From contig CAZGSV010000009.1 in assembly GCA_964528605.1 (NCBI GenBank), forward strand, positions 156-64,155: a stretch of 64,000 nucleotides of DNA, in the 5' to 3' direction. This DNA comes from an uncultured Armatimonadia bacterium (lineage in GTDB: Bacteria; Armatimonadota; Zipacnadia; CAZGSV01). A program made the translations under genes and the position numbers. The number at the start of each line of letters is the position of its first letter. Position 1 is the stretch's first letter. Of this stretch, positions 1 to 64,000 are shown one piece after another. The notes beneath the pieces were generated by a model, which ran no database searches, was not told the origin of the DNA, and saw only the letters and a program-made list of their open reading frames with translations.

Positions 1-1
1 C

Positions 2-181
2 AAGATCCTGGTCCTCAGCGGCCTCCTCACCGACATCTGCGTTTACTTCACCGCGGCCGACGCCTATATGCGCGACTACACTGTAGCGGTGCTGAAGGAC
101 GGCGTGGCCGCCCTGTCGCTTGAGGACCACCAGTGGGCGCTCCGTCAGATGGAGCGCCTCTTCAAGGCCGCGCTGGTGTGA
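2..181 (+). CDS. pncA: Isochorismatase-family hydrolase / nicotinamidase, C-terminal fragment (5' end lies outside the window)
   Basis: Frame 2 reads ...KILVLSGLLTDICVYFTAADAYMRDYTVAVLKDGVAALSLEDHQWALRQMERLFKAALV* with stop TGA at 179-181. The G..TDICV block is the catalytic-Cys region of isochorismatase/nicotinamidase. It lies immediately upstream of pncB. Confidence 0.55.
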   Translation, partial: KILVLSGLLTDICVYFTAADAYMRDYTVAVLKDGVAALSLEDHQWALRQMERLFKAALV

Positions 182-221
182 GCCCCCCTCCGTCGCCCCT
201 ATCCCGGATTCCTTTCGCGAG

Positions 222-1385
222 GTGAAGAGCGTGCCATTGCATATCGCCGATGAGGCGGCCATCAAGTCAGGCAAGACCACCGACGTCTACTTCGAGCGCA
301 CCGCGCAAATCCTCCGCGCGCGCAACATCCACAAGCAAGTCGTCATGGAGGTCCGCGCCGGCAGCCTGCCCAGCGATTACCAGTGGGCAGTCCTGGCAGG
401 CATCGAAGAAGTCGCCACCCTCCTCACCGGCCTGCCGGTGACTGCTTACGCCATGCCCGAGGGCGCCCTCTTCCATGCCGGCGAGCCCGTCCTCTGGGTG
501 CGCGGAGACTACCTCGACTTCGGGCGATTGGAGACGGCGCTGTTGGGCTGCCTGTGCCACGCCTCCGGCATCGCCACTAAGGCCGCGCGCTGTAAGCAGG
601 CGGCAGGCGACAGGCCCCTCCTCAGTTTCGGCGCGCGCCGCGCCCATCCCGCCATCGCCCCCATGGTCGAGCGCAATGCTTACATCGGCGGCTGCGATGG
701 CGTCGCCACCGTGGAAGCCGCGCGACTCTTGGGCGAGCCCCCCGTCGGCACCATGCCCCACGCGCTCACCCTCATCCTGGGTTCCGCCCGCGATGCCTTC
801 GCCGCCTTCGACGAGGTGATGGACCCCTCGGTGCCCAGGGTCTGCCTGGTGGACACCCTCTGCGACGAGAAGTTCGAGGCGCTGGTGGCTGCGGAACTGC
901 TCGGCGATCGCCTCAGCGCGGTCCGCCTCGACACCCCCGCCTCGCGCCGTGGCAATATCGTGCACATCGCCCAAGAGGTTCGTTGGGAACTGGCTCTGCG
1001 CGGCTACAAGAACGTGCGCATCTTCCTCAGCGGCGGAGTCAATGAGGAGGAGATCGCGCGCACCCGCGAAGTCATTGACGCCTACGGCGTGGGCACCGCT
1101 ATCAGCAACGCCCGCGTGATTGACTTCGCCATGGACATCGTCGAGCTGGACGGCAAGCCCTTCGCCAAGCGCGGCAAGGAAAGCGGCGTCAAGCAAGTGT
1201 TGCGCTGCCCTCTGTGCGGCGCGCGCAAAGTGGTGCCCTGGGGCACCGTCGAATCCCCCTGCGCCTGCCCTGCCGACCCCCAGCCGCTTCTTTCGCCCTT
1301 CATCGAGGACGGCCGCCTCGCGCGCACGCTCCCCAGCCCGCAGCAGACGCGCGCATACGTGCTCGAGCAACTCAAGCGCCTCTAG
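222..1385 (+). CDS. pncB: Nicotinate phosphoribosyltransferase, archaeal/Thermus-type (about 390 aa)
   Basis: Motifs TDVYFERT, GDYLDFG..ETALLG, ASGIATKA, RPLLSFGARRAHPAI, AYIGGCDGV, GTMPHAL, VRLDTP.SRRGN, EVRWELALRG, SGGV, GVGT.IS, DFAMDIVE.DGKP.AKRGK.SG.K.VLRC all match my recollection of the structurally characterised archaeal NAPRTase. Probable start is GTG 222 (or 231); the ORF-track start at 120 is likely too far upstream. Confidence 0.85.
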   Translation: MKSVPLHIADEAAIKSGKTTDVYFERTAQILRARNIHKQVVMEVRAGSLPSDYQWAVLAGIEEVATLLTGLPVTAYAMPEGALFHAGEPVLWVRGDYLDFGRLETALLGCLCHASGIATKAARCKQAAGDRPLLSFGARRAHPAIAPMVERNAYIGGCDGVATVEAARLLGEPPVGTMPHALTLILGSARDAFAAFDEVMDPSVPRVCLVDTLCDEKFEALVAAELLGDRLSAVRLDTPASRRGNIVHIAQEVRWELALRGYKNVRIFLSGGVNEEEIARTREVIDAYGVGTAISNARVIDFAMDIVELDGKPFAKRGKESGVKQVLRCPLCGARKVVPWGTVESPCACPADPQPLLSPFIEDGRLARTLPSPQQTRAYVLEQLKRL

Positions 1386-1418
1386 TCCCCCCCCCCGCCG
1401 ACAGGTCGCGCCGCGCCG

Positions 1419-3065
1419 CTACCCGGCCCAGCGGCGCGTCTTGGCGGTCACCGTGCCCAGTATGTCCGGCTCTGATTGCACCAGTCTGCGCGCCGCGCCT
1501 CCAAGCAGCGCCCAGTAGATCACTCCCGAATAGGCCGCCGCCAGCGGCAGCGTCAACACCAGGTACACGCCGTGGGGCAGCAGGAAGCCCAACAGCACCA
1601 GCAGCAGCGCCGGCGTCGCCAGCAGTGCCGCCACCGCCATCCCCAGCACGTGGATGAGACCGATGATCCACATGGACAGGAACCCCATCTGGTACGGATT
1701 CTCTCCCCGCTTGGGGGTGCGGAACGGAAACTCAATGGCCCAGTAGTTGGCAATCGCCAGTATCGCCGGCACCGCGACCAGCAGCCCCACCAGCCCCCCC
1801 ACCGCGAACCTCCAACTCCCCCCCACCAATGCCGCCAGCAGCACCACCGGCCCTACCACCGCCAGCACCAGCGCCGTATCAGCCAGGTTCTTCCCCGCCA
1901 GCACCAGCCGCCGGTCCGCCGGCTGCATGAACGTGGCTGCCAGGCTCCCCCGCTCCATGCCAAAGGTGTTGAAGAAGACTGACCCGCCTATGATGGTCGC
2001 CAGCGGCACCGCCATGCCCGCCGCCGCCAGACGTACGCCTTCCCCCGCCGCGAACCGCGCCATCAGCAGGATCGGCAGCACCGCCAGCGGCGTCGTCACC
2101 ATCGCGGTGCGCACCTGCGCATCGCGAAAGAGGCACCGCAACTCCTTCCCCGCCATGCTCACCACCGTCGGGCCCAGTCGGCGGTAGAGGAAGCCGCTCC
2201 TGCGCCCCCAGCGCGGCGCCCTCTTCGCCCTGGCAGCGCCACCCGCTTGCGCGCCCAGGCCGATCAGCCATCCGTGCAGCAACAGGGCGCAAACGCACCC
2301 GCCCGCCAGCAGCCCGAAATGCGCCGCCGCGGACCCTACCTTACCCCCGACCGCCGCCCGGATGCTCTCCGCCGCCCAGCCCGGAGGCACCCACCGCAGC
2401 CACTGCGACCACGGCACCGCCAGCACCTGCGAGAGGCCGAAATGGTGCCCTTGCACGACCGTCGTGCGTACGAACGAGAGGTAGAGCAACACTGCCGGCG
2501 CCGCCCCCAGCACCGACAGCCACCACATCGCCCGCCGCCCGCCCGCCCCGGCCCGATACAGCAGCATCGCCACGGCGCACGAAAGCGTCAGCGCGCAGAA
2601 CGTCAGCGCTACCAGTACCATCAGCGCCCACCACCACCACCACCCCGCATACGCCGTCAGTATCGGCAGGTAGACCGGCACCAACGCCAGCGTCGTCGCG
2701 TCCAGAATCGTGGACAAACTCACCATGAACGCTACCCTCTGACTGCCCAAGGGCAGCAGCCGCATCGGGCGCACGTCCACCGTTCGCTGCAACGTGGTGC
2801 TGTAAATCGGAAACAGAACCCACAGCAGGAACGTGCCCCCCAGCGTCAGGTGCAGTAGGTTGTCGCGCGCCGGGCCCGCCAGCGACCGGTAACTGGTGTA
2901 TGTCCCAATCCCCACCGAGAGCGCAAACGGAAGCACAAAGGCCAGCAGACCAATCCCGGTCACCAACGCGATAGACGGCCGCGCGCGCACCGAGTTGACC
3001 CACATGCGCCAGCGGGCCGCGGTCAGCGCCGCGAACTGCCGCCTGAAGCCGTTGCCCCCATTCAC
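1419..3065 (-). CDS. Polytopic ABC-exporter permease (ABC-2-like), about 549 aa
   Basis: Many predicted TM helices, including an unusual WWWWW run. GTG start at 3065 forms a GTGA overlap with the stop of the upstream ATPase gene, indicating translational coupling. Confidence 0.5.
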   Translation of the reverse strand: MNGGNGFRRQFAALTAARWRMWVNSVRARPSIALVTGIGLLAFVLPFALSVGIGTYTSYRSLAGPARDNLLHLTLGGTFLLWVLFPIYSTTLQRTVDVRPMRLLPLGSQRVAFMVSLSTILDATTLALVPVYLPILTAYAGWWWWWALMVLVALTFCALTLSCAVAMLLYRAGAGGRRAMWWLSVLGAAPAVLLYLSFVRTTVVQGHHFGLSQVLAVPWSQWLRWVPPGWAAESIRAAVGGKVGSAAAHFGLLAGGCVCALLLHGWLIGLGAQAGGAARAKRAPRWGRRSGFLYRRLGPTVVSMAGKELRCLFRDAQVRTAMVTTPLAVLPILLMARFAAGEGVRLAAAGMAVPLATIIGGSVFFNTFGMERGSLAATFMQPADRRLVLAGKNLADTALVLAVVGPVVLLAALVGGSWRFAVGGLVGLLVAVPAILAIANYWAIEFPFRTPKRGENPYQMGFLSMWIIGLIHVLGMAVAALLATPALLLVLLGFLLPHGVYLVLTLPLAAAYSGVIYWALLGGAARRLVQSEPDILGTVTAKTRRWAG

Positions 3066-3880
3066 CGCGGCGGCTCCCCCTCCAGCAGCCAATCTAAGTC
3101 CTGCCGCGCTTGCCCGCCGCCGACCACGCGCAAGAACACGTCCTCTAGCGAGGCCTCCTCGCCCAGGCCGACACCGGCGCGCAGCCCCTCGGGCGAGTCG
3201 CAAGCCACTAAGCGCCCCTTATGAATGATGGCCACCCGCGAGCACAGCCGCTCCGTCACCTCCAGCACGTGCGACGAGAAAAACACGGTCGCCCCCCGCC
3301 GCGTCAGGTCCAGGAGCAAGTCCTTGATCGAGCGCGAACTGATCGGGTCCACCCCGTTGAAAGGCTCGTCCAGCAGCAGCACCTGCGGCCTGTGCATCAG
3401 CGCCGCCGCCAGCCCAATCTTCTTCCGCATCCCCGCCGAATACTCGCCTATCGGCTGGCCCTCCGCCTCCGTCAGCAAAAGGAAGGCCAGTAGCCGTTGC
3501 GCCCGCTCGTCGGCCTCCTCACGGCTCAGGCCGCGCATGCCGCCCACGAACTGCAGGAACTCCGCTCCCGTCAGTTCCTCGTAGACCGCCGGCTCCTCCT
3601 GGAGAACCCCAATCCGCGCCTTGACCTCCGCCGGCTCGCGTTGGGGATCGAAGCCGGCCACTTGTGCGGACCCCTGCGTCGGACGCAGCAGCCCGCACAG
3701 CAGGTTGATAGTGGTCGTCTTGCCGGCGCCGTTGGGCCCGATGAAACCGAAAAACTCCCCCGCCGCCACCCGCAAATCCACTCTGTCCACCGCTCGCAGG
3801 CCGTCGAACTCCTTGCTCAGCCCGCTGGTGACGATGTTCCAGTTGCCGGCTTGCGCTGCGCCGGTGCCCGATTCTTCCAC
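3062..3880 (-). CDS. ABC transporter ATP-binding protein
   Basis: Walker A GPNGAGKTT, ABC signature SGGMRKKIGLA, Walker B LLLDEPFNGVDP. The start codon is GTG. Confidence 0.85.
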   Translation of the reverse strand: MEESGTGAAQAGNWNIVTSGLSKEFDGLRAVDRVDLRVAAGEFFGFIGPNGAGKTTTINLLCGLLRPTQGSAQVAGFDPQREPAEVKARIGVLQEEPAVYEELTGAEFLQFVGGMRGLSREEADERAQRLLAFLLLTEAEGQPIGEYSAGMRKKIGLAAALMHRPQVLLLDEPFNGVDPISSRSIKDLLLDLTRRGATVFFSSHVLEVTERLCSRVAIIHKGRLVACDSPEGLRAGVGLGEEASLEDVFLRVVGGGQARQDLDWLLEGEPPR

Positions 3881-3954
3881 GCCCGCGATTGTAGAGAGCG
3901 GAGTGCGCCGCGGTCAAAGGGCCGCCCGCTGTCGCGCACAATCCCGACCAGAGT

Positions 3955-5274
3955 CTACTGCGCGCTCACAATCTGCGCCGCCGACACCCGCACCGTTGGC
4001 ATTATCGCGCCCGGCTCCTCGCGATAGTCCGAGGAGATCGCGTCCACGTTCTTCAGCAGATCGAGGATGTTCATCGCGATCATCGTGTTCTGCACCGGGT
4101 ACGCCAGTTCCCCGCGCTCAATCTTGAACCCGAAGTCAACGACCGAGGAGATCTCGCCGTTGACATAGTTCGGCGAAACCCCGCCCATGTTCACGTAAAT
4201 GCCCGAGTCCGTCTCCTTGATGATCTCAGCCGCCGTCTTTTTGCCCAGCGCCGGAATGATGTTCGTGGGCGCGATGCCGCCGTTGGAGGCGTGGCCCGTG
4301 TTCGGCTCGTGCGCCTTGTTGGCCGTGTAGGAATTGTGGAAGTAGGTCAGCAGCACGCCCTCGCGCACCACCTCCAGCGGCCGGTGCGGGAAACCCTCGC
4401 CGTCAAAGGGCGCCGACCCCAGCCCGCGCGGAATCAGCGGCTCATCCCTTAGGCTTACCACCGCCGAAGCAACCCGCTCCCCCCTCTTGCCCACCGCCCA
4501 CGAACGCTTCCTCTGTATGCTCTCCGCATTCGCCGCCCAGCACAAACTGCCGCCCAGGCTGCCGGAAGCCAATGGGCCGAAGATGACCGGCTCAATGCCC
4601 GTCACCACGGGCCGCGCCCCTAGCATCTGCACCGCCACCTCCGCCGCCTTCGTTCCCACCCCCGCAGGCTGGAAGTCCGCCATCACCCGCGCCACATCGT
4701 AATCGAAGAAGGAGCCTACCTCATCGCCCCGCTTCACGATGACGAACGCTCCCACGCTCACGCTGCACCAACGCCCGGTCGCCTCCACGCCCAGAGAGTT
4801 CACCAGCGCGTACTCCTGCCACGAACGATCCGCGCCGCCGTTGACCACGGCCTCCGAATACACCGCGCGTGCTTCCTCCACTGCATCCAAGGCGCAACGC
4901 ATGACCTCGCCCGCGCTCATGCCCGCCACCGCCTCGTCGAACAGGCCTTCGACCTCTGGACAGGGCGCCGGCGAGACCAGGGTCACGAAGTCCGGGTCCG
5001 GCGCGGCCGCCCTCGACATCGCCGCCGCCTCCGCCGCCGCCTGCGTTACCGCCGCCTCGGTCAGCGAGTTGCTCGAGGCTGTGCCTTTGCCACCCCGGTA
5101 GAAGCAGCGCAGGCTCACGCCGCCCCCCTGGTGGGCGGTCGCGGTCTTAACCTTGCCCTTCTCCAGTTCCACGGCCACGCTCTCGCCCCGGTAGGTGTGC
5201 ACCTCAACCTGCTCCGCGCCCTCGCGCAGAGCCTTCTCCCGCGCCAGATGCGCGAGACGCAATAGGTCTTCCAT
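3955..5274 (-). CDS. pmbA: TldD/PmbA-family metallopeptidase (PmbA/TldE)
   Basis: MEDLLRLAHLAREKALREGAEQVEVH... has TldD/PmbA-fold conservation. ATG 5274 is preceded by GGAGG 6 nt upstream. It sits directly downstream of tldD. Confidence 0.75.
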   Translation of the reverse strand: MEDLLRLAHLAREKALREGAEQVEVHTYRGESVAVELEKGKVKTATAHQGGGVSLRCFYRGGKGTASSNSLTEAAVTQAAAEAAAMSRAAAPDPDFVTLVSPAPCPEVEGLFDEAVAGMSAGEVMRCALDAVEEARAVYSEAVVNGGADRSWQEYALVNSLGVEATGRWCSVSVGAFVIVKRGDEVGSFFDYDVARVMADFQPAGVGTKAAEVAVQMLGARPVVTGIEPVIFGPLASGSLGGSLCWAANAESIQRKRSWAVGKRGERVASAVVSLRDEPLIPRGLGSAPFDGEGFPHRPLEVVREGVLLTYFHNSYTANKAHEPNTGHASNGGIAPTNIIPALGKKTAAEIIKETDSGIYVNMGGVSPNYVNGEISSVVDFGFKIERGELAYPVQNTMIAMNILDLLKNVDAISSDYREEPGAIMPTVRVSAAQIVSAQ

Positions 5275-5361
5275 ACTGTCCTCCTCTTGCCCTTGGGCGG
5301 CCCCGCCGGCCTTAGACCGCCAACGGCAGTGCCCGACGCCCACTCGCCGCCGGCCGCGCCG

Positions 5362-6771
5362 CTAGCCCCCACCGGCCTCCTGGCCTCCTACCACCAGTTG
5401 GCGAACCTTCAAGTAGGGGCCGCCACCGTTCACCGGCGCTCCCTGGCCGTTCTTGCCGCAGGTGCCCGGGAACTCCAACACGAAGTCGCGGCTCAGCCCC
5501 ACCATATCCTCCAGCGTCTGCAGCGTCATCCCGGAAATGGACACGTCGCGAACGCGCTCAGCCACCTGACCGTCGCGGATCATGAACGCCTCGCCCGCGT
5601 GCCCGGTGAACTGCCCCCGCTCGCAGAACACGTAGCCCCACTCGCCGCCGCACAGCAGCACCCCGACCTCAATGTCCGCAATAAGGTCCTCGAACGAGAT
5701 GGCGCCGGGCTCGATGTAGGTGTTGCTCATCCGCACGATGGGAACGCTCCCGTAGCCGTCCGCCCGCGCGCTTCCATTAGGCGCCACCCCCATCCTCCCC
5801 GCCGTCTCCAGGCTGTGCATGTAGCCCTTCAGCATGCCCTTCTCCACTATCACCCGCCTCTGCGAGGGTGTGCCCTCGGAGTCATACGCGTACGAGCCCC
5901 AAGAGCCCGGCACGGTCCCGTCGTCTACTATCGTCACACACTCGGCCCCGATCTTCTGCCCCATCTTCCCCTCAATGATCGAGCCGCCCTCCAATACGAT
6001 GTCCGCCTCCGCGTTGTGCCCCAAAGCCTCGTGCACGAACAGCCCGGTAAAGGTCGGATCCATGACCACCGGAAACACTCCCGCCGGCGCCCGCTTCGCA
6101 GCCAGCAAGGCCAGCGCCCTATCTGCGGCCGCCAGCGCGAACGCCTCCGTCGAGATGGACTCGGCCAACTCGAAGCCGGCCAGCGCGCCCTTCCGCTCCC
6201 GCGCCACCTGCCGCGTCTGCCCGTCAGCCGCTACTACCATCCCGCTCACCATCACCCTGGTCGCCGTCTGCGTCACCAGGGTTCCAAAAGTGTTGCAGAT
6301 CGTCTCTTTGAACGACCCCTCCGAGTAACTAAAAACCGTGTTGGCAACCTTGTCTCCCGCCCTGGCCCGCGCGGCGCCCTCCAGCCCCGAGATCAAAGCC
6401 ACTTTCCTCTCCAGCGGCACGGATGCAGGCGGCACCGCCACACTGGTAGCCGCCTCCGCGCGCACGGGTTCGACCCGCGCCACCACCGCTTCCTGCGACG
6501 CGTGCGCCGCAGCCTCCTTCGCCATCTGCAACGCCTGCTCCAGGCAAGTGGCCGCCCTCTCACGGTCCGGCCAGTTGGCCGAGCCGAAACCCCAGGCACC
6601 GTTGAACAGCACCCGCACGCCCATGCCCTCCCCATATCCAGAGCCCAGACTGTCCGCCCTACCGTCCTGAACCGTTATCCCGGCGCCGGAGCGCACCACG
6701 TAACGAGCGTCCGCAAACTGAACGCCGCGGGCCCCTGCCTGGTCCCGCAGCCATTCCAGCAACTCCCTCAT
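5362..6771 (-). CDS. tldD: TldD metallopeptidase
   Basis: 469 aa with TldD-family blocks (GYGEGMGVRVL, HEALGHNAEAD, PNGSARADGYGS). ATG 6771 has GGAGG 9 nt upstream. Confidence 0.8.
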   Translation of the reverse strand: MRELLEWLRDQAGARGVQFADARYVVRSGAGITVQDGRADSLGSGYGEGMGVRVLFNGAWGFGSANWPDRERAATCLEQALQMAKEAAAHASQEAVVARVEPVRAEAATSVAVPPASVPLERKVALISGLEGAARARAGDKVANTVFSYSEGSFKETICNTFGTLVTQTATRVMVSGMVVAADGQTRQVARERKGALAGFELAESISTEAFALAAADRALALLAAKRAPAGVFPVVMDPTFTGLFVHEALGHNAEADIVLEGGSIIEGKMGQKIGAECVTIVDDGTVPGSWGSYAYDSEGTPSQRRVIVEKGMLKGYMHSLETAGRMGVAPNGSARADGYGSVPIVRMSNTYIEPGAISFEDLIADIEVGVLLCGGEWGYVFCERGQFTGHAGEAFMIRDGQVAERVRDVSISGMTLQTLEDMVGLSRDFVLEFPGTCGKNGQGAPVNGGGPYLKVRQLVVGGQEAGGG

Positions 6772-6783
6772 AGCCCGAGCCTC

Positions 6784-7563
6784 CTACGCTTGGCCGCGAA
6801 CGATCTTCCCCAGCCTTACCACCAGAGCCACCGACACCCCACCCATTATGGCAAGCGCCAACAGCGGATGCAGCCCCCCCGCCAGCACCGACAGCGCCGC
6901 CACCGGCACCACCATCAGCCCCGCGGACCACCGCGGCCTTCCCAAGTAAGTGAGGCCCACGCGCTCAGAGACGAACCCGAAGCCGGCAACGCTGCCCCCG
7001 CACTTCTTGCACAGCATGGCGCCCGCCGGATTCATGCTGCCGCACACGCGACAGCGCACCTCCCCCCCCTGAGAAGCCCGCAGCGCCTGCCCCGCCTCCC
7101 TCAATCTGCTTTCGTAATACGGCTGCGGCGACAGCCTCGTTGCCTCACCGAACTGCCTCAAGGCCTCTTCCGCGTTGCCCATGCGCAGATACAGTTCGCC
7201 CATATACGCCTTCGCGGCCGCGTTGCTGGGATCCCGGCGGGCCGCGGCCTCTGCCCGCTGCAATTCCCTCTCCATCACCGGCCGGTCGCTAATCCGAGCA
7301 ATCCGATTGCACGTCACCACGACGTAGACCGCCGCTAGCACCAGGTACACCAGCAGGACCAGGCCCGCAGGTTCGCCCCAAAAAGCCTCAATCGCCGCCC
7401 AAATGCTGAACACTACCGTCAGCCCCAGCCCAAACTCCAGAGCCGTAATCCTGTGCCAGACCACTTCCCGGAGAAGTGCGTACAATGGCGGCGCGCTCAC
7501 CACCCCGACCGCCGCCCACAGCCACAAGGGATGCCAAACGACTCGCTCCACCCACCAGAACAT
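6784..7563 (-). CDS. Hypothetical membrane protein with a TPR-like segment and a C4 zinc ribbon
   Basis: N-terminal TM helices, YMGELYLRMGNAEEALRQF (TPR-like) and CRVCGSMNPAGAMLCKKCG. Confidence 0.4.
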   Translation of the reverse strand: MFWWVERVVWHPLWLWAAVGVVSAPPLYALLREVVWHRITALEFGLGLTVVFSIWAAIEAFWGEPAGLVLLVYLVLAAVYVVVTCNRIARISDRPVMERELQRAEAAARRDPSNAAAKAYMGELYLRMGNAEEALRQFGEATRLSPQPYYESRLREAGQALRASQGGEVRCRVCGSMNPAGAMLCKKCGGSVAGFGFVSERVGLTYLGRPRWSAGLMVVPVAALSVLAGGLHPLLALAIMGGVSVALVVRLGKIVRGQA

Positions 7564-7647
7564 TTCGGCCTCCTACCTTCGCTGCGCGCCCGGCGAGTCT
7601 AGGCGCGCCTCCCGGCCCCGTCAACGCACCCCAGCAGCCCCCTCTTG

Positions 7648-8652
7648 CTAGTCCTTCCCCTCAATCCAGGCGGGATGCGCCCTCACGTGCTTGATGTGCG
7701 TCCGCCGGCGGTAAGTGTAGGTCACGTGCACAAACCCGGCCCGGTCCTGAATGATACCCGGGTAGGAGTATCCGCCCTCCTCAGTCTCGATGTTCCGCTT
7801 CGCGTACCAAGTCTCGCAATCGTCCTTCGAGATTCCCAGCGTCAGCGGGGTTCGGTGCTCCTCGCTGTCGTTGAACGCCAGCACCACCCTACCGTCGGCC
7901 AGCTTGACCATGTCAATGGCCGCACCCGGCGAGGGTATCTCTGCATTCACCGCGCGCGACCACGTGCGCCCGTTGTTCTTGGAGTAACTCCTGCCCACCC
8001 TCGGCTCGTCGCCCGCCGGCCGCAGCAGCGCCACGATCACCCCGTCCCTCCGCTGAATCAACGTGGGCTGCTCGTTCTCAACACCCGCAATCGGAAACCC
8101 GTACTCCCACGTCTTTCCGCAGTCGGGCGAGATGAGAAAGCGCGACCTCTCGTCCCTGCACTCGAACCCGAAAATCACCTCGCCGTTGGCCAGCAAGATG
8201 GGCTTGGTGCGGAAAACGTCGCCCCACTCCTTGCGGATGAAGCGCTCCCGAGACCAAGTGCGTCCCTCGTCCTCGGAGACGCGGTACTTCTGATCCACCG
8301 TGTCCCAGCGCACGCCCGGGCCCCAGTGCCCCTCCAGCCGCCCGTGCATCGTCCCGTAGAACAGCCAGAGCCGCTGGTCCGGCATCACGTAGAGCACGCA
8401 GTTCCCTTCCGGCTTGCCCGGGGTATCGGCGACCGCCACCGGCTCCTCCCACTCCTTGGCCCCCGCCGGCTTGCGCGCGGTGAGAATGGCCACGTCCGCC
8501 GCCGCCTCGCCTTCTCCCGCATACCAGCAGCACAGCAGGTCGCCCGATGGCACCTCAACCACGCTCGAGCAGTGACAAGAGGGGAACCGCTCCGTGGGAA
8601 CACACACAAACTCGCTTTCGAACAGCGCCAAGCCACTCGCCTCCATGGACAC
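7648..8652 (-). CDS. BNR/Asp-box repeat protein, exo-alpha-sialidase (GH33)-like
   Basis: Four Asp-box repeats S.D.G.TW: SEDEGRTW, SPDCGKTW, SKNNGRTW, SKDDCETW. About 334 aa, the size of a single six-bladed propeller. Confidence 0.65.
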   Translation of the reverse strand: MSMEASGLALFESEFVCVPTERFPSCHCSSVVEVPSGDLLCCWYAGEGEAAADVAILTARKPAGAKEWEEPVAVADTPGKPEGNCVLYVMPDQRLWLFYGTMHGRLEGHWGPGVRWDTVDQKYRVSEDEGRTWSRERFIRKEWGDVFRTKPILLANGEVIFGFECRDERSRFLISPDCGKTWEYGFPIAGVENEQPTLIQRRDGVIVALLRPAGDEPRVGRSYSKNNGRTWSRAVNAEIPSPGAAIDMVKLADGRVVLAFNDSEEHRTPLTLGISKDDCETWYAKRNIETEEGGYSYPGIIQDRAGFVHVTYTYRRRTHIKHVRAHPAWIEGKD

Positions 8653-8827
8653 CGGCAGTCAGCGCAAACAGGCTATGGCGAGCATACCAGAACCGGCGTA
8701 CACGTCAACGTGCCCTCCCGCCAGGAGTTTGACTTGCCTCGCCCGCCTCGGCTACAAGGGGCCGAGAGGCGGGCACGCTGGGAGACCTGTGCTGGCATGG
8801 CGCGACAAAGAGAGGATGGGTGGCCCC

Positions 8828-11800
8828 ATGTTTCTCCTCCGCAATATCCCATTGGTGGCGCTCCTTTGGGCGTCGCTGGCGGCCGGCGCTGAGGCCGCCA
8901 TGGTGCGCACTGTCTTCGACTTCCAGCGCTCCTTCGACCGAGCCACCGTCAACAACGCGATGCAAGCGACGGCCGAGGGAAACGCCAAGTCCGGAGTCTT
9001 CCAAGGCCGCGCGCTCTTCGAGCACCCGCTCGCCGAGGGCGAAGCCTCCATCACCTATCAGGTTCTCTTGCCGCAGGTGCCAAGCGGAGCAACCCTGGCC
9101 TTTGCCTCTTACGTGGGCCTGCGCTCTGGGGTGCCCTTCAATGACCAGGAGAGGCCCTTCGATGGCGTCGCCTTCTCCCTGCTCGTCAACGCCGAGCGGC
9201 GCTTCCGCGAGGTGGTCCTTGGCGGCGATCCCCACACCGTGTGGGCAGACCTCACGCCCCTCGCCGGGCAGCGCGTCACCATCAGCCTCAACACCGACTG
9301 CAACGGCCAGTCCAACTGGGACTGGGCTCTCTGGCTCCGGCCCCGCATCGTCATGGTCAGCGAAGAAACACGACCCGCCCCCTGCGGAGAAATGGTCCTC
9401 TTCGAGGCCCGAGGCAAGGCCGGCCTCGACCAAGACGATCCGGTCCAGGCCCTGGCCGGCGGGCAGGTGCTCGTGGAATGGTGGATGCCCCATAGCCAAC
9501 TCGCCGACGGCGGCTGGCACCTCGGCATGATCGAATATGCCGCGCCCAAGGATGAGACGCCCGTGGAGATCGTCGCCGGCCCCGGACTCGAGATCCGGTC
9601 AGTCCGCCGCTTGAGCCTGCCGCCTGAGGTCGAGTTCCACGGCATCTCCGCCCGCCGGGGCATCATCTGGCCCGGCGACCAGGTCGTTCTCGCGGCCAAG
9701 GTGCGCAACGTCGGGCCCAGCCCGCTCCTCCCGCAGGACCGCTGCCGCGTCGCCGTGCGCCTCCAGGGACCGGCGTCTCTGGAGGGCCCCGCCGAGGCCT
9801 CCATCGAGAAGATTGACGCCGGCGGCGAAGCGACGGTCACCTGGACCGTTCGCACGCAGCAAGTCGCTGAGCTGCGCGTCCAGGCCGAACTCACCTCTGC
9901 CCTCTCCAGCCCCTCACTCGTCCACGAAACCATCTCCGTGCTCCCCAAGCCGGCCGAGGCGCCACTGGCCGTCGCCGAGGGCCGCCGCATCATCCCCCTT
10001 GGCAACGACCTGCTCCTAGAGTCCCCCACGCTGCGCGTGCAGTTGGTGGGCGATGGGACCGCCTACCACTACGGCCTCGTCTTCGTCGCCCAGGGAAAGA
10101 CCTACAAGCCGCTCGGCGCCCTTTGGCCGTTGAGCCGCGTTGTCTACCAAGGCCGCGACCGCCCGATGACCTGGGTCCTTCGGCCCGACGTGGTCAAGTG
10201 CGGGGCGCAGTCCGTGGACCTCGAGCAGACCTTCACCGACGAGCGCGGAGCCAAGTGGACGGCCTCGCTCCGCTTCCAGTTCGCCGGGCGCGACCCCTTC
10301 CTCGAGCCCACCTGGATCGAGACTCGCTACCAACTCTCGGTTGACCGCGCGCGTAACCTGCTCCACTTCGCCGGCCCCACTCTCTTGGCCGGCGAGCGCT
10401 GCTTCGGCGCCAAGAAGGACTCCGCTCTCTTCCCCGGCCTCGAGGCCCTCGAGGGCGATGAGCCCTCCTCCAGCACCCGCGACTTCGCGCCCCCCCTAAA
10501 CCTTCGCTACGTGCCCAACATCTACAAGATTACCATCCCGCTCCTGGCCGTCTCCGACGGCGAGAGCACCCTGGGCCTGATGTGGGACATGAACCGGCAT
10601 TGGTCTCCCGGCAACGCCGGCCTCGCTGCCCGCTTCGCCTCGCCCAACTTCAAGGACGCGCAGGAGAACCATCTCATGGGAGTCTTCGTGCCTACGCCTC
10701 CCGAGTCGCTCAGAGAGAACGAGGAACTCGCCTCACATCCCTACGTGCTCGAGCCCGACAAGCCCGTCACCATCTCCGCGCAGATCCTCGCGGCCCCCGG
10801 CAATGCCTTTGCCTCCGTCTGGCAATGGGACTGGCGCCATCACCTCCCCAACCCTCTGCCTTGGCCTCGTCAGGTCGAGCAGGAACTGGCCCTGTGCCGC
10901 AAGGGCTTCATGGAAACCGTTTGGGACCCTGAGACCAAGAAGAACCGCCACTGCATAGGCTGGGGCCCAGCCAACGCCCCCGGCTTCGGCACACTGCTCT
11001 GGTGGGACTCCCTCGTGACCCGCAACCAGGCCGCTCGCGAGCGGGCCGTACTCATCGGCGAGCAAACGCTCCGCGAGGCGGGCCCGGGCGGACTTTGGTC
11101 CACCGCCAACTGCCACATCATGCGCTGGGAGTTCCCCTTCTACTTCGGCCGCCTCGACGAGGCCTTCCCCGCCCTCCGCGACCAGGCCAAGGGGCTCCTG
11201 GCCTCGCAGGAGGCGGACGGCAGTTGGCGCTTCCATCCCGGAGAGGGCCGCGAGTCGCTCGGCAAAGCCGGCGACGCCGTCCTCGGCACCTGTGCCGGGC
11301 CCGCCTACAACCTCTGGCGCTACGCTCGCCTCACCGGCGACCCGCAAGCCATCGCTGCCGGCGAGAAGGCCCTCCGCTTCATGCGCCGCTTCCGCGTGCC
11401 CAGAGGCGCGCAGGGCTGGGAGTGCCCCCTCTACGAGCCCGACATCCTCGCCGCCGCCTACGCCATCCTGGCCTATACCGAGGCCTACAGGGCAACCGGC
11501 AATCAGGAGTGGCTGAGGGACGCGGAGTACTGGGCCGAGAGCGGCCTCCCCTTCATCTACGCCTGGCGCCTCCCCGATAAGCCCGGCATGCTCCACGCCA
11601 CCATCCCCGTCATCGGCTCAACCTTCTACACCCACTCCTGGCTCGGCCTGCCGGTCCAGTGGTGCGGCCTGGTCTATGCCTACGGCCTCAACCACCTCGC
11701 CGACTGCCCCTCATCGCGCTCCGAGGTCTGGCGCAAGATCGCCCACGGGGTCACCGTGAGCGGCGCCTATCAGCAGTTCGACTTCGACGACGAACGCGCG

Positions 11801-12232
11801 GGCACCTACCCCGACTCCTACAACCTCTGGACCGGCGCGCGCAACGCCGCCTACATCAACCCCGAGGACATAGCCGTCAATCTCCTCGCCCTGCGTGGTC
11901 ACGACCCCGACATCTCCACGCTTCTCGCCACGGGCCTGCCCGGAGGCGCGGCGCATGTCTCCTCGGGCGCGCGCGTCCGCTCCGCGGAGATCACGGATGG
12001 CCGCCTCGTCGCGCGCCTCCAGTTCTTCCCCGGCGAGACGACCTACTCCTTGCTCGCCAACGTGGCCGAGCCGCAAGAGGTCAAGTGGGAGGGCCGCACG
12101 CTGCCTAGACTGAACGCGCTCGCCGACGCCGAGGAAGGCTGGGCCTACAGGGACAGCTTGCTCTTCGTCCGCGAGCGCCACCAGACCCAGGAGGGCGACC
12201 TCGAGATCACGCTGCCCGCGCCACCCTCCTAG
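8828..12232 (+). CDS. Large secreted protein (about 1135 aa) with (alpha/alpha)-toroid-like Q..DG.W repeats; function unknown
   Basis: ATG 8828 after AGAGGA; signal peptide MFLLRNIPLVALLWASLAAGAEA. Repeats QLADGGWHLG and QEADGSWRF resemble terpenoid-cyclase / prenyltransferase-type toroid repeats. It is divergent from the sialidase-like gene. Confidence 0.5.
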   Translation: MFLLRNIPLVALLWASLAAGAEAAMVRTVFDFQRSFDRATVNNAMQATAEGNAKSGVFQGRALFEHPLAEGEASITYQVLLPQVPSGATLAFASYVGLRSGVPFNDQERPFDGVAFSLLVNAERRFREVVLGGDPHTVWADLTPLAGQRVTISLNTDCNGQSNWDWALWLRPRIVMVSEETRPAPCGEMVLFEARGKAGLDQDDPVQALAGGQVLVEWWMPHSQLADGGWHLGMIEYAAPKDETPVEIVAGPGLEIRSVRRLSLPPEVEFHGISARRGIIWPGDQVVLAAKVRNVGPSPLLPQDRCRVAVRLQGPASLEGPAEASIEKIDAGGEATVTWTVRTQQVAELRVQAELTSALSSPSLVHETISVLPKPAEAPLAVAEGRRIIPLGNDLLLESPTLRVQLVGDGTAYHYGLVFVAQGKTYKPLGALWPLSRVVYQGRDRPMTWVLRPDVVKCGAQSVDLEQTFTDERGAKWTASLRFQFAGRDPFLEPTWIETRYQLSVDRARNLLHFAGPTLLAGERCFGAKKDSALFPGLEALEGDEPSSSTRDFAPPLNLRYVPNIYKITIPLLAVSDGESTLGLMWDMNRHWSPGNAGLAARFASPNFKDAQENHLMGVFVPTPPESLRENEELASHPYVLEPDKPVTISAQILAAPGNAFASVWQWDWRHHLPNPLPWPRQVEQELALCRKGFMETVWDPETKKNRHCIGWGPANAPGFGTLLWWDSLVTRNQAARERAVLIGEQTLREAGPGGLWSTANCHIMRWEFPFYFGRLDEAFPALRDQAKGLLASQEADGSWRFHPGEGRESLGKAGDAVLGTCAGPAYNLWRYARLTGDPQAIAAGEKALRFMRRFRVPRGAQGWECPLYEPDILAAAYAILAYTEAYRATGNQEWLRDAEYWAESGLPFIYAWRLPDKPGMLHATIPVIGSTFYTHSWLGLPVQWCGLVYAYGLNHLADCPSSRSEVWRKIAHGVTVSGAYQQFDFDDERAGTYPDSYNLWTGARNAAYINPEDIAVNLLALRGHDPDISTLLATGLPGGAAHVSSGARVRSAEITDGRLVARLQFFPGETTYSLLANVAEPQEVKWEGRTLPRLNALADAEEGWAYRDSLLFVRERHQTQEGDLEITLPAPPS

Positions 12233-12286
12233 CGCCGCCAGGCACCCCGCCTGAGCCAGGAGGCCCAGGCATCGCGAGGCCACTCC

Positions 12287-13594
12287 CTACGCCCAAAGCG
12301 CGCTCAGCAACTCGGAGGCGGCCTCCAGTATCATCCCCCCCGAGGCGGGCGCTATCATCAGGCGGCCATAGTAATGGTGCGCCCCCTCCACCTCGTAACC
12401 GCCCTCGGGATACGCGCTCTCCGTGGGAACGTAACCGATCACCCCGTTGCTGTAAGCCGCCACCGCCGTGTGCCGCGCCGGCGAACCCGCCTCGATCTCT
12501 AAGGCGTACTCGACGAACACCTCTCCCGAAAGCCCTACCAGCGCCCCGTCGCCAATCCTGAGCACCTGCACCTCGAAGGGCCCCGGCCCTGCGGGCGCCC
12601 TCCCCTCGGCGATCTCCACCATGTGCCCCTCCCAGTCCACATGTGCCTGACGCATCCCGAGCGTTCTCTCGTCCGCCCCCTGTGCCTTCGCTTCCTCGTA
12701 CCCCTGCTGGTATCTGGCCAGCGTCGCGCGAGCCTCCTCCGGCGAGGGAACGATCACCGGCAACTCCAAGCCTTTCGACCGCGCCGCCAAGCGCGTTTCC
12801 GCTCCGGTCTCCGTGCTCTCCGCCGCCTTCAGGACCTCCGTGCCCAGAATGGTTCCCAAGCGCCGGGCATCCTCAAAGGCCCCCCCCACCACCTGAGAGT
12901 TGATGTTGCCGCAGCAGCCCTGGGCGAATAGAGCCCGCGTCGGAACCTGCGCGCCGCCCTCAACCGTCAGCCGCGCGTAGCCGGGATAGTCGGCCGAGAA
13001 GTAAAGGTTGTCCCCGCCCAACACCACCGCGTGTGCCGCGTGCACGCCCAGCACAAACCGCACCTCCTCCCTGTCCACGCGCAGCACGTCCACAAACGGA
13101 GCCACCGGTCCCGCCGGGTTCTGCCCCAGCACCATCGCCGACTTGGCCCATTCCCGCCGGTTGATGCCTATCTGCACCTCCCCGCGCCCCCAACCCAGAC
13201 GCGCCGGCGCCAGATTCTCCGCTGCCATCTGCACTGCATCCGCGCACTTCCGCAGGAGAACGTCCAGATACGCCGGGTCCGGCTCGCCCATCCCTCGCAG
13301 GTGCATCGAGGCCGGGCCTGAGTGAGTGTGCGAGCAGGAAATCATCAGCGCCTCGGCCGGGATCGCAACGCGCCTAGCCACGTCGTCGCGCACCTGGGCC
13401 ACGCTCTCGAAGTCCAGCCCCAGAAGGTCGCAGCAGACAATCGCCAGGCGCTGACTCTCATGCTCCAGCACCAACGCGCGCGCCTGCAACGGGTCGTGCA
13501 CCCCGATGGCGCCCGAGCGCCTGCCACCGAACCCGGTCAGTTCCACGCCCAGAGGGGGCGTGATGTCGGTGACGGCAAAGCCGGCCTGTAGCAT
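12287..13594 (-). CDS. Neutral/alkaline ceramidase N-terminal-domain-like hydrolase
   Basis: MLQAGFAVTDITPPLGVELTGFG...GVHDPLQARALVL matches the conserved N-terminus of the neutral-ceramidase family. ATG 13594 has GGAGG 7 nt upstream; the ORF-track start at 13606 is a TTG. Confidence 0.6.
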   Translation of the reverse strand: MLQAGFAVTDITPPLGVELTGFGGRRSGAIGVHDPLQARALVLEHESQRLAIVCCDLLGLDFESVAQVRDDVARRVAIPAEALMISCSHTHSGPASMHLRGMGEPDPAYLDVLLRKCADAVQMAAENLAPARLGWGRGEVQIGINRREWAKSAMVLGQNPAGPVAPFVDVLRVDREEVRFVLGVHAAHAVVLGGDNLYFSADYPGYARLTVEGGAQVPTRALFAQGCCGNINSQVVGGAFEDARRLGTILGTEVLKAAESTETGAETRLAARSKGLELPVIVPSPEEARATLARYQQGYEEAKAQGADERTLGMRQAHVDWEGHMVEIAEGRAPAGPGPFEVQVLRIGDGALVGLSGEVFVEYALEIEAGSPARHTAVAAYSNGVIGYVPTESAYPEGGYEVEGAHHYYGRLMIAPASGGMILEAASELLSALWA

Positions 13595-13636
13595 AGGTTC
13601 CTCCAACGCTCTCGCGGTCTGTCGCGCCGCCGGCGC

Positions 13637-15964
13637 CTAGTGAATGTGAACGGTCGCCTGGTCCGAGCGCAGTCTTGACAGTCTCTGCAAAGTCGCGGCC
13701 GCCTCTTCCCGCACGCGCACATTCCGGTCCCGTAGCGCGCCCATGATCCGTTGCACTGCCCAGCGATGGCCCAGCGCCGCCAGCGCGCGCAGGGCCATCC
13801 AGCGCACCCTCGGGCACGGGTCCTTCAGCGCCACCGTGAGCGGCTCCACGGTCCGTTTCTCTCCCAGCATCCCCAGGGCGCGCGCCGCCTCCACCCTCAC
13901 ACTGGCGTCCTTGTCTTTCAAAGCGACCACCAGCGGGTCCACCGCTTCCCTCCACCGCATCCTACCGAGCACTATCGCGCCCGCGCGCCGTATCCGGTGG
14001 TCGCGCGACTCCGTCATGTTGTGTATGGCCGCGTCCGCCACCGGCTGCCCGCCGATGGAGACCAGCAACTCGATCGCGCGGTGGCAAAACACGTCGCTCT
14101 GGGTCGCCCGCACCAGGTAGTCAACGTTGGCCTCGTTCCAGCTGCACTCGTGCAGGTTTCTGGCGACATACAGCCTGATGCCGCCGAACGGGTCCGTCAG
14201 GCCGCGGTCCACCATGGGCTCCGCCACGTAAGTGCCGCCCGCTCGCCGCAGGAAGCGCACCGCCGCCCACCTCAAGGCCCGGTCCTCCTCGTCCAGCAAG
14301 CGGGCAATGAACTCGATGGCGCGCGCCGCGCCCCCCCGGCCGAGCGCCACCAGCGACTGCTCCTGCGCCGCCGTAAGACCCTCTTGCAGAGCCTGACGCA
14401 GAACGCCCAGCGCCTGCGTCTCCAAACGCACGTCGCTCACCTGCCCGCCCACTATGCACGCCACCACCAGCACCGGGTCCTCAGTCGAAGCCAGCACTCG
14501 CGTCATCCACGCCAGGCGCTCGCGCGGCGGCAGTATGCCGGTCAGCAAGATCAGCGCCTCCCACCACCAGGCGCTGTCCTTCACCAGTTGCGCCACCTCC
14601 ACCTCCGCGTGCCCCTCCGCCAGATACTCCGCCGCGTGGAACTGCTGGAACTCCCACCTGGCAAAACGGAGATGCCCCTGCTGGCCAACCACGCCGCAAC
14701 CCGCGTGGGCCAACACCTTGCAGGCCACCCCCGCCCGCACCAGGCGCCGCGCCTGCTCTTCGCCCCCGGGGCCGCGTGCCGACAGTTCCGCTAGAACCCG
14801 CTCGCGCGCCTCCGCTGTCAGGTGCGCGCGATTCATCTTGAAGGCCCATGCGCTCAGCGCCTGCCGCGCCCAAGCCTCGCGCACCACGGAGAGGTCCTCT
14901 TCCGTGCCCGCCTCACCCGTGAGGCATTGCAGGTAGGCCGCCATCACTCGACCGCGGTTGTCGGACACCTCCGCCGTCTCTCCTTCGCGCTCGCGCAGGC
15001 AAGCGAGACGCCAGAGGCTCATGGGGTTGGCCGCCACATCCAGCAGGCCGCGCGCGGTGATGCGCTCCCATAGCCCCCGTGCCGCCTCGGCCTCCAGATA
15101 GGCGTCCAGCAGCGACCGCACCTGCTCGCTCTCCAGAACCGCGAGTTCCACCACATTCACTTGATCCGCGCCCAACGCATCCACAAACGCGGGCAGCACG
15201 TTCCGCTGGCACGCGATCACCATCCTGACCTCGGGAAAGTGCCGCGCCAGACGGACCAGCGCCTGCGTCACCGCCCCGTGCGGCTCAGCCTCGTCCAGGT
15301 TGTCCAACAGCAGCGCCAGCGTCCCCTGCTGCATGTAAGCGCGCGCCCGCGCCCCCAGACGCCGGCTGGCAGCCGCCAGGCACTCCTCGATGTGCGCCAT
15401 CGGGCTCGCCTCGCGTCCCTGCTCCCGCGCCTGCACCACCCCCATATCCATGAGTACCGGCAGCCGGAAGGCCGCGCCCGTAAGTTCCTGCCTGGCTGAC
15501 CGGGCCAGTTTCCCCGCCAGCCAACGAAGCGCTCGGCTCTTCCCACTCCCGCTGTCCCCCGTGAGCAGCAGGGGCCGCCGCGCCCGCTCGAAAGCGTCCG
15601 TGAGGGTTATGGGCTTCTCGTCCCAGAGAAGGTTGGGCTCTGCCTCCGCGATCGGAGCGAAGAACTGCGCGCTCGGCTCCCCTTCTCCCAGGACCCGGAG
15701 CGCGCGCAGCAAGAGTCGCAGGTAGCGCCGCTCCGCCAGGCCCTGCCACACGCCCAGCGTCAGCACATCCCAAAAGGTGAAGCCCGCGTGCGGCACAAAG
15801 ATCACCGCCAGGCCCATCGAGAGCATCAGCAGCGCAATCGGCACTAGCCGCCCGATTACCTCATGCCCGTAGAAGGGCGGCACCACCAGGTTGACCACCA
15901 CCCAGACTACCGCCGCATACCACAGCCCCACCCCTAACGCGGCTGACAACCAGCGGCTCATCAT
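13637..15964 (-). CDS. Membrane-anchored STAND NTPase: N-terminal TM helices, NACHT domain, C-terminal HEAT (PBS-lyase-type) repeats
   Basis: Walker A LTGDSGSGKS, NACHT-type Walker B LALLLDNLDEA, two or three N-terminal TM helices, and repeated VR..A...L HEAT units at the C-terminus. Likely start is ATG 15964 (MMSRW...). Confidence 0.7.
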   Translation of the reverse strand: MMSRWLSAALGVGLWYAAVVWVVVNLVVPPFYGHEVIGRLVPIALLMLSMGLAVIFVPHAGFTFWDVLTLGVWQGLAERRYLRLLLRALRVLGEGEPSAQFFAPIAEAEPNLLWDEKPITLTDAFERARRPLLLTGDSGSGKSRALRWLAGKLARSARQELTGAAFRLPVLMDMGVVQAREQGREASPMAHIEECLAAASRRLGARARAYMQQGTLALLLDNLDEAEPHGAVTQALVRLARHFPEVRMVIACQRNVLPAFVDALGADQVNVVELAVLESEQVRSLLDAYLEAEAARGLWERITARGLLDVAANPMSLWRLACLREREGETAEVSDNRGRVMAAYLQCLTGEAGTEEDLSVVREAWARQALSAWAFKMNRAHLTAEARERVLAELSARGPGGEEQARRLVRAGVACKVLAHAGCGVVGQQGHLRFARWEFQQFHAAEYLAEGHAEVEVAQLVKDSAWWWEALILLTGILPPRERLAWMTRVLASTEDPVLVVACIVGGQVSDVRLETQALGVLRQALQEGLTAAQEQSLVALGRGGAARAIEFIARLLDEEDRALRWAAVRFLRRAGGTYVAEPMVDRGLTDPFGGIRLYVARNLHECSWNEANVDYLVRATQSDVFCHRAIELLVSIGGQPVADAAIHNMTESRDHRIRRAGAIVLGRMRWREAVDPLVVALKDKDASVRVEAARALGMLGEKRTVEPLTVALKDPCPRVRWMALRALAALGHRWAVQRIMGALRDRNVRVREEAAATLQRLSRLRSDQATVHIH

Positions 15965-16077
15965 GCCGCGTAACCCCTCCCCGGGCAACGCCGACCGACC
16001 GCACGCCCGAGGCTAGTAGCACAACCAATAAGTCCAGGAAGCATGATGGGCCTCCGGCGCTTCACTGCAGAGGGCGC

Positions 16078-16488
16078 CTAGAATTGGACCGCCAGTCTCG
16101 TCTTCTCACCTACCCCTATCTCTTCTCCGCTCTCCAACTTTACCTCGGTCAGCGCGGCGATCTCCTCGCCCCGCAACCGCGTCCCGTTCGTGCTCCCCAA
16201 GTCCACTAGATAGTAGCCGTCAGCCCGGCGCCGCAACTCGGCGTGAAAGCGAGAAACTGCATCGTCGCCCGACAGGTCAATGTCCGGGCTGGAACCGCGC
16301 TCCGGGTCCGGTCGCCCAATGGTGATGACGTCCTGCTCAAAGGTGCTCTCGCCCGAAAGGAAACCCATGGAGACCTTGATGGTGATGGCGCCGGCGCCCG
16401 TTGGCCTGACGCGCGTACCGCAGTTGGGACACTCGCTCGCCCCCGCCTCGAGCGGAGCCCCGCACTTGGCGCAAGTGTTGCCAGCCAT
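16078..16488 (-). CDS. FHA-domain protein with an N-terminal zinc ribbon
   Basis: CAKCGAP...CPNCG zinc ribbon followed by an FHA core (ITIGR....DIDL..D..VSRFHAEL.....YYLVDLGSTNGT.L). ATG at 16488. Confidence 0.7.
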   Translation of the reverse strand: MAGNTCAKCGAPLEAGASECPNCGTRVRPTGAGAITIKVSMGFLSGESTFEQDVITIGRPDPERGSSPDIDLSGDDAVSRFHAELRRRADGYYLVDLGSTNGTRLRGEEIAALTEVKLESGEEIGVGEKTRLAVQF

Positions 16489-16638
16489 ACGCCTTCGACC
16501 TCCCCGAGCGCAAACGCTCACCGGCCGCCGACGTCACCATGCCGTATGACGCCGCCGGCCACCTGCGCATCCCATACCTCCAGCACCTAGCCAGGCTGGC
16601 GCTTCACTCCTGCCGCTCACAGGCTACCACAAAACCGG

Positions 16639-17403
16639 TCACTCGGCAACGCCCTCCCCCCCTGCCGCCCCAACCTCCCGGTAGGACGCTACCAGGGCAA
16701 CGTAGGCCTCCGTCGCCACCACCGCCGCCGCCCCAGGCGCCAAGAACATGGCCAGTGCCGCCGACACCGCCGCCAGCCAGTGAATCCTGGCAGCGAACGG
16801 GGCTGCCAGCACCATCAATACGCCCAGCAACAGGCCTCCCACCCCGGCCGTGAAGCGGAGGTTGTCCAGCACGAGCAAGGCCGCATTCCGCAGCGCCGGG
16901 ACCAGCCTGGCCCCCCCTGCTAGCCCGGGGCCCGCGTACATCTGCAGCCCGAGCCAGAAGATGAACAGGTACAGCCAGGCAGCCCCCAGCAAAGCCACCC
17001 ACAGCGACCGCGCCTGTACGTAGAAGGCCAGATCAACCGCGCCCGCGCCTGCCACAAAGGCATTCAGGACCAGCCACACCACCGCCCGGCCCCATAGGCG
17101 ATAAGCGCCGGCCAGCGTGCTTCCGGGGCCGCTCTCCTCCCGCCCTACCACCAGGTGCGCATGGCTCAGCACCGCCGCCAAGGCCAACGAGAACGCGACA
17201 CACCCCAGCGCCACCAGCCCCACGGCCCCGCCATCGCCAAGTCTGTTCCTAGCCAGTAAAGCCGCAAGACCAAAGTACGGCCCGACCCAGAACGCGAAAC
17301 TCCATCCCGCGCACGCCCACAGCGAATCGTAGATGTCGAAGGCAGCGCCGCGGAGCACCCGCGCAACTGAGGGCGATGACCTACTCGGGCGCTCGCTCTC
17401 CAT
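16639..17403 (-). CDS. Hypothetical polytopic membrane protein
   Basis: About 6 TM helices. No recognisable motif. Confidence 0.4.
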   Translation of the reverse strand: MESERPSRSSPSVARVLRGAAFDIYDSLWACAGWSFAFWVGPYFGLAALLARNRLGDGGAVGLVALGCVAFSLALAAVLSHAHLVVGREESGPGSTLAGAYRLWGRAVVWLVLNAFVAGAGAVDLAFYVQARSLWVALLGAAWLYLFIFWLGLQMYAGPGLAGGARLVPALRNAALLVLDNLRFTAGVGGLLLGVLMVLAAPFAARIHWLAAVSAALAMFLAPGAAAVVATEAYVALVASYREVGAAGGEGVAE

Positions 17404-17406
17404 CCT

Positions 17407-18570
17407 CTAGCGAGCGACCGTCGCCATGAGCAGCCGCTCGACCAGACTCCACACCCCGTAAGCGACCGCCAGCCCTGCGAACACGTGCACCAACCCGGAG
17501 AACCATATCCGGCCCAGAATGCTGGGCACCCGCCGCCCGGCCGCAGCGTACCTCTGCAGCAGCAAGTCGGCCGAGCGGAGCGCGGCTCTCAGGTGCTTCG
17601 CCCGGGGCGGCCGCGTTGCGAAGTAACGCTGCGCCAGCGCCCCCAACCGCCGAGACCACGGCAGCAGCACCATCGCCAGCAGCGCCCAGCGCCAGTCAAA
17701 CGGCGGCGTGAGCGCCAACATCACGATCACCAGCACCACCACCAGGTTGCTGCCGCAGCGCGCGTGCACCCTCGACATCCGAGCGGCCGCCTCGACCGTC
17801 AGCGGCTCCCCCCGCTCAATGGCGTGCACCACCATGTGCTCGGCAGCGTGGTACTGCGAAACGTGGCTCAGGCGCAGCAGCAACAGAATCACCAGCAGCA
17901 GTGCAACGAACTGCACCCGCGCCATCCAGGCGTGCGCGGGATGCGCGAAGGCCCCGCCCTCCGTCCACAGGCTTGCCAGAGCCCCGTGGAAGACCGTATC
18001 GCCCAGCCACGACGCGCAGTACACCACAATCCAAGCCAGCCCCGCCAGAACGCCCATCAGCACCCCGGTCACCACTAGCGTCACGTGGCTCGCCCCTGCC
18101 ATCGCGGTGCCGCAATGCAGGTGGACGCCGAAGGGCGTGGCCATGCCGCCCACTCGCGGAGGCCGTAGGTAACGCGACGCCTGCGCCAGCACCTCACGCA
18201 GCCGCACGACCCCCAGGTACTCGCCTGCCTCCGTGGCCACCGCGAAGGTGGTTGCCGGGAACGAGGCTCGAGCCGCGAGCACCTTTCCCACCGTGGCGGG
18301 CGCGACTATCACCGGCGCCGGCCGCATCCGCTCCGCTACCCGCTCATCGCGCGCGGCGCCAGGGTCGTAGGGCAGGTCCTCCTCCCCGATCATCCCCACC
18401 AGCCGGCCGTCCTGCACCACCGGCAAGACGTCAGTCTGGTGCCGGCACATCAGGGCGACGGCTCTCTCCAGCGGCGCGTAGGGCTCGATGACAGCCGCAT
18501 CCGTCACCACCGCCGCCGGCGCCTCCATACTCGCGTTCGCAATGACCTCGCTGCCGTTACTCAGCCACAT
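17407..18570 (-). CDS. CBS-domain plus DUF1385-like membrane protein
   Basis: N-terminal CBS pair (VLPVVQDGRLVGMIGEEDL) and a DUF1385-type YHAAEHMVVH...RCGSN motif with TM helices. Confidence 0.55.
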   Translation of the reverse strand: MWLSNGSEVIANASMEAPAAVVTDAAVIEPYAPLERAVALMCRHQTDVLPVVQDGRLVGMIGEEDLPYDPGAARDERVAERMRPAPVIVAPATVGKVLAARASFPATTFAVATEAGEYLGVVRLREVLAQASRYLRPPRVGGMATPFGVHLHCGTAMAGASHVTLVVTGVLMGVLAGLAWIVVYCASWLGDTVFHGALASLWTEGGAFAHPAHAWMARVQFVALLLVILLLLRLSHVSQYHAAEHMVVHAIERGEPLTVEAAARMSRVHARCGSNLVVVLVIVMLALTPPFDWRWALLAMVLLPWSRRLGALAQRYFATRPPRAKHLRAALRSADLLLQRYAAAGRRVPSILGRIWFSGLVHVFAGLAVAYGVWSLVERLLMATVAR

Positions 18571-18732
18571 GGCGCTGCCCTTCTCACTCTCCGGGCTAGT
18601 GTATCACGAAAGCCCCGGACCGGCTGCGCGCCCCGCGCGGACGCCGGCTCCCAGCGGGGCTGATGCAGCCCCAACCCGCCTCTTGCCCTCCGCGGGCGAA
18701 TGTGCTATGGTCTCTTCGTCCCCTGGAGGTCC

Positions 18733-18930
18733 ATGACTTTGGCGAGAATCTGCTACTTGTGCGGAAAAAGGCCACAGAAGGGTCATCAGATCAGCCATTC
18801 CGATCGCAAGACCCGGCGCTGGTGGCATCCCAACCTGCAGACCGCGACCATCATGGAAAAGGGCGCGGCGCGGCGGGTGCGCGTCTGCACCAAGTGCCTC
18901 AAGTCCCCCAAGATCACCCGCGCGCAGTAG
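18733..18930 (+). CDS. rpmB: 50S ribosomal protein bL28
   Basis: ARICYLCGKRPQKGHQISHSDRKTRRWWHPNLQ...RVRVCTKCLK is the canonical L28 sequence. ATG 18733 has GGAGG 5 nt upstream. Confidence 0.85.
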   Translation: MTLARICYLCGKRPQKGHQISHSDRKTRRWWHPNLQTATIMEKGAARRVRVCTKCLKSPKITRAQ

Positions 18931-18937
18931 CCGCTCC

Positions 18938-20461
18938 CTAATAGGGCGTCACAAAGCGCGCGCCCGCCTCCATCACCATGGCCTGAAGCCCCTGGCACGC
19001 CAGCAGCAGCCCAACCACCCACCGCCTGGCGCTTCCCTCCATCGCCAACCCCCTCGCCCCCAGAACCACCGGCACCGGAGTGAGGAACAGCCATATCCGG
19101 GCCACCTCCGCCCGCGTCGCCCCGCTCAGGTCCAGCACAAGCAGCGCCAACCCGAACGCCGCTACCAGCGCCGGCGCCGTCGCCTCATCCTCGCCCACGC
19201 CCCGCCAGGCGCGCCTCGCCGCCGCCAGCGCGAGCAAGCAGACCGGCAACCCAAGCATAACGCCGAAGTCTACCAGGTTCCCCGCCACCCAATGCGAGTA
19301 AGCCCGGCTCCACCACTCAGTGACCACTCGGTGATGCGCCGCCGTAGCGTTCCTGAACACGGCCACGATGTCGCACCCGGTCAACGCGTAGAGCGCCAGC
19401 GCAGGCAGCGCCGTCCCCAACGCCAGCGCAACCACGTCCACCAGCGCCCGCCAGACCCACCGCGGCCCCCTGATGTGAGAGCGGCGCAACACCACGGCCA
19501 ACCCGGCGACCACATCCAGCACCAGAATCCCGAACGTCACCAGCCCCCCCGCTCCCACCACCAACCCCGGCAGTAGCAGCGCCTCGCCTCCGCCCCGCTG
19601 CATTGCCCACACCAGTGCGACCAGCGCCAGCGCCCCGACCAGCATCACCACCTGGTCGAGTGTCGGCATGAACACCAGCACGCTCGGCACCAGGCCGAAC
19701 GTCAGCCCCGCCAGCAGCGCCGTTTCCTCGTCGAAAAGCCGCGCCGCCAGCGCGTACACCGCCAGGCACGTCAGCCAACCCGCCGCGGCCAGAAAGACCG
19801 CCACCCAGAACGCGCCCACCACCTCCGCCGTCGTCAGGTCCGCCTTGCCCAGCGCTCGCGCCAACACCGCCGTCACCCCCTGGGGAGGCGCGTAGAAGGC
19901 CATGCCGGCAACGTTGCGCGCAAAGAGCGGGAACTGGTCCGTCGCCCGCCGCAGCAGCCACATCACCGTGACCGCGCCCGGCGGATGGGTCTGCAAGTGA
20001 TAGGGCAGCGCTCGCATGGCTTGCGGATACGCGCGCACGTACGCCCGCAAGTCATCAACCTTACTCGCCTCGCCATAGTACGAGGTCGCCACTTCGCTCA
20101 ACAGCACCTGCGCCGCCCCCACCGCCCAGTGGGGCGTCAATGCAATCACGCCCACGCGCGTCAGCAGCCCCGTGCCCAGCAAGGCCGCCAGCACCAGTCC
20201 CGCACCTCGCCTCCCACGCCGCACCAGTCGCCATATCGAGAAGCCGAGGTACACCGCGCAGCCGAAACACAAAGCAGCGATCGCCAGACGCTGCGGCTCG
20301 GGGAAGGTGTCGTATCGCCACACCCACTCCCCCGGTATGCCCAGTGGCAGCAGCCGCCGCCAGACCACCACGCACAGCGCTAAGGTCGCCGCCACTATCA
20401 CCACCACCAGCCACGTGCGTGGCCGCGGCGTAGTCTGCGCTTCCGAGCTAGCAGTCCTCAT
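18938..20461 (-). CDS. Polytopic integral membrane protein (possible GT-C-type glycosyltransferase)
   Basis: 507 aa with more than 10 TM helices. Adjacent to the GT-C/Ppm genes. No diagnostic motif. Confidence 0.4.
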   Translation of the reverse strand: MRTASSEAQTTPRPRTWLVVVIVAATLALCVVVWRRLLPLGIPGEWVWRYDTFPEPQRLAIAALCFGCAVYLGFSIWRLVRRGRRGAGLVLAALLGTGLLTRVGVIALTPHWAVGAAQVLLSEVATSYYGEASKVDDLRAYVRAYPQAMRALPYHLQTHPPGAVTVMWLLRRATDQFPLFARNVAGMAFYAPPQGVTAVLARALGKADLTTAEVVGAFWVAVFLAAAGWLTCLAVYALAARLFDEETALLAGLTFGLVPSVLVFMPTLDQVVMLVGALALVALVWAMQRGGGEALLLPGLVVGAGGLVTFGILVLDVVAGLAVVLRRSHIRGPRWVWRALVDVVALALGTALPALALYALTGCDIVAVFRNATAAHHRVVTEWWSRAYSHWVAGNLVDFGVMLGLPVCLLALAAARRAWRGVGEDEATAPALVAAFGLALLVLDLSGATRAEVARIWLFLTPVPVVLGARGLAMEGSARRWVVGLLLACQGLQAMVMEAGARFVTPY

Positions 20462-20604
20462 AGTCTGGCCAAGGTGCCCGTTTCCAGGCGGCTCACCTCA
20501 TACGATATGTGCCTGGCTCTGCTCTGGCAAGAGCGGCCCAACCAGCCCTCGCGCCTCGCGCCCCTCAAGTTGCGCCTGCGCTCCCCCGCCACTAGACTTC
20601 CACC

Positions 20605-22341
20605 ATGCGACGCGAACCGGCCTCCGCCAAGCGAGGCGCCGGCAAGCCTGCCGGCCCCGTCAGGCAGCGCTCGCCTATCTCCTGCGCGCGCTGGCTGGGC
20701 GAGTTCGTGGGCCTCCCCGCACTGCTCGCGCTGGTCATCATCCGCGTCCGCCTGGTCGCCTGGCCCTACGGCTTCGACATCGGCGACGAAGGCTACTTCA
20801 ACGTCGTGGCCTGGAAGATGCTCGACGGCTGGGCCCTCTACAAGGACCTCCAGAGCGTCTACACGCCCGGCTTACACCTGCTCCAGGCCGCCATATTCCG
20901 GCTATCCGAACCCAACGCCTACTACGGCAAGGCCATCAACATCTGCACCATGGTCCCCGCCGGGGTGATGCTCTACTTCATCCTGCGCCCGTACATCCAT
21001 CCGCTCCTTGCCTTCCTGGGCGCATGCTATCTGCCCGCCATGGCCAACGGATACTACCCAGGCCACGTTCCCGTCTTCGCCGCCCTACTCCTCGTCGCCT
21101 GGCCCGGCTACGATCGCTCGCGGCCGGCCCAGTGGTGCGCGGGCCTGCTCGCCGGGCTGGGCGTGTTGGGCAAGCACGAGGTCGGCATCGCGGGCACGGC
21201 CGGAATCCTCATCGCCACGCTGGTCCTCCAGCGTGAGGGCAAGGGCTGGCACTCCTTGCGGCCCGCGCTGCCCGCGGCCGCTAGGGTCGTGGCGGGCGCC
21301 GCTATCCCAGTGGTCGCCTTCCTGGCCTACGAGTCCGCCCGCGGCCGTTGGTCCGATATCTACTACTTCCTCTGGGTCGCGCCTCGGCGCTGGGGCAAGG
21401 TGCTCGCGCGTTCCCGCGGATGGCTTGCCCTCCCCACCAAGGGCGGCGGACTGCCCTACCTCTTCCACTCCGCCCGCGTCGCCGACTTCTACAGCCCGCT
21501 CCTCTTCATCCCCGTCGGTCTCGCCGTCCTGGCCTGGCGCGCCGCCAAGGCCAAAGCCTCCCGCGCCGAACTCGCGCTCCTCGGCCCAGGAATCATGTCG
21601 GGCCTCCTCATGATCCTGGTGCTGACCGCCCGCGATGTCTACCACCTTCACTCCTGCCGCTTGCCCGGCCTGGCCATGGAGGCATTCCTCTTTGTCTGGG
21701 GCCTCCGTTGGCTCGCCAATAGGTTCAGGGGCCTCAGCCAGGTCCACCCGCTCGCCTGGCTAGGCCCGGCGCTCGTGTGGTCGGCGCTGCTCGTGATCTG
21801 GGTCGCCCGCGTCCCCGACTACCTCATCATGTTCACCCACAACGTGGCCGCCGGCCAGCCCGGCCTCGAGCCTCGGCAGGCCCAGGTGCTGGCCACCTGG
21901 CAACAGCCCCAAGTGCCGCACGCCGGCCCCATACGCCTCCCAGCGGTCGAACGGGTCATGTGGGAGAAGACCCTTGCCTACGTGCGCGCGCATTCCCGCC
22001 CCGGTGCCTCCGTCTTCGCCGCCCCAGGCGCGCCTGCCCTCTACTTCTTTACCGACCGCCAGCCGCCCACCCGCTTCTTGCTTTTCTATCCGGGTATGGT
22101 CGATCAGAAACACCAGCGCGAGATCCTGCGTGACCTCATCCGCGCCAACATTGACCTCGTAGTCTTCAACGGCAAGCCCGAGGCGGACTTCTGCGGCATG
22201 TCCTTCGCCCAGCAATGCCCCCAACTCTACCGCTGGATCATGGCCAACTTCCGTTGGGACAGAACCATCCACACCCTGGAGTTCTACCTGCCCGTCGGCC
22301 GGGCCGATGCTCAGTCGGCCCTTGCCGGCAGCCTGCCGTAG
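20605..22341 (+). CDS. GT-C-fold membrane glycosyltransferase (PMT/ArnT/GT39-like)
   Basis: 578 aa and polytopic; an early-loop DEGYF motif is typical of GT-C enzymes. Its 3' end overlaps the convergent Ppm-synthase gene by 31 nt. Confidence 0.5.
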   Translation: MRREPASAKRGAGKPAGPVRQRSPISCARWLGEFVGLPALLALVIIRVRLVAWPYGFDIGDEGYFNVVAWKMLDGWALYKDLQSVYTPGLHLLQAAIFRLSEPNAYYGKAINICTMVPAGVMLYFILRPYIHPLLAFLGACYLPAMANGYYPGHVPVFAALLLVAWPGYDRSRPAQWCAGLLAGLGVLGKHEVGIAGTAGILIATLVLQREGKGWHSLRPALPAAARVVAGAAIPVVAFLAYESARGRWSDIYYFLWVAPRRWGKVLARSRGWLALPTKGGGLPYLFHSARVADFYSPLLFIPVGLAVLAWRAAKAKASRAELALLGPGIMSGLLMILVLTARDVYHLHSCRLPGLAMEAFLFVWGLRWLANRFRGLSQVHPLAWLGPALVWSALLVIWVARVPDYLIMFTHNVAAGQPGLEPRQAQVLATWQQPQVPHAGPIRLPAVERVMWEKTLAYVRAHSRPGASVFAAPGAPALYFFTDRQPPTRFLLFYPGMVDQKHQREILRDLIRANIDLVVFNGKPEADFCGMSFAQQCPQLYRWIMANFRWDRTIHTLEFYLPVGRADAQSALAGSLP

Positions 22342-23069
22342 GCCCGCCGCAGTCGCCAGACAATGCGCGCCTCGCCCACTACCTCGCGCACGCTCACCTT
22401 GGACCGTCCCCGACGCCGGTCCACAAACACAATCGGCGCTTCGCCCACCGTGCACCCCGCCCTCAGCAGCCGATAGAGAATCTCCACCAGACACCCGTAG
22501 CCTGGCTCCAGCATCCCCTCCATCGGCAGCCGCTCGAGGCCCTCCCGCCGGTAGCACCTGAAGCCGGAGGTGCAGTCCCGCACCGACATCCCCAGCACCC
22601 TCCGCGCCCCCCAGTTGGCTAGCTGGCTCATGACCCGCCGCCGCACGCCCCAGTTGCGTGTGCCCCCCCCGGAGACGTAGCGCGAGCCAATGCACACCTC
22701 CGCCGACTCCGTGCCCGCGATCAGCTGCGGCACGTACCAGGGATCGTGGGAGAAGTCCGCATCCATCGTCACCACCCGCTCGTAGGTTCCCTTGAGCGCG
22801 TAGCGGAATCCGGCCACATACGCTGTCCCCAGCCCCATCTTCCCCGGCCGCAGCAGAATCCTCACCCGCGGGTTCTCGTGCGACAGCGCCAGCGCTACTT
22901 GCCCCGTCAGGTCGGGCGAATTGTCGTCCACCACCAGCACCTCTATGTGCTCTCCCAACCCCAGCAACTGCTCGGCCAGCGGCCTCAGATTCTCTCGCTC
23001 GTTGTACGTGGGCAAGACCACCAGGGTCCTTGGTGCCGCCCGCGCTTCCCCTTCGGCGTTACCGGCCAT
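22311..23069 (-). CDS. Polyprenol/dolichol-phosphate mannosyltransferase (GT2, Ppm1/Dpm1-like)
   Basis: VVLPTYNERENL, VVDDNSPD.T, RPGKMGLGTAYVAGF, MDADFSHDP are classic GT2 DPM-synthase blocks. ATG 23069 has a GAGGGA SD; the ORF-track start at 23087 is a TTG. Confidence 0.75.
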   Translation of the reverse strand: MAGNAEGEARAAPRTLVVLPTYNERENLRPLAEQLLGLGEHIEVLVVDDNSPDLTGQVALALSHENPRVRILLRPGKMGLGTAYVAGFRYALKGTYERVVTMDADFSHDPWYVPQLIAGTESAEVCIGSRYVSGGGTRNWGVRRRVMSQLANWGARRVLGMSVRDCTSGFRCYRREGLERLPMEGMLEPGYGCLVEILYRLLRAGCTVGEAPIVFVDRRRGRSKVSVREVVGEARIVWRLRRAYGRLPARAD

Positions 23070-23357
23070 CGCGTCCCTCGCCTGCAATATGCCCCCCCTG
23101 CCCGATCGGCAGAGAGCATCAGTGGCGCAAGCCTAGCACCTCGCGCCCGAGCCGGCAAAACAGCGGGCCCAACACAACTTGGCCGCACCTCACCGCACCA
23201 ACGTTGACTCTCTCGCGGCAAACCGTTAGCCTGCGCCTGACTGGCCGAATCCCATCCTGCCTCGACAGCGCTAACCGCGGCAGTGACTCTGACTTTTTCC
23301 GCGCCCAGCCAAGGCCCGGGCGCTTCACGAGGTGCCGAACCGCGAGATGAACGACCG

Positions 23358-24560
23358 ATGAGAGTGGAGGTGCTCGCCGTGCTCATAGCATTGCTCTCCC
23401 TCACAGCCGTCCCAGCACAGGCGCGAGGCAAGATCCTCGTCTACAACCCGCTCGAGGGCGCCGAGGGCGACCCCATCCGCCATAGCCTCCTCTCCCAGTT
23501 CCGGGACCAGAACCCCGATCTGCAAGTCGAGGAACGCGAAGCGCCGTCCGCATACCTGCAAGAGGCCCAAAGCCTCGCCCAGCAGCCAGGCCAGGCCGTC
23601 TTCACCATCATCTATGCCATCAAGTTCCCTCGCCTGGCCGACCAGGGCGTGTTGGCCCCCATTGACCGCCTGGCCCCGGCAGAACTGTGGCAGGATCACT
23701 ACCCCAAGGTGCTTCAGACGGTCACCTACAAGGATCGCATCTGGGCCCTGCCCCTCGAGGCCAACCCCTATGGCCTCTTCTGCAACCTCGAGCACTTCCG
23801 CGAGGCCGGCGTGGGCCTGCCCACAACCTGGGAGGAAACGCTGGCCGCGGCCCGAGCGCTCACGCGCGACACCGACGGCGATGGCAAGATTGACCGCTGG
23901 GGCTACACCCAGTGCACCTTCCAGTTCCCCCTCGAACTGTGGTCCTACGGCATTGACGTCATCCGCCCCGACGGCGCCGTCGGCTTTGCCGACCCACCCG
24001 CGGCCGAGATCCTCCACTGGTACTGGGAACTCCGCCACTACTCCCCGCCCCACGTGGACTTCGAGCGCGGCGACGTCGCCATGAAGGTCAGCGTTACCGA
24101 CAACCTCAGCCGCTATCGCCATATGGACTACAAAGTCATCCCACTGCCCCGAGGCACCCGCCGCGTCAACTCGCTCGGCGGCTCGAACTCCACCCTGGGG
24201 CTGGTGCTCATCAATGGCAGCGACCCCGAGGTCGCCAAGCGTTTCCTCGCCTTCTGGGCCTGGCCGCCCGCCTACCTCCGCTGGTGCACCTGGACTCACA
24301 ACCTGCCGCTGCGCAAGTCCATTCGCCAAGGCGCCGCTTACCAGAGATACCTGCTGCGCAATCCGGCCATGCAGGTCTTTAACGACGACTTCGATTACGC
24401 CCTGCCCCGGCCCGTCCGGCCCGAATACGATCCCATCCACGACATCGTCGCGCGCCTCACCAACTGGGCCGCCGGCCAGCCGACGCAGCCCTCCGTCCAA
24501 CAGTGCCAGGCCAGACTCGACCAAGCGAAGATAGAGGCGGAAGCGCTGCTGCCCAAGTAG
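23358..24560 (+). CDS. Extracellular solute-binding protein, family 1 (sugar-ABC SBP), paralog 1
   Basis: Signal peptide MRVEVLAVLIALLSLTAVPAQA. ALPLEANPYGLFCNLEHFREAGV.LPTTWEETLAAARALTRDTDGDGK is a MalE-type SBP_bac_1 hallmark. Confidence 0.7.
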   Translation: MRVEVLAVLIALLSLTAVPAQARGKILVYNPLEGAEGDPIRHSLLSQFRDQNPDLQVEEREAPSAYLQEAQSLAQQPGQAVFTIIYAIKFPRLADQGVLAPIDRLAPAELWQDHYPKVLQTVTYKDRIWALPLEANPYGLFCNLEHFREAGVGLPTTWEETLAAARALTRDTDGDGKIDRWGYTQCTFQFPLELWSYGIDVIRPDGAVGFADPPAAEILHWYWELRHYSPPHVDFERGDVAMKVSVTDNLSRYRHMDYKVIPLPRGTRRVNSLGGSNSTLGLVLINGSDPEVAKRFLAFWAWPPAYLRWCTWTHNLPLRKSIRQGAAYQRYLLRNPAMQVFNDDFDYALPRPVRPEYDPIHDIVARLTNWAAGQPTQPSVQQCQARLDQAKIEAEALLPK

Positions 24561-24642
24561 CCTCCTCAGGTTCGACGCATCCCGCCCGGCAACCCACGCC
24601 AGCCCGTCCAGGCGGAACCATCACCAGGAGTGTGGTCAAGGT

Positions 24643-25818
24643 ATGATATTCGCTCTGCTGTGCTCCTCCGCAGTTCAGGCGGCAACCCGAGGCAAGATCG
24701 TCTTCTACAACCCCATCGCCGGCGCGGAAGGCGAGCCCTTCAACCGCACCCTCATACCTCACTTCGCCGATGAGAACCGCGACCTAGAGGCCGAAGAGCG
24801 CCCGCTCACGGACTCCAACTGGGACCAGGCTCTCGAATGCGCCCGCCAGCCCGGCCACGCCGCCTTCACCCTCACCACCGCCATCAAACTCCCCTCCTTC
24901 GCCGACCAGGCCGCGATTGTGCCCATGGACCACCTCGCTCCCGCCGCTCTCTGGCAGGACTACTATCCCAAAGTAATGCAGACCGTAACCTACAAAGGCC
25001 GCATATGGGAGATGCCGCTGGAGGCCAACCCGTACGCGCTCTTCTGCAACCTGGAACACTTCAACGCCGCCGGCGTGCGCATCCCCACCACTTGGGAGGA
25101 AACCCTCGAGGCCGCGCGCGCCTTGACGCGAGACACTAACGGCGACGGCAAGCCGGACCTCTACGGCTACACTCAGTGCACCTATCAGTTCCCCCTGGAA
25201 CTCTGGTCCTACGGTGTGGACTTGGTCACCCTGGACGGCGCAGTCCGCTTCGCTGATCCGCCCGCGGCGGAGATCCTCTGCTGGTACGCGAAACTGCGCT
25301 CCTACTCGCCCCCCCACGTCTCCTTCGAGCGCGATGATGTCGCCATGAAACTCAGCACGGTGGATGACATGCCCCACTACCGGCACCTCGACTTCACCGT
25401 CGTTCCCTTGCCGAGCGGTACCCGGCACATCAACTCCCTCGGCGGCTCCAACTCGGCCATGGGCATGGTGCTCCTCGCCGGCAGCGACCGGGAACTCGCC
25501 TCGCGCTTCCTCACCTTCTGGTCCCGCGAAGACGTCTACCTCCGCTCCTGCGTGCCTGTCCTGCTCGTGGCCCTGCGCAAGTCGGTACGCGAGAGCGCCC
25601 CCTACCAACGCTACCTGCGCCGCAATCCGGAGGTCCAACTCTTCGACGCCGAACTCGACTATGCCCTGCCTCGCCCCTGCATGCCCCAGTACGAGCCCAT
25701 CCACGAGATCGTCGCTCGCTTCACCGGCTGGGCCAGCAGCACCCGCCCGACCGTCGAGCAGTGCCAGGCCAAACTCGAGGAAGCCAAGAAGGAAGCGCAG
25801 GCCCTCTTCCACAAGTAG
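24643..25818 (+). CDS. Extracellular solute-binding protein, family 1, paralog 2
   Basis: About 60% identical to paralog 1 throughout (EMPLEANPYALFCNLEHFNAAGVRIPTTWEETLEAARALTRDTNGDGKPD). ATG has a GGAG SD. Confidence 0.7.
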   Translation: MIFALLCSSAVQAATRGKIVFYNPIAGAEGEPFNRTLIPHFADENRDLEAEERPLTDSNWDQALECARQPGHAAFTLTTAIKLPSFADQAAIVPMDHLAPAALWQDYYPKVMQTVTYKGRIWEMPLEANPYALFCNLEHFNAAGVRIPTTWEETLEAARALTRDTNGDGKPDLYGYTQCTYQFPLELWSYGVDLVTLDGAVRFADPPAAEILCWYAKLRSYSPPHVSFERDDVAMKLSTVDDMPHYRHLDFTVVPLPSGTRHINSLGGSNSAMGMVLLAGSDRELASRFLTFWSREDVYLRSCVPVLLVALRKSVRESAPYQRYLRRNPEVQLFDAELDYALPRPCMPQYEPIHEIVARFTGWASSTRPTVEQCQAKLEEAKKEAQALFHK

Positions 25819-25842
25819 CGGCTCGCTGATCCCCGCGGCCGT

Positions 25843-25870
25843 TGACCACCACTGCCGCGCGCGGTATCAT
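25843..25870 (+). promoter_or_regulatory. Candidate sigma70 promoter for tRNA-Leu(GAG)
   Basis: TTGACC (25843-48), 16-nt spacer, TATCAT (25865-70), ending about 10 nt before the tRNA 5' end. Confidence 0.45.
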
Positions 25871-25880
25871 TTTCAAGTCC

Positions 25881-25969
25881 GCCCAGGTGGTGGAATTGGT
25901 AGACACGCAAGGTTGAGGGCCTTGTGAACGCATTAGTTCATGGGGGTTCGAGTCCCCCCCTGGGCACCA
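25881..25969 (+). tRNA. tRNA-Leu(GAG)
   Basis: Acceptor GCCCAGG/CCTGGGC, anticodon stem CAAGG/CCTTG with loop TTGAGGG, long variable arm, T-arm GGGGG-TTCGAGT-CCCCC, encoded CCA. Confidence 0.85.
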
Positions 25970-26022
25970 GCGGTAGCAGCCCGCGCTCAACCTCCGCGAG
26001 AGACGGATGTTGAAAGCGCACG

Positions 26023-26100
26023 GTGGGCGGTTGGCTCAGCGGCGACGCGCCCCGCCAACCGCGGGGAGGTCGCAGGTTCACCGCACTTTGAGATGTCATG
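26023..26100 (+). pseudogene. Degenerate tRNA-Val-like pseudo-tRNA
   Basis: The 5' part is identical to tRNA-Val (GGTGGGCGGTTGGCTCAGCGGC). The anticodon arm is altered (CCCCG-CCAACCG-CGGGG), the T-loop has a 5-nt deletion (GCAGGTTCA-CCGCAC), and there is no acceptor 3' strand. It is followed by a 14-nt spacer TTTGAGATGTCATG. Confidence 0.4.
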
Positions 26101-26102
26101 GT

Positions 26103-26177
26103 GGGCGGTTGGCTCAGCGGCAGAGCGCTTGCTTCACACGCAAGAGGTCGCAGGTTCAAATCCCGCACCGCCCACCA
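26103..26177 (+). tRNA. tRNA-Val(CAC)
   Basis: Acceptor GGGCGGT/ACCGCCC, D-arm GCTC-AGCGGCA-GAGC, anticodon stem CTTGC/GCAAG with loop TTCACAC, T-arm GCAGG-TTCAAAT-CCCGC (one A-C mismatch), encoded CCA. Confidence 0.8.
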
Positions 26178-26218
26178 CCTGCCATTACCTTTCCCCCCAC
26201 CCAGCCTCCCACCGCGCG

Positions 26219-26280
26219 GAGGCCGCAGGTTCGCCGCACCTTGAGATGTCATGGTGGGCGGTTGGCTCAGCGGCGACGCG
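26219..26280 (+). pseudogene. Pseudo-tRNA-Val fragments: a 3'-part-like segment, the 14-nt spacer, then a 5' half
   Basis: AGGCCGCAGGTTCGCCGCAC-CTTGAGATGTCATG-GTGGGCGGTTGGCTCAGCGGCGACGCG repeats the junction seen upstream of tRNA-Val. Confidence 0.35.
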
Positions 26281-26401
26281 GCCTCAAGCGCCCGCGCCCC
26301 GTCTACCGTATGCCGTCTACCGTCTGTTCCTCCCTCCCTGGCTACTGTCTACTGTCTGCTGGCTACTTCCCCCTCCCCTCTGCCCACTGCCCTCATCCCC
26401 C

Positions 26402-26430
26402 TTGCGCCCACCCGTGCGCCGGGCTAGAAT
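26402..26430 (+). promoter_or_regulatory. Candidate sigma70 promoter for tRNA-Gly
   Basis: TTGCGC, 17-nt spacer, TAGAAT (26425-30), 10 nt upstream of the tRNA start. Confidence 0.45.
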
Positions 26431-26440
26431 TGCCCACCGA

Positions 26441-26515
26441 GCGGAATTAGCTCAACGGTAGAGCAGCGGCTTCCCAAGCCGAAGGTTGCGGGTTCGAATC
26501 CCGTATTCCGCTCCA
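26441..26515 (+). tRNA. tRNA-Gly(CCC)
   Basis: GCGGAAT-TA-GCTC-AACGGTA-GAGC-A-GCGGC-TTCCCAA-GCCGA-AGGTT-GCGGG-TTCGAAT-CCCGT-ATTCCGC-T-CCA. Confidence 0.85.
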
Positions 26516-26640
26516 CTGATCGTTGCCACTCCTCCGGGGTGCGGGGTCCAGGCAATAGCGGTCGCGCGAAGGGGCAAGAGGGCGAGGCTACCTTGACCAA
26601 GACAGGCGGCCTCAGGCCTGAGGGCGCGAACAGCCGGAAG

Positions 26641-27180
26641 ATGCGGTCACGGCGCAGGACGCGGAGAGTCATAGTCGGAGCGCTGGTGGCTTACGCCGCC
26701 TTCGCGGCCTGGTGGAAACTTGTTCCCCCCCCGTTTGTCCCCGGGCAGGTGCACGTGTTTGTCCGACGGGTGAGCCCAAGGGGGCTCACGCCTAGGGGAA
26801 AGGTACTGCTCCTGGCATGGCTCGCAAACGGGAGCGACCGCACGGTCGGCGATTCGGATGTGATGAATCCTTGGCATTCCTGTAAGCCCTACAACGTGCT
26901 CCTGACGGACGCGGCCGGGAGGGAGGTACACCCTAGGCCGGTCACGGTCGTGACGCGGGCCGGGAGACCGACGGTTCAGCCGTGGGTGGCCTTTCCGCCC
27001 GGGGCCTGGGTCCGAAGTTGGTTCGTTGTTGACCTCGACGCCTACGACACCAAGCCGGGGCAGCCGTACTGGGCTGAGCCGCGCGTGTATGTCGCGTTTA
27101 GCCCTTGGGGCAAGAGCCCGCCGCCCGGCATCGGCCCCGACTGTCGGGTGGCCACCGACCGGGTCCAGGTGAGTCCGTAG
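26641..27180 (+). CDS. Hypothetical protein with an N-terminal signal anchor
   Basis: MRSRRRTRRVIVGALVAYAAFAAWW then a hydrophilic domain. No recognisable motif. Confidence 0.35.
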   Translation: MRSRRRTRRVIVGALVAYAAFAAWWKLVPPPFVPGQVHVFVRRVSPRGLTPRGKVLLLAWLANGSDRTVGDSDVMNPWHSCKPYNVLLTDAAGREVHPRPVTVVTRAGRPTVQPWVAFPPGAWVRSWFVVDLDAYDTKPGQPYWAEPRVYVAFSPWGKSPPPGIGPDCRVATDRVQVSP

Positions 27181-27325
27181 CATGTCCAACGGAACAACAG
27201 GGCCAAGGGCGGGCTGTGCGCAGACTGCCAACCTCGCGCTCCGCATTGACCCAGCGCCGAAGCGCTGCTAAGGTCGCCGGTCGTCGGCACCCAAGACAGC
27301 CTCAACCGACACGGAGGGTCACGCA

Positions 27326-28594
27326 ATGCTGAACCAACTGGCCGTCCTTCTGACTCTCGGCGCCGGTCCCTCGGGCCGGGTCTTCCTCTACAGCCCTCTC
27401 GACTCGGTCGAGGGCTACTCAATGGAGGAGAGCTTCCTCTCACACTTCCGCTCCGAGAACCGGGGTATCGAGGTCGTGGAACGTCGCCTGTTGGGCGCGG
27501 AGATGGCCGAGGCCCAAGTGCAGGAAATGTACGGCGCGAGGTTCGTCTCCGCCTCCTCCGCAAGAAACCTGCCTCGCGCGCGCCAGTCCGAGGCGCACGA
27601 GTTGGCCGCGCAGCCGGGACACGCGGTTTTCACTATCACTTGGGGCAACAAGATACCCGCCTTGGTTGACGGAGGCCTAATCGCCCCGGTTGATGGCCTG
27701 CTCCCCAAGCAGTATTGGGCCGACTTCTACCCGCGAGTCCTCGACACGGTCACCTACCAGGGGCGCATCTGGTCACTGCCCCTGGAGGCCACACCCTACG
27801 CCCTCTTCTGCAATCTGGAGCACTTCTGCGCTGGTGGCGTTTCCCTCCCGACCACTTGGGAAGAGACCCTGGCGGCCGCGCAGGCACTCACCCGCGATAC
27901 CGACGGCGACGGCACGCCCAACCTCTGGGGTTACACTCAGTGCACCTACCAGTTCCCACTCTTGCTGTGGTGCTACGGCATCTCCATCATCCGCGAGGAC
28001 GGACTGGCCGGATTCGCTGACCCGCCCGCCGTTGAAGTGTCGCGCTTGTACTGGGCCTTGAGAGAATGCTCGCCCCCCCACGTGGAGTTCGAGCGCGGCG
28101 ACGTTGCCATGAAACTCAGCACCTACGACGACATCAACCGCTATCATCATCTGGACTATGCCGTCATCCCTCTGCCGCACGGCACCTGCCGGGCCAACAG
28201 CCTCGGGGCCTCGGGCTCCACGATGGGTATGGTGCTCTTGAACGGCAGCGACCCCGAGATCGCCGGCCGCTTCCTCGCCTTCTGGGCCCGCCCGGACATC
28301 TACCTCAGATGGTGTGTGTGGACGCACGCTGTCGCCCTGCGCAAGTCCGTGCGCGACAGCGCCGCCTATCAGCGCTTCCTCCTGCGCGTACCTGAGATGC
28401 GAGCCTTCGACGGGGATCTGGAGTGCTCAGTGCCCCGGCCCGTGATCCCCGAATACGACGCCATACACGAGGTAATTGCCGGCTACACTAGATGGGTCAA
28501 CGTACAGCCCGTCGAGCCCTCCCTCCAGGAGTTGCAGGCCAGGCTCGATGAAGCCGCGGCCCAGGCCAACGCCCTTCTCACGGCAAGTCGCTAG
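27326..28594 (+). CDS. Extracellular solute-binding protein, family 1, paralog 3
   Basis: GGAGGG SD. SLPLEATPYALFCNLEHFCAGGVSLPTTWEETLAAAQALTRDTDGDGTPNLWGY is collinear with paralogs 1 and 2. Confidence 0.7.
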   Translation: MLNQLAVLLTLGAGPSGRVFLYSPLDSVEGYSMEESFLSHFRSENRGIEVVERRLLGAEMAEAQVQEMYGARFVSASSARNLPRARQSEAHELAAQPGHAVFTITWGNKIPALVDGGLIAPVDGLLPKQYWADFYPRVLDTVTYQGRIWSLPLEATPYALFCNLEHFCAGGVSLPTTWEETLAAAQALTRDTDGDGTPNLWGYTQCTYQFPLLLWCYGISIIREDGLAGFADPPAVEVSRLYWALRECSPPHVEFERGDVAMKLSTYDDINRYHHLDYAVIPLPHGTCRANSLGASGSTMGMVLLNGSDPEIAGRFLAFWARPDIYLRWCVWTHAVALRKSVRDSAAYQRFLLRVPEMRAFDGDLECSVPRPVIPEYDAIHEVIAGYTRWVNVQPVEPSLQELQARLDEAAAQANALLTASR

Positions 28595-29047
28595 GAGAGT
28601 ACCTCGGCCCCCTCTACGGGCCGCCGTGGAGCCTCTTGGGCAGCCAGGATCCCCTCGACGCCCGAAGAGAACTCGAGCACCCCTGCTAAGCGACTTTTCG
28701 GCCGGCTCACCGCCTGCGGTGGTGGTGCCTCATCGTCTACGGCACCCTAGTCCTGTCCGATGCTGTCCTTCTGTGTCCAACCCCCTCATGCCAGGACGCT
28801 CTCCCCACGCGGGAAGGCCCAGGTCTCCCTCGGGTGGTGAGTCTGCCTCACCAGCACGCGCCGCCTGTCGGCCAGGGTTGCGCAGTGCGGCACTCCGTGG
28901 TAAAGTGCGCCGGCACAAGTAACAACAGCAACGGGTCATCAGCAGTGCCTGTCAGTCGTCGCCAGGAACGGCCTTGCAGTCCAGAGGCGTCGCGCCAGTT
29001 GGGCGGCGGCCCTACCTACTGTGCCTTGACGAAGGGGCGGTCTTGAC

Positions 29048-31063
29048 GTGAGTGCGTTTGTTGCCGGCCAAATCATCTTCGCGGCCACCATAGCGGGGCA
29101 GCCAAGCGGCATCCCCCCGGGTGACACGCTCAGCAATTCCCTTGGCATGGAGTTCGTGCGTGTTGAGCCCGACGAGTTTCTGATGGGATGCGACGATGAG
29201 CCGTTGCCCGAGGGGCTGGGCAACGTCGCTTACCTGCCCCACGGGGACTTCGACGAGCACCCCCGGCACCGCGTGCGAATCACCCAGCCCTTCTTCATGG
29301 CCGTCTGTGAGGTCACCAACGCCCAGTACGAACAGTTCGATCCCGAACACCGCAAGTTGCGCGGCAAGATGGGCTTCTCCAAAAACGACGACGAGGCCGT
29401 GGTATTCGTCAGTTGGCACGACGCCGTGCGCTTCTGCGACTGGCTGTCAAAGAAGGAGGGCCTGCCTTATCGCCTGCCAACCGAAGCCCAATGGGAGTAC
29501 GCTTGCCGGGCCGGGACCAACACCCTTTTCAACACCGGCGACTCCTTGCCGGAGATCTACCACAAGGTGCAGGGGGAGTGCTGGTATCCCGACCCGGACC
29601 CGCGCGACCCCGGCGTGCTCTCCACATCGCATGTAGGACACACGCCCCCTAACGCGTGGGGCCTGCACGACATGCACGGCAACGTGGAGGAGTGGTGCTA
29701 CGACTGGTACGGGCCGTACGAGCCGGGCGAACAGGCGGATCCGCTCGGTCGGGCCGACGGAAAGTTCAAGGTCACTCGAGGCGGCAGCCACTCAACCTTC
29801 ATCTACTACCTCCGCTCTGCCAACCGCTCCAGCGCGCTACCTGACGACCGTACCTGGCTCATCGGCTTCCGCCTGGTTCTCGCGCCACTGCCCATCAGCA
29901 AGCCCTTCCCGCCTGCTCCGCCTACACTGTGCATGCAAGGCGTCAAGCAGGGCGTCCCGCCTGATGTCACAAAAGGCCCGGACCCCGCGCAGCCCTACTT
30001 CAAAGGACCACGCGTATACGTGAAGATCCCCCCGGACGCGAACGGGCCCCTGTTCGCGCGCCACAACCACGTTCCCAGCATTGTCGAGTGCCCCAACGGC
30101 GACTTGCTCGCCGTGTGGTACACTTGTGTGCGTGAGCCCGGACGTGAGGTGGCGCTCGCAGCCAGCCGCCTCCGCTTCGGGGAGGATGAGTGGGAACCCG
30201 CTTCCCTCTTCTGGGACGCTGCCGACCGCACCGAAGGGGCTAACGCCCTCTGGTTCGACGGCGACAAGACTATCTACAACTTCATCGGCTTCTCCGTCGC
30301 CGCGACCTGGGGCAACCTCGCCGTCGCGATGCAGACCTCCACCGATAGCGGCGCTACCTGGTCCCGCGACCGCATCATCTTGCCCGAGCACGGCCTCCGC
30401 CAGATACCGATCCCATCCGTGATCCGCACGCGCGCCGGGCAGATCATCTTGCCCTGTGATGCGGACACCGGTGAGGGCGGCACCGCTCTCTTCCTCAGCC
30501 CGGACAATGGCAACACCTGGTGCGATCCTGGGGGGACCGCTGCCGGCATTCACGCGGGGCTCGTGGAACTCAACGACGGCCGACTGATGACTCTCGGCCG
30601 CGGCAACAACATTGACGGCATGATGCCCATGAGCCTCTCGGATGACATGGGGAAAACCTGGGTCTACCGTGCCAGCCCCTTCCCTCCCATCGGCGGCGGT
30701 CAGCGTCTCGCGCTAGTCAGGTTGCAGGAAGGCCCCCTCTTCTTCGCCTCCTTCGCCAAGGAGATGCCTCTGCCCGATGGAGCCGGGGCACAGCGGCAGG
30801 TGTCCGGTCTCTTCGCCGCGGTCTCCTGCGACGATGGAGAGACCTGGCCCCTCCTGCGTGTGCTCAGCGACGGGCCTGACCGCGGGCTCGAAACATTGGA
30901 CGGCAGACCGTTTATGATGACTGCCGCGAGCGCGGAGCCCGCGGGGTACCTTACCGCCATCCAGGCGCGCAACGGGGTCGTCCACCTCATCAGCAGCCGC
31001 CAGCACTACGTTTTCAACCTCGCCTGGCTCGTCCGGACACCGACTCCGCAAAAGCAGGACTAG
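29048..31063 (+). CDS. Fusion protein: FGE-sulfatase (SUMF1/DUF323) domain plus C-terminal BNR/Asp-box sialidase-like propeller
   Basis: N-terminal half: RVTQPFFMAVCEVTNAQYEQF, WEYACRAGT, HGNVEEWCYDWY, TRGGS, R.ANR (the FGE-sulfatase fold). C-terminal half: Asp-boxes STDSGATW, SPDNGNTW, SDDMGKTW, SCDDGETW. Confidence 0.65.
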   Translation: MSAFVAGQIIFAATIAGQPSGIPPGDTLSNSLGMEFVRVEPDEFLMGCDDEPLPEGLGNVAYLPHGDFDEHPRHRVRITQPFFMAVCEVTNAQYEQFDPEHRKLRGKMGFSKNDDEAVVFVSWHDAVRFCDWLSKKEGLPYRLPTEAQWEYACRAGTNTLFNTGDSLPEIYHKVQGECWYPDPDPRDPGVLSTSHVGHTPPNAWGLHDMHGNVEEWCYDWYGPYEPGEQADPLGRADGKFKVTRGGSHSTFIYYLRSANRSSALPDDRTWLIGFRLVLAPLPISKPFPPAPPTLCMQGVKQGVPPDVTKGPDPAQPYFKGPRVYVKIPPDANGPLFARHNHVPSIVECPNGDLLAVWYTCVREPGREVALAASRLRFGEDEWEPASLFWDAADRTEGANALWFDGDKTIYNFIGFSVAATWGNLAVAMQTSTDSGATWSRDRIILPEHGLRQIPIPSVIRTRAGQIILPCDADTGEGGTALFLSPDNGNTWCDPGGTAAGIHAGLVELNDGRLMTLGRGNNIDGMMPMSLSDDMGKTWVYRASPFPPIGGGQRLALVRLQEGPLFFASFAKEMPLPDGAGAQRQVSGLFAAVSCDDGETWPLLRVLSDGPDRGLETLDGRPFMMTAASAEPAGYLTAIQARNGVVHLISSRQHYVFNLAWLVRTPTPQKQD

Positions 31064-31140
31064 TGCAGTCGTGCTGCCAAGCCGCGGTGCCAACTGCGCT
31101 GCGCGAAGAGGCCCGGTCCCTACGGAAATCCAAGGGCCGT

Positions 31141-31698
31141 ATGGGCGGCTCCCGTGAGGGGCTTCGCCACGACGGGGACGACCGGGGGCGGCAGCTACTC
31201 GAGGCGGGTACGCCGCCCGTGGCTCAGGCGGTCGGGCTTGGCGCAGCCATTGACTACTTGCAGGGGTTGGGGATGGACCGCGTGTGTAGCCATTGGCGCG
31301 CCACAGCCAACGCCTACGACATCGGGTATACTTACGACGGCGTTGGCAACCGGGTGACGAAGATGAGCGGAGGCGTCGTTACCACCTACACCTGCGAGGC
31401 AGGCGACAAGATGCTCCGCTTCGAGGACAACATCGGTATCACCACGCTTACCTACGACCTGAACGGGAATCAGACGGTGAAGGTCGCGCCCAATATGGCG
31501 GTCACCACCTACTCGTACAACTACGAGAGCAAGATGACCGGGGCGATCTTCCCCGACAGCAGCCTGAACACTTTCGTCTACGACGGAGAGGGCAAGAGGT
31601 TGGAGAAGAGGGATTCGGCGGGGACGCTGAGGTTCGTCTATGACGAGCAGGGGCCGACGGGGTTGTATCACTTGGTCGCCGAGATTGGGTCAGGATAG
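31141..31698 (+). pseudogene. Rhs/YD-repeat protein fragment (truncated; no core or toxin domain)
   Basis: YD repeats YTYDGVGNRV, TYDLNGNQT, YSYNYESKMT, FVYDGEGKRLEK, FVYDEQG in a roughly 190-aa ORF, whereas intact Rhs proteins exceed 1000 aa. Confidence 0.55.
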
Positions 31699-31906
31699 CG
31701 GAGGGTTGAGTATGTGGCGTGCAGCGGCGTTCTTGGTCTGCCTGGCGGCGGTAGTGACGTGCGGCTGCCGATCGAGAGGCGCGGGGCACGGCGCGAGGCC
31801 GACCACCCAACCTACGCCTGTCGCGGGTGGGGCTCGGGGCACTGTCTTTTTCGCCCAGTATCTCTTCCTATTGCTGTTTGGTCTCGTCTAGGTCAACTTC
31901 GGCTAC

Positions 31907-32221
31907 GTGCGAGCGCGTGTGGGCGACAACATCACCCTGTTCTATCTCCTCGATGGATTGGCCATCTGCTACCTTCTCCTCCGAGCATTCCTGGTGCTCG
32001 CCAAGAGAGTCTCCGCCAAATGGCAGTACCTGTGGCTGGCACTAGGCCTCGCCATCATCACTGCCGCGGTTGGCCTGACCGGCGGTATTCGCAGCGAGGC
32101 CGAGTCGAAGGTGGCTCGTCGGCCCGGATTGACTGACATCGCCGGTTTCAGTAGGCCTTCAACACACGAATGCGGGGCCCTCTACCTCGTGGCATGCTTC
32201 GGTTCGGGGCCCCCTGGTTGA
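31907..32221 (+). CDS. Small 3-TM membrane protein, hypothetical
   Basis: ORF in a locally lower-GC stretch (about 55%) downstream of the Rhs fragment. Possible orphan immunity-like gene, but weakly supported. Confidence 0.3.
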   Translation: MRARVGDNITLFYLLDGLAICYLLLRAFLVLAKRVSAKWQYLWLALGLAIITAAVGLTGGIRSEAESKVARRPGLTDIAGFSRPSTHECGALYLVACFGSGPPG

Positions 32222-32274
32222 CACACCAAACCACTTGGCACGGATCGGTTCATCCCCTAAAATGGTGCTGCTGA

Positions 32275-32349
<75 letters not shown>

Positions 32350-32438
32350 TGCACTCACACAGCCTCTCTCTCGTGCCCCCGTCGTCAGACATTTAGGAGC
32401 CACGTTGTCCGTCACCGGCGGCAGCAGCGCTTGCGCGC

Positions 32439-32600
32439 CGTAGGCGGGTCTGCCCGCCTCGGCAGGGCGCCGACTAGGCGCGTAGGGGCGACCCCCCGTG
32501 GTCGCCTGCGCGCTGGAGCCCCGCCACCGGCGGGGCGACGTAGGGGCCGATTCTTAATCGGCCCGCGATGCCGCCAGGCATCGAGTAGGGGCGGGCTAGC
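32439..32600 (+). repeat. Array of four GTAGG-prefixed GC-rich stem-loops
   Basis: CGTAGGCGGG-TCTG-CCCGCC; GTAGGGGCGACC-CCCCGT-GGTCGCC; GTAGGGGCCGATT-CTT-AATCGGCCC; GAGTAGGGGCGGGC. The CGTAGG/GTAGGGGC motif recurs at 32439, 32481, 32540 and 32585. Confidence 0.4.
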
Positions 32601-32649
32601 GTGTGGGTCTATCCGCCGAAGGCGGATTCAAATCCCACCTCCGGCGCCA
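32591..32649 (+). ncRNA. tRNA-like minihelix element, copy 1 (59 nt, CCA-ended)
   Basis: GCGGGCTAGCGTGTGGG-TCTATCCGCCGAAGGCGGAT-TCAAATCCCAC-CTCCGGCGCCA: an acceptor-like 5-bp stem, a T-arm GTGGG/CCCAC with a 19-nt hairpin inserted in the T-loop, and a terminal CCA. 49/59 identical to copy 2. Confidence 0.35.
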
Positions 32650-32651
32650 AC

Positions 32652-32972
32652 ATGGGCATGGCGGTCAACCGCCGGTTCGTGTACGTCCTCTGGAGTGAAT
32701 CCACGGGACGCCTGTACATCGGTATGACAGACCGCCTCCGGCACCGCATCCGCGAACACAACGCTGGCAAGGTGCGATCCACCCGTCCGCTCCGACCACT
32801 CGAACTCGTTCACCGCGAGCGCGTGGCCGACCGCGCTGCGGCGGCCGCCCGAGAACGTTGGCTCAAGAGCGGGGTCGGGCGAGAATGGCTCCACGCAGCG
32901 CTAGCCAGGGGCCCCGCGCCAGACGAGGCGGAGCCCGACGGTCCAGGCCGCCGGGAGCCTCCGCTCCAATAG
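32652..32972 (+). CDS. GIY-YIG nuclease family protein (COG2827/UPF0213-like small URI-domain protein)
   Basis: FVYVLWSESTGRLYIGMTDRLRHRIREHNAGK...STRPLRP...ERWLK is the GIY-YIG core. It starts 2 nt after the CCA of tRNA-like element 1. Confidence 0.75.
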   Translation: MGMAVNRRFVYVLWSESTGRLYIGMTDRLRHRIREHNAGKVRSTRPLRPLELVHRERVADRAAAAARERWLKSGVGREWLHAALARGPAPDEAEPDGPGRREPPLQ

Positions 32973-33028
32973 GAACCGCTCAGCGCTCGCTTCCGACCAT
33001 GCGGTGTGCTCTGCTACACTATCGCCAG

Positions 33029-33115
33029 GCCGGAGTGGCGTAATCGGCAGACGCAGAGGACTTAAAATCCTCCGCTCGCGAGGGCATGTGGGTTCGAGTC
33101 CCACCTCCGGCACCA
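33029..33115 (+). tRNA. tRNA-Leu(TAA)
   Basis: Acceptor GCCGGAG/CTCCGGC, anticodon stem GAGGA/TCCTC with loop CTTAAAA, long variable arm CGCTCGCGAGGGCAT, T-arm GTGGG-TTCGAGT-CCCAC, discriminator A, CCA. Confidence 0.85.
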
Positions 33116-33154
33116 CCCCCCCTGCGTCACTCGGCCCGCAACAGCCCGCCGTTA

Positions 33155-33213
33155 GCGGGCAAGCCTGTGGGCTTGTCCGCCGAAGGCGGATTCGAGTCCC
33201 GCCTCCCGCACCA
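33155..33213 (+). ncRNA. tRNA-like minihelix element, copy 2 (59 nt, CCA-ended)
   Basis: GCGGGCAAGCCTGTGGG-CTTGTCCGCCGAAGGCGGAT-TCGAGTCCCGC-CTCCCGCACCA: acceptor GCGGG/CCCGC with A-CCA, T-arm GTGGG/CCCGC with the same internal hairpin TCCGCC-GAAG-GCGGA. Confidence 0.35.
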
Positions 33214-33295
33214 GCCACCATCAGGCCCCCCCCGACAGCCACCGGGGCCCCAGCGTGTCCGGTCCACTCAGCAGCACGACGCCGCGCACGAAGTC

Positions 33296-34558
33296 TCATG
33301 GCGCCTTCGGCAGGAACGGCTCCGTGACGATCTTGAGGTACCTTGCCGGCTTCGCCGACATGATCGCCTTCTTGTTCAACTGCAAAACCCACAGCCCGCC
33401 CGGCCGCCTGTGTCGGTCGAAGGCCACTCTTGTGCCATCCGGCGAGACCGCATACCAGCCGATGTCGCCCCAGTCGGTTATCCGCAGCCACCCTCCGTCT
33501 GTCATCCGCAAAGCCCAGAGGTCATCCCGGAACGGCGAAGAGGCGCTCGGTCCCGGACGCGAGCGCTGTGTGATGACGAGCCCGCCCTCCAAGGCCAGGG
33601 CCGCTTCGAGCAAGACAGCGGCCCCGCAATCGGCCCCGCGAGCCTCATTGCGTTGCACGTCCACGACTCCGAGCCGACGCGTATGTGCCCCCGACCCGTG
33701 CAGCACCAACTCATTGATGGGCACCAGCCCGTTCAGTGAATGACACAACCCGTGCGGCAACACGTGGTCCCGCGCAAGCAACCTTCTGGCAGGCGCTGAA
33801 GGGGGCGAGACCAAGAACAGCCCTTCCTCTCGCCGGCTGCCGGAACACTCCACCCCACCCACAAGCAGTTCTCCAGAGGGCAGCCACGCCAGCCCCCAGA
33901 CGAACCCACGAAAGACGACGTCTCGATAGGCTCCGCCCTTGTCGTACAGGTCCAACTGGTTGCGGGCCGTGTCATACAACGCGAAGCCCGACCGGTCCGG
34001 GGAGGCGACCGCCCCCCACAAGGAACCCGCCGCCAACAGCGCCGTGCATCGCCCGTTCCCAACCTCGCACCGGAACACAATGCTGTCTCCCGCTCCCCTC
34101 CCCCTCAACGGGGCGACCAGGACCGCATCACCGGCCGGCGTCCAGGAGCAGTGAAGCCCCGGCCAGTATGCCGTGTTGACCGGCGCCTCGAAGCGGCGAA
34201 CGAGCGCGCCGTCGCTCGTCCGTGTCACCAGGAGTTCTCCCGCCACCAAGCGCCCCAGCCGGAACACCGCAGGCGGCTGGCCGGGTATACCGGGCAACCT
34301 GGCGGCCTGCAGGACTTCGCTCCGCCCGGCGGCGAGCCAGTGAACGGCCACCAGTTTCCCATCCGGCGACCAGGCCATCGGCGACACGTATGAGCCCTCG
34401 AGAATCTGCACCGCCCGCCCCCCCGGCTGCCTCTGCTGCACCAGCCGCCCCGGCCTCCGCGGCGGCCGATTCACATACGCCCATGCAAGCCACAGGGCAC
34501 CAACCAGAGCCGCAACTGCCACCAGCGCCACCCAGCCCCGGCTCACACGTCTCCTCAC
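33296..34558 (-). CDS. TolB-like (PD40/WD40-like) beta-propeller protein with signal anchor, paralog 1
   Basis: PD40-type SPDGKLVA / SPDGTRVAF repeats after an RR-containing TM anchor. GTG 34558 forms a GTGA overlap with the upstream paralog's stop. Confidence 0.6.
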   Translation of the reverse strand: MRRRVSRGWVALVAVAALVGALWLAWAYVNRPPRRPGRLVQQRQPGGRAVQILEGSYVSPMAWSPDGKLVAVHWLAAGRSEVLQAARLPGIPGQPPAVFRLGRLVAGELLVTRTSDGALVRRFEAPVNTAYWPGLHCSWTPAGDAVLVAPLRGRGAGDSIVFRCEVGNGRCTALLAAGSLWGAVASPDRSGFALYDTARNQLDLYDKGGAYRDVVFRGFVWGLAWLPSGELLVGGVECSGSRREEGLFLVSPPSAPARRLLARDHVLPHGLCHSLNGLVPINELVLHGSGAHTRRLGVVDVQRNEARGADCGAAVLLEAALALEGGLVITQRSRPGPSASSPFRDDLWALRMTDGGWLRITDWGDIGWYAVSPDGTRVAFDRHRRPGGLWVLQLNKKAIMSAKPARYLKIVTEPFLPKAP

Positions 34559-35877
34559 CGCGCGGCCTCCGCGGCCCTCATGTGCAGGCGCCACACGCCC
34601 CTCCCCGCCGCGCTCCCCGGCACCCCCGACCGCGCCAATGGCTCAACACTCGCCCGCCCCGCCGAGTACGGTTCCGAACGCTCAAGCCAGCCTCGGTCCG
34701 GTGTCACCACCCATACCCCCGCGGCACCCGTTCGGCCGCCCTGACTGGTCAGTGCGATCTGCTCCCCGTCCGGAGACACCGCAAAGCCGGTGGGCCGGCC
34801 CACCTCGCCGAAAGTAACGCCGAACCATCCGCCGTCACTCAGCCGCGCCAGCCACAGGTCGCGGGATGCCTCCACCCCGGTTTCGCCGAGGCACACCAGC
34901 AACCTGCCACCCAGAGCCAATTCCGCGCCCCCGATGACTCGCACGGGAACGTCCTCTGGAGGAAGAACCACGCGCACCTCCCGACGGAACACATCTATCA
35001 CGCCCGGACTCGCAACCATCTCCCCGCTCGCGTTCGCGCGCCCATCAACAAAGGGAACCAGTCCCGCCATTGACCGCGTGGCTCCCTCACGGAGCACATG
35101 TGACCGCTGCAGGAGACGTTCCGGGTTGCCGCCGCCCCGCCAAGTTGTGAGATACACACCCGGTGTCACAGGCCCCTTCCCCGACACCTGAGCGTCCACC
35201 ACGACGTGCTCCGCATCTACCCACGAGAACCCCCACACGTCTCCTTGAAAGACCGGGCTCTTGCGCTCGCCGCGCCGGTGGACCTGAAGGGCCTCGCCGC
35301 CCTGTACCAGCATCGTCCTGCTGTCTGGGGCGAACACCGCCTCCACACTCAACCCTCCCGCCACCGGACCTCTGTCGCCCGTCAGAACGTCGTAGCGAAA
35401 AGCCCTCGATGCCCGCGGCGCTTCCGCCACTCGGCAGAGCAGGTCGTCGCTTCCAGCCACCCAGAAACACTCGCTGGGCGGCCAGAATGCTGTGTTCACC
35501 GGCGCGAGCAGGCGCTTGATCACCCGGGAGTCGGCCACCCGCACGATCAGCACATCCCCCGCCGCCAGCCGACCCAGCCGGCCAAAGCCCCGATTGTCAG
35601 ACCGCGACGCCTGCCGTCCCGCAAACTCCCGCAGCCAGGCTGTTGCTGGCGGTACCCACCCCACGGCCAAGAACCTCCCGTCTGGAGAAAACGTCAGCGC
35701 CTTCAGCCCGTCGCCGGAAAGAACCTGGAAGATTCCACCCCCACCCGGGAATCGGGCAGAGGCACGCGGCAGCCGCATCCGCCATTCCCGCCCCGCAGCC
35801 AAGGATGCGAAGACTAACACTGCTACCGTTCCGGCCACCAGCCGGCGACGCAACCGGCGTCGTGTCGTCGGCTGCAC
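34555..35877 (-). CDS. TolB-like beta-propeller protein, paralog 2
   Basis: SPDGRFLAV / SPDGEQIAL repeats. Likely GTG start at 35877 sharing one nt with the upstream gene's TAG; it gives the signal anchor RRRLRRRLVAGTVAVLVFASLAAG. Confidence 0.55.
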   Translation of the reverse strand: MQPTTRRRLRRRLVAGTVAVLVFASLAAGREWRMRLPRASARFPGGGGIFQVLSGDGLKALTFSPDGRFLAVGWVPPATAWLREFAGRQASRSDNRGFGRLGRLAAGDVLIVRVADSRVIKRLLAPVNTAFWPPSECFWVAGSDDLLCRVAEAPRASRAFRYDVLTGDRGPVAGGLSVEAVFAPDSRTMLVQGGEALQVHRRGERKSPVFQGDVWGFSWVDAEHVVVDAQVSGKGPVTPGVYLTTWRGGGNPERLLQRSHVLREGATRSMAGLVPFVDGRANASGEMVASPGVIDVFRREVRVVLPPEDVPVRVIGGAELALGGRLLVCLGETGVEASRDLWLARLSDGGWFGVTFGEVGRPTGFAVSPDGEQIALTSQGGRTGAAGVWVVTPDRGWLERSEPYSAGRASVEPLARSGVPGSAAGRGVWRLHMRAAEAAR

Positions 35878-38027
35878 TACCTCTCTCGCGCCCTCCGCGT
35901 GCGCTTCCCCTTCTTCGCCCATGCGCCGGGTCCCTCCTGGATGAACCCATAGTAGCGCCCCATCCAGTAAGGCAGCAAGAAGAAAGTCGCGTCCTCCTCG
36001 CTCGCGCCGCTCCCGCCACCGTCAAGTTCGTAGGGATTGCCGTTCCACTTGAACATCGGCCGCTCGTCCGCCGGCAGCGCCTCGGTCGCCTGCGGATGCC
36101 GGAAGCGGTCGGCGTGCGGGTCCAGCGGCAGGTCCGCCCGCAGGCTGTTCCTCACGGCCCAGTAGCGCAAGTCCATGGGTATCTCGCGCAGCGTCCGCAC
36201 CGCGCCCTCGATGTCGCACGGGTCCCCCGTCACCGCTCCGTAGATGAAGTTGAACCAGGGGCAGCGCTCCGGCCGCTCGATCGCCCACGACCGCCGCATG
36301 CTCATGTCGAGCATCGCCCTAAGGTCCGGGTCCCTCTCGTACTTGAGCAGCGGGTAGTAGGCGGTGAACGCTAGTTCGTCGTCCGAGTGATTGATGGACC
36401 CGGGCCTCAGCACCTTCTGGTCAATCACGTTGAGGCCGTAGTGGTGCTTCTTGATCAGTTCCAGGTAGGCGCGCTGGTACTTCTCCTCGCCCGTCATGTA
36501 GTAGGCGACCTTCAGGTGCGACAGCACCTCCAGCGCGTTGAGACCCTTCTGCTCCGGCCAGTCGTAGTTCAGCCGCTCGGGATTCCAGAAGCCCCAGGTG
36601 GTCGGCTCGCCGTCCACGTCAATGAGCAGGTAGCCGTTGGCCATTATGTAGTCGGTCATCCTCCGCACCACCCGCCGGAGGCGCCCTTTCTCGCGCTCGT
36701 CGGCGACCAGATCGTAGTAGATCGAGTAGGCGAAGTAGTGGCCGTCAATCTCGTCGGAACTGGTGTCCGCCTTCCATTCCCACTTGCCGTCCGGCGAGTC
36801 GTACCATTCCCCCCCCGACTTCTCCACGCCCTTCTCCCCCTTGCGCACGAGGGCGCGCGCCACCAGCCCGGGTACCGAGGTCTTCTCCGCCAGCATGATG
36901 AGCGCGTTCAGCGTCTTGCGCGCCAAGCGCCGCCCCTCTTCGTCTCCCGTCGCCGCATACCGATAGCACTCCGCCGCGCAGTACAGCGCCGACCACAGGC
37001 CGTCGTTGTCGCTCGCTTCGTAGGTGACCTCGGCGAAGTTGTCGGCATCCTTGAAGGAGGAGACAGTCACGAAGCCGTAGCGATTGTGACGCGCCTGCAC
37101 TTGCGTCTCAAAGATGAGCGCCTTCTCCTCCAGCGTCATCAGGCGCTGCTCGATCCTGCTCAGGCCCTCCGGCGTTCCCAGCCAAGCCGTCCCCTCCGGC
37201 CCCACCGCGATCGCCTGCACCGACAGGGCCGGCAGCCAGCGCTGCGCCGAGTAATAGTGCCACTGCCCACGCTCGAGTTTGGCCGCGCCCGTGCGCCCTC
37301 CGAACCAGCGCTCGCCGTTCGGCCCCTTCGCCATCACGCGCACCTGCAACAGCGGCAGCCCTTGCTCCCCCCTCAAGGAATACCAGCCCTTGCCGCAGTC
37401 GAAGATGTTGCCGCCGATCGCATGCCCGATCCACAAATGACCAACACCGTCCGCCATCAAGCAATAGACGTGCCGGTTGAGCAGCCCACTACCTCCATCC
37501 CCCATCAGGACGTGCTCCCACTGCCCGTCCCCCAGCGCGAAGAGGCCGTCGAGTGTTCCCAGCCAGAGCGTGCCCGCGCACCAGGCAAGCGAGGTCGGTC
37601 TCGCGCCCTCGGGCAGCGCAATGCGCGGCGCACCCCGCGCACCGGCCTGCCACACGGCAGCGCGACCAACCGCCCACACTTCGCCAGGCGCAGCCTCAGC
37701 AAGGGCAACTGCGCCGGCGCCCACTCGCGACCACTTGCCTCTCTCCAGCACGCGCAACCCGCCTTCGCTAGCGGCCCACACGCGCCCCCTCGTGTCCGCC
37801 AGCAAAGCCCTTACCGCCGAACGCGCCAACCCGCGCGCACCCACCCTTGCGAACCTCCCCCTGTTCAACACCGCGAGCCCCTTGTCCGTGCCGGCCCAGA
37901 CGCGTTCCTTCGCGTCCACCGCCAGCGCCAGCACGTTCTCGCTGGGCAGCCCCTGATCCCGGCCAAAGAACGCGCGAAACTCCTGCGGGTACGGGCCTGT
38001 GCTGAGGCGATGCGTAGCCTGGGACAT
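35877..38027 (-). CDS. Two-component-regulator-propeller (Reg_prop/Y_Y_Y-like) beta-propeller protein with a roughly 400-aa C-terminal domain of unknown function
   Basis: N-terminal repeated V.AL..D..G.VW.GT..GL blades. The C-terminal half is rich in W/Y/D (GEWYDSPDGKWEWKAD..., WGFWNPERLNYDWPEQKGLNALE) with no family I can name. Confidence 0.5.
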   Translation of the reverse strand: MSQATHRLSTGPYPQEFRAFFGRDQGLPSENVLALAVDAKERVWAGTDKGLAVLNRGRFARVGARGLARSAVRALLADTRGRVWAASEGGLRVLERGKWSRVGAGAVALAEAAPGEVWAVGRAAVWQAGARGAPRIALPEGARPTSLAWCAGTLWLGTLDGLFALGDGQWEHVLMGDGGSGLLNRHVYCLMADGVGHLWIGHAIGGNIFDCGKGWYSLRGEQGLPLLQVRVMAKGPNGERWFGGRTGAAKLERGQWHYYSAQRWLPALSVQAIAVGPEGTAWLGTPEGLSRIEQRLMTLEEKALIFETQVQARHNRYGFVTVSSFKDADNFAEVTYEASDNDGLWSALYCAAECYRYAATGDEEGRRLARKTLNALIMLAEKTSVPGLVARALVRKGEKGVEKSGGEWYDSPDGKWEWKADTSSDEIDGHYFAYSIYYDLVADEREKGRLRRVVRRMTDYIMANGYLLIDVDGEPTTWGFWNPERLNYDWPEQKGLNALEVLSHLKVAYYMTGEEKYQRAYLELIKKHHYGLNVIDQKVLRPGSINHSDDELAFTAYYPLLKYERDPDLRAMLDMSMRRSWAIERPERCPWFNFIYGAVTGDPCDIEGAVRTLREIPMDLRYWAVRNSLRADLPLDPHADRFRHPQATEALPADERPMFKWNGNPYELDGGGSGASEEDATFFLLPYWMGRYYGFIQEGPGAWAKKGKRTRRARER

Positions 38028-38078
38028 GGCGACCTCCTAAAGTGGCGCTAAGCGTGCAGGGAATCTAAGCGAGCCCGG

Positions 38079-40271
38079 CTACGCTTGTCGAGCGGCCTGC
38101 TGATGCCTCGGCTGTTCGGTGGGCAACTCGACGTAGAAAGTGGACCCCCGGCCCACTTCGCTCTCCGCCCAGATGCGCCCGCGGTGCCGTTCCACAATGC
38201 CGTAACTCACCGAGAGCCCAAGCCCCGTGCCTCGCTCGCCCCGAGTGGAGACAAACGGATGGAAGATCTTGTCCAGCATATCAGGCGGAATCCCGCAGCC
38301 GGTATCTTCGACCTCGACCAGCAGCCGCCCCTGGTTCCTGAGCGTGCGGATCGTGAGCGTGCCTCCATCCGGCATCGCCAGACCCGCGTTCACGAACAGG
38401 TTCAGGAAGACCTGCACCAGTTGATTGGGGTCACCGATAATCTGGGGCACGGCGGTCTCGAACTCCGTCACCATCTTGATGCCGCGGATAGAGGGGTGCG
38501 TGCGCGCCAGGCTGATGGTGCGCTGCAGCACATTGTGAATGTCGGTGCGCACCATTTCGGGCACGTTCTGCCGGGCGAAATCAAGCAGCCCGCGCACTAT
38601 CTCCTTGCAGCGCATGACCGCCTCTTCAATCCCGCCCATCCACTCGTCCGCCCGCTCCTCGCGCGGCAGCACGCGCCGAATCCTCTGCGCCGTAATCAAA
38701 ATCGCGCCGAGTGGATTGTTGATCTCGTGCGCCACCCCCGCCGCTAGTTCGCCAATGGCCGCCAGTTTCTCCGACTGGTACAACTGCCTCTGCGCGTCCT
38801 CCAGGTCCCGATACGCCTGGCGCAAGCGATCGTAAAGCCGCGCGTTCTCCACCGCCACCGACAACTGGTTCCCCAGCGTCGCCAGCAGCGCCACATCCGC
38901 CGGCGACAACAAATCCTCCGAGCGCTTGTCACCCACGAGCACGAACCCGCTCAGCCCCTCCTTGCTTCGCAGCGGCACCGCCACCTGCGCCTGCAACTCC
39001 TGCATGCGCCGCTGCGCCGCCACTAACAGTCTCTTGTCCCCAGCGCTCAGGTTAAGAGCCTTCAGCATCAGCACAATCTCATCGCGCACCAGCGGCTCCT
39101 GCATCTTGCTCAGAGCCCTGACCAGCCAGTCGCCCTGCGCAATCTGCTCGGCCTCGCTCCCGTCCGGATACCGCGCGTTGGCCACATAACGCCCGTTGTC
39201 GCTCAGGTAGATGAAACCGCGCGCCACGCCCAGCGCCCGCCGCAGCGTCTCCAGCGTATACTCGAGCAATTCGTTGATCTCCAGGAACGACACCACCGTG
39301 CCGCTCAAATCACGCAGCATCTGCTGTGCCTCGTATTCCTCCTTGAAGAAGCGACGCTCCACCAACCTCTGCAAGCGCTTCTGCAGAGGCTGGAAGGCCA
39401 AGGCCAGGCCGAAGGCCATGATAGCCAGCAGATAGTAGGGCACGGGGTCCCTCACGCCGGCCCTGACCCCCTGCATCAGCAAGAGCAACACCAGGGCGTA
39501 AACGCCCCCTACGCCCGCGGCCACCACCGAGTACCACGCCCCCCGCCGGATCGCCACGCTGATGTTCATCAGGCGGTAGCGCACAATGGTGTAGGCAATA
39601 ACCAGCACGTAGAGAATCTGCATCACGTGGCCGATCGGATAGATGGTCACCACGCGGTGCACCAGCAGGAAGTTCGGAATGCCCCCCAGCAGCGCAATCA
39701 CGATGGCGATAATCAGGTAGCGCAGCCGGTTCCGCTCCACCGCCTCCGACGCCCGCACATACCGGTAGAAAAGCGCCCCTATGCCCAAGCACATGTAGAA
39801 GAAGAAAAAGTTGTCGAAGACGCTGCTCACCGTTGATGTCCGAGGCACCCACCCCCCGTAGACTGGGTTCCAGGGCACCCACTGCAGTTGGGCGATGAAA
39901 ACCCCCCGGATGCTGTACCACATGAACGCCGCCGAGATCATGTAGCCCGCGTGCGCCACCGAGTACAGCCAACGCCGCCGCACCCCGCTCACCGCGAGCA
40001 TGAAGTGATACGACAGCGGCGCCAAGAACAGCAGCCCCAGGTGCAGGCAGTTGTTCCACATCAGCGCCTGCCGGTAGCCCTCGCCCGTGTTGGGCACGTA
40101 GTACATCATGAAAAAACCCGTGTTCCAGATGGCCAGGGCCAGGCACACCAGCCCGAACAACTGATTGGCCTTGCCCCGCGGATTGCGCAGCACCACGAAA
40201 CCCGCCAGGCATAAGTTCGCCAGCCCCGCCAACAGAGGCGGGAAGTTGAAGATGTTGATGTTGATGTTCAC
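38079..40271 (-). CDS. Sensor histidine kinase: N-terminal 7TM-type membrane sensor, GAF, HisKA, HATPase_c
   Basis: Seven TM helices at the N-terminus, a GAF-like middle, H-box AAGVAHEINNPLGAI, and G-boxes GTGLGLSVSYGIVERHRGRIWAESEVGRGSTFYVELP. No response regulator is adjacent. Confidence 0.8.
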   Translation of the reverse strand: MNININIFNFPPLLAGLANLCLAGFVVLRNPRGKANQLFGLVCLALAIWNTGFFMMYYVPNTGEGYRQALMWNNCLHLGLLFLAPLSYHFMLAVSGVRRRWLYSVAHAGYMISAAFMWYSIRGVFIAQLQWVPWNPVYGGWVPRTSTVSSVFDNFFFFYMCLGIGALFYRYVRASEAVERNRLRYLIIAIVIALLGGIPNFLLVHRVVTIYPIGHVMQILYVLVIAYTIVRYRLMNISVAIRRGAWYSVVAAGVGGVYALVLLLLMQGVRAGVRDPVPYYLLAIMAFGLALAFQPLQKRLQRLVERRFFKEEYEAQQMLRDLSGTVVSFLEINELLEYTLETLRRALGVARGFIYLSDNGRYVANARYPDGSEAEQIAQGDWLVRALSKMQEPLVRDEIVLMLKALNLSAGDKRLLVAAQRRMQELQAQVAVPLRSKEGLSGFVLVGDKRSEDLLSPADVALLATLGNQLSVAVENARLYDRLRQAYRDLEDAQRQLYQSEKLAAIGELAAGVAHEINNPLGAILITAQRIRRVLPREERADEWMGGIEEAVMRCKEIVRGLLDFARQNVPEMVRTDIHNVLQRTISLARTHPSIRGIKMVTEFETAVPQIIGDPNQLVQVFLNLFVNAGLAMPDGGTLTIRTLRNQGRLLVEVEDTGCGIPPDMLDKIFHPFVSTRGERGTGLGLSVSYGIVERHRGRIWAESEVGRGSTFYVELPTEQPRHQQAARQA

Positions 40272-40313
40272 GCTGGATCATCCCGCCCGCGGATACCCGC
40301 GGCCTGCACGCTT

Positions 40314-42653
40314 CTAGTCTTCGAAGGCGCCCACTACCAGGGTAGCGTTCTTCCCCCCGAAGCCGAAGGAGTTGCAGAGAGCGTTGCGTACGCTCATCTC
40401 CCGACCCACGTTGGGCACGTAGTCCAGGTCGCACTCGGGGTCCGGGTGCTCGTAGTTGATCGTGGGGTGGACAAAGCGGTCGCGGATGGATAGCAGGCAG
40501 GCCGCCAGTTCGATGGGGCCCGAGGCGCCGATGCTGTGGCCGATCAGCCCCTTGGTCGAGTTCACCGGCACGCGGTAGGCGTGCTCCCCCAACACGCTCT
40601 TGATGATCATCGTCTCCGTCTTGTCGTTAAGCGGCGTGCTGCTGCCATGCGCGTTGACGTACTCCACTTCCTGCGCCGTCAGCCGAGCGTCGGCCAACGC
40701 CTCAGTCATCGCCCGCCCCGCCTCCGCGCCGTCCGGCGCCGGCCGCACCATGTGGAAAGCGTCGCCCGTAGCCGAGTAACCCAGCACCTCGCCCAAAATG
40801 GTCGCCCCCCGGGTTATGGCGTGGCCCAACTCCTCCAGCACCAACACGGCCGCGCCCTCGGACATCACAAACCCGTCCCGGTCGCGGTCGAAGGGCCGAC
40901 ACGCCTGCGCGGGCGCGTCATTGCGCGTGGAAAGAGCGCGGATGGCGTTGAAGGAGGCCACGATGATCGGCCGCAGGGGAGCCTCCGCACCCCCCGCCAG
41001 CGCCGCGTCTATCTCCCCGCTCTGAATGGCGCGGAAGCCCCAGCCGATCGCGTCCGCGCCCGCCGCGCAGCCAGTGGAGATGGTCACCGTCGGCCCCTTG
41101 CTGCCCAATTGCATCGAGACTTCGCTCGACACCGCGCCGCTGAAGACCACGATCGCCAGGAAGGGACTCACCTTCTCCGAACCTTCCCCCAGAAAGATCT
41201 TGTGCTGCTCCTCGGCGAACTCAATGCCGCCCACGCCGGTGCCGATGTAGACCCCCACGCGCTCCGCGTCTTCCTGGCTCATATCCAGGCCCGCGCCGTC
41301 AACCGCCAAGCGCGAGGCCGCCACCGCCAGGTGCGTCGAGCGCCCCGCCCGCTTCACCGTCTTGGCGTCGAGAAAGTCGTGCGGGTCGAAGCCGGGCACC
41401 TCGCCGCCAAAACGCGTCGGCAGGCCAGTGGCGTCGAAGAGCGTGAAAGGACGGATCCCCGACTCGCCCCGCTTCGCCGCCTCCCAAAACACCTCGGTCC
41501 CGATGCCCAACGGAGTCACCATGCCAATGCCGGTCACCACCACGCGGCGCTTGGGCGCTGCTTCCGCCCGTGGCCGCAGCACGTACAGCGCCACCTTTTC
41601 CGTCCCCTCGCGCGCCAAGTCTTCGTAGGCGCTTTGCGCCCGCCGCAGCAACTCGTCAACCTCGGCCTGCCGCGCAGGCATCACCGCCACCCCCGCCTGC
41701 GCCCGCAGCCGATCCGCCACCCGAGTCACCGAAAGCGTCTCGGCCACGCGGCCCACGATCCTCTCCGCCGCCCGCATGCCCTCCCGGTATTCTACTCCCG
41801 GCAAGATGAGAAACAGCCTGTTCTCCTCGAGGCGCCCGACGCTCTCCCCGGTCCGCGCGCCCGCGTGCACCAGGCGCACCACTTCCTGCACCAGCACCTC
41901 AGCCGCGGTCGCGCCGCGTTCGCCCCGGAGCGCCTCCCATCCGGGCAGCCCCACGCACACCACGCACACCACGCCGTCGCGACGTCGCGCGCGCAGGATC
42001 TCCTCTTGCAGACGCACCTCCAGCGCTTCCTTGGTCAACACCCCGGGCGCCCCCTCTTCCACCGCCCAGCCCGCGCGCTCCTCCAGCAGTGAGGCCAAGG
42101 CCACGCTCCGAGTCTCCAAGCCCCGATAGCGCTCCACAATCCCAACCAGGTCGCTCGCCACCGAGCGTATCGCGCGACCCGCGACCAGCAGTTCCTCTTC
42201 CTTAAGGACCGGCAGGTGAGCCACCTCGGCCAGCACTTCCTCCGCCGAGAGCCCCAATTCCATCGTGACCTTGCGTAGCGCGGTCGTGTCCGTATCCGCC
42301 GACCCGATTCCCCCCCCGACCACCGCGGCCACGGGCACACCCGCGGCCACCAAGGGCACCGCGCACACCAGCAGCCCCCCATGGCACCGCCATAGCCCCA
42401 CTCCTTCCGCGGCTACCGTCTCGCTGAAGCACTCCCTGGCGTAGCACTCCCGACAGCGGCTGATACCCAGCACCGTGCTGCGGATGAGCCGGCAGAATCC
42501 ACTCAGTTGCGTCTCCCCCGCCAGCAAGTCACCGTCCGGCCCCACCAGCAGCGGCACCACCCCCAACAGGTCGCGGCCAACCCGTTGCAGGCGCTCCCAC
42601 TCACCCACCACCCCCATCAAGCCGGCCACATTGCGCCTGCTTGGGCCGCTCAT
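40314..42653 (-). CDS. Tri-domain fusion: PocR-like sensor, degenerate GGDEF-like domain, full-length beta-ketoacyl-ACP synthase II (FabF-type KAS)
   Basis: PocR motifs FCRLIRSTVLGISRCRECYARECFSE and CHGGLLVCAVPL. The GGDEF-like region has LEENR in place of GGEEF. The KAS domain starts at KRRVVVTGIGMVTPLG and carries the Cys in TISTGCAAGADAIG, His in NAHGSSTPLNDK and His in GHSIGASG, ending CNSFGFGGKNATLV. It is a single uninterrupted 779-aa ORF. Confidence 0.7.
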   Translation of the reverse strand: MSGPSRRNVAGLMGVVGEWERLQRVGRDLLGVVPLLVGPDGDLLAGETQLSGFCRLIRSTVLGISRCRECYARECFSETVAAEGVGLWRCHGGLLVCAVPLVAAGVPVAAVVGGGIGSADTDTTALRKVTMELGLSAEEVLAEVAHLPVLKEEELLVAGRAIRSVASDLVGIVERYRGLETRSVALASLLEERAGWAVEEGAPGVLTKEALEVRLQEEILRARRRDGVVCVVCVGLPGWEALRGERGATAAEVLVQEVVRLVHAGARTGESVGRLEENRLFLILPGVEYREGMRAAERIVGRVAETLSVTRVADRLRAQAGVAVMPARQAEVDELLRRAQSAYEDLAREGTEKVALYVLRPRAEAAPKRRVVVTGIGMVTPLGIGTEVFWEAAKRGESGIRPFTLFDATGLPTRFGGEVPGFDPHDFLDAKTVKRAGRSTHLAVAASRLAVDGAGLDMSQEDAERVGVYIGTGVGGIEFAEEQHKIFLGEGSEKVSPFLAIVVFSGAVSSEVSMQLGSKGPTVTISTGCAAGADAIGWGFRAIQSGEIDAALAGGAEAPLRPIIVASFNAIRALSTRNDAPAQACRPFDRDRDGFVMSEGAAVLVLEELGHAITRGATILGEVLGYSATGDAFHMVRPAPDGAEAGRAMTEALADARLTAQEVEYVNAHGSSTPLNDKTETMIIKSVLGEHAYRVPVNSTKGLIGHSIGASGPIELAACLLSIRDRFVHPTINYEHPDPECDLDYVPNVGREMSVRNALCNSFGFGGKNATLVVGAFED

Positions 42654-42668
42654 CGTCCCGCCCCTGCA

Positions 42669-43127
42669 TCACACCTCATGCTCGGCACGCGCCTCCTGAG
42701 CCATCAGACGCTCCACCCCAGCCAGGAACCTCCGCGCCATTTTACCCACTACCAGCCGGTGCACCACATTCCGCGCCAGCCAATCGCCACCCGGAAAGCG
42801 GGGTGCATACCGATGCACTATCGAAACCCGCGTCCCCTGCCCCTCCGGCCTCACCCTCCACACGGTCACCATCCCCCTCAGTGGCCCCTTCAGTTGCACG
42901 AACTCCACCCGGTCGTTCCCCACCACCTTCCCTAATGACACCCAACGCATGGGCAACCCGAAGACCCGCCCCTGGCGCTCCACCACCACCCCGTCCTCCC
43001 GCTCCTCTAGCACACGCGAACCGGAGTAATCATCCGTCAGCCGATCGTACTCCCCCAGATTGCTCACCACCGCGAACACACGCTCCGGCGACGCCTCCAC
43101 TACCGCGGCATCTTCTACCTCTACCAT
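42669..43127 (-). CDS. SRPBCC-superfamily protein (polyketide cyclase/dehydrase-like, START/Bet v1 fold)
   Basis: 152 aa with the Polyketide_cyc2-like pattern (VEASPERVFAVVSNLGEYDRL...WRVRPEGQGTRVS). ATG 43127 has GGAGG upstream. It sits 16 nt upstream of the KAS-fusion gene. Confidence 0.6.
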   Translation of the reverse strand: MVEVEDAAVVEASPERVFAVVSNLGEYDRLTDDYSGSRVLEEREDGVVVERQGRVFGLPMRWVSLGKVVGNDRVEFVQLKGPLRGMVTVWRVRPEGQGTRVSIVHRYAPRFPGGDWLARNVVHRLVVGKMARRFLAGVERLMAQEARAEHEV

Positions 43128-43181
43128 AGTGCCTCCCGCCGGCGGCGCCTCCTAGCCGCCGCTCCGCGATTCTAGCCCGAC

Positions 43182-44213
43182 CTAGAAACCAATCACAGCG
43201 CTCACATAGTGGGTGCCCGACTCCGGCTGAGGACCAACCGCCGGGAACATGTCCTCCGCCGACTCCTTGTTCAAGTCCTTGGCGTAGGCATAGTCCAGTC
43301 TGAAGTTGCGCGCCCGATAACCCACCCCCGCCGTCCACGCCCCCCCGTAGGAGCCCGCGCGCACGCACAGGCCCTCGCTCAACGACCGCTCTACACCCCA
43401 GTACGGGCGCGAGTCCGTGATCTCCCACCCCGCATCCCGGTTCTCATAGGCGAGCCGCGCATACTCGCCCGCCACCACCGTCTTCTCGTCCGGCCGGTAG
43501 GCCAGCCCGCCCTTGATTATCGTCGTGCGGTAACTGCCCCCGGGGCTGAACGTCGGCGGTGGCGGCACCGGCAGCAGCCAGTAGTTACTCTCCACCTCGT
43601 CCCAATACGAGTACACCGCCCCAGCCGACAGACGGTCAGAGAGCCATTGAAAGACCCCAGCCTCCACCCCGCCGCGCCCCTGACCTCGGGTCCGGTAGGG
43701 GGCAGCGTCCACGTGCACACTGGACAGCGCGCCCGTCAGACCCACCGAAGTGCGCCGCCCTACCCGCAGCCCCCCCGCCAGCAGCACCGCGTCATAAGAG
43801 ACGGACTCCACCGCGCCCGTCAGCGTGTTCAGGTAGGAGTTCGACGCCAGCGAAGTCTTGCGCACCTCAAACGCCGCCTGTTCCGACAGTATCTGCGCCA
43901 GCGAGTACGAGCGCACGGTGTACTCCGGGCCGCTGCCTTGGTCTATGGTCCCCATGCCCACGATGCCGGCCTCCACTGTACTGCGCGGCACCCACACCAG
44001 GCTGGCGGCATTGCGGATGTTGCCTTCATCCGCGACCGCGGTGCACACGCCCCCCATGCCCAGCAGGCGGATGCCCCCGCCTTGCGCTATCGTCAACGCC
44101 GACAGCACGCTCCCTCTGCCGGGAAGCTGCGGAGCCTGCGCCCACGCGCACGAAGCCCCCAACCCCACCGCGATGACCAGTACCAAAACAGTCAACCGAG
44201 CCGATTGTCTCAC
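43182..44213 (-). CDS. Putative outer-membrane beta-barrel protein
   Basis: GTG 44213 with GGAGG 10 nt upstream. Signal peptide VRQSARLTVLVLVIAVGLGASCAWAQAP, alternating amphipathic strands, and a C-terminal ...YVSAVIGF with terminal Phe. Confidence 0.45.
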   Translation of the reverse strand: MRQSARLTVLVLVIAVGLGASCAWAQAPQLPGRGSVLSALTIAQGGGIRLLGMGGVCTAVADEGNIRNAASLVWVPRSTVEAGIVGMGTIDQGSGPEYTVRSYSLAQILSEQAAFEVRKTSLASNSYLNTLTGAVESVSYDAVLLAGGLRVGRRTSVGLTGALSSVHVDAAPYRTRGQGRGGVEAGVFQWLSDRLSAGAVYSYWDEVESNYWLLPVPPPPTFSPGGSYRTTIIKGGLAYRPDEKTVVAGEYARLAYENRDAGWEITDSRPYWGVERSLSEGLCVRAGSYGGAWTAGVGYRARNFRLDYAYAKDLNKESAEDMFPAVGPQPESGTHYVSAVIGF

Positions 44214-44383
44214 GGCCAGTTCCTCCTCAACTCGATGATCCGGTGCCTCAGTCTTGATAGTTACTCTAACAACTAGCCCGCCCCATGGCCGGTTCAGCGA
44301 CCGCAAACCGCGCCGCGCCTCGCTCGGTGGCGCGCCGCTGCCGCGGCTGCTAGACTCCCTCGCCACCACCACGGGGTGATGCC

Positions 44384-45475
44384 GTGAACGCCCGCGAGCG
44401 CTTCCTCGAGACCGTGCTCTTCGGCCGGCCCGACCGAGGCTTCCGCTGGGAGAGCCTCGGCTTCTGGGGCGAGACCGTCCGCGCTTGGCGTCAACGGGGC
44501 CTCCCCGAGGACCAGAGCCCCGAGGCCTACTTCGAGTTCGACCCCTTCGCGGACCTGCCGGTCGCCAGTGGCTTCACGGGCACTCCCTATTGCCCCCCCT
44601 TCGAACACCAAGTGCTGGCGGAGGACGATTTCTCCATCACCTACCGCAGTAACCAGGGCATACTCCTGCGCGAGCGCAAGGAGAAGGCGGAATTGTCTAT
44701 GCCACAATTCCTCGAGTTTCCGGTAAAAGCACCGGAGGATTTCGAGGCCCTGTTGTGGCGCCTAGACCCGAGTGACCCCGACCGGCTCCCGCAGGACTTC
44801 GACGCCCGTGCCGCGCAGTGGCGCCAGCGTGACTACCCCCTCTTCCTGCGCATCTGCGGCGCCTTCGGCCACCCCCGCAACCTGCTCGGCCTCGAGCGCC
44901 TCCTCGTCACCTACTACGACGACCCGCAGTTCGTCCACCGCATCCTCGACCATTGGGCGGGCTTCTACGAGGCCCTCTTCGACCGGGTCCTCTCCCAGGT
45001 CACCGTGGACTTGCTCATGATCTGGGAGGATATGTGCTACAAGGCCGGCCCGCTCATCGGGCCCGCGCTCTTCCGCGAGTTCATGCTGCCCTACTACCAC
45101 CGAGTGATAGACTGCGCGCGCCAGTTCGGAGTGCCCATCATTATGGTGGACACCGACGGCAACTTCTGGGACCTGCTCCCGCTCTTCCTGGAGGCCGGCG
45201 TCAATATGATGATGCCCTTCGAAATCGCCGCCTCCATGGAGCCGCTCGAAGTGCGCAAGCAGGTGGGCAAGCGCCTTGCCATCCTCGGCGGCATTGACAA
45301 GCGCGCACTCCGCGCCGATAAGCGCGCCGTCGAGGAAGAGGTCGAGCGCAAGGTGCCGCAGTTGGTCGCCGAGGGCGGCTTCATCCCTTGCCTCGACCAC
45401 ACCGCGCCGCCCGACATCTCGCTCGACAACTTCGCCCACCTCGTCCGCTGCCTCCGCCGCTATACCGAACCGTGA
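44384..45475 (+). CDS. Uroporphyrinogen-decarboxylase (URO-D)-like family protein (MtaA/CmuA-type)
   Basis: 363 aa with a URO-D-fold C-terminal pattern (MVDTDGNFWDLLPLFLEAGVNMMMPFE, LAILGGID...FIPCLDHTAP). Confidence 0.55.
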   Translation: MNARERFLETVLFGRPDRGFRWESLGFWGETVRAWRQRGLPEDQSPEAYFEFDPFADLPVASGFTGTPYCPPFEHQVLAEDDFSITYRSNQGILLRERKEKAELSMPQFLEFPVKAPEDFEALLWRLDPSDPDRLPQDFDARAAQWRQRDYPLFLRICGAFGHPRNLLGLERLLVTYYDDPQFVHRILDHWAGFYEALFDRVLSQVTVDLLMIWEDMCYKAGPLIGPALFREFMLPYYHRVIDCARQFGVPIIMVDTDGNFWDLLPLFLEAGVNMMMPFEIAASMEPLEVRKQVGKRLAILGGIDKRALRADKRAVEEEVERKVPQLVAEGGFIPCLDHTAPPDISLDNFAHLVRCLRRYTEP

Positions 45476-45720
45476 TCACCGCTGCGGTGGCGCCGGCCAT
45501 CCGCGGACTGCGGCCCATCGGCCGGCCCACCCTATTGGTCGCCCGCCTCGAAGTCCAGCCAGTTCCCTCCCGACCGAACGCGTCCGCGGCTGCCACCTTG
45601 CGGGTGGCCTGTAGCAACCCGATCTTACCTGGCCCCCTCAAAAGGCTCGCCTCCGCCAGGTCGCAGGCGGGCCCCGACTGAGTCGGCGCGCCTACCACCC
45701 GGTACGCGAGTGCGGAGCAA

Positions 45721-45839
45721 CAACCCCGCATCGGGTTGTAGGGACGGCATCTCATGCCGTCCGCAGAGACGCAGGCTTCTGTGTCCGTACCCCCCATGGG
45801 CGGAGAACCGCGGAAAATGGGGACTGTAACCATTTTCCT
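45721..45839. terminator. Hairpin cluster between convergent genes (candidate bidirectional terminators)
   Basis: CAACCC-CGCATC-GGGTTG (45721-38); GGACGGCAT-CTC-ATGCCGTCC (45742-62); GGAAAATGG-GGACTGTAA-CCATTTTCC (45813-39), with a further GGAAAATGG...CCCCTTTTTCC at 45871-45895. Confidence 0.4.
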
Positions 45840-45903
45840 GTGCCACCAAGCGTCGCCGACACGCCCGCCGGAAAATGGTTGCTGTCCCCTTTTTCCAACA
45901 ACA

Positions 45904-46437
45904 TCAACTCGCCTCGCCGACATTGCGCTTGTGCAGGAAGTAGACCCAGTCAACCTCGACCCCCAACGCTGCAATCCGCCGCGCCGCCTCGAGGAGGCTG
46001 TCGTAAGCACCGACCCTGCCCGCAAACCAATCGTGCGTCTTCTCCAAGCCGTAAAGGCTCAGTTGGAAGCGCTCGAGGCCCTGATCCCGTAGGGCTCGCA
46101 CCATCTCAGGATAAGCAGGATCGGCCCCCACCCTCTGCCCGTTCGTCGCCATCGTGCGCACGTTCACCGCCTGCCGATTCAAAGCCGACAACAGTCCGTG
46201 AATCTCCACAACGTCCGGATGATCCATCGGCTCATACGAGAGCGAGGGGTGGATGTGTTTGTAGAACGCGGGCGCCTTCTCGTTCTCCGCGCGAACCGCG
46301 CTCACCGCGCCTTCAATCTGCTCCAGGGAAAGAAGCACCGGTTCCGACAGGTCGGCGGCCGGCGCGCAGTGCTTGCAGCGACTTTTGCAGCCTGCCCCTA
46401 CTATGCTAAGCCCTACGTGCTCAAATAGCGGTTCCAC
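45904..46437 (-). CDS. Small 4Fe-4S radical-SAM-like protein (CX3CX2C), 177 aa
   Basis: N-terminal GAGCKSRCKHCAP is a CX3CX2C cluster motif. It is short for a radical-SAM enzyme, closer in size to NrdG/QueE-like activases. GTG start. Confidence 0.4.
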   Translation of the reverse strand: MEPLFEHVGLSIVGAGCKSRCKHCAPAADLSEPVLLSLEQIEGAVSAVRAENEKAPAFYKHIHPSLSYEPMDHPDVVEIHGLLSALNRQAVNVRTMATNGQRVGADPAYPEMVRALRDQGLERFQLSLYGLEKTHDWFAGRVGAYDSLLEAARRIAALGVEVDWVYFLHKRNVGEAS

Positions 46438-46586
46438 GGCTTCTCCCCTCGCAGACGGCCTTAGAGGCCATTATAAGCGAACGGTCGCTGCGGGCGTCGG
46501 CCGTTCTCGAAAACATCACAGAAAACAGGTCGAAGAGGCGGGTGCCGACTGCCGCCTTCAGCCGGCTTCCGGCAGACGCTTGCCGC

Positions 46587-47459
46587 CTACTCGAACAGCC
46601 CGGCCACGAAGGCCTCGGGTTCAAACTCCTCCAAATCCTCCACACGCTCCCCGGTGCCGATGAACTTGATGGGCAAGCCCAAGTCGCGCGCCACCGTAAG
46701 CACCGCCCCCCCTTTCGCCGTGCTGTCCATCTTCGCCAGGATGATGCCCGTCAGTCCAATCGCCTTGTTGAACTCCTGCGCCTGCCGCACCGCGTTCTGC
46801 CCCGTGGTGGCGTCGAGCACCAGCAGCGTCTCGTCCGCCGCGCGTCCCAACTCGCGCTGCACCACCCGCGCAATCTTGTTCAACTCGTTCATCAGGTTCT
46901 TCTTCGTGTGCAGCCGGCCGGCCGTGTCCGCCAGCACCGGCGACCGCCCTCGAGCCTTGGCCGCTTGCATCGCGTCAAAGACCACCGACGCCGGGTCGGC
47001 CCCCCGCTGGTGCGCGATTACCTCCACGCCAAGTCGCTTGCCCCATTCCTTGACCTGGTCAATGGCCGCGGCCCTGAAGGTGTCAGCCGCGGCCAGCAGG
47101 GGAACCTGCCCCTGGTTCATAGCCCCGCGCGCCACCTTGGCCATGGTAGTGGTCTTGCCGGTGCCGTTGACGCCCACGAACAGGTAAACCGTCGGCGGCG
47201 TCGGCCCTTGCGCTAGAACGCGAGGCGCGCTGCTAAAAAGCCCCTCGATCTCCTCCCGCAACCGCGCTTCCAGCGCCTCCGTCTCGGAGATGCGCTCCCG
47301 CTTCGCAGTGGCCCGCAGTCTGTCCACCAGTTCGCCCACCAGCGCCCCGCCCACGTCCGCCTCGATCAGCGCCTCCTCCAACTCAAGGAAGAGCGCCTCG
47401 TCCACGCGCCCGCCCCGCCGCAGCAGCCCGACGACCTTCCCAAACAGCCCCCGCAACAA
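46587..47459 (-). CDS. ftsY: Signal recognition particle receptor FtsY
   Basis: SRP54-type GTPase motifs GVNGTGKTTT, DTFRAAA, ADTAGR, TKKNLM, KMDSTAKGG. The apparent start is TTG. Confidence 0.85.
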   Translation of the reverse strand: MLRGLFGKVVGLLRRGGRVDEALFLELEEALIEADVGGALVGELVDRLRATAKRERISETEALEARLREEIEGLFSSAPRVLAQGPTPPTVYLFVGVNGTGKTTTMAKVARGAMNQGQVPLLAAADTFRAAAIDQVKEWGKRLGVEVIAHQRGADPASVVFDAMQAAKARGRSPVLADTAGRLHTKKNLMNELNKIARVVQRELGRAADETLLVLDATTGQNAVRQAQEFNKAIGLTGIILAKMDSTAKGGAVLTVARDLGLPIKFIGTGERVEDLEEFEPEAFVAGLFE

Positions 47460-48962
47460 CTACGGCACCCCGCGCTCCACCACCGCCCCGGTCAGCGTCG
47501 CGGGCGCGCCGCCGTCGTTCCGCAGCACTAGCCGGTGCCACCCGGCCTCAAGCGCTCCCAGGCTGGTGATGGCCGACTCAGGCGTCAGCGAAAGGGTTGC
47601 CGCTGGCCCGCCGTCGCACGTGGCCACGACCTGCCCCTCGCCCGTCACCCGCAGATTCCAGGACCCCGGCCCCACCACGACCCAGTACAGCCGCCCCTCG
47701 CCGCCCCCAAGCGTCAGCGGCCCGCCACCCGCAACCTGGGCGCGGGAGATGCTGGTCGGCCCGCCAAAAGGCAACGCCAGGTGCAGCGGCCGGCGATCTT
47801 GCGATAGACACGCCTGCTCATACGCGCTGAGAAGCGCCGCTCCGCTACCGGCCGCTCCAAGAACGCCGCCCAGCGCGGCCACCTCCCCCGTCGCGGCCAC
47901 ATAGCCGACGAAGCCTCGGATAAACGCCTCGTTCTCGAGGGCCGCCTTTGAGGGAGGCGGGAAGTCGCGCAGGAACGAGGCGAGCGACGCCCAGGCCGCC
48001 TCCCCCGGCTCCTCCGCGGCGTTCACAGCATCCCAAACGGCCACCATCTCATCATCCACCAACTCGGCTACCTTGCCGCCCCCCCCTTGCGCCGCCCGCG
48101 ACCTCACCAGCAACATGCGCAGCGTGCGCGCCGTCCACTCCGCCGTCGTTCCACCCTGGAGCGCGCCATAAAGCCTGATGTCTCCCGCGGCCGCATCCGC
48201 GCCCGGCTCCGGGTATATCCAAACGGACAACGGCCGCCGGCCCTCCACCGGCTCCTCCAGGTACAAGCGCCGGTAAGTCTTCACTCTCGCCACCGCGTTC
48301 GCCACGCCGCCCACGACCGCCTCTACCGGCCACTCGCTGTTCCAGAGAAACTCGGACCCGTAGTAGATGGCCGCGACCGTCGCCAACCGCCCGCGCGCCC
48401 CTTGTTCCACCAGCACGTAGGAGATGCGGTTGAACGCGCCCTGGCCGTCGGGCCCGGCGCACGGCACCGTCGGAGTGTAGATCGCCGAGATCGAGTAGAC
48501 CGCGAGCGCGGACGCCTGCGGGCCCAGCCCGAGCCTGGCGTCCCGCAACGGAATCTCGATGCGCCGGAAATCCACCGGCAAGTAAGCCAGCGAATCCGCC
48601 TCCAGGTAAGAGGGGAACGGCGGCGTGTAAAGCAGCCGGCTCAGGGAAGAGATGACATAGGCCGACCGGTCCCCATACTGCGCCGCCCGGGCAAAGGCGC
48701 CAATGGCCTGCTCCTTGTCGCCACTCAAGGCCAGCAGGAAACCCACCCAGCGGTGCGCCTCGGCAAAGTCGGTAGAGGCGAGCACGGCAGCCTGCGCCCG
48801 CGACAGCGCCTCGCCCACCCGGTTGGTCTGGTACAGGCTCTGCGCCTCCTTCAGCAGGCCCTCGGCGCGAGTGCGCCCCTCGTCCACCTCACACCAGGCC
48901 CGACTCGCCCACAGCAGAAGAGCAAGAAGGATCAAGGCGCCGAACCGGCGGCTCAATGGCAT
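47460..48962 (-). CDS. Secreted hypothetical protein with an N-terminal TPR-like region
   Basis: ATG 48962 gives signal peptide MPLSRRFGALILLALLLWASRAWC. No catalytic motif. Confidence 0.4.
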   Translation of the reverse strand: MPLSRRFGALILLALLLWASRAWCEVDEGRTRAEGLLKEAQSLYQTNRVGEALSRAQAAVLASTDFAEAHRWVGFLLALSGDKEQAIGAFARAAQYGDRSAYVISSLSRLLYTPPFPSYLEADSLAYLPVDFRRIEIPLRDARLGLGPQASALAVYSISAIYTPTVPCAGPDGQGAFNRISYVLVEQGARGRLATVAAIYYGSEFLWNSEWPVEAVVGGVANAVARVKTYRRLYLEEPVEGRRPLSVWIYPEPGADAAAGDIRLYGALQGGTTAEWTARTLRMLLVRSRAAQGGGGKVAELVDDEMVAVWDAVNAAEEPGEAAWASLASFLRDFPPPSKAALENEAFIRGFVGYVAATGEVAALGGVLGAAGSGAALLSAYEQACLSQDRRPLHLALPFGGPTSISRAQVAGGGPLTLGGGEGRLYWVVVGPGSWNLRVTGEGQVVATCDGGPAATLSLTPESAITSLGALEAGWHRLVLRNDGGAPATLTGAVVERGVP

Positions 48963-49876
48963 ACGACCCTTTCTACGCACTCGGCGAACAGCCCCAGACC
49001 GGAGGGCGCGAGCAGCCCGCGCACCGCGTACAGGCGGTTGGCCCCGCGGCAATGCCACATGTGCCAGCGCAGCACCCTCGCGGTTTCACGCTTGAGGAGC
49101 GCGGCCGCCACCGCCCGTGCGCGCGTGCGGATTGCCATGTCGCGACCCTCGACGCACACGCCCGGGTCCTCTCCCCGGGCCTGTTCGCTTATCTCCGCGC
49201 GGTGATTCTTCAACTCGCGGCGGAACTCCCTCTGCACCCAAGTGCTCAGGTCCTCGCCTCCAAGACGCTGGTCGGCCGCTCCCCACTGCGCGAACTGTAG
49301 CGTCTCCTCGCCGCGCGCAAAGTTCAACTCCAGCCGGCCGATGTACATGTGGCTCTCGGCCAGAGTGAACTCAGGCGGGCTGTCGAACCTGAACTCATAC
49401 ACCGACCACGGCACCCAAGCGTCGTCCGGGTGGTCCCGCAGCGTGGCCAGTACGCGCTCGGGAAGCGTGGAGCGCACTTCCTCCAGCGGCATATAGACCT
49501 GCGCCACGGTGACCCTCTTGCACTTCTTGCACCGCTGAATCTGAACCCGCGAAGCGACATCCGCCCGCCACTCGAACGTCACCAGGTCGGGGTTCCCCTG
49601 GCCGCTCTGCCCCTCCTCCGGCTCCACCACCATCAGTTGCGCCCGCGCCTTCTTGCTGCCGCGCCGCACCTGCTCGAGCAGGCGCCTCTTGACCTTCTCG
49701 AGATCCGGCGCCCCTTTCGGCAACTCCCACTTGACCTCCACCCGCGGCATGTCCTCATCGTCTACGCGCACGTATCCCGAACCCGGCTCATCCGAGACCG
49801 CCGCCAGGTTCCAGTCGCGCGGAACGCGGATGGCGATGCCGTTCCAAGCGATTTCCCGAGCCAGCCCTGCTGCCAC
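48953..49876 (-). CDS. Hypothetical protein downstream of rodA
   Basis: The C-terminal roughly 300 codons of the 689-aa ORF-track entry lie beyond rodA's stop; only this part is non-overlapping. Start is uncertain (GTG at about 49876-49888, or ATG 49750). Confidence 0.3.
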   Translation of the reverse strand: MAAGLAREIAWNGIAIRVPRDWNLAAVSDEPGSGYVRVDDEDMPRVEVKWELPKGAPDLEKVKRRLLEQVRRGSKKARAQLMVVEPEEGQSGQGNPDLVTFEWRADVASRVQIQRCKKCKRVTVAQVYMPLEEVRSTLPERVLATLRDHPDDAWVPWSVYEFRFDSPPEFTLAESHMYIGRLELNFARGEETLQFAQWGAADQRLGGEDLSTWVQREFRRELKNHRAEISEQARGEDPGVCVEGRDMAIRTRARAVAAALLKRETARVLRWHMWHCRGANRLYAVRGLLAPSGLGLFAECVERVVCH

Positions 49877-49881
49877 GGTAT

Positions 49882-50985
49882 TCAGAACCGAATCGTGCGG
49901 CTGCGCATCTGCACGCCCGAGAGAACGCCCACCGCCGCCATGCTCACCAGCAGGTTGCTCCCGCCGTAACTCAGGAAGGGCAGCGGCAGCCCCGTCACCG
50001 GCAACAGCCCCGCGGTCATTCCCACGTTGACGATAACGTGGAAAGCGAAGAGAGAGGTGACGCCGACCGCAAGCAAACCTCCAAACCACTCCGGCGCGCC
50101 GGCCGCAATCTGCATTCCCTTCAATACCAGTGCCAGGTAAAGGCCCAGAACGATGATCGCGCCCACGAAGCCCAGTTCCTCGCCCACGGCCGTGAAGATG
50201 AAGTCGGTGTGCTGCGCGGGAATGAAGTTGAGCCGCGTCTGCGGGCCCTTGCCGTAACCCCTCCCCCACACGCCCCCGGACCCCAGCGCGATCTTCGACT
50301 GCTCCAACTGGTAAGCCGAGCCGGTGCGATGCCCCCCACCAAGCAAGGTCAGAACGCGCTCCTTCTGGTAGTCGCGAACCAGCCCGCTGTACCAACCCAT
50401 GGCGAACACCAGTATCGCAGCCGCGCCGAACGCCAGCAGATGACGCCCCCGTGCGCCCCAAACGACCGCCAGCGCCACCCAGATGGCCCCGAAGGTCAGC
50501 GCGCTGCCCATATCGGGCTGAATTAGCACCAGTATCGCCGGCGGCACCACATACCCCAGAGACCGAAGGAGCACCCGCACGTCCCCGCGCTGGTCCCGGT
50601 GCCTGGCCAGGTAGGCCGCCAGCGACACCAGCACCAGCAACTTGGCAAACTCTCCCGGGTTCAGCTGAAAGGTGCCCAGGGCAAACCAGCGCTGCGCCCC
50701 CCGCCCCGTGCCGATGAGCAGCACCAGAACCAGTAGCATCAGGGCCACCAGGTAAGTCACCCGCTCGAACCGCCGCAGCGCCGTGTAGTCGAAGCATAGG
50801 GCCAGGAAGAGCACTCCCAACCCCAAAATGACCCATACCAACTGGCGCACCAGATACCCGCCCGCGGCCCCGCTCTCCGGGCTGGCCGTGGTCGAGCGGA
50901 CCATCAGGATGCCCATGCCGGACAGCCCCAGGGCTATCAGCAGCAGCCGCCAGTCGAAGTGCCGCAGTGAACGCAGGTCCAGCAT
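49882..50985 (-). CDS. rodA: SEDS-family peptidoglycan glycosyltransferase RodA/FtsW
   Basis: 10-TM SEDS pattern with PDMG, TDFIF and LPLPFLSYGGS motifs. ATG at 50985. Confidence 0.85.
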   Translation of the reverse strand: MLDLRSLRHFDWRLLLIALGLSGMGILMVRSTTASPESGAAGGYLVRQLVWVILGLGVLFLALCFDYTALRRFERVTYLVALMLLVLVLLIGTGRGAQRWFALGTFQLNPGEFAKLLVLVSLAAYLARHRDQRGDVRVLLRSLGYVVPPAILVLIQPDMGSALTFGAIWVALAVVWGARGRHLLAFGAAAILVFAMGWYSGLVRDYQKERVLTLLGGGHRTGSAYQLEQSKIALGSGGVWGRGYGKGPQTRLNFIPAQHTDFIFTAVGEELGFVGAIIVLGLYLALVLKGMQIAAGAPEWFGGLLAVGVTSLFAFHVIVNVGMTAGLLPVTGLPLPFLSYGGSNLLVSMAAVGVLSGVQMRSRTIRF

Positions 50986-51130
50986 CAGCAATAGTATAGG
51001 CCGCCGCTTCCGCCCCGGTCAAAGCCGGCCCCTGTTACATCGGCCGCCCGGACCTCCCTGCCCGGCTGGAACGGGCCCTGCGCCCTGGCCTGCGCGCTTG
51101 CTTCCCAGGCCTCTGGCGTTCCCGGGAACT

Positions 51131-51166
51131 GCTTTGCGGCCCACAGCAGGCTGTGCTAGAATCACA
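51131..51166 (+). promoter_or_regulatory. Candidate sigma70 promoter for hup
   Basis: TTTGCG, 18-nt spacer, extended -10 TGcTAGAAT, about 50 nt upstream of the GTG start, which follows AAGGAGA. Confidence 0.4.
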
Positions 51167-51218
51167 CCGACCCCCAGTGGGGGAGGGACTTGTCTAGCGT
51201 CAAGGAGATGAGCGCCAA

Positions 51219-51491
51219 GTGACCAAGCCGCAACTAGTTGAAGCCGTGGCAGAGAAGCACGAGCAGAGCCGCAGACTGGTGGAGGAAATCATCAACGCCG
51301 CGCTCGACGAAATCACCGCGTGCCTCAAGCACGGCGACGAGGTGCAGATCACGGGGTTCGGCACCTTCAAGGTGCGCATGCGCAAGGCGCGTGTCGGCCG
51401 CAACCCGCAGACCAAGGCGGAGATCACCATCCCCGCGCGCCGCAGCCCCGCCTTCACCCCCGGCAAGAAACTACGGGACGCGGTTGCCTAA
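51219..51491 (+). CDS. hup: HU/IHF-family DNA-binding protein
   Basis: MTKPQLVEAVA...ITGFGTFKVR.R.AR.GRNP.T...I.IPA...P.F.PGK.L: canonical HU arm. Confidence 0.85.
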   Translation: MTKPQLVEAVAEKHEQSRRLVEEIINAALDEITACLKHGDEVQITGFGTFKVRMRKARVGRNPQTKAEITIPARRSPAFTPGKKLRDAVA

Positions 51492-51557
51492 CGGCTAGAG
51501 CGGCTGCACAGCACAAGTGAGCCCAACCCCACGGGTTGGGGATAATCGAGTGGTCGT

Positions 51558-51632
51558 CGGGGCGTGGCGCAGTTTGGCTAGCGCGCTTGAATGGGGTTCA
51601 AGAGGTCGGCGGTTCGAGTCCGCCCGCCCCGA
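51558..51632 (+). tRNA. tRNA-Pro(GGG)
   Basis: CGGGGCG-TG-GCGC-AGTTTGGCTA-GCGC-G-CTTGA-ATGGGGT-TCAAG-AGGTC-GGCGG-TTCGAGT-CCGCC-CGCCCCG-A. CCA is not encoded. Confidence 0.85.
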
Positions 51633-51636
51633 TAGT

Positions 51637-51675
51637 AAGGCCCCTTCCGGCCGCCCGGAAGGGGCCCTTTCCTTA
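51637..51675 (+). terminator. Rho-independent terminator after tRNA-Pro
   Basis: AAGGCCCCTTCCGG-CCGC-CCGGAAGGGGCCCTT followed by TCCTT. Confidence 0.55.
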
Positions 51676-51790
51676 CCGTGACGCCGCTCGGCGGGGAACG
51701 GGGCGACCACAGCCGACGTTGCAGTAGTCGCTAGAGCCGAATGCCGGCCCGCCGACCACAACCGGCCGCCGGCTGGCCAACGCCACGCAT

Positions 51791-52918
51791 ATGCTCCCAA
51801 GCGCCACAGAGATAGTCACCACCAGCCCATTCTCGGGTCAGGAATCCGTGCCTGAGGCCTACTCCCAGGCTTCGCCGGAAAAGCACATCAGGGCTATTGC
51901 GGAGGCCAAGGCCACGCTCGGCGATCGCCTGGTGATTCTCGGCCACCATTACCAGCGCGACGAGGTCATCCAGTTCGCCGACTACACCGGCGACTCGCTC
52001 AAACTCTCCCGCCTGGCCGCCGAGAACCGCCGCGCCGAGTTCGTGGTGTTCTGCGGCGTGCACTTCATGGCCGAGGTCGCCGACATGCTCACCGCGCCCG
52101 ACCAGAAAGTCATCCTGCCGCACGAGGGCGCGGGCTGTCCCTTGGCCGAGATGGCCACCATGCCCGAGGTGCGGCACTGCTACCATAACCTCAAGCGCCT
52201 GCTGCCCGAGCCCCCCCTACCGGTAACCTACATCAACTCCGACGCGGAACTGAAGGCTTTCTGCGGCCGCCACGGCGGCGCCATCTGCACCTCTGCCAAC
52301 GCCGTGCAAGTCATCTCCTGGGGCCTCCAGCGCGCCGCGCGCGTGCTCTTCTTCCCCGACCAGCACTTGGGCCGCTACAGCGGCGCCAAACTGGGCCTGA
52401 GCGAAGCGCAGATGCCCGTTTGGGATTCCAAGACCGACCCGGGCCCGGACGCCGCGGAGCGTTTCTCGGCCGCACCCCTCATTCTCTGGCGCGGCTTCTG
52501 CCAAGTACACACCCGCTTCACACCCGAGCAAGTGGCCGCGGTGCGCGCGCGCTACCCCGCCATCAAAGTCATCGTTCATCCCGAGTGCCCGAGAGCGGTC
52601 GTGGAAGCCGCCGACCAGAGCGGCTCGACAGAGGGCATCCTGCGCGCCGTGTCCCAGTCGCCGCCGGGCAGCGCGTGGGCCGTCGGCACGGAGCAGAACC
52701 TGGTCGCGCGGCTCGCGGCGCAACATCCTGACAAGACCGTGGTGCCGCTGATGCAGGGCGGCTCCGTCTGCCCGACGATGGCGCTGATTGACCTGGCTCA
52801 CCTGCATTGGGTGCTCGACAACCTGCTCGCCGGCCGCCTGGTCAATCAAGTCCGCGTTCCTCCCGAACGCGCCGAGCAAGCCAGGGTAGCCCTCAACCGG
52901 ATGCTCGAACTCGCCTAG
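51791..52918 (+). CDS. nadA: Quinolinate synthase A
   Basis: ILGHHYQRDEVIQFADYTGDSL, FCGVHFMAE, CPLAEMA, HPECP, CPTMAL are NadA hallmarks. Confidence 0.85.
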   Translation: MLPSATEIVTTSPFSGQESVPEAYSQASPEKHIRAIAEAKATLGDRLVILGHHYQRDEVIQFADYTGDSLKLSRLAAENRRAEFVVFCGVHFMAEVADMLTAPDQKVILPHEGAGCPLAEMATMPEVRHCYHNLKRLLPEPPLPVTYINSDAELKAFCGRHGGAICTSANAVQVISWGLQRAARVLFFPDQHLGRYSGAKLGLSEAQMPVWDSKTDPGPDAAERFSAAPLILWRGFCQVHTRFTPEQVAAVRARYPAIKVIVHPECPRAVVEAADQSGSTEGILRAVSQSPPGSAWAVGTEQNLVARLAAQHPDKTVVPLMQGGSVCPTMALIDLAHLHWVLDNLLAGRLVNQVRVPPERAEQARVALNRMLELA

Positions 52919-52988
52919 GCCCGCCGGCCGCCAGCACTCGCCCGCGCCGTGTTGACTTGCACTTGGGCCGCAGCCACAATGCCTGCCC

Positions 52989-53333
52989 ATGGACATCTTC
53001 GACGTGGACTGCATAAAAGGCAAGAAGATGCAGGAGCCCGGCCTGCGGCGCGTGCTCAAGGAGATTTTCGCCGGCAAGCACATGACCGCGCATCTGGGCA
53101 TCATCTTCCCCGGCCAGGCCTCCTCGCGCCACGCCCACGACAAGTCGGAGGAGTTCGTCTACGTCGTGCAGGGAACCGGAGAGGTGACCGTGGGCCAGGA
53201 AACGGCTCCGCTCAAGCCTAACGTAATGGTCTGCGGCCCGCCGGCGATACCGCACCAGTACCGCAACACGGGGCAAGAGGACCTAGTCCTTTTCGTGGTT
53301 TACAGCCCGCCCACGCAACTGCCCTCGCGCTAG
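52989..53333 (+). CDS. Cupin-domain protein
   Basis: GQASSRHAHDKSEEFVYVVQGTGEVTVG...PPAIPHQYRNTG: two-motif cupin. Confidence 0.55.
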   Translation: MDIFDVDCIKGKKMQEPGLRRVLKEIFAGKHMTAHLGIIFPGQASSRHAHDKSEEFVYVVQGTGEVTVGQETAPLKPNVMVCGPPAIPHQYRNTGQEDLVLFVVYSPPTQLPSR

Positions 53334-53443
53334 CCGGCACCGGAAACGATTCTGGGCAGGCAACCGTTGTGCTATATCAGAGATAGGCGCGGCCGTGCGG
53401 TCACGCGCGCTCGCTTGTGCCGAGCAGCCCGACGAACACGATC

Positions 53444-56221
53444 ATGCTGACAAAGAAACCACCGAGAGCCACTTTTCCCACGCCTCTTGCCGAGGAACTA
53501 GCGGCCATCGTCGGTCCCCAGGGCGTCATTCACGCCCCCGAAGACCTGCTCACCTACGATTGCGACGGCTACACCATAACCAAGGGCACGCCCTCGCTCG
53601 TGGTGCTGCCGCGCACCAGGGAGCAGGTCGCCAGCGTAGTCCGCTTGCTGGCGGGCCGCAAACAGCCGTTCGTCGCCCGCGGAGCGGGCACCGGCCTCAG
53701 CGGCGGCTCCGTGCCCCTGGGCGACGCCGTCATCGTCTGCCTCACGCGCATGAACCGCATCCTGGAGATTGACCCTCTCAACCGGCGCGCCGTTGTCGAG
53801 CCGGGCGTGCCCAACCTCCGCCTCTCGGACGAGACCGCGCCCTACGGCTTCAACTACGCCCCCGACCCCTCCAGTCAGGCCGTCTGCACCATCGGCGGCA
53901 ACGTCGCCGAGAACACCAGCGGACCCCATACGCTCAAGTACGGCGTTTCCTCCAACCACATTCTAGGCCTCGAGATGGTGCTGCCCAGCGGCCAGGTCAT
54001 TACGCTCGGCGGCAAGCACGAGGACCCCGCCGGCTATGACCTCCGCGGGGTGGTCATCGGCTCCGAGGGCACCTTCGGCATCGTGACCGAGGCCATCGTG
54101 CGCCTCACCCCCCTGCCCGACTCCGCGCGCACTATGCTCGCCGCCTTTGATACGCTCGACCAGTCCTCCGAGACCGTCACCGCCATCATCGCCGCCGGCA
54201 TCATCCCCGCCGCCCTCGAGATGATAGACAAGACGTTCATCCGCCCGGTCGAGGAGGCCTTCCACTTCGGTTTCCCGCTGGACGCCGAGGCCGTGCTCAT
54301 CATCGAGTTGGATGACCCGGAGGCCGGGCTGGACGCGCTCGCGACCCGAGTGGCCGAAATCTGCCAACAGCACGGCGTCCGCGATGTGCGTCTCGCGCGC
54401 AATCAGGAGGAGCGCGACCTCCTCTGGAAGAGCCGCAAGATGGCAGTCCCCGCCGCGGGCCGCTACTACCCCACCAGCGTTACACAGGACGGCGTGGTGC
54501 CCCGCAGCAGACTGCCTGAGGTCCTGCGCGAAATCCGCCGCATCGGCGAGCAGTACGGCATCGCCATCGGCAACGTCTTCCACGCCGGCGACGGCAACCT
54601 GCACCCCGTGGTGCTCTTCGACGACCGCGACCCCGACCAGCTGGCGCGCATGCGCCAGGCCTCCGAGGCCATCCTGCGCCATTGCGTCCTCCTCGGCGGT
54701 AGCATTACCGGCGAGCACGGCGTCGGCGTCGAGAAGATGCGCCACATGCGGCTCCAGTTCTCCGAGGCCGAACTGGACCTGATGCGCCGCATCCGCTCCG
54801 TCTTCGACCCCGAAGGACTCGCCAATCCGGGCAAGGTGGTGCCCGAGCCTCAACCGCCCGGCGACAAGCCTCAGGAGGCTTCCGCGCCTACCCCGGCGGG
54901 CAACGCCGAGGACCGACTGCGGCAGGAGTTGGGAGAGGACGCCGTCGCCCAGGGCGACCCGTCCCTCGCGCTTGATGGCGTTGCGCCACGGTGGCGCGTG
55001 TCCCCGAAGACCGAAGAGCAAGTCTGCGCCGTGCTCAGGGCCGCCGCCGAACATGGGCTCGGCGTGGTTCCCATCGCCGGCGGCACCGATCTCCACGTCG
55101 GCTACGCTCCGCGCCGCTACGACATCGCGCTCTGCCTTGACCGAATGCCCGCCACCGTTGACGTCCAGGCCGCGGACATGAGCGTGCGCGTTGGCGCCGG
55201 CGTCACGCTGCACCAACTTCAGCAGGCTCTGGCGGCCCACGGCCAGTTCCTCCCCCTGCTCGTTCCCCATGCGGAAAGAGCAACCGTCGGCGGGATAGTC
55301 GCCTCCGGTCGAAGTGGCCCGCTGCGCTTCGGCTATCGCGGCGTGCGTGACCTGCTGCTAGGCATCAAAGTGGCGCTGCCCAACGGCGAAATGGCGCGCA
55401 ACGGCGGCGCGATTGTGAAGAACGTTGCCGGCTACGACTTCGGCAAACTGTACCTCGGCAGCCGCGGCAGCCTGGGAGTCGTCCTCGAGGCCACCTTCCG
55501 CACCTACCCGCTCCCCGAGCACTCCTCCACGCTCGTGGCCGCGTTCCCCCAGGAGGCGCAGGCCCAGCGAGCCTTCGAGGCGCTCATGACCTCCCGCCTG
55601 CCGCTGTCCATGCTCGACTTGCTGGACCCGCACGCGCTGGCGGCGACGCCCGCACTGCCGTCCATCTCCAATGCTTGGGCGCTGGTAATCGGAGCCGAAG
55701 GCGCGCAGGTCGTCGCCGCATGGGTGGTCATGCGCGCCCGGGAAATCTGCGTCCGGAGCGGCGCCGCCACGGTCGCCCGTTTGGTGGGGCAGACCAGCGC
55801 TCGGGCAAGAACATTGACCGCGGAGGTCTCCGATCACCCGGACGCCTTGCTCTCCACGCGCGCCTCGACGTCCGCCGCGGCCACCTTCGCCGTGATCGCC
55901 AAGGCGCGCGAGTTGGCGCGCGACCTGGGCCTCCGCTGCCTGGCCTGCGCGCACGCCGGCAACGGAATCGCCCACGTTCATTTCCTCCCGGGTGCCGCGC
56001 CACCTGCGCAGGACGCCTTGCTGGCCCTGTGCGAGGACTTCAGCAAGGGGGTGTCCTCACTCCAGGGCAGCGTGACCTGGGAGCGCGTTCCCAGCGGTCT
56101 GAAAGCGCGCCTCGACCTCTGGGCCCCGCTCGGCAACGACTTCGCGCTCATGCGGCGGCTCAAAGAAACGCTCGACCCGCGCGGCATCATGTCGCCGGGA
56201 AGGTACCTCGGGAGGCTCTAG
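53444..56221 (+). CDS. glcDE: Glycolate oxidase GlcD-GlcE fusion (FAD-linked oxidase subunits D and E in one polypeptide)
   Basis: The first half is collinear with E. coli GlcD (RGAGTGLSGG, PDPSSQ..C.IGGNVAEN.GG.H.LKYG, HAGDGN.HP, GEHG.G). The second half has a second FAD-binding PCMH domain (VPIAGGTDL...GGAIVKNVAGYDFGKLYLGS) typical of GlcE. Confidence 0.8.
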   Translation: MLTKKPPRATFPTPLAEELAAIVGPQGVIHAPEDLLTYDCDGYTITKGTPSLVVLPRTREQVASVVRLLAGRKQPFVARGAGTGLSGGSVPLGDAVIVCLTRMNRILEIDPLNRRAVVEPGVPNLRLSDETAPYGFNYAPDPSSQAVCTIGGNVAENTSGPHTLKYGVSSNHILGLEMVLPSGQVITLGGKHEDPAGYDLRGVVIGSEGTFGIVTEAIVRLTPLPDSARTMLAAFDTLDQSSETVTAIIAAGIIPAALEMIDKTFIRPVEEAFHFGFPLDAEAVLIIELDDPEAGLDALATRVAEICQQHGVRDVRLARNQEERDLLWKSRKMAVPAAGRYYPTSVTQDGVVPRSRLPEVLREIRRIGEQYGIAIGNVFHAGDGNLHPVVLFDDRDPDQLARMRQASEAILRHCVLLGGSITGEHGVGVEKMRHMRLQFSEAELDLMRRIRSVFDPEGLANPGKVVPEPQPPGDKPQEASAPTPAGNAEDRLRQELGEDAVAQGDPSLALDGVAPRWRVSPKTEEQVCAVLRAAAEHGLGVVPIAGGTDLHVGYAPRRYDIALCLDRMPATVDVQAADMSVRVGAGVTLHQLQQALAAHGQFLPLLVPHAERATVGGIVASGRSGPLRFGYRGVRDLLLGIKVALPNGEMARNGGAIVKNVAGYDFGKLYLGSRGSLGVVLEATFRTYPLPEHSSTLVAAFPQEAQAQRAFEALMTSRLPLSMLDLLDPHALAATPALPSISNAWALVIGAEGAQVVAAWVVMRAREICVRSGAATVARLVGQTSARARTLTAEVSDHPDALLSTRASTSAAATFAVIAKARELARDLGLRCLACAHAGNGIAHVHFLPGAAPPAQDALLALCEDFSKGVSSLQGSVTWERVPSGLKARLDLWAPLGNDFALMRRLKETLDPRGIMSPGRYLGRL

Positions 56222-57544
56222 GTGGCGGCGTCTTTGGAGACGGAACGCGAGCGCACTGTGCAGCAGGCCATCGAGGAACTCTACCTCGATTGCGTCCACT
56301 GCGGCATGTGCCAAAGCGCGTGTCCGACCTATGACCTGCTCGGCACCGAGATGGACTCGCCCCGCGGGCGCATCTATCTCATTCGCGCCCTCGCCGAGGG
56401 CCGCTTACCCCTCTCCCCGGCGATCCTCCAGCACCTCAACCTGTGCCTAGGATGCCGCGGTTGCGAGACCGACTGCCCCTCCTCGGTCTACTCGGCGCGT
56501 CTGCTCGAGGAAGCGCGCGCGGAGTTGCTCCACGTGCGTCGCAGCGACGCCGCCAACCTCTTCCTCCGCGGCGTGGTGCGCTGGATAATGCCCAACAGCC
56601 TGCTCTTCGCGCTCGCGGTGGCGCCGGCTCGCGTGCTGCGCAAACTGCTCCCCGCCTGGGTGGGGGCGCGGGGCAAACCCTTGGACGGGAGCGTGCGCGG
56701 CTTCCGGCGCTTGCTCGCGATGCTGCCCGATGATTCGCCCGCCTCGCCAGAGCCCGCCACCATAACCCCCGCTGTCGGCGAGCGGCGCTCCCGCGTCGGC
56801 ATCCTCACCGGATGCGTGCAGCCGGTGCTCTTCCCCGGGGTCAACCTCTCCACCGCGCGCCTGCTTGCCCATCTGGGCCACGAAGTCCACGCCCCGCGCG
56901 CCCAGGTGTGCTGCGGAGCCATCTCCTCCCACGACGGCGACCTCGAAGGCGCCAGGCGGCTGGCAAGAAAGAACCTCCAGGTCTTCGAGGCGCTCGGCTT
57001 GGACACCATCGTCGTCAACGCGCCCGGCTGCGCCGCCATGATGAAGGACTACGGCTGGCTGCTGCGCAACGACCCCCAGTACGCGCAGCGCGCGGCGCGC
57101 TTCGCGGCTAAAGTGCGCGACCTAAGCGAGTTCGTCGCCGCCGGCCCGCTGCCCGAGCCCGTGGACAAGTTCCCCCACCTCGTCACCTACCATGAGCCCT
57201 GCCAACTCGCGCACGGTCAAAAGATACGCAAGCAGCCGCGCCAACTCCTCAACGCCGTTCCCGGCCTGCGCCTCCTGGAAATGCGGCAATCCGACCGCTG
57301 CTGCGGCGGCGCCGGCTCCTACACCTTGCTCCAGCCGGAGACCTCGGACCTGCTGCTGCGGGCCAAGTTGCAGAACGCCGCAGAGACCCGCGCCGAAATG
57401 ATCGTCACCTCCAATCCTCCCTGCCTGCTTCAGATCGGTATGGGCCTGCGCCGCACCCAGAGCGGCCAGAGGCTCGTCCACCTCGTCGAAGTGCTGGAAA
57501 AGGCCTTCGTAGGCCCCATATCACCGCCGGCCAAAGCCAAGTAG
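56222..57544 (+). CDS. glcF: Glycolate oxidase iron-sulfur subunit GlcF
   Basis: Two Cys clusters, CVHCGMCQSACPTY and CLGCRGCETDCPS, plus a C-terminal CCG-type domain (CCGGAGSY). GTG start abuts the glcDE stop. Confidence 0.8.
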   Translation: MAASLETERERTVQQAIEELYLDCVHCGMCQSACPTYDLLGTEMDSPRGRIYLIRALAEGRLPLSPAILQHLNLCLGCRGCETDCPSSVYSARLLEEARAELLHVRRSDAANLFLRGVVRWIMPNSLLFALAVAPARVLRKLLPAWVGARGKPLDGSVRGFRRLLAMLPDDSPASPEPATITPAVGERRSRVGILTGCVQPVLFPGVNLSTARLLAHLGHEVHAPRAQVCCGAISSHDGDLEGARRLARKNLQVFEALGLDTIVVNAPGCAAMMKDYGWLLRNDPQYAQRAARFAAKVRDLSEFVAAGPLPEPVDKFPHLVTYHEPCQLAHGQKIRKQPRQLLNAVPGLRLLEMRQSDRCCGGAGSYTLLQPETSDLLLRAKLQNAAETRAEMIVTSNPPCLLQIGMGLRRTQSGQRLVHLVEVLEKAFVGPISPPAKAK

Positions 57545-57717
57545 CACCCCCTCTGGCCCCGTACTCAACCCAAAACCCCTTCGCGGCGTTGTATATGGAA
57601 AGGTACCTACGGGCCGGGCTACCGCGTCCGGAGGCGGAGACTCCGGGTTGGCAAGGGTGATAAGGGAACTCCAAGAAATGGCTGGTTGGGGCAGGTGCCG
57701 AGGATCAGGGACGGGAA

Positions 57718-60090
57718 ATGGCGTCGGACGAGTATGGTAACAGCGGGGCCATGAGCGAACAGCCTAAGGAACTCGCGCTCACCGCCGAGTTGCGCGACGC
57801 GGCCACCAGCGCCGTTGACGCCTTGGCTCGAGCGGCGCAGCAGGCCCTGCTCTACCCCGCTGGCCATCCCGTGTCGGAGGCTGCCTTCGAGCGCGCCGAG
57901 ACGGCGCTCGAGCACCTGCTCTCCATGCGCGACCCGGTAATGGTCACCGCCAGCCCTGACGGCCTGCAACTCGACGAACTCGGCATGGTTGATACCCCCG
58001 CCGCCGCCGGCCTGGCGCGGGAGATGCGCAAGCGCGGGATAGCGCTCGGCCGGTTGCGGTCGGGCGTAACCGCAGCGGAATTGCGCGCCTTCATCGGCCT
58101 GCTCGGCGCCGAAATGAGCCAGTTGGAGGCGGCCGGCGGTCCCTCCCGCATGCTCGCCGACCGCCAGGTGCAGCACATCGAGGTCGGCGAACTCGATTTC
58201 TCCCGCTGGGTGCGGGCCTCCGCCGCTCCAGCCAGCGCTGCCGCCTCCGAGACCATGACTACTGCCAGGCTGGATCAGGCGCTCCGCGCCTTCCTCTTCG
58301 GCGGCGCCGAAGTGCTCTCCGACGAGGCTTACGAGAGGCTCCTGGAAGTACTTGAGCGCCCGGAGGATGCAGCCGCGTTCCTGGCGGAGGCGCCGCGCGC
58401 GGGCGGTACCACGCACACGGAGTTGGGGAGGAGAGGAAGGCCGGGCGTCAGCCGCGGAACCGACGAAGCGGACGAGGCCATGCTCTCGCGGGCCGACGTG
58501 CTGCCGGAAACGGAAGACCGGCCGGCGGCAGCCGTCGCCGGCGCTCTCCAACAGGCCTACCGCGCCATGCGCACTCATTCGCTGGACAATCCGCCCGAGG
58601 CCCTCGGCAGGCTCGCGGGCGTGGTTAGGGTCTTGCCGGCCCACACGCGCTCGCGCGTGTACCGGGCGCCCTTGGTGCTGGAGGAAAATGAGCAGGACGT
58701 GCTCACGGAGATCGGGAAACTGCTCAGCGGGGGCGAGTGCGCCGAGATCATCGTGCCCGGCGCTCAGGCGCTGCTGGCCGAGACCTCCGCGCAACTCGAG
58801 CGCCTGCTCAACCGGCTGGCCGCCGGTGGCAGGGACGCCGACCAACTCCTCGGCCTAGTTCAAGAACGGCTCCGCGCCTTCGGCATTCCCAGCGAACTGT
58901 ACAACAACACCATCAACCTGCTGCTCCGCCGCACCGAGCAACCCTCCCTCATGCAGGCGATAGAGGAAGGCGCCGTCCCCATCCCCGAGTCCCCCCTCAC
59001 CCCCGCCCTGCTGCCAGGCCCCCCCGACCAGCAGCGCGAGACCATCGAGAAAGCGCTCAGTTCCGAGGAGACCGCGGAGGCCAGAGCGCTGACGCTGGCC
59101 GAAGTCCTGCTCCACGAAGAGGATGCCACCGCCTACAACCGGCTCGCGTTGCTGGCCGAGCGTCTGGTGCCGGAACTGGCCGACGAGCGCATGTTCCGTG
59201 CCGCCGCTCGCATCGTCAGCGTTCTTGACGGTCAGACCGAGGAGGTCAGCGAGTCGCTCGCCTGGCAGCCTCTGCGGGCGGAGCAGGCTCTGGAAGCGAT
59301 CCGCACCGAGAGCCTCGTCAAGAGAACGCAAGAAGCCTTCGACCGCGCCGGGGAGCGGGCCTCGGGCGAACTGGCCGAGTGGCTGGCCATGATGGGCCCC
59401 GGAGGAGCGGCCTTCCTGGCCAAGGCGGTGCTCGACCCTCGCTTCGCCCATCTGCGCGACGCCCTGCTCGCTAGCCTGGTCAAGTGGGGCGACCAGGCCA
59501 ACCCGGGTATCGAGCAACTTCTCGCCGAATTCGGCCCTCGCCAAGGAGGGCAGTTGGTGCGCTTGTTGGGTGAAGCCGGTGACAAGCGCGCCTCCCGTCA
59601 CGTGCGCCTCTGGCTAAGAGGTGACAACGTAGAGCGGGCGCTTCAGGGCCTCGCCGTGCTCGCCTCGGCTGCCGACCGCGAGGCCGTGCGCGTGCTGGTG
59701 GAAACCGCGCAGCGCGGTGACCGGGAATTGCGCATGGAAGCGGTTGACCTTCTGGGCGAGGCACGAGAGGAGAGCGCCGTGCCGGTGCTGGCGGACCTGG
59801 CGCTGGGACACAGTTGCCCTGCCAGTGACATTCCTCTCCGCACCCGGGCGATCCGCGCACTCGGCCTGCTGCCCACGCCTGGCGCCGAACGGACGCTGGA
59901 GCAAATACTGGAAAAGCGGCCGGCTCTATGGGCCGGGCGTCTGGAGGCTCTTCGCATCGAGGCAGCCCGCGCACTCGGCAAGGCCGCCACCGCGGCGGCC
60001 AAGCGCGCGTTGGACCGTTGGCGCCGGCAGGCGCGCGGCCCCCTGCGTGAGGCCTGCGAGCAAGCACTCAAGGAGGCGCTGGGGCAGTGA
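57718..60090 (+). CDS. Protein with an N-terminal domain paralogous to that of the downstream HD-GYP protein, plus C-terminal HEAT repeats
   Basis: The N-terminal roughly 170 aa align with gene 60087's N-terminus (LLYPAGHPVSEAAFERAETALEHLL vs RLYGVEHPSVVGALREAEAALVELL; ...GVTAAELRAFIGLLGAE vs GVTLAELTALVELLDAD). The C-terminus has HEAT-like repeats (VRVLVETAQRGDRELRMEAVDLLG...). Confidence 0.55.
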   Translation: MASDEYGNSGAMSEQPKELALTAELRDAATSAVDALARAAQQALLYPAGHPVSEAAFERAETALEHLLSMRDPVMVTASPDGLQLDELGMVDTPAAAGLAREMRKRGIALGRLRSGVTAAELRAFIGLLGAEMSQLEAAGGPSRMLADRQVQHIEVGELDFSRWVRASAAPASAAASETMTTARLDQALRAFLFGGAEVLSDEAYERLLEVLERPEDAAAFLAEAPRAGGTTHTELGRRGRPGVSRGTDEADEAMLSRADVLPETEDRPAAAVAGALQQAYRAMRTHSLDNPPEALGRLAGVVRVLPAHTRSRVYRAPLVLEENEQDVLTEIGKLLSGGECAEIIVPGAQALLAETSAQLERLLNRLAAGGRDADQLLGLVQERLRAFGIPSELYNNTINLLLRRTEQPSLMQAIEEGAVPIPESPLTPALLPGPPDQQRETIEKALSSEETAEARALTLAEVLLHEEDATAYNRLALLAERLVPELADERMFRAAARIVSVLDGQTEEVSESLAWQPLRAEQALEAIRTESLVKRTQEAFDRAGERASGELAEWLAMMGPGGAAFLAKAVLDPRFAHLRDALLASLVKWGDQANPGIEQLLAEFGPRQGGQLVRLLGEAGDKRASRHVRLWLRGDNVERALQGLAVLASAADREAVRVLVETAQRGDRELRMEAVDLLGEAREESAVPVLADLALGHSCPASDIPLRTRAIRALGLLPTPGAERTLEQILEKRPALWAGRLEALRIEAARALGKAATAAAKRALDRWRRQARGPLREACEQALKEALGQ

Positions 60091-61562
60091 CCGCAGACGA
60101 GCCGACCGAGCGGAAAACCCCCACCCCCCCCGCCCGCCAACCCGAGGAGGGCTCGCGGGCAGAAGCCGCAGCCGGCGAGAACGTCGTCAACTGCATCGCC
60201 GTGGCCCTCAAGAACAAGCGCCTATACGGCGTCGAGCACCCCAGCGTGGTAGGCGCGCTCCGCGAGGCAGAGGCGGCCCTGGTGGAACTGCTGCGCCTGG
60301 TGCCCGAAGTGTCCTTCAAGTTCGTCGCCGGCGAGATCGTGCTCGAAAGCCGTCCCCTCTTCCGCGCCGAAGAGCGCCGCCGCCCCCTCTGGCAGGATTG
60401 CAGCAAGCGCCGCATCCAAGTGCTCACCTTCGACGTGGGCGTTACCCTGGCCGAACTCACCGCCCTGGTGGAACTCCTCGACGCCGATCCTGACGCGGTG
60501 CAGGCCCGCGGCGGGCCCAACGCCTTCCTCAAGGAGCGCGAGGTAGAACGCATCACCGCCGAAAGCGCCGCCTACCTCGACATCGGCCCCGCGGGCGAGT
60601 ACCTCGCCGGCACCGTGCTCGGCACCCACTTCGCCGGCGTCAACACCGTCAAGCAGGCCATGCAGTGCGCCCTCGATGGGCTCCCCATTGACGCCTCCGC
60701 CGCCCGCGCCGTCGCCTCCCAGATCCTCACCAACCTCCAGGAGGACCCCGCCCTCCTGCTCAGCCTCACCGCCATCAAGGCCTACGACGAGTACACCTTC
60801 AGCCACTGCGTCAATCTCTCGCTCTTGGCCGTCTGTCTGGGCGCCTACATCGGCCTGCGCCAGCAGGACCTCTCCGAACTGGCCACCGCCGGAATGCTCC
60901 ACGACGTGGGCAAGGTCTTTGTCCCCCTCGCCATTCTCCGCAAGCCCGGGAAGATGACCGAAGAGGAATGGGGCATCATGGTCGAGCACCCCCGCCGCGG
61001 TGCGCGCGTGCTCTTCGAGACCGAGGACGCCCCCCGCCTCGCGCCCGTGATCGCCTTTGAGCACCACCTGCGCTGGAACCTCAGCGGCTATCCCAAACTG
61101 CGCTACGCCCGCACGCTCCACCCTTATTCCATGATGATCACCCTGGGCGACTTCTACGACGCCTTGACCAGCGCCCGCCCCTACCGCAAGCCCTTCCCCC
61201 CCTTCGAGGCCTTGGCGCTCATGACCGAGGCCTCCGGCACCGAGTTCGAGCCCGGCCTCTTGGCGGCCTTTCAGGCCATGATGGGGCCCTTCCCCATCGG
61301 CACCGTCGTGCGCTTGTCCGACCGCACGCTCGGCATCGTCATCCGCCCAGGTCCCAGGCCGGATGTGCCGCCCACTGTCGCCCTCGTCGCCGACGCCGAC
61401 GGCCACCGCTTGGAGACCCCCGAAGAGAAAGACCTGGCCGCCCCTGGCGCACCCCAGATTGACGCTACCTTGGACCCCACGCGCCTGGGCGTGGACCCCC
61501 AGATGATCATGGTGGAGTTGTTGGCCGCCCGCGATCGGGCGCGCCAACCGGTCCAGTCCTAA
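60087..61562 (+). CDS. HD-GYP domain phosphohydrolase (predicted c-di-GMP phosphodiesterase) with an N-terminal sensory domain
   Basis: HD motif LLHDVGK; HHLRWNLSGYP is the HD-GYP signature. The GTG start overlaps the upstream stop as GTGA. Confidence 0.75.
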   Translation: MTADEPTERKTPTPPARQPEEGSRAEAAAGENVVNCIAVALKNKRLYGVEHPSVVGALREAEAALVELLRLVPEVSFKFVAGEIVLESRPLFRAEERRRPLWQDCSKRRIQVLTFDVGVTLAELTALVELLDADPDAVQARGGPNAFLKEREVERITAESAAYLDIGPAGEYLAGTVLGTHFAGVNTVKQAMQCALDGLPIDASAARAVASQILTNLQEDPALLLSLTAIKAYDEYTFSHCVNLSLLAVCLGAYIGLRQQDLSELATAGMLHDVGKVFVPLAILRKPGKMTEEEWGIMVEHPRRGARVLFETEDAPRLAPVIAFEHHLRWNLSGYPKLRYARTLHPYSMMITLGDFYDALTSARPYRKPFPPFEALALMTEASGTEFEPGLLAAFQAMMGPFPIGTVVRLSDRTLGIVIRPGPRPDVPPTVALVADADGHRLETPEEKDLAAPGAPQIDATLDPTRLGVDPQMIMVELLAARDRARQPVQS

Positions 61563-61652
61563 CAGCCGACCCCATTCCCCAGCACGCCCCCACCGGCCGG
61601 CGTCCTTGCCAGCCGCCCCACGGCCCGCTAACTTCTGTGCGGAGGCGAACCA

Positions 61653-62996
61653 ATGCGAATCCTCGTGGTTGGGGGCAACGCGGCCGGCCTGAGCGCAGCC
61701 AGCAAGGCTCGCCGGACCGCCGCTGACGTGGAAATCCTGGTGCTGGAGCGCGGCCGCGACATCTCCTACGCCCAATGCGGGCTACCCTACTTGCTCAGCG
61801 GCATGGTCGCCGACGAAGCCGCGCTGGTCCACTTCACGCCTGCCGGCATCATGCGCGAGCGGGGAATAGAGGTGCGCACCGGTCATTACGTCACCGCGCT
61901 CCGCCTCTCCGAACACCAGGTGCTGGGCGAGAGAACGGACGGGACTCCGTTCGCCGAGCCTTACGACCGCCTCATTCTCGCCACCGGCGCCCGGCCGCGC
62001 GTGCCGCCCGCGCTCTCCCGACCGGCAAGCAACGTCTTCACCTTGCACACTTACCAAGACCTCAGGCGGCTGCGCGTATTCCTGGCCGCGCAGAAGCCGC
62101 CACGAGTCACCATCGTCGGCGCTTCCTACCTCGGCCTGGAGATGGCCGAGGCTTTTCGCACCCTCGGGCTCGCGGTCACGGTCCTGGAGGCGTCGCCCCA
62201 GCCGCTGCCCGGTTTCGACTCCCCCCTGGCCTCGCTGGCAGCCGCCGAACTAGCCCGCAACAACGTTCACTTGATGCTCGAGAGGCCGGCAAGCGCCCTC
62301 GACATTGATGGCAGCGGCATCTGCCGCGCCGTCGTCGGCGACTGGGGCAGCCAGGATTGCGACGCGGTGCTGCTCGCCCTAGGCGTGCGGCCCAACGTGG
62401 AACTGGCCGAGCAGGCGCACCTGCGCCTAGGGCCGACGGGCGCTATCCCCACCGACCGCCGCCTGGCCACCGAGCGCCCCGGCGTCTTCGCCTGCGGCGA
62501 CTGCGCCGAAACCGTGCACCTGGTCACCGGCAAGCCGACTTGGGTGCCGCTGGGCTCTACAGCGAACAAGCAGGGCCGCGTCGCCGGCGCCAACGCGGTG
62601 GGCGGCGACGAGTCGTTCTCCGGCGTCGTCGGCACCGCCGGCCTGCGCCTCTTCAATCTGGAGATGGCGCGCACCGGCCTTTCTCTCAGAGAAGCCCAAG
62701 CGTCCGGCTTCGAGGCGGCGGTGGTAACCATAACCGCGCCCTCGCGCGCGGCCTACATGCGCGGGGCCTCGGAGATCACCATCAGCCTAGTGGTCGAGTC
62801 GGCTACGCGCCGGATTCTGGGCGCCCACGCCGCCGGCAAGGAAGGGGTCGCCAAGAGAGTGGACCTGTTCGCGGTGGCGGCCGCCCAGGGGCTGACCGCC
62901 GACGACGTGGCGGGCTGGGACCTCTCCTACGCGCCGCCGTTCGCTCCGGTCTGGGACCCGGTGCTCGTCGCCGCCAACGTCGCCCGCCGCAGGTAG
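61653..62996 (+). CDS. FAD-dependent pyridine nucleotide-disulfide oxidoreductase (CoA-disulfide reductase / NADH oxidase family)
   Basis: ILVVGGNAAGLSAASKARR (FAD GxGxxG), CGLPY redox Cys, VTIVGASYLGLEMAEA (NAD GxGxxG), CGDCA. GGAGG SD. Confidence 0.8.
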   Translation: MRILVVGGNAAGLSAASKARRTAADVEILVLERGRDISYAQCGLPYLLSGMVADEAALVHFTPAGIMRERGIEVRTGHYVTALRLSEHQVLGERTDGTPFAEPYDRLILATGARPRVPPALSRPASNVFTLHTYQDLRRLRVFLAAQKPPRVTIVGASYLGLEMAEAFRTLGLAVTVLEASPQPLPGFDSPLASLAAAELARNNVHLMLERPASALDIDGSGICRAVVGDWGSQDCDAVLLALGVRPNVELAEQAHLRLGPTGAIPTDRRLATERPGVFACGDCAETVHLVTGKPTWVPLGSTANKQGRVAGANAVGGDESFSGVVGTAGLRLFNLEMARTGLSLREAQASGFEAAVVTITAPSRAAYMRGASEITISLVVESATRRILGAHAAGKEGVAKRVDLFAVAAAQGLTADDVAGWDLSYAPPFAPVWDPVLVAANVARRR

Positions 62997-63081
62997 CCCC
63001 GTTCGCTAGCAAACTACCTGTAGCGTCCGGCTTTACGCCGGACGCATTGCCCACCTCGGGCATGAAGCCCGACGCTACCGA

Positions 63082-64000
63082 TTACCTCAGCCCCTGCTCG
63101 CTTAGCCAGCGCTCGCAATCCATCGCCGCCATGCAGCCGCAGCCGGCCGCCGTCACCGCCTGCCGATACTTGCTGTCGTGCACGTCCCCCGCGGCGAAGA
63201 CGCCCGGCACACTCGTGGCCGCGCCCTCGCCCCGCACCACGTAGCCCTTCTCGTCCAACTCCAACTGGCCGCGGAAGACCGCCGTGTTGGGCTCGTGCCC
63301 AATGGCCAGGAAAACGCCCTCGCACTTGCGCTCCGAGAGCGAGCCCTCCTTCACGTTCCGCAGCCGCACCCCCACCACCTTGCCCTGCGCCACGTCGAGA
63401 ATGTCCTCCACCACGCTGTTCCAGACGAACTCGATCTTCTCGTTGGCGAAGGCACGCTCTTGCAGAATCCTGGAGGCCCGTAGGGCATCGCGACGGTGCA
63501 CCACATAGACTCTCTCGGCGTAGCGTGTGAGAAAGATGGCTTCCTCCATGGCGCTGTCGCCGCCCCCGACCACCACCACTTCCTGTCCGCGGAAGAAAAA
63601 GCCGTCGCAGGTGGCGCACACGGAGACGCCGGCGCCGAGCAATTGCCGCTCGGAGTCGAGCCCCAGCATGCGGGCGGAGGCGCCGGTGGCGATGATGAGA
63701 GCGTGGGCCTCGAAGGTCTCGCCTTCGGCATCCACCACCAACGGCCGGCGCGACAGCTCCACGCCGGTGGCTTCCTTCATCAGTATCTCCGCGCCGAAGC
63801 GCTCCGCCTGCTCGCGCATTTGGCGCATGAGTTCCGGGCCTTCGATGCCCTCGCGGAAACCCGGGTAGTTCTCGACTTCACTGGTCAGCGTCAGTTGGCC
63901 GCCGGGCATCCGCCCGCCTATGACCAACGGTTGCAGCAGGCCCCGCCCGGTGTAAATGGCTGCGGTCAGCCCCGCCGGGCCCGAGCCACAGATGATGACT
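63082..64000 (-). CDS. trxB: Thioredoxin reductase (partial; N-terminus lies beyond the window end)
   Basis: CATCDGFFFRGQEVVVVGGGDSAMEEAIFLTRYA (redox CATC plus NADPH GxGxxA), FAAGDVHD. Upstream, in-frame sequence continues to the window edge, encoding the FAD GSGPAG motif. Confidence 0.85.
   Translation of the reverse strand, partial: VIICGSGPAGLTAAIYTGRGLLQPLVIGGRMPGGQLTLTSEVENYPGFREGIEGPELMRQMREQAERFGAEILMKEATGVELSRRPLVVDAEGETFEAHALIIATGASARMLGLDSERQLLGAGVSVCATCDGFFFRGQEVVVVGGGDSAMEEAIFLTRYAERVYVVHRRDALRASRILQERAFANEKIEFVWNSVVEDILDVAQGKVVGVRLRNVKEGSLSERKCEGVFLAIGHEPNTAVFRGQLELDEKGYVVRGEGAATSVPGVFAAGDVHDSKYRQAVTAAGCGCMAAMDCERWLSEQGLR

Follow-up and report, generated by a model that had tools for sequence, protein, structure and literature searches.

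Relation to described systems

Many clades of bacterial NACHT (bNACHT) proteins include members with transmembrane (TM) domains and repeat sensors, and HEAT, FHA, and zinc-ribbon domains are listed among bacterial NACHT architectures (Kibby et al., 10.1101/2022.07.19.500537). TM segments, HEAT repeats, and FHA domains are previously catalogued in these architectures, and TM segments, N-terminal or otherwise, are not unusual for bacterial NACHT proteins, in contrast to the view of the initial annotation for STAND NTPases. The three-gene cluster described here resembles bNACHT systems in its central NACHT module, with a fold like that of NOD2, NLRC4, and NLRP3, its C-terminal HEAT-type repeat "sensor," and its TM segments, as well as in its FHA and zinc-ribbon domain types, which reside here on a neighboring protein. 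It differs in having no fused enzymatic or adaptor effector, in a sensor that is more conserved than the NTPase, and in its core-chromosome context. It has no close relative among the tested bNACHT families.

The Avs proteins of AVAST systems fall mainly outside the NACHT clade. The cluster shares with them a STAND NTPase with a repeat sensor and the notion of an effector that is either fused or encoded separately, but it gave no Avs match in PADLOC, its NACHT protein carries no fused effector of a recognized type (nuclease, protease, SIR2, or TIR), and it does not lie in a defense island. Animal NLRs (NLRC4, NOD2, and NLRP3) have the same NBD-HD1-WHD-HD2 order followed by a solenoid, and the top Foldseek matches of the NACHT protein are their ADP-bound autoinhibited forms; however, HEAT repeats here replace the LRR, a membrane hairpin replaces the CARD/PYD, and identity is 12 to 16%. 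The hydrolase has the catalytic-domain fold of the neutral ceramidases (Pseudomonas aeruginosa PaCD, 2ZWS; human ASAH2, 4WGK) and invariant His-x-His, Arg, His, Glu, Tyr, and Tyr residues with PaCD-like spacing, but it lacks the C-terminal Ig-like domain (about 150 to 200 aa) and the signal peptide and is 14 to 19% identical to them.

Organization of the gene cluster

The FHA, NACHT-HEAT, and ceramidase-fold hydrolase genes were all present on the minus strand at the positions first annotated (Table 1). The original domain calls, co-orientation, and spacings were confirmed (Pfam; gaps of 42 nt and, with a TTG start of the NACHT gene, 89 nt). The GC content by codon position indicated that all three open reading frames are real genes (GC3, 0.76 to 0.85). 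The three genes are under purifying selection, with dN/dS values of 0.12 to 0.30 against a 99% identical relative, and dN/dS was below 0.45 for all genes.

Table 1. Features of the three-gene cluster
Feature	Position	Strand	Length or extent	Description and evidence
Zn-ribbon and FHA protein	16078..16488	(-)	136 aa	Predicted cytoplasmic phospho-threonine reader; Pfam, SD
NACHT-HEAT protein	13637..15964	(-)	775 aa	2-TM hairpin, NACHT NTPase, WH/helical region, and HEAT solenoid; Pfam, AF2, Foldseek
N-terminal transmembrane hairpin of NACHT protein	15802..15964	(-)	Residues about 1-55	Kyte-Doolittle, AF2
HEAT-repeat solenoid of NACHT protein	13637..14524	(-)	Residues about 481-775	HEAT_2, model, Foldseek
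Neutral-ceramidase-fold Zn hydrolase	12287..13594	(-)	435 aa	Catalytic domain only; predicted cytoplasmic; PF04734, AF2/Foldseek
NACHT-hydrolase spacer	13595..13636	(-)	42 nt	Contains SD GGAGG
FHA-NACHT spacer	15965..16077	(-)	113 nt from ATG start; 89 nt if TTG start	

The FHA gene starts at ATG 16488, about 10 nt after the SD GGGGAGG, and the hydrolase gene starts at an ATG after its SD GGAGG. The NACHT open reading frame extends to TTG 15988. The likelier start is ATG 15964, which is preceded by GGGGAGGGG and with which the 775-aa product recorded in metagenomes begins. Neither a consensus promoter nor a terminator was found in the FHA-NACHT spacer, and its conservation relative to the diverged lineage L001 was limited to the SD and the start. 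No terminator-like site was found on the genes' strand in the NACHT-hydrolase spacer. This junction is 42 nt long here and 29 nt long in both L001 and a second diverged lineage, L015 (lineages at 68 to 82% identity). A same-strand gap of 29 to 42 nt in three lineages indicates that the NACHT and hydrolase genes are probably cotranscribed.

The NACHT-HEAT protein

The NACHT domain was recognized at residues 138 to 300 (PF05729, 34.7 bits versus a cutoff of 26.7) and the C-terminal repeats by HEAT_2 (6e-22). The Walker A (GDSGSGKS) and Walker B (LLLDNLDE) motifs are intact, were judged to agree with the NACHT-clade patterns GxxGxGK[ST] and hhhhD[GAS]hDE, and are conserved in the 68% identical relative P0002. 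The AF2 model (pLDDT 78) matched NOD2 (5irm, E value of 5.5e-10), NLRC4 (4kxf), and the NACHT domain of NLRP3 (7alv, TMt 0.71) in Foldseek, and model and matches together display the NBD-HD1-WHD-HD2 fold. The solenoid was modeled as helical repeats and matched alphaRep proteins.

Two hydrophobic helices were detected at residues of about 5 to 28 and 38 to 58 (Kyte-Doolittle maxima of 2.17 and 2.44), corresponding to modeled helices at residues 2 to 27 and 34 to 55, and the same hairpin was found in P0002 and in P0131, an N-terminal fragment. An Arg-rich stretch, ERRYLRLLLRALR, follows the second helix and by the positive-inside rule suggests that the NACHT-HEAT part is cytoplasmic. Upstream of the NACHT domain, the protein comprises just this hairpin and one long helix, with no enzymatic domain by Pfam, hydropathy, or AF2; the 2-TM hairpin may itself serve as an effector. 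These results indicate that the protein is a genuine NACHT-clade STAND ATPase that is predicted to be membrane anchored.

The FHA protein and the hydrolase

The FHA protein matched PF00498 (1.7e-15, 57.6 bits versus a cutoff of 20.7) and Zn_Ribbon_1 (5.7e-7). Its translation contains IGR, SRFH, and TNGT, which supply the Gly-Arg, Ser-x-x-His, and Asn-Gly signatures of phospho-threonine binding and indicate membership in the FHA family. No TM segment was found in it. An ortholog occupies the same position in L001 (72% identity). No kinase or phosphatase able to feed the FHA protein was found within the window, i.e., the whole 64-kb stretch of DNA that was analyzed.

The hydrolase matched the N-terminal Ceramidase_alk domain (PF04734, 65.5 bits versus a cutoff of 32.1), and its AF2 model (pLDDT 87.6) matched PaCD (2ZWS, E value of 7e-26, TMq 0.76) as well as 2ZXC and 4WGK in Foldseek. 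Across 23 diverse homologs, the invariant residues were S88-H89-T90-H91-S92, R146/R147, H188, E358, Y400-E401, and Y409. We take H89, H91, R146/R147, H188, E358, Y400, and Y409 to be the PaCD-like Zn and catalytic residues, an assignment made by spacing against the published PaCD and human structures and not by residue-level structural alignment. Neither a signal peptide nor a TM segment was present. Identification as a full-length characterized ceramidase was rejected: the protein ends at 435 aa, and only the N-terminal Pfam domain (PF04734, not PF17048) matched. The TMt against the 630-aa PaCD was 0.54, and the NCBIfam ceramidase equivalog NF041649 scored 46.7 bits versus a cutoff of 1,200.

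Distribution and conservation

Among 1.84e9 representatives, the only real relatives of the NACHT protein were P0001 (99% identity), P0002 (68%), P0130 (57%, a fragment), and P0131 (43%), and the next NACHT proteins were at most 30% identical. With just three or four lineages in so large a set, the NACHT family is nearly orphan. The cluster is syntenic in the sole related lineages found (L001, L015, and L002 to L007) and was present on every lineage contig reaching that far, i.e., in six metagenome samples at 98 to 99% identity and in L001 and L015. Its placement was identical throughout. This synteny is uninformative as to a functional link, because the whole neighborhood is collinear in all relatives.

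The named relatives of FtsY from the window are all from Armatimonadota (55 to 58% identity), and the surroundings are of the housekeeping type (L28, TldD/PmbA, FtsY, FtsW, NadA, and tRNAs). The host is a sparsely sampled Armatimonadota-like bacterium, and the cluster lies in an ordinary core-chromosome region.

Nowhere in the cluster was conservation higher than in the HEAT solenoid, with 83% identity to L001 and 82% to L015, compared with 66% for the NTPase, 50% for the WH/helical region, and 72% each for the FHA protein and the hydrolase. Among strains, the NACHT protein was 99.4% identical, exceeding the conservation of its neighbors.

Assessment of a role in antiphage defense

The initial annotation likened the cluster to AVAST-type antiphage architectures and suggested that it could be a defense or signaling module. 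If it were a bNACHT/Avs-type abortive-infection system, the HEAT repeats would sense a phage or perturbed host protein, the NACHT module would oligomerize, the TM hairpins and/or the ceramidase-fold enzyme would damage the membrane, and the FHA protein would act as a brake. The combination of NACHT and repeat sensor agrees with such a role, since bNACHT proteins with experimentally shown antiphage activity are built in this way and TM, HEAT, and FHA are also catalogued among them. The near-orphan status of the family, which is like that of many defense genes, agrees with it as well. PADLOC, however, returned no defense system for the three proteins or 13 further neighboring proteins; on the NACHT protein it matched only HEAT-ARM_XIII and HEAT_CxxC, on generic repeats, plus P-loop noise. 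Because PADLOC gave no match for it, the ceramidase-fold enzyme is not a known defense effector. A partial match to the NCBIfam antiphage model EruA (8.9e-8) counts in favor of defense but reached 30.7 bits versus a cutoff of 1,000.

A distant NACHT-HEAT relative, P0136, adjoins a ParE-like toxin-antitoxin pair, which also fits abortive infection. Against this role, no defense or mobile-element genes (integrase or transposase) were found within the 64-kb window, no relatives were found on viral contigs, and no presence/absence variation was seen across the six samples and the two diverged lineages. The sensor is the slowest-evolving part of the cluster, the NACHT protein is nearly invariant among strains and has no recognizable fused enzymatic effector domain, and the hydrolase family elsewhere is of the housekeeping type. 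The AVAST/defense reading fails the context, model, and evolutionary-rate tests and is not supported, and we regard abortive infection as unlikely. Of the two observations that the initial annotation named as jointly refuting its view, the lack of a defense-island context was made, and a loss of synteny in related genomes was not. The alternative offered by the initial annotation, a signaling module, survives, because all the related lineages that were found share the synteny of the cluster.

The hydrolase family in other phyla

The three genes might instead be mere neighbors. The hydrolase would then be a stand-alone metabolic amidase, perhaps acting with the products of a convergent gene for a 1,134-aa secreted protein and of BNR/sialidase-like genes; the NACHT-HEAT protein would be a STAND ATPase specific to the lineage and unrelated to the hydrolase, and the FHA protein would serve other phospho-signaling. 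The hydrolase family comprises more than 1,300 homologs, in Armatimonadota, Poribacteria, Latescibacterota, Gemmatimonadota, and Planctomycetota. Of 79 loci sampled in other phyla, not one had a NACHT or FHA gene less than 8 kb from the homolog, so the conserved NACHT-ceramidase neighborhood is confined to a narrow lineage and the family needs no NACHT partner. Its usual neighbors (GFO/IDH/MocA oxidoreductases, epimerases, FGE-sulfatase, solute-binding proteins, and ThuA) point to sugar-linked metabolism. The gene for the 1,134-aa protein is convergent with the hydrolase gene in all relatives, and in a Planctomycetota metagenome-assembled genome a homolog (31% identity) is found 2 kb away from the hydrolase gene. 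The long, unconserved FHA-NACHT spacer and the whole-block synteny, which would explain the persistence of the cluster, are likewise expected of mere neighbors.

In contrast, the short NACHT-hydrolase gap retained in three lineages is operon typical, and elsewhere genes for HEAT proteins recur in operons with members of the hydrolase family. On balance, mere neighborhood is possible but doubtful. The co-operonic HEAT proteins are lipoproteins of about 500 aa, predicted to be extracytoplasmic, that in other phyla shared a directon with the hydrolase at 12 of 71 and 14 of 51 loci; no more than three other HEAT matches occurred among 3,023 open reading frames. This directon sharing lends weak support to a link between the hydrolase and HEAT proteins. 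The similarity of the lipoproteins to the HEAT domain of the NACHT protein (85 bits, versus 174 to 188 bits for unrelated HEAT proteins) indicates generic repeat similarity only.

Proposed function and implications

The explanation that we tentatively prefer, at somewhat less than even confidence, is that the three genes form a vertically inherited, lineage-specific core-chromosome cluster with a membrane-tethered STAND switch and a cotranscribed hydrolase, and not a mobile defense island. The two-helix hairpin would anchor the cytoplasmic NACHT ATPase at the inner membrane, and what the HEAT solenoid binds may be a conserved component of the cell, not a phage protein that evolves fast. Binding of a ligand to the solenoid would release an NLRC4-like autoinhibition, and the ATP-bound NACHT module would oligomerize at the membrane. 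The hydrolase is predicted to be cytoplasmic and active, a Zn amidohydrolase whose widespread family is found elsewhere in sugar and oxidoreductase operons. A regulatory link between the NACHT and hydrolase genes is possible; through it, the oligomer might position or regulate the coexpressed amidase on an N-acylated compound of the membrane or envelope. The switch may be connected to Ser/Thr phosphorylation through the small FHA protein.

A more specific proposal is that the membrane-tethered NACHT switch receives its input from the phospho-threonine reader and controls, as its output, the cytoplasmic ceramidase-fold amidase encoded by a separate gene. Such a STAND and lipid/amide-hydrolase module would be of an undescribed type, serving envelope homeostasis or abortive infection and related to a wider, so far unrecognized hydrolase-HEAT partnership in several phyla. 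We consider this proposal improbable.

The main value of these results is at present negative: a STAND protein with repeats beside a hydrolase is insufficient to call a defense system. The recurrent pairing of the hydrolase with HEAT lipoproteins is a modest, checkable lead for annotation of the family. Should the ceramidase-fold enzyme prove to be regulated by the NACHT-HEAT protein, bacterial NLR-like switches would have one more known output, directed at lipids or amides, and the large uncharacterized hydrolase family would gain its first functional handle.

Gene structure and domain content of the trio

The region 12287-16521 contains three genuine genes, all on the minus strand (Table). 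Intact ORFs, codon-position GC and dN/dS values below 0.45 ruled out that they are pseudogenes or an artefact. The domain names of the initial annotation were all borne out by Pfam: the first protein matched FHA (1.7e-15) and a zinc ribbon, the second NACHT (34.7 bits; cut-off, 26.7) and HEAT_2 (6e-22), and the ceramidase-like hydrolase the N-terminal domain of Ceramidase_alk (65.5 bits; cut-off, 32.1). Start codons were assigned on sequence grounds. For the NACHT gene, ATG 15964 downstream of GGGGAGGGG is the most likely start. Its ORF extends to TTG 15988, the start chosen previously, and the recorded 775-aa metagenome product begins at this ATG, not at TTG 15988.

The spacers are 113 nt (FHA-NACHT) and 42 nt (NACHT-hydrolase). 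The latter gap stays short across three lineages, the window included (42, 29, and 29 nt), and since short intergenic distances typify operons, the NACHT and hydrolase genes are likely co-transcribed. A consensus promoter scan gave 0 promoters, and the number of terminators in the corresponding scan was at chance level. The spacer preceding the FHA gene has largely diverged from that of L001, the 63-72% relative, except for the shared block TTGTG(G/C)TAGCCTG..GGC.GGAG, a possible promoter or regulatory element.

Coordinates of the trio, its surroundings and related loci
Feature	Position	Strand	Remarks
FHA gene (136 aa)	16488..16078	-	ATG 16488; GGGGAGG upstream
NACHT-HEAT gene (775 aa)	15964..13637	-	
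Hydrolase gene (435 aa)	13594..12287	-	ATG 13594; GGAGG upstream
Conserved block	16610-16638	-	Directly follows the stop codon of TM254, which encodes a 254-aa membrane protein
1134-aa protein gene (BIG1134)	8594-12232	+	Likely start near 8831; signal-peptide-like N-terminus MFLLRNIPLVALLWASLAAGAEA
SBP_bac_1 solute-binding paralogues (three)	23283-24560, 24643-25818, 27326-28594	+	Internal segments near-identical
tRNA-Leu/Val/Gly cluster	25881-26515		Interrupts the SBP_bac_1 paralogues
PocR-GGDEF-ketosynthase fusion (779 aa)	40314-42653	-	Adjoined by a GAF histidine kinase and a Reg_prop protein
790-aa protein gene	57718-60090	+	Weak C-terminal HEAT_2 match
HD-domain (HD_5) protein gene	60087-61562	+	4-nt overlap with the 790-aa protein gene
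Homologue of the 1134-aa protein (31%)	L073, 346-2811		Planctomycetota MAG; 2 kb from the hydrolase
Distant NACHT relative	L097, 4282-7590		
HEAT gene directly after the hydrolase	~9300-11000 (hydrolase, 8001-9300)		L023, L025, L030, L032, L034, L038, L040, L058, L071, L076, L077, L079
Latescibacterota/Gemmatimonadota directon	6800-17300		L059-L070, L075, L082, L086

Architecture and relatives of the NACHT-HEAT protein

Two hydrophobic helices span residues ~5-28 and 38-58 of the NACHT protein. In its AlphaFold model (pLDDT 78), a pair of helices (2-27 and 34-55) and a long third one (64-94) precede the NACHT core, and the C-terminal part forms a solenoid of helical repeats. Structurally the model came closest to ADP-bound NOD2, NLRC4, and the NLRP3 NACHT domain, with alphaRep HEAT-like repeats as the match for its solenoid. 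Both Walker motifs are intact (A, GDSGSGKS; B, LLLDNLDE). Only the hairpin and a linker, and no other domain, precede the NTPase, indicating that a cryptic N-terminal enzymatic effector is absent. By the positive-inside rule, the Arg-rich segment after TM2 would place the NACHT-HEAT part in the cytoplasm. The 790-aa HEAT protein elsewhere in the window was ruled out as a paralogue (BLASTP E of 0.008 over one repeat).

A word-indexed search yielded just two full-length relatives, a cluster at 99% and a single protein at 68% identity. With residues 1-520 as query, HMMER recovered only two more among 1.84 billion representatives, both fragments (57% and 43%) from tiny or unrecorded contigs; the 43% fragment is N-terminal and has the same hairpin, and the matches beyond these were generic NACHT at ≤30% identity. 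No relatives were found in the GTDB genome scan or the IMG/VR viral scan, and the JGI metagenome scan returned the same contig and no new relative. Judged by these searches, the NACHT protein comes close to being an orphan. Distant relatives of about 1100 aa and ~21% identity (proteins P0136 and P0139; locus L097) combine NACHT and HEAT with a C-terminal TatC-like membrane domain, an architecture of which we know no description; a ParE-like toxin-antitoxin pair adjoins P0136.

The order TM254-FHA-NACHT-hydrolase, followed by the convergent 1134-aa gene, was present in six metagenome samples (98-99% identity) and in GCA_964567035.1 (63-72%), and partly on a 2.7-kb contig (HEAT, 82%; hydrolase, 74%; BIG1134, 65%). 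Synteny in related genomes, whose lack the initial annotation had named as part of what would speak against its reading, thus held as far as gene order is concerned, but all other neighbours are equally collinear, so that the order is uninformative about the trio itself. Word searches, HMMER and the genome, metagenome and viral scans found no relative with rearranged flanks. The 1134-aa protein, whose gene converges on that of the hydrolase in all relatives (65-71% identity), had no match in Pfam, NCBIfam or PADLOC.

The hydrolase and its genomic neighbours

The hydrolase model (pLDDT 87.6) matched the neutral ceramidase of P. aeruginosa (PaCD; 2ZWS, E of 7e-26, TMq 0.76) and also human neutral ceramidase, but it consists of the catalytic domain only and has neither a signal peptide nor a TM segment. 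Across 23 diverse homologues that were aligned, S88-H89-T90-H91-S92, R146/R147, H188, E358, Y400-E401 and Y409 were invariant. Their spacing resembles that of the Zn ligands and catalytic residues in PaCD, and the hydrolase is therefore probably an active enzyme. Among the papers listed by a literature search on bacterial neutral ceramidases, none dealt with this short 440-aa family in its title or abstract.

The family has more than 1300 homologues of ~440 aa each. Among GTDB species representatives there were 346 matches; the 80 loci retrieved, 79 with a full-length hydrolase, span Armatimonadota, Ca. Zipacnadia, Poribacteria, Latescibacterota, Gemmatimonadota, Planctomycetota and others. 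A search for conserved NACHT plus ceramidase-like neighbourhoods, as the initial annotation had suggested, turned up none among these loci: neither a NACHT-like NTPase nor an FHA gene was detected within 8 kb of the hydrolase in any of the 79 loci (tblastn, NACHT-core HMM, and phmmer), and both were absent from two more loci looked up singly. The usual neighbours were GFO/IDH/MocA oxidoreductases, epimerases, AP_endonuc_2, ThuA, FGE-sulfatase and solute-binding proteins. Across these loci, the hydrolase is independent of a NACHT partner and its setting usually metabolic. That the trio are neighbours without a functional relation is a reading we consider rather unlikely, supported by this independence and opposed by the short NACHT-hydrolase gap.

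Of the 71 loci whose sequence extends far enough downstream, 12 (from Armatimonadia, Ca. Zipacnadia, WS1 and unclassified MAGs) have a gene for an all-HEAT protein of ~500 aa directly after the hydrolase; these proteins combine a lipobox Cys with a linker rich in His/Asp/Glu (e.g., HDHDHDHD). In 14 of 51 loci, from Latescibacterota and Gemmatimonadota, a ~493-aa HEAT protein is encoded four genes downstream, in a tight directon with the order epimerase, hydrolase, unknown 330-aa protein, DUF5107-like protein, FGE-sulfatase, HEAT lipoprotein, Vgb-lyase-like/SGL propeller and solute-binding protein, which places the family in a catabolic or periplasm-linked pathway. The hydrolase and the ~500-aa HEAT lipoprotein form, by gene order, a conserved pair. 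Chance is an unlikely cause of the association, because only three other HEAT matches occurred among the 3023 ORFs of the hydrolase loci.

This pairing is not transferable to the window by homology, because the HEAT proteins linked to the hydrolase elsewhere carry lipoprotein signal peptides, their profile (H1) scored the window HEAT region at 85 bits versus 174-188 bits for unrelated HEAT proteins, and in a neighbour-joining tree the window hydrolase lies near the adjacent-HEAT clade, yet outside it. The signals and the score ruled out that the window HEAT domain is an orthologue of these lipoproteins. The recurrence gives a weak hint that the hydrolase family may work with HEAT-repeat proteins.

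Genomic context, evolutionary rates and the defence question

All assignable genes of the 64 kb have core-genome functions: nicotinate phosphoribosyltransferase-like protein, ABC-2 exporter, PmbA/TldD, BNR/sialidase-like protein, ribosomal protein L28, DUF1385-CBS protein, glycosyltransferases, three sugar-type solute-binding proteins, six tRNAs, FGE-sulfatase/BNR protein, histidine kinase, FtsY, FtsW/RodA, NadA, a glycolate-oxidase-like pair and thioredoxin-reductase-like enzymes. No integrase, transposase or phage family was matched among them. The best named FtsY relatives are all from Armatimonadota (55-58% identity), pointing to a sparsely sampled lineage that belongs to this phylum or lies close to it. 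The fusion at 40314-42653 is unusual in joining a PocR sensory domain and GGDEF to both the N- and C-terminal domains of beta-ketoacyl synthase.

Compared with the 68% relative, identity was 58% in the TM hairpin, 60% in the linker, 66.5% in the NTPase, 50% in the WH/helical region and 83% in HEAT; the counterparts of the FHA protein, hydrolase and BIG1134 shared 72%, 72% and 66%. Compared with the 99% relative, the NACHT protein was the most conserved among seven neighbouring genes, all with dN/dS below 0.45. A sensor evolving more slowly than the NTPase, in a gene with a fixed chromosomal site, fits a conserved cellular partner rather than an arms race; within the limits set by small counts and saturated dS, the HEAT sensor may recognise such a partner.

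The trio had been read as a possible AVAST-type antiphage or signalling module with an unusual membrane anchor. Kibby et al. (10.1101/2022.07.19.500537) described bacterial NACHT proteins with repeat sensors, HEAT included, and with TM regions "across many different clades"; their list of architectures also has FHA and Zn-ribbon. The TM and HEAT parts of the window protein are thus types already listed, and the anchor is not unusual. FHA is also mentioned in STAND-related conflict systems (Kaur et al., PMC7159879). The literature searched contained no link between STAND NTPases and ceramidases and nothing on EruA. A bNACHT-type abortive-infection module, whose effector would be the TM hairpin, the hydrolase or both, is improbable: PADLOC gave no system match for the trio, only generic HEAT repeats and P-loop noise, and only expected ABC-ATPase cross-matches for ten further neighbours; context and variability likewise did not point to an antiphage family, and a slowly evolving sensor at a single chromosomal site would not fit an arms race. 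The trio is real and largely ordinary, and its defence interpretation is not supported.

We rank as most likely, above both the unrelated-neighbours and the abortive-infection readings though still tentatively, that the NACHT protein is a lineage-specific switch tethered to the membrane. It would possibly regulate the probably co-transcribed cytoplasmic ceramidase-fold amidase, the FHA protein would act as its phospho-dependent adaptor, and the three together may serve a housekeeping or envelope-related role.

Follow-up and report, generated by a model that had tools for sequence, protein, structure and literature searches.

PelD and PopA are c-di-GMP receptors built on degenerate GGDEF domains. 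In the DSF/BDSF systems, the synthase RpfF acts together with RpfC and the HD-GYP protein RpfG, or the signal is bound by RpfR, a PAS-GGDEF-EAL receptor that also regulates RpfF (PMC6361424). In the Phc system of Ralstonia, the methyltransferase PhcB makes methyl 3-hydroxymyristate, which is sensed by the histidine kinase PhcS (PMC8578825). The locus considered here consists of seven genes, A to G, within a window of 64,000 nucleotides (the whole stretch of DNA that was analysed). Four of them, A–D, form a cassette centred on a fusion of a sensor module with a beta-ketoacyl-ACP synthase (KAS). The cassette is rare, recurs in unrelated uncultured bacteria and is apparently undescribed. The searchable literature yielded no description of the fusion or of its cassette, in line with a preceding sequence-only reading, which had recognised no described system in the gene order.

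The seven-gene run and its junctions

ORF calling returned seven minus-strand genes at the coordinates given by the sequence-only reading (Table 1), and profile searches agree with its assignments for B (SRPBCC), C (PocR, degenerate GGDEF and KAS), D (GAF kinase) and E (Reg_prop). From A to G, the genes are separated by gaps of 54, 15, 42 and 51 nt, after which E and F overlap by 1 nt (TAG/GTG) and F and G by 4 nt (GTGA); the last gap and both overlaps had been read correctly, and the first three gaps (55, 16 and 43) had each been made one nucleotide too large. The GC3 of all seven genes is of the coding type, at 0.75–0.87, with F at 0.75. A clear GGAGG-type Shine-Dalgarno sequence precedes the chosen starts of A, B, E, F and G; those of C and D are weak. 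Terminator-like sites occur at chance-level frequency, none of them inside the intergenic gaps of A–G. The sigma-70-like promoter matches are weak (two seen, 0.8 expected), and the one in the D–E gap is a possible separate start for E-F-G. No response regulator is present among the seven genes, as had been stated before, and tblastn with three REC domains gave no match across the whole 64-kb window.

Table 1. Genes, domains and promoter match of the locus (window positions)
Feature	Position	Strand	Description
A	43182..44213	-	343 aa; short FadL/Toluene_X-like outer-membrane protein; core cassette member
B	42669..43127	-	152 aa; SRPBCC/START-type hydrophobic-ligand-binding protein, Coq10/RatA-like; core cassette member
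C	40314..42653	-	779 aa; PocR - degenerate GGDEF - FabF-type beta-ketoacyl-ACP synthase II fusion; cassette-defining gene
C, PocR sensory domain	42144..42602	-	aa 18-170; PF10114
C, degenerate GGDEF domain	41601..42035	-	aa 207-351; PF00990
C, KAS II domain	40326..41549	-	aa 369-776
D	38079..40271	-	730 aa; 7TM - GAF - HisKA - HATPase sensor kinase, orphan; core cassette member
Sigma-70-like promoter match, D-E gap	38062..38091	-	TCGACA-18-TAGATT, 9/12 positions
E	35877..38027	-	716 aa; Reg_prop beta-propeller + C-terminal helical-hairpin domain; outside conserved cassette
F	34555..35877	-	440 aa; membrane-anchored G paralogue; strain-variable
G	33296..34558	-	420 aa; membrane-anchored, weak PD40/WD40 blade motifs; lineage-specific

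The sensor-synthase fusion and its neighbours

The PocR domain of C scores 73.7 bits in Pfam (cutoff 23.9), and its residues W19, C54, C67, Y71, C90, G93 and L94 are invariant in an alignment of eight fusions. The GGDEF domain, at 46.5 bits in Pfam, is degenerate: its active-site motif reads EENRL instead of GG[DE]EF, and the identity of a diguanylate cyclase was rejected on this ground. The canonical motif is missing from all eight fusions that have the domain (GDSEF, RGDKF, SGNEF, DDTRF, RGNVF, EGNIF and FEDQF in the others), each of which retains an I-site-like Rxx[D/E] five residues upstream. The Arg of this motif (R267) is invariant, and its acidic position is split evenly, with D in four fusions and E in the other four. 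Binding of c-di-GMP by C is uncertain, because the motif of the window protein is RTGE, that is RxxE and not RxxD.

The C-terminal part of C matches the N and C domains of ketoacyl-synt in Pfam and reaches 529.3 bits on the NCBIfam model TIGR03150 (fabF) over residues 369–774, above the equivalog cutoff of 493.75. The Cys-His-His triad, the Lys and NSFGFGG align with E. coli FabF (EcFabF), where the motifs STGC, NAHGSST, STKGLIGH and NSFGFGG correspond to C163, H303, K335/H340 and F400, and the catalytic residues are kept in all nine fusion proteins. Among solved structures, genuine FabFs come closest (1e5m, 3o04, 4ls5 and 1j3n) and rank above the actinorhodin KS. The KAS domains of the fusions group together, with 48–67% identity among themselves and 39–45% to EcFabF, and differ from EcFabF by 16 substitutions that are invariant within the family, including positions beside the active-site Cys. 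Judged by these motifs, the KAS enzyme of C looks active and its GGDEF domain looks catalytically dead. Since it scores as an ordinary FabF, the KAS domain could be a plain cellular elongation KAS. The NCBI label of the C homologues, plain "beta-ketoacyl-ACP synthase II", masks the fusion.

Among 1.84 billion representatives, an exhaustive phmmer search with the N-terminal 368 aa of C found just 18 matches at E<=1e-10. The top matches are proteins of 764–800 aa in the order PocR-GGDEF-KAS, plus one PocR-KAS protein, and the architecture of C is found in P0001-4, P0007, P0009 and P0011. The full-length homologues of C at loci L005–L011 are 38–47% identical to it. The A–D type of combination stands around eight other PocR-(GGDEF)-KAS fusion representatives, whose N-terminal half is only 19–35% identical; these eight lineages are divergent, with Poribacteria and Desantisbacteria MAGs among them. 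By tblastn, each of A, B, C and D is homologous to genes at other fusion loci. Such recurrence around divergent fusions supports a functional link of the KAS fusion with its outer-membrane, SRPBCC and 7TM-GAF kinase partners.

The SRPBCC gene is the immediate neighbour of the fusion in six of the eight other lineages (L005, L006, L009, where the homology to B is weak, L010, L011 and L012/13/14). The protein B itself scores 58 bits on Polyketide_cyc and 44 bits on Polyketide_cyc2 in Pfam, and the solved structures closest to it are 1t17 and 2d4r. The gene A encodes a signal peptide (MRQSARLTVLVLVIAVGLGASCAWA) and ends in ...VIGF, with a terminal Phe. Its counterpart at the corresponding position of L006 shares 31% identity with it (E 4e-33), and hhalign pairs A with the Toluene_X proteins of L010/L011/L012 at 90.9% probability (E 1e-6, 283 columns). 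A GxRxLGMGG...N motif at the N-terminus is common to A and these cassette proteins, which are about 90 aa longer. A direct search of Pfam and PDB gave no match for A; its earlier description as an outer-membrane protein is upheld only in part, by the signal peptide, the final Phe and the profile match to Toluene_X, with the missing Pfam match counting on the other side. Toluene_X or A-like outer-membrane proteins are encoded at L006, L010, L011 and L012.

The fourth member, D, has GAF, HisKA and HATPase domains, and its residues 10–266 include six or more hydrophobic segments. It is 57% identical to the kinase that follows the fusion in L005. D gives no match to PF16927 (HisKA_7TM) even at E<=1; its L005 orthologue matches the family at 53 bits (cutoff 28.6), and the alignments of D residues 3–487 to partners that do match PF16927 reach E 1e-38 to 1e-52. 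The receptor partners at L007, L008 (where there are two), L010 and L012/13 are homologous to this 7TM-GAF part. In five of the six lineages whose contig reaches that side, a HisKA_7TM(-GAF) protein is encoded at most two genes from the fusion, the gene of L010 being cut by the contig end. The outputs attached to this receptor are swapped between lineages: a histidine kinase in L005, none in L007, and HD-GYP or GGDEF in L008 and L012/13. Parts related to c-di-GMP (active GGDEF, HD-GYP proteins and a PilZ domain) stand beside the fusion in four lineages.

Other genes recur in the comparison loci. A PF04199 hydrolase/cyclase is found at L005, L006, L009, L011 and L012/13, ICMT-type methyltransferases at L010, L011 and L012-14, and a fusion of PilZ, a LuxD-like acyltransferase and a methyltransferase at L007. 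The window cassette lacks these cyclase and methyltransferase genes. Across the nine loci (the window and L005–L014), the fusion lies in no fab/acpP cluster, and no ACP, acyltransferase, CLF or thioesterase was found, bar the LuxD-like domain of L007. The gene absences at the comparison loci are partly due to truncation, because most of these contigs are 6–14 kb long.

Possible roles of the cassette and the place of E, F and G

The preferred reading, to which a probability of roughly 45% is given, is that A–D serve to make, under the control of a signal, and to sense a hydrophobic molecule of acyl origin, with E-F-G as lineage-specific riders alongside. The domains themselves, the complete catalytic triad of the KAS, the inactive GGDEF motif and a neighbourhood that recurs with exchanged receptor outputs are observed; which product is made, what the ligands are, which way transport runs and whether the enzyme is gated are what we infer. 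The KAS domain of C would condense acyl-ACP with malonyl-ACP, and the PocR/GGDEF module would gate this activity on a small hydrophobic ligand and/or c-di-GMP. The cytoplasmic SRPBCC protein B may take up the hydrophobic product or aid its release. In other lineages, the PF04199 hydrolase/cyclase or the LuxD-like thioesterase, together with ICMT-type or class I methyltransferases, would tailor the product, and the window would represent a minimal version of the cassette. The FadL-like protein A would allow passage of the molecule across the outer membrane; the classical role of the FadL family is import, and uptake would suit A no less than export. The 7TM-GAF receptor would then detect the molecule, or the membrane state which the molecule creates, and would signal through a histidine kinase in the window and through c-di-GMP enzymes in other lineages. 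The suggestion of a signal-regulated lipid-like product, already made from the letters, is a fair hypothesis.

Membrane-lipid homeostasis is the rival that survives best, although it is judged unlikely. The fusion would here be a regulated elongation KAS (FabF) that tunes the acyl-chain length or unsaturation of bulk phospholipids, with no dedicated small molecule; the 7TM-GAF protein would read the bilayer state in a DesK-like manner, and the SRPBCC, FadL-like and PEMT/ICMT proteins would move or modify membrane lipids. E. coli FabF is the enzyme behind thermal control of fatty-acid composition, and the equivalog score of the KAS domain, its nearest structures (housekeeping FabFs) and the lack of ACP, CLF and thioesterase in the window cassette agree with such a role. 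The 7TM sensors are suited to reading membrane properties, and the ICMT matches also fit PEMT, a phospholipid methyltransferase family. However, an enzyme of bulk lipid synthesis is at odds with a fusion that stands in a fab/acpP cluster at none of nine loci and whose KAS group has its own invariant substitutions beside the active-site Cys. The PF04199 hydrolases, the acyl-ACP-releasing LuxD-like domain and the carboxyl-type methyltransferases suggest instead that an acyl product is released and tailored, and homeostasis of the inner membrane needs no outer-membrane channel for hydrophobic compounds.

It is more doubtful still that the cassette serves uptake, with the FadL-like channel importing a fatty acid or hydrocarbon derivative, the SRPBCC protein shuttling it, PocR sensing it, the KAS elongating it into cellular lipids and the 7TM-GAF kinase reporting its availability. 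Such a role would suit the FadL/TodX members that import hydrophobic compounds, the Pfam annotation of PF10114, which predicts that PocR senses simple hydrocarbon derivatives, and the presence of outer-membrane channels in five lineages, the window included. Against this stand the loci themselves, none of which holds acyl-ACP synthetase, acyl-CoA ligase or beta-oxidation genes, and the methyltransferases and c-di-GMP enzymes, which fit poorly with a catabolic or assimilatory role.

The preferred reading leaves E, F and G outside the cassette. E scores 56.6 bits on Reg_prop in Pfam, and both Reg_prop repeats and a propeller fold like that of the periplasmic domains of Bacteroides HTCS proteins were found in it. 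A search of E for a signal peptide and a transmembrane segment gave neither; the protein looks cytoplasmic, and the earlier count of three periplasmic propellers is not supported. Its family is widespread, with at least 1200 proteins, and lies in sugar-metabolism neighbourhoods. F and G are paralogues (30% identity, E 4e-36), and the transmembrane segment of G spans aa 9–27. Their earlier identification as TolB-like propellers is weak, with PD40 at 18.0 and 17.4 bits, under the Pfam cutoff of 20.9, and PDB matches to single WD40 blades only. In conspecific strains, G is 90–91% identical at the amino-acid level, compared with 96–99.6% for A–E. The strains of L032, L033 and L034 lack F: they share 98% identity across A–E, and their alignment skips from window position 35877 to 34591. 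By tblastn, E, F and G are absent at all fusion loci outside this species (eight other lineages), so that of the proposed neighbourhood only A–D is conserved; at the closest non-conspecific locus, L005 (47–57% identity), the kinase is followed by an unrelated lipoprotein. The genes E-F-G are coupled translationally to one another and ride on the cassette in this lineage, and they are probably unrelated to its function.

The idea from the sequence-only reading that A–G form one system, in which a lipid or polyketide product is tied to envelope machinery with three periplasmic propellers, could draw on co-directional genes with gaps of at most 54 nt and no predicted terminator between them, on an A–E order retained in three conspecific metagenome contigs and on non-homologous propeller proteins (BamB-like, NHL, BNR-OmpA) near the cassette in L009 and L012, but it is very improbable given the absences of E, F and G just described, the unrelated gene after the kinase in L005, the wide spread of the E family, the missing export signal of E and the promoter-like site within the D–E gap.

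Comparison with known systems

The C-terminal 410 aa of C share with FabF (TIGR03150) the equivalog-level score, the catalytic triad and the nearest structures. The standard FabF, in contrast, is about 410 aa long, stands alone and is encoded among fab/acpP genes, whereas C carries a 368-aa sensor N-terminus, belongs to a separate sequence group and has no fab or acpP gene adjoining it in the window or L005–L014. A type II polyketide synthase was rejected, as the KAS is single and the nine loci have no second KS-like gene or ACP. With PelD and PopA, the GGDEF domains of the fusions share a dead active site and, in four of eight, a retained I-site-type RxxD, the other four having RxxE with the invariant Arg; they differ in being fused to a metabolic enzyme, and the RxxE of the window protein would be a putative c-di-GMP site at most.

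The kinase D resembles PrsK (TIGR02916) of the XrtA/PEP-CTERM system in its multi-TM - GAF - HisKA - HATPase layout and aligns with it over residues 137–717. Its identity as PrsK was rejected at 115 bits against a cutoff of 300, and the window ORFs scanned include no exosortase, PEP-CTERM protein or PrsR sigma-54 regulator.

The Phc system differs from the locus in that PhcB and PhcS are not homologous to its proteins, it has no KAS or outer-membrane channel, and the window has no methyltransferase. Phc pairs a diffusible signal, made by methylation of a fatty-acyl intermediate, with a membrane histidine kinase, and in this the cassettes with ICMT-type genes or the LuxD-like and methyltransferase fusion would resemble it.

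The likeness to DSF/BDSF is functional only and involves no homologous protein. Crotonase-family RpfF, RpfB, the REC-HD-GYP protein RpfG, RpfC and RpfR are all absent from the seven genes and the related loci; the synthase of the cassette is a KAS II and its receptor a 7TM-GAF protein, not RpfC or RpfR. The logic is alike: an enzyme of the fatty-acid pathway stands with a membrane or PAS-type sensor and an output through c-di-GMP enzymes (HD-GYP and GGDEF in L008 and L012/13). In DSF/BDSF, a sensor module directly controls the synthase, and in C the sensor module is fused to it.

Gene run and boundaries

The seven minus-strand genes, regarded in the sequence-only reading as one operon and one system, are reduced here to a conserved cassette (A-D) and a lineage-specific, partly strain-variable tail (E-F-G). 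The open reading frames occupy window 33296-44213, with starts as chosen in that reading, and all seven have coding-type codon bias (GC3 0.75-0.87). A clear GGAGG-type Shine-Dalgarno sequence precedes the chosen starts of A, B, E, F, and G, and those of C and D are weak. The junctions from A to G are gaps of 54, 15, 42, and 51 nt, followed by overlaps of 1 nt (TAGTG) and 4 nt (GTGA); the run proposed earlier is real, with its first three gap sizes each off by one.

Features of the gene run, its flanks, and the domains of protein C
Feature	Position	Strand	Description
A	43182-44213	-	ORF, FadL-like outer membrane protein
B	42669-43127	-	ORF, SRPBCC protein
C	40314-42653	-	ORF, PocR-GGDEF*-KAS fusion (GGDEF*, degenerate GGDEF)
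D	38079-40271	-	ORF, 7TM-GAF kinase
E	35877-38027	-	ORF, Reg_prop protein
F	34555-35877	-	ORF, paralogue of G
G	33296-34558	-	ORF, paralogue of F
URO-D-like gene	44384-45475	+	divergent; bounds the run on one side
tRNA-Leu	33029-33115	+	bounds the run on the other side
PocR	residues 18-170 of C		domain
GGDEF	residues 207-351 of C		domain
KAS II, complete	residues 369-776 of C		above the fabF equivalog cutoff (529 vs 493.75 bits)

Terminator-like hairpins are no more frequent than chance would give (5 found, 5.3 expected), with none within the gaps of the run, and a sigma-70-like match, TCGACA-18-TAGATT, lies within the D-E gap. Co-transcription of A-G is plausible. Riboswitch control was rejected because the Rfam search gave tRNAs only, and an anti-phage defence system because PADLOC gave no match.

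Other features of the window are a stand-alone BNR_2 protein (7648-8658), a 1218-aa ORF with strong coding bias and no Pfam match (8576-12232), a NACHT-HEAT STAND-type NTPase of 791 aa (13637-16012), and a 671-aa ORF joining an FGE-sulfatase domain to a BNR_2 sialidase-like propeller (29048-31063). Contig L033, from the same species, has the radical-SAM gene of window 45376-46440 as one ORF of 353 aa; in the window it is split between two ORFs that overlap (45904-46437 and 45381-46025), and indels and a divergent patch lie around 45,880-45,915. Either the window copy is a pseudogene or the assemblies differ.

The sensor-synthase fusion

The catalytic Cys, both His, the Lys, and the NSFGFGG loop of the KAS domain of C align with E. 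coli FabF, and genuine FabFs are its best matches in the PDB, outranking the actinorhodin KS. A type II polyketide synthase was rejected, as both CLF and ACP are missing. The motif of the GGDEF domain reads EENRL, which precludes cyclase activity. GG[DE]EF is lost in all eight GGDEF-bearing fusions, and Rxx[D/E] is kept five residues upstream, with an invariant Arg.

An exhaustive search of 1.84 billion representative proteins with the N-terminal 368 aa of C brought only 18 proteins to E<=1e-10. The best matches are proteins of 764-800 aa with the identical order PocR-GGDEF-KAS, plus one PocR-KAS protein of 614 aa. Two named matches, from Candidatus Poribacteria and Candidatus Desantisbacteria MAGs, are annotated solely as beta-ketoacyl-ACP synthase II, a label that hides the fusion architecture from annotation-based surveys. 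Word-indexed searches gave no matches with the N-terminal 400 aa of C and only generic GGDEF proteins with an 8-sequence N-terminal profile. Metagenome contigs scanned with a 3-sequence alignment contained unrelated PocR or GGDEF proteins and no further fusions. Exact-sequence look-ups of C and of the database twin of E found no match; the nearest relatives of C are a few residues different from it, and in one contig the start is called further in, giving a shorter protein.

The KAS domains of the fusions share 48-67% identity with one another and 39-45% with E. coli FabF, and the N-terminal halves share only 19-35% with one another; the fusion is therefore old and retained. At sixteen KAS positions, C and all its fusion homologues share one residue and E. 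coli FabF has another; these include a His-to-Asp change five residues after the catalytic Cys and an Ile-to-Phe change at what we take to be the bottom lining of the acyl pocket. These substitutions may point to an altered chain-length preference.

Conserved neighbourhood and variable tail

Homology to neighbours at fusion loci was confirmed by tblastn for four of the seven window proteins, A, B, C, and D. The SRPBCC lipid-binding protein usually adjoins the fusion, a HisKA_7TM-GAF receptor whose output varies lies nearby, and a FadL-like outer membrane protein is frequent. Companions that depend on the lineage serve acyl release and methylation (PF04199 proteins, a LuxD-like domain, and ICMT-type and class I methyltransferases), and c-di-GMP parts adjoin the fusion in four lineages. 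The window carries the minimal form, with neither cyclase nor methyltransferase.

Gene order at fusion loci on comparison contigs from other lineages
Locus	Gene order
L005	PF04199 cyclase – SRPBCC – fusion – HisKA_7TM-GAF-HK
L006	GAF-GGDEF (GGDEF motif intact) – A-like OMP – cyclase – SRPBCC – fusion
L007	PilZ/LuxD-like acyltransferase/methyltransferase – 7TM-GAF without output – fusion
L008	fusion – HEAT – 7TM-GAF-HD-GYP – 7TM-GAF-GAF-GGDEF
L009	BamB-like propeller – cyclase – SRPBCC (weak) – fusion
L010	Toluene_X – SRPBCC – ICMT x2 – fusion – 7TM... (end of contig)
L011	cyclase – SRPBCC – fusion – ... – Toluene_X – ICMT
L012/13	Toluene_X – cyclase – PocR-KAS – SRPBCC – ICMT – SRPBCC – ICMT – 7TM-GAF-HD-GYP – HDOD-HD-GYP

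Full-length matches to C have 38-47% identity. The homologues of B (Polyketide_cyc 58 bits; closest solved structures 1t17 and 2d4r) are the SRPBCC genes in L005, L006, and L010-L014, with a weaker match in L009. A, which has no Pfam match and carries a signal peptide and a C-terminal Phe, matches a 356-aa protein of L006 (31% identity, E 4e-33). The profile of this pair matches the Toluene_X proteins of L010-L012 with 90.9% probability (E 1e-6). The 365-aa neighbour in L009 was rejected as a homologue of A, being a BamB/PQQ-like propeller.

D has six or more hydrophobic segments within residues 10-266 and, after them, GAF, HisKA, and HATPase domains. It is matched over its full length in L005 (57% identity) and over residues 3-487, the 7TM-GAF part, in L007, L008 (two copies), and L012/13; the L010 contig holds only the 7TM start of its homologue. 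The layout resembles that of PrsK, but the score of D is 115 bits, below the cutoff of 300, and no partner genes were found among the window ORFs scanned, so a PrsK/exosortase system was rejected. Searches with three REC domains (tblastn) found no receiver domain across the 64-kb window, and D is an orphan kinase.

A triple fusion at L007:85-2154 joins PilZ (a c-di-GMP receptor), a LuxD-like Acyl_transf_2 domain (98.9 bits), and a class I SAM methyltransferase. It is located two genes upstream of the PocR-GGDEF*-KAS gene, with the 7TM-GAF gene in between, and suggests acyl-chain release and methylation under c-di-GMP control. In the window, a HEAT-repeat protein (808 aa) and an HD-GYP-type (HD_5) protein (503 aa, its N-terminal 240 aa having no domain assignment) lie in that order at 57664-61562, some 16 kb away from the cassette; in L008, the genes immediately after the fusion encode a HEAT protein and 7TM-GAF-HD-GYP proteins. 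The window pair is a possible distant partner of the cassette.

For E, F, and G, tblastn found no homologue at any fusion locus outside the species of the window, and the gene after the kinase in L005, the closest of the loci from other species, encodes an unrelated lipoprotein. The E family has at least 1200 members, the named ones from Armatimonadota, Poribacteria, Paenibacillus, and others. One homologue (L004) adjoins GH5 and DUF4838 glycosidases and another (L030) a UDP-glucose dehydrogenase and a GH127-like protein; no kinase or KAS lies beside these homologues, and a genome-collection scan gave four loci, none with another cluster gene. The single-sequence model of E was unusable (pLDDT 37) and the MSA-based one good. 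Propeller matches dominated two fold searches, leaving the C-terminal helical domain without assignment, and profile searches of this domain gave nothing consistent, only isolated weak matches to Heparinase II/III_N and GH88. Residues 296-700 form a confidently modelled helical-hairpin domain with no PDB or Pfam sequence match and with invariant acidic motifs (SDNDGLW, DTSSDE, NHSDDEL, NSHRAD). It is present in at least 1200 proteins; one possibility is a glycan-active domain of the alpha/alpha-toroid type that has not been described before.

The paralogues F and G (30% identity, E 4e-36) each have an N-terminal hydrophobic anchor. The earlier domain calls were right except for these two, whose PD40/WD40 signals are sub-threshold, and for the location of E, which has no export signal. 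Three conspecific metagenome contigs (L032-L034) align at 98% identity with window 45919-35877, from URO-D through E, jump 35876-34592, which is exactly gene F (break in L032 at 10311-10347), and restart at 34591 with only 90-94% identity; F is therefore strain-variable. The E/G boundary, beside genes for tRNA-Leu and tRNA-Cys, looks in these alignments like a recombination seam or an indel hotspot. Two other lineages have non-homologous propellers immediately upstream of the cassette, a BamB/PQQ-like lipoprotein (L009:1747-2844) and BNR-OmpA and NHL proteins (L012:3910-6523); they recall the downstream ones of the window and have no sequence relationship to them.

Possible function and known systems

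The cassette, we infer, ties the perception of a signal to the making and handling of a hydrophobic acyl-derived molecule, sensed by the 7TM-GAF receptor, in line with the signal-regulated lipid product proposed earlier. The cassette may even be an unrecognised class of bacterial lipid-signal system, composed of a FabF-derived synthase with its own sensor, a channel, and a receptor, a reading to which we give a probability of roughly 0.3. The fused PocR/GGDEF* sensor would gate the synthase allosterically, in response to a ligand and/or c-di-GMP. The product would be a diffusible molecule, methyl-esterified in some lineages, that exits or enters the cell via the FadL-like channel and is read by a dedicated 7TM-GAF receptor family, which evolution would have wired to a phosphorelay or to c-di-GMP turnover. 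Regulated elongation for membrane homeostasis, consistent with a KAS domain that by score is not distinguishable from FabF, is a less probable alternative to the inferred function. A further alternative, in which the cell takes up a hydrophobic substrate from outside and assimilates it, would fit the role of FadL proteins as importers and is doubtful.

All cassette components belong to known domain families, and the combination of a fatty-acid-pathway enzyme with membrane sensor modules is of a known kind. Full-text literature searches gave nothing relevant on PocR or GGDEF with ketoacyl-ACP synthase, PocR with GGDEF, or FabF with a c-di-GMP I-site, and neither the fusion nor the conserved cassette around it seems to have been described. 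We know of no fatty-acid-synthesis condensing enzyme with its own signal-sensing domains. If PocR/GGDEF* gates FabF, it would directly link second-messenger or small-molecule sensing to lipid or acyl-metabolite synthesis at the post-translational level. The HisKA_7TM sensor family is poorly understood, and the constant 7TM-GAF module, with a kinase, HD-GYP, GGDEF, or no output depending on the lineage, offers a natural experiment for assigning its ligand. The hosts are uncultured lineages (Poribacteria, Desantisbacteria, and the high-GC bacterium of the window), in which, to our knowledge, no signalling chemistry is known.

In the DSF/BDSF systems, the PAS-GGDEF-EAL receptor RpfR binds the fatty acid and also regulates the synthase RpfF (PMC6361424). 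In the Phc system of Ralstonia, a methyltransferase produces a fatty-acid methyl ester sensed by a histidine kinase (PMC8578825). Although none of their proteins is homologous to those of the cassette, these two systems are its closest functional analogies.

Follow-up and report, generated by a model that had tools for sequence, protein, structure and literature searches.

The window, meaning the whole 64,000-nucleotide stretch of DNA analysed here, carries a gene whose product joins sensory domains to a complete condensing enzyme (Table 1). Its ORF started with ATG, had no internal stop and encoded 779 amino acids, arranged in the order PocR domain, long helix, dead GGDEF domain, linker of about 17 residues and complete FabF-type ketosynthase (KS). 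Pfam scores were far past chance: 73.7 bits for PocR (PF10114, cut-off 23.9), 46.5 for GGDEF (PF00990, cut-off 23.8), 170 for ketoacyl-synt (PF00109, residues 369-610) and 118 for Ketoacyl-synt_C (PF02801, residues 620-735). The uninterrupted ORF and the three domain types announced in the earlier note were thus borne out, the former also by the intact relatives described below. The opposite strand carries a 518-aa ORF (40536..42092), which was dismissed as a high-GC shadow ORF.

Table 1. Coordinates in the window of the fusion gene, its parts and its neighbours (residues are those of the 779-aa protein)
Feature	Coordinates	Strand	Basis
Whole fusion gene, 779 aa	40314..42653	(-)	ORF, Pfam, NCBIfam; identical architecture in nine further lineages
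PocR sensor domain, residues 18-170	42144..42602	(-)	Pfam PF10114
Long connecting helix from PocR to GGDEF-like domain, residues 152-194, signalling-helix-like	42072..42200	(-)	AF2
Degenerate GGDEF domain, residues 207-351	41601..42035	(-)	Pfam, motif table, PleD alignment
Linker from GGDEF-like domain to KS, residues 352-368	41550..41600	(-)	AF2, length comparison across lineages, junction scan
FabF-type beta-ketoacyl-ACP synthase domain, residues 369-775	40329..41549	(-)	TIGR03150, Pfam, catalytic motifs
SRPBCC/START-like protein, 152 aa, 15 nt upstream of fusion	42669..43127	(-)	Pfam Polyketide_cyc, Polyketide_cyc2
Outer-membrane-protein-like ORF, true start probably internal	43182..44372	(-)	Synteny with L004, terminal features
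Polytopic-membrane (7TM-type) + GAF + HisKA + HATPase sensor kinase, 42 nt downstream of fusion	38079..40271	(-)	Pfam
Reg_prop beta-propeller protein, 716 aa, 51 nt after kinase	35877..38027	(-)	Pfam Reg_prop

An error in sequencing that shifted the frame, or a chimera formed in assembly, could in principle have joined two ordinary genes, a PocR-GGDEF regulator and fabF, and a stand-alone PocR-GGDEF* protein related to the N-terminal half of the fusion was indeed found (P0015, in L094). Yet the ORF was intact in three further independent assemblies of the same species (L001 from ENA, L002 and L003 from JGI, about 99% nucleotide identity), and the junction lay at the same position in these four assemblies and in nine other lineages. 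The junction segment itself contained neither a stop nor a homopolymer longer than 5 nt, in line with the claim of the earlier note that no stop or frameshift separates the domains, a claim to which the intact ORFs of the relatives also testify. Moreover, the KS parts of the strains differed by eight synonymous and no nonsynonymous changes, which shows that the reading frame is maintained. Together, these observations effectively refuted an assembly artefact, to which we assign next to no probability. The L094 locus was also considered as a split PocR-GGDEF and KS pair and was rejected as such, its next gene being unrelated.

The nine further lineages, Ca. Poribacteria among them, shared the fusion architecture at 37-47% full-length identity (about ten lineages were sampled, mostly on short contigs). 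Purifying selection was observed on all three parts of the protein, and the linker between sensor and KS was comparably short in nearly all lineages. This deep conservation of the fusion, the selection on its three parts and the short conserved linker strengthened the idea that the protein may be a sensor-regulated condensing enzyme. Genomes or MAGs with the fusion include GCA_016220025.1, GCA_043823455.1 and GCA_043806395.1. Members of the family are rare, since a motif specific to it retrieved only two related loci from a metagenome collection. A genome-contig search seeded with RVV[VI]TG found the sensor half in none of the 80 ordinary KS loci among the matches listed. The architecture is therefore less unprecedented than it looked in the earlier note, since it recurs in a family already present in public databases; our literature search nevertheless found no paper describing a PocR-GGDEF-ketosynthase family. 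Members such as MBI5417711.1 and MFH1096855.1 are annotated only as FabF ("beta-ketoacyl-ACP synthase II"), and this uniform labelling of all members creates an annotation blind spot. The family to which the fusion gene belongs is thus rare and old, and apparently it has not been described.

The PocR domain occupies the N-terminal sensor position. Its AF2 model was confident, with a GAF/IclR-effector-like fold that resembles ligand-binding effector domains, and eight residues were invariant in the family (C54, C67, C90, W19, Y71, G93, L94 and P100). In the part of PMC1592074 that cites Anantharaman and Aravind (2005), who defined the domain, binding of small hydrocarbon-derived ligands is presented as a prediction only, founding members included. 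The long helix that follows was present in both AF2 models; in the full-length one (pTM 0.46) the KS was poorly modelled and the inter-domain geometry unreliable, and the linker fell below a pLDDT of 50 at residues 360-366. Signalling proteins are usually built with a sensor at the N-terminus, followed by a helix and an output domain (PMC1592074), and the fusion shares with known PocR sensors, such as the PocR regulator of pdu/cob and PocR-histidine kinases, an N-terminal PF10114 domain, a long helix and a further domain. The outputs known for them, however, belong to DNA binding, kinases, chemotaxis or cyclic-nucleotide signalling, whereas here a ketosynthase takes that place; our literature search retrieved no description of a PocR protein with a metabolic condensing enzyme as output.

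The GGDEF-like domain was modelled by AF2 with a pLDDT of about 80-88, and its family profile matched PleD, WspR and others. Its GG[DE]EF signature was degenerate in every family member. By alignment to these, the corresponding position in the window protein is E276-E-N-R-L280 (R274-L-EENRL-F); the earlier note was therefore right about the degeneration, but its LEENR was off by one and should read EENRL. The metal/GTP region reads VGLPGWEALRGERGATAAE in the window protein versus VNVDHLAIVNKNYGHEVGD in less degenerate members; the residues at issue upstream of the signature are, going by their roles in PleD, the metal-binding Asp and the GTP-binding Asn/Asp. An active diguanylate cyclase was ruled out, since signature, metal and GTP residues are all replaced. 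Between strains, pN/pS of this domain was 0.39 and three of the five changes fell in the signature loop.

Residues of the putative I-site were not retained in every member. R267-T-G-E270 and R298 aligned with R359, D362 and R390 of the PleD I-site, so that the window protein displays RxxE instead of RxxD. Across the family, the acidic position is Asp in some members and Glu in others, and the Arg-x-x-Asp/Glu motif with its downstream Arg was kept in most. The site was lost in L095, the closest subclade member, and the whole GGDEF domain was absent in one lineage, the Ca. Desantisbacteria variant P0018, in which the connecting helix runs almost straight into the KS. PelD and PopA are degenerate-GGDEF receptors of c-di-GMP that control an enzyme or a machine through their I-site. 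The fusion family resembles them in its lost catalytic signature and mostly kept Arg-x-x-Asp/Glu and Arg at the I-site position, as well as in the richness of its loci in c-di-GMP enzymes (HD-GYP, GGDEF) and PilZ. It differs by the RxxE of the window protein, the lost site of L095 and the domain-less P0018, and c-di-GMP binding by the fusion is putative. We know of no degenerate-GGDEF c-di-GMP receptor that is fused to a ketosynthase. The nucleotide gating suggested in the earlier note is thus weak for the window protein, given the missing GTP and metal residues, the RxxE motif, the site loss in L095 and the dropped domain in P0018, and gating through the pseudo-GGDEF must be considered doubtful there. 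A further comparison is offered by MabR (Rv2242), which regulates mycobacterial FAS-II genes, ketosynthases included (PMC11617747). Like the fusion, it combines a sensor with a GGDEF-fold domain devoid of catalytic and inhibitory motifs and is tied to fatty-acid elongation; yet MabR, with its globin, GGDEF-like and HTH domains, acts on DNA as a transcription factor, whereas in the fusion the GGDEF-like domain is attached to the enzyme itself.

The KS domain passed the TIGR03150 fabF equivalog cut-off by a narrow margin (529.3 versus 493.75 bits), its closest solved relative was Synechocystis KAS II (1e5m, 431 bits, about 48% identity) and its top Foldseek matches were FabF without exception. 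The catalytic set C529, H669, K701 and H706 and the GFGG gating loop (764-767) were invariant in all full-length members, and the intact Cys-His-His active site reported in the earlier note (C529, H669, H706) was confirmed. Fold, active site, gating loop and equivalog score are those of E. coli FabF and 1e5m. In textbooks, type II ketosynthases are enzymes that stand alone, and their control lies mainly in transcription and in the supply of substrate. In contrast to these enzymes of about 410 aa, usually encoded beside acpP, the fusion carries 368 extra N-terminal residues, was never found by acpP and displays family-specific KS substitutions within 504-534, e.g. F504 (I138 in E. coli), G506 (N140) and S510 (G144). 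In a neighbour-joining tree, the KS halves, 48-67% identical across lineages, formed one split (bootstrap 84/100) apart from 88 ordinary KS sequences that were a convenience sample.

The earlier note had also envisaged a scaffold repurposed for signalling. The KS would then be non-enzymatic in vivo, serving as an acyl-ACP or malonyl-ACP receptor in a protein that communicates with the neighbouring 7TM-GAF kinase. Two features speak for this: the fusion sits among signalling genes, and its GGDEF domain has already lost catalysis and become a relic, so domains of this protein can be repurposed. Yet the invariance of every catalytic and gating residue across such divergent lineages makes a mere scaffold unlikely. 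The KS underwent no amino acid change between strains, and a full Cys-His-His-Lys set is needless for pure binding. The KS also lies C-terminally, where an output domain is usual (PMC1592074). We consider a non-catalytic KS quite improbable.

The most informative evidence, missed in the earlier note, is the conserved gene neighbourhood. SRPBCC orthologues (24-50% identity) adjoined the fusion in eight of the ten lineages, L005 and L010 being without one. The 7TM-GAF module was found in seven of the ten, and of the other contigs two stop short of where it could have been seen; residues 4-487 of the window kinase, which contains six to nine hydrophobic segments, were homologous to the modules beside the fusion in the six other lineages. 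Depending on the lineage, this input module is joined to HK, HD-GYP or GGDEF outputs, and in L095 the order is KS fusion, 7TM-GAF-HK and then REC-GAF-HD-GYP. A PF04199 metal hydrolase, whose nearest relatives are isatin hydrolases and metal hydrolases, occurred beside the fusion in six of the ten lineages, a Toluene_X (FadL-type) or outer-membrane-protein-like ORF in five and an ICMT-type methyltransferase in three. Fuller clusters with hydrolase, ICMT and FadL genes exist, for example in L006 and L093. Neither the hydrolase nor the methyltransferases nor a clear FadL homologue occurred in the window, so that the "pathway" there is reduced to SRPBCC and KS. The outer-membrane-protein-like ORF of the window had no Pfam match, displayed a signal-peptide-like segment and ended in ...VIGF. 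It shared 31% identity with a 356-aa ORF that occupies the corresponding place in L004 (E 1e-34) and marginally matched the Toluene_X protein of L092 (E 0.001); it is possibly a divergent FadL/TodX-type channel. The Reg_prop gene was present in L001-L003 and had no counterpart in the other fusion lineages, which makes it doubtful whether the gene is part of the system. Operon structure is suggested only by the gaps of 15, 42 and 51 nt, a promoter and terminator scan of 33000-45600 having remained at chance level. The fusion locus of L093 lies 3 kb from lpxC/fabZ-lpxA.

This neighbourhood bears on two further explanations of the KS. The first is that the fusion acts as a housekeeping or second general FabF and that its sensor adjusts the elongation of bulk membrane fatty acids when an environmental or metabolic cue changes, somewhat as FabF-dependent control adjusts chain length to temperature in E. 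coli. A plain role in fatty-acid synthesis is still compatible with the data because the KS passes the fabF equivalog threshold. Its best solved relatives are likewise genuine FabFs, the L093 locus lies near the lpx genes, and no fusion locus contains a dedicated ACP, so that the fusion KS must use the housekeeping one. However, the family is rare, its KS clade stands apart and its synteny is conserved with genes foreign to fatty-acid synthesis. The fusion was never beside acpP or fabG: acpP was found in none of the 16 fusion loci versus 39 of the 80 ordinary KS loci among the matches listed (a convenience sample reused as outgroup and synteny control), a fabG homologue was absent from the 16 fusion loci as well, and the window contained neither an acpP nor a fabG homologue. 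A housekeeping role is therefore unlikely in our view.

The second explanation invokes a cryptic type II polyketide-like pathway, in which a poly-beta-keto chain would be cyclised by the SRPBCC and PF04199 proteins to give an aromatic or pyrone product. It draws on the Pfam names of these neighbours ("polyketide cyclase" and "cyclase") and on the KS-alpha-like motifs STGC and DPECDLDYVP. Nevertheless, the KS was nearer to FabF (431 bits) than to the actinorhodin KS-alpha (323 bits) and scored 252 bits against the NCBIfam PKS KS model NF005490 (cut-off 445). The nearest solved relatives of the SRPBCC protein were START-like (1t17, 2d4r), which places it nearer to START/Coq10-like proteins than to aromatase/cyclases, and the PF04199 proteins are closest to isatin and metal hydrolases. 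No fusion locus encoded a chain-length factor, a second KS or an ACP. A type II PKS identity was rejected on the lack of chain-length factor and ACP, and the pathway itself appears very improbable.

We favour, at roughly even chances, a specialised FabF paralogue under direct control of its own sensor. It would act as the core and initiating enzyme of a small conserved gene set for making or altering a hydrophobic, fatty-acid-derived product, functionally paired with a 7TM-GAF receptor that feeds a phosphorelay and c-di-GMP turnover. The PocR domain, with its effector-like fold and three invariant Cys, would bind a small ligand or sense redox state or metal, and its signal would pass down the long helix. 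The dead GGDEF domain may serve as a dimeric adaptor, which in some lineages may bind c-di-GMP at the I-site, and the short linker would set the activity of the dimeric KS. The latter would condense malonyl-ACP with an acyl primer taken from housekeeping fatty-acid synthesis. START-like protein, PF04199 hydrolase, ICMT methyltransferases and FadL-type channel might release, modify, carry and move the product, and the 7TM-GAF receptor could sense this product or the state of the membrane that results from it. That the KS is active and allosterically gated, what it produces and how this product is tied to the receptor are inferred. If the enzyme does carry its own ligand sensor, the formation of carbon-carbon bonds in lipid metabolism would be controlled in a new way. 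For engineers of fatty-acid or polyketide chemistry under ligand control, the family would also be of interest as a compact sensor-enzyme chimera found in nature.

The lipid-binding, hydrolase, methyltransferase, channel and receptor partners suggest that Poribacteria, Desantisbacteria, both of them little-studied phyla, and the high-GC organism of the window have a lipid or lipid-signal pathway that is yet to be characterised. More tentatively, and with a probability well short of even, this could be a hitherto unknown lipid-signalling circuit. A FabF-type ketosynthase, synthase and receptor at once, would be switched allosterically by the PocR ligand and, in some lineages, also by c-di-GMP at the relic I-site, its fatty-acid-derived product carried by the START-like protein, moved by the FadL-type channel and sensed by the 7TM-GAF receptor, which would set c-di-GMP through HD-GYP or GGDEF outputs. 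If true, no type II condensing enzyme before it would have been gated directly by a small molecule, and uncultured phyla would possess autoinducer-like systems of a new class. In Xanthomonas, the DSF/Rpf system consists of the synthase RpfF, the sensor kinase RpfC and RpfG, a REC-HD-GYP regulator that degrades c-di-GMP. The likeness lies in the logic of the system, an enzyme diverting intermediates of fatty-acid synthesis, with a membrane sensor kinase and an HD-GYP regulator next to it (compare L095; for the name of the REC-HD-GYP family, see bioRxiv 10.1101/2021.11.05.467447). The components are not homologous, however: RpfF has a crotonase fold and not a KS one, and in the fusion the synthase itself carries the sensor.

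PqsD/PqsBC, DarB and PpyS are ketosynthase-type signal synthases. As in the fusion, these are thiolase-fold condensing enzymes, and theirs serve small signalling molecules and not bulk lipids. They are, in contrast, FabH-like (KAS III) and without sensor domains; the fusion scored 23.6 bits against the NCBIfam DarB model, whose cut-off is 550.

The fusion gene was read as one ATG-initiated ORF of 779 codons, and its Pfam matches to PocR, GGDEF and ketosynthase (KS) domains, together with a score of 529.3 bits against the NCBIfam fabF equivalog TIGR03150 (cut-off 493.75), bore out the uninterrupted PocR, GGDEF and FabF-type KS protein described in the earlier note. A 518-aa ORF on the plus strand over the same DNA was rejected as a high-GC shadow. 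An artefactual fusion is disfavoured. A public collection contained the exact protein, clustered at 90% identity with one entry from ENA (779 aa) and one from JGI (767 aa, start called at Met13), and contigs L001, L002 and L003, from three other samples, displayed about 98.9% identical DNA across the gene and the same neighbours as the window. The ORF was intact in all three and the longest homopolymer at the junction (nt 41550-41600) was at most 5 nt, in line with the earlier reading that neither stop nor frameshift separates the domains. Between strains, the KS half displayed eight synonymous and no nonsynonymous differences, while pN/pS was 0.08-0.15 in the PocR part and 0.39 in the GGDEF-like part (small counts), where three of the five changes fell in the dead signature loop (RLEENRLF vs RFEEHMLF). 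This substitution pattern, small as the counts are, clearly indicates that the reading frame is kept by selection across the junction. The fusion is real and ancient.

Coordinates of features in the fusion protein, the window and related loci
Feature	Position	Remarks
Fusion gene	window 40314-42653 (-)
PocR	residues 18-170	Pfam, 73.7 bits
GGDEF	residues 207-351	Pfam, 46.5 bits
ketoacyl-synt	residues 369-610	Pfam, 170 bits
Ketoacyl-synt_C	residues 620-735	Pfam, 118 bits
Large putative ORF	window 1419-3203 (-)	594 aa; no Pfam match at E <= 1e-4
Large putative ORF	window 8594-12232 (+)	1212 aa; no Pfam match at E <= 1e-4
Ceramidase-like protein	window 12287-13606 (-)	439 aa
NACHT-NTPase with HEAT repeats	window 13637-15988 (-)	783 aa; STAND-type architecture
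tRNA cluster	window 25881-26515 (+)	tRNA-Leu(GAG), tRNA-Val(CAC), tRNA-Gly(CCC)
Three further tRNAs	window 32275, 33029, 51557
FGE-sulfatase and BNR_2 fusion	window 29048-31063 (+)	671 aa; BNR_2 is a sialidase-like propeller
Two adjacent paralogous ORFs	window 33296-35922 (-)	455 and 432 aa, 30% identical; no Pfam match
FAD-linked oxidase	window 53417-56221 (+)	934 aa; two FAD_binding_4, two FAD-oxidase_C
HD_5 (HD-GYP-type) protein	window 60087-61562 (+)	491 aa; 230-residue N-terminus without assigned domain
Stand-alone PocR and GGDEF-like protein	L094:1389-2426	345 aa; signature SGTGF
PilZ, SAM-methyltransferase and Acyl_transf_2 protein	L005:85-2154	689 aa
LpxC and FabA/FabZ-like dehydratase fusion	L093:6565-7833	422 aa; followed by lpxA

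The KS active site was complete, comprising C529 (STGC), H669 (NAHGSST), K701 and H706 (STKGLIGH) and the GFGG loop at 764-767; the catalytic Cys, His and His noticed earlier are thus all in place. We infer that the KS is catalytically active, and a non-enzymatic scaffold is disfavoured. By sequence, its closest relatives were true FabFs (431 bits and about 48% identity for Synechocystis KAS II, 1e5m, vs 323 bits for actinorhodin KS-alpha), and a type II polyketide synthase is likewise disfavoured. The main rival explanation is a regulated housekeeping FabF, the identity that the TIGR03150 score would also give it. Ordinary (non-fusion) KS genes, sampled more or less at random as an outgroup (88 sequences from 80 loci), separated from the nine fusion-lineage KS halves, which formed one split in a neighbour-joining tree (bootstrap 84/100), with a mean KS identity of 54% inside the clade and 42% to ordinary KS. 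Clade-specific residues were F504, G506, S510, L516 and D534, corresponding, by our own count, to I138, N140 (Asn in 77% of ordinary KS), G144, Y150 and H168 of E. coli FabF. I138 lies at the floor of the acyl pocket, so that a Phe there could limit chain length, which is offered as a lead. The fusion was also absent from fab clusters: an AcpP probe detected acpP-like genes flanking the KS at 39 of the 80 ordinary loci, and at none of 16 fusion-bearing loci nor in the 64-kb window; a FabG probe found no fabG in the same loci or window, and no second KS lies within the window. The fusion KS therefore looks like a specialised paralogue rather than a disguised ordinary fabF.

The family was delineated by an exhaustive HMMER search of 1.84 billion cluster representatives with residues 1-366 only as query. 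Top matches (764-800 aa) aligned over the entire sensor half at 21-31% identity, and seven of them (P0011, P0012, P0013, P0014, P0017, P0019 and P0021) displayed the PocR-GGDEF-KS architecture by Pfam. P0018 (614 aa) is a PocR-KS protein devoid of GGDEF, and P0015 (345 aa) is a stand-alone PocR and GGDEF-like protein with its own stop codon. This protein, located on L094, is more closely related to the sensor half of the fusion than any other and has no adjoining KS, so the sensor module also occurs as an independent protein. P0016 (410 aa, on an 11,526-bp contig) breaks off 35 residues after the start of its KS domain, which could reflect a contig edge, a frameshifted pseudogene or a natural truncation. 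One further lineage, L095/L096 (789 aa, 46% identical), came from scanning metagenomes with a KS motif confined to part of the clade; this motif matched 36 stretches, two of them true relatives. Full-length identity to the window protein was 37-47%, and mean pairwise identity within the family was 26% for PocR, 24% for the GGDEF-like domain and 53% for KS. The family is rare. Its named members, from Candidatus Poribacteria (MBI5417711.1) and Candidatus Desantisbacteria (MFH1096855.1, MFH1897863.1), are annotated solely as "beta-ketoacyl-ACP synthase II". The fusion had been called unprecedented-looking; no published description was found in the literature searched, yet it is a recurrent family filed in public databases under a FabF label.

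The cyclase is dead. In the window protein the GGDEF signature was lost (R274-L-[E-E-N-R-L]-F); the degeneracy proposed earlier thus stood, while its register (LEENR) was one position off, alignment with relatives giving EENRL. Positions binding metal and GTP in active cyclases, roles we assign from the PleD literature, were replaced (VGLPGWEALRGERGATAAE in the window vs VNVDHLAIVNKNYGHEVGD in less degenerate relatives). The signature was degenerate in all members: EENRL, FEEHM, RGDKF, GDSEF, SGNEF, DDTRF, RGNVF, EGNIF, FEDQF, GEDEF and SGTGF. Three positions were retained in the first eleven members: R267, an acidic residue 270 (Asp or Glu depending on the lineage, Glu in the window) and R298. 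In a profile alignment they fall on the PleD I-site residues R359, D362 and R390. L095 displayed an insertion at this region and lost R274. Judged from these residues, c-di-GMP binding is possible in part of the family and doubtful in the window's subclade; since the L095 site is altered and P0018 has no GGDEF, it is no family-wide requirement. The nucleotide-gated elongation suggested in the earlier note is accordingly doubtful for the window protein, despite its R267, E270 and R298.

Residues 152-194 were predicted by AlphaFold2 as one long helix leading from PocR to the GGDEF-like domain; the full-length model (pLDDT 72, pTM 0.46) cannot be relied on for KS structure or for how the domains pack. 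The predicted helix matches the sensor, signalling helix and output grammar described for signalling proteins (PMC1592074). The linker to the KS measured about 8-15 residues in nearly all lineages, and in P0018 the PocR helix passes almost straight into the first KS strand, which suggests that the domains are mechanically coupled rather than loosely tethered.

Gene order around the family members
Lineage	Genes
Window and L001-3	OMP-like, SRPBCC, FUSION, 7TM-GAF-HK, Reg_prop
P0012 (L009)	PF04199 (cut), SRPBCC, FUSION, 7TM-GAF-HK
L096/L095	PF04199, SRPBCC, FUSION, 7TM-GAF-HK, REC-GAF-HD-GYP
P0011 (L004)	GGDEF protein, OMP-like, PF04199, SRPBCC, FUSION, contig end
P0017 (L011, Poribacteria)	PF04199, weak SRPBCC-like 152-aa ORF, FUSION, contig end
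P0013 (L005)	PilZ-methyltransferase-acyltransferase, (7TM-)GAF, FUSION, contig end
P0014 (L010)	FUSION, HEAT, 7TM-GAF-HD-GYP, 7TM-GAF-GAF-GGDEF
P0018 (L006-8, Desantisbacteria)	Toluene_X, PF04199, PocR-KS, SRPBCC, ICMT, SRPBCC, ICMT, 7TM-GAF-HD-GYP, HDOD-HD-GYP
P0019 (L092)	Toluene_X, SRPBCC, ICMT, ICMT, FUSION, 7TM (cut)
P0021 (L093)	PF04199, SRPBCC, FUSION, two small ORFs, Toluene_X, ICMT, lpxC/fabZ, lpxA

Neighbours, compared by BLASTP and not by Pfam label, were orthologous and conserved. SRPBCC (START-like) proteins occurred in eight of ten lineages, 7TM-GAF receptor modules in seven (two other contigs stop before this could be judged), PF04199 hydrolases in six, FadL-type or OMP-like proteins in five and ICMT methyltransferases in three. 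The SRPBCC proteins (24-55% mutual identity) had START/Coq10-like lipid binders (1t17, 2d4r), not polyketide aromatases, as nearest solved relatives, and the PF04199 proteins (46-59%) were nearest to isatin hydrolases and other metal-dependent hydrolases. Residues 4-487 of the window kinase aligned with 7TM-GAF modules of other loci (E 1e-29 to 1e-53); its full-length identity was 57% to the L009 kinase and 43% to the L095 kinase, its homologues matched Pfam HisKA_7TM, and hydropathy gave 6-9 membrane segments. HD proteins of fusion loci all carried HD…HD…GYP motifs, and an HD-GYP census found GAF-HD_5 and REC-HD_5 combinations to be essentially all genuine HD-GYP domains (bioRxiv 10.1101/2021.11.05.467447). 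As the 7TM-GAF module accompanies either kinase or HD-GYP/GGDEF outputs, the same input is connected to a phosphorelay in some lineages and directly to c-di-GMP turnover in others; L095, with its kinase followed by a REC-GAF-HD-GYP regulator, is a bridge between both designs. In the window, the fusion and its neighbours follow one another in a single orientation (minus strand), separated by 15, 42 and 51 nt; scans for consensus promoters and terminators over 33000-45600 stayed at chance level, so that an operon is inferred only. The 64-kb window contained no PF04199, ICMT or clear Toluene_X gene; its OMP-like ORF displayed a marginal Toluene_X link (E 0.001) and a clear homologue in L004. The L005 protein beside a family member is another fusion of enzyme and c-di-GMP sensor, PilZ being a c-di-GMP receptor domain. 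The LpxC fusion of L093 lies 3 kb from a family member.

The best-supported interpretation is a sensor-gated, specialised KS of the FabF clade at the core of a small pathway to a hydrophobic product derived from fatty acids, and partnered by a 7TM-GAF receptor that leads to kinase and c-di-GMP signalling. PocR would control the KS via the helix and the pseudo-GGDEF adaptor, proteins of neighbouring genes would act on the KS product and the receptor would sense it. Between the gated elongation and the signalling scaffold envisaged in the earlier note, the former is thus favoured. In the literature searched (subscription journals lay outside coverage), no paper with both PocR and ketosynthase was found, nor, among the papers listed that combine PocR, GGDEF, ketoacyl or FabF, any description of the architecture. 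Conceptual neighbours are the degenerate-GGDEF receptors PelD and PopA, PocR sensors that have conventional outputs, signal synthases of the FabH type, the Rpf/DSF circuit (fatty-acid signal, sensor kinase and HD-GYP regulator) and MabR, a FAS-II transcription factor that contains a GGDEF fold (PMC11617747). None of the five joins a sensor to an elongating type II KS; the mechanism of the window fusion is still hypothetical.

Elsewhere in the window, the two paralogous ORFs lie directly downstream of Reg_prop and share the orientation of the putative fusion operon. The ceramidase-like protein matched neutral/alkaline ceramidase, a lipid enzyme that is uncommon among bacteria, over the N-terminal portion of that family, and the FAD protein has the appearance of two FAD-linked oxidases fused in tandem. 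The HD_5 protein, 20 kb from the fusion, displayed 31% identity over 169 aa to HD proteins flanking the fusion in other lineages.
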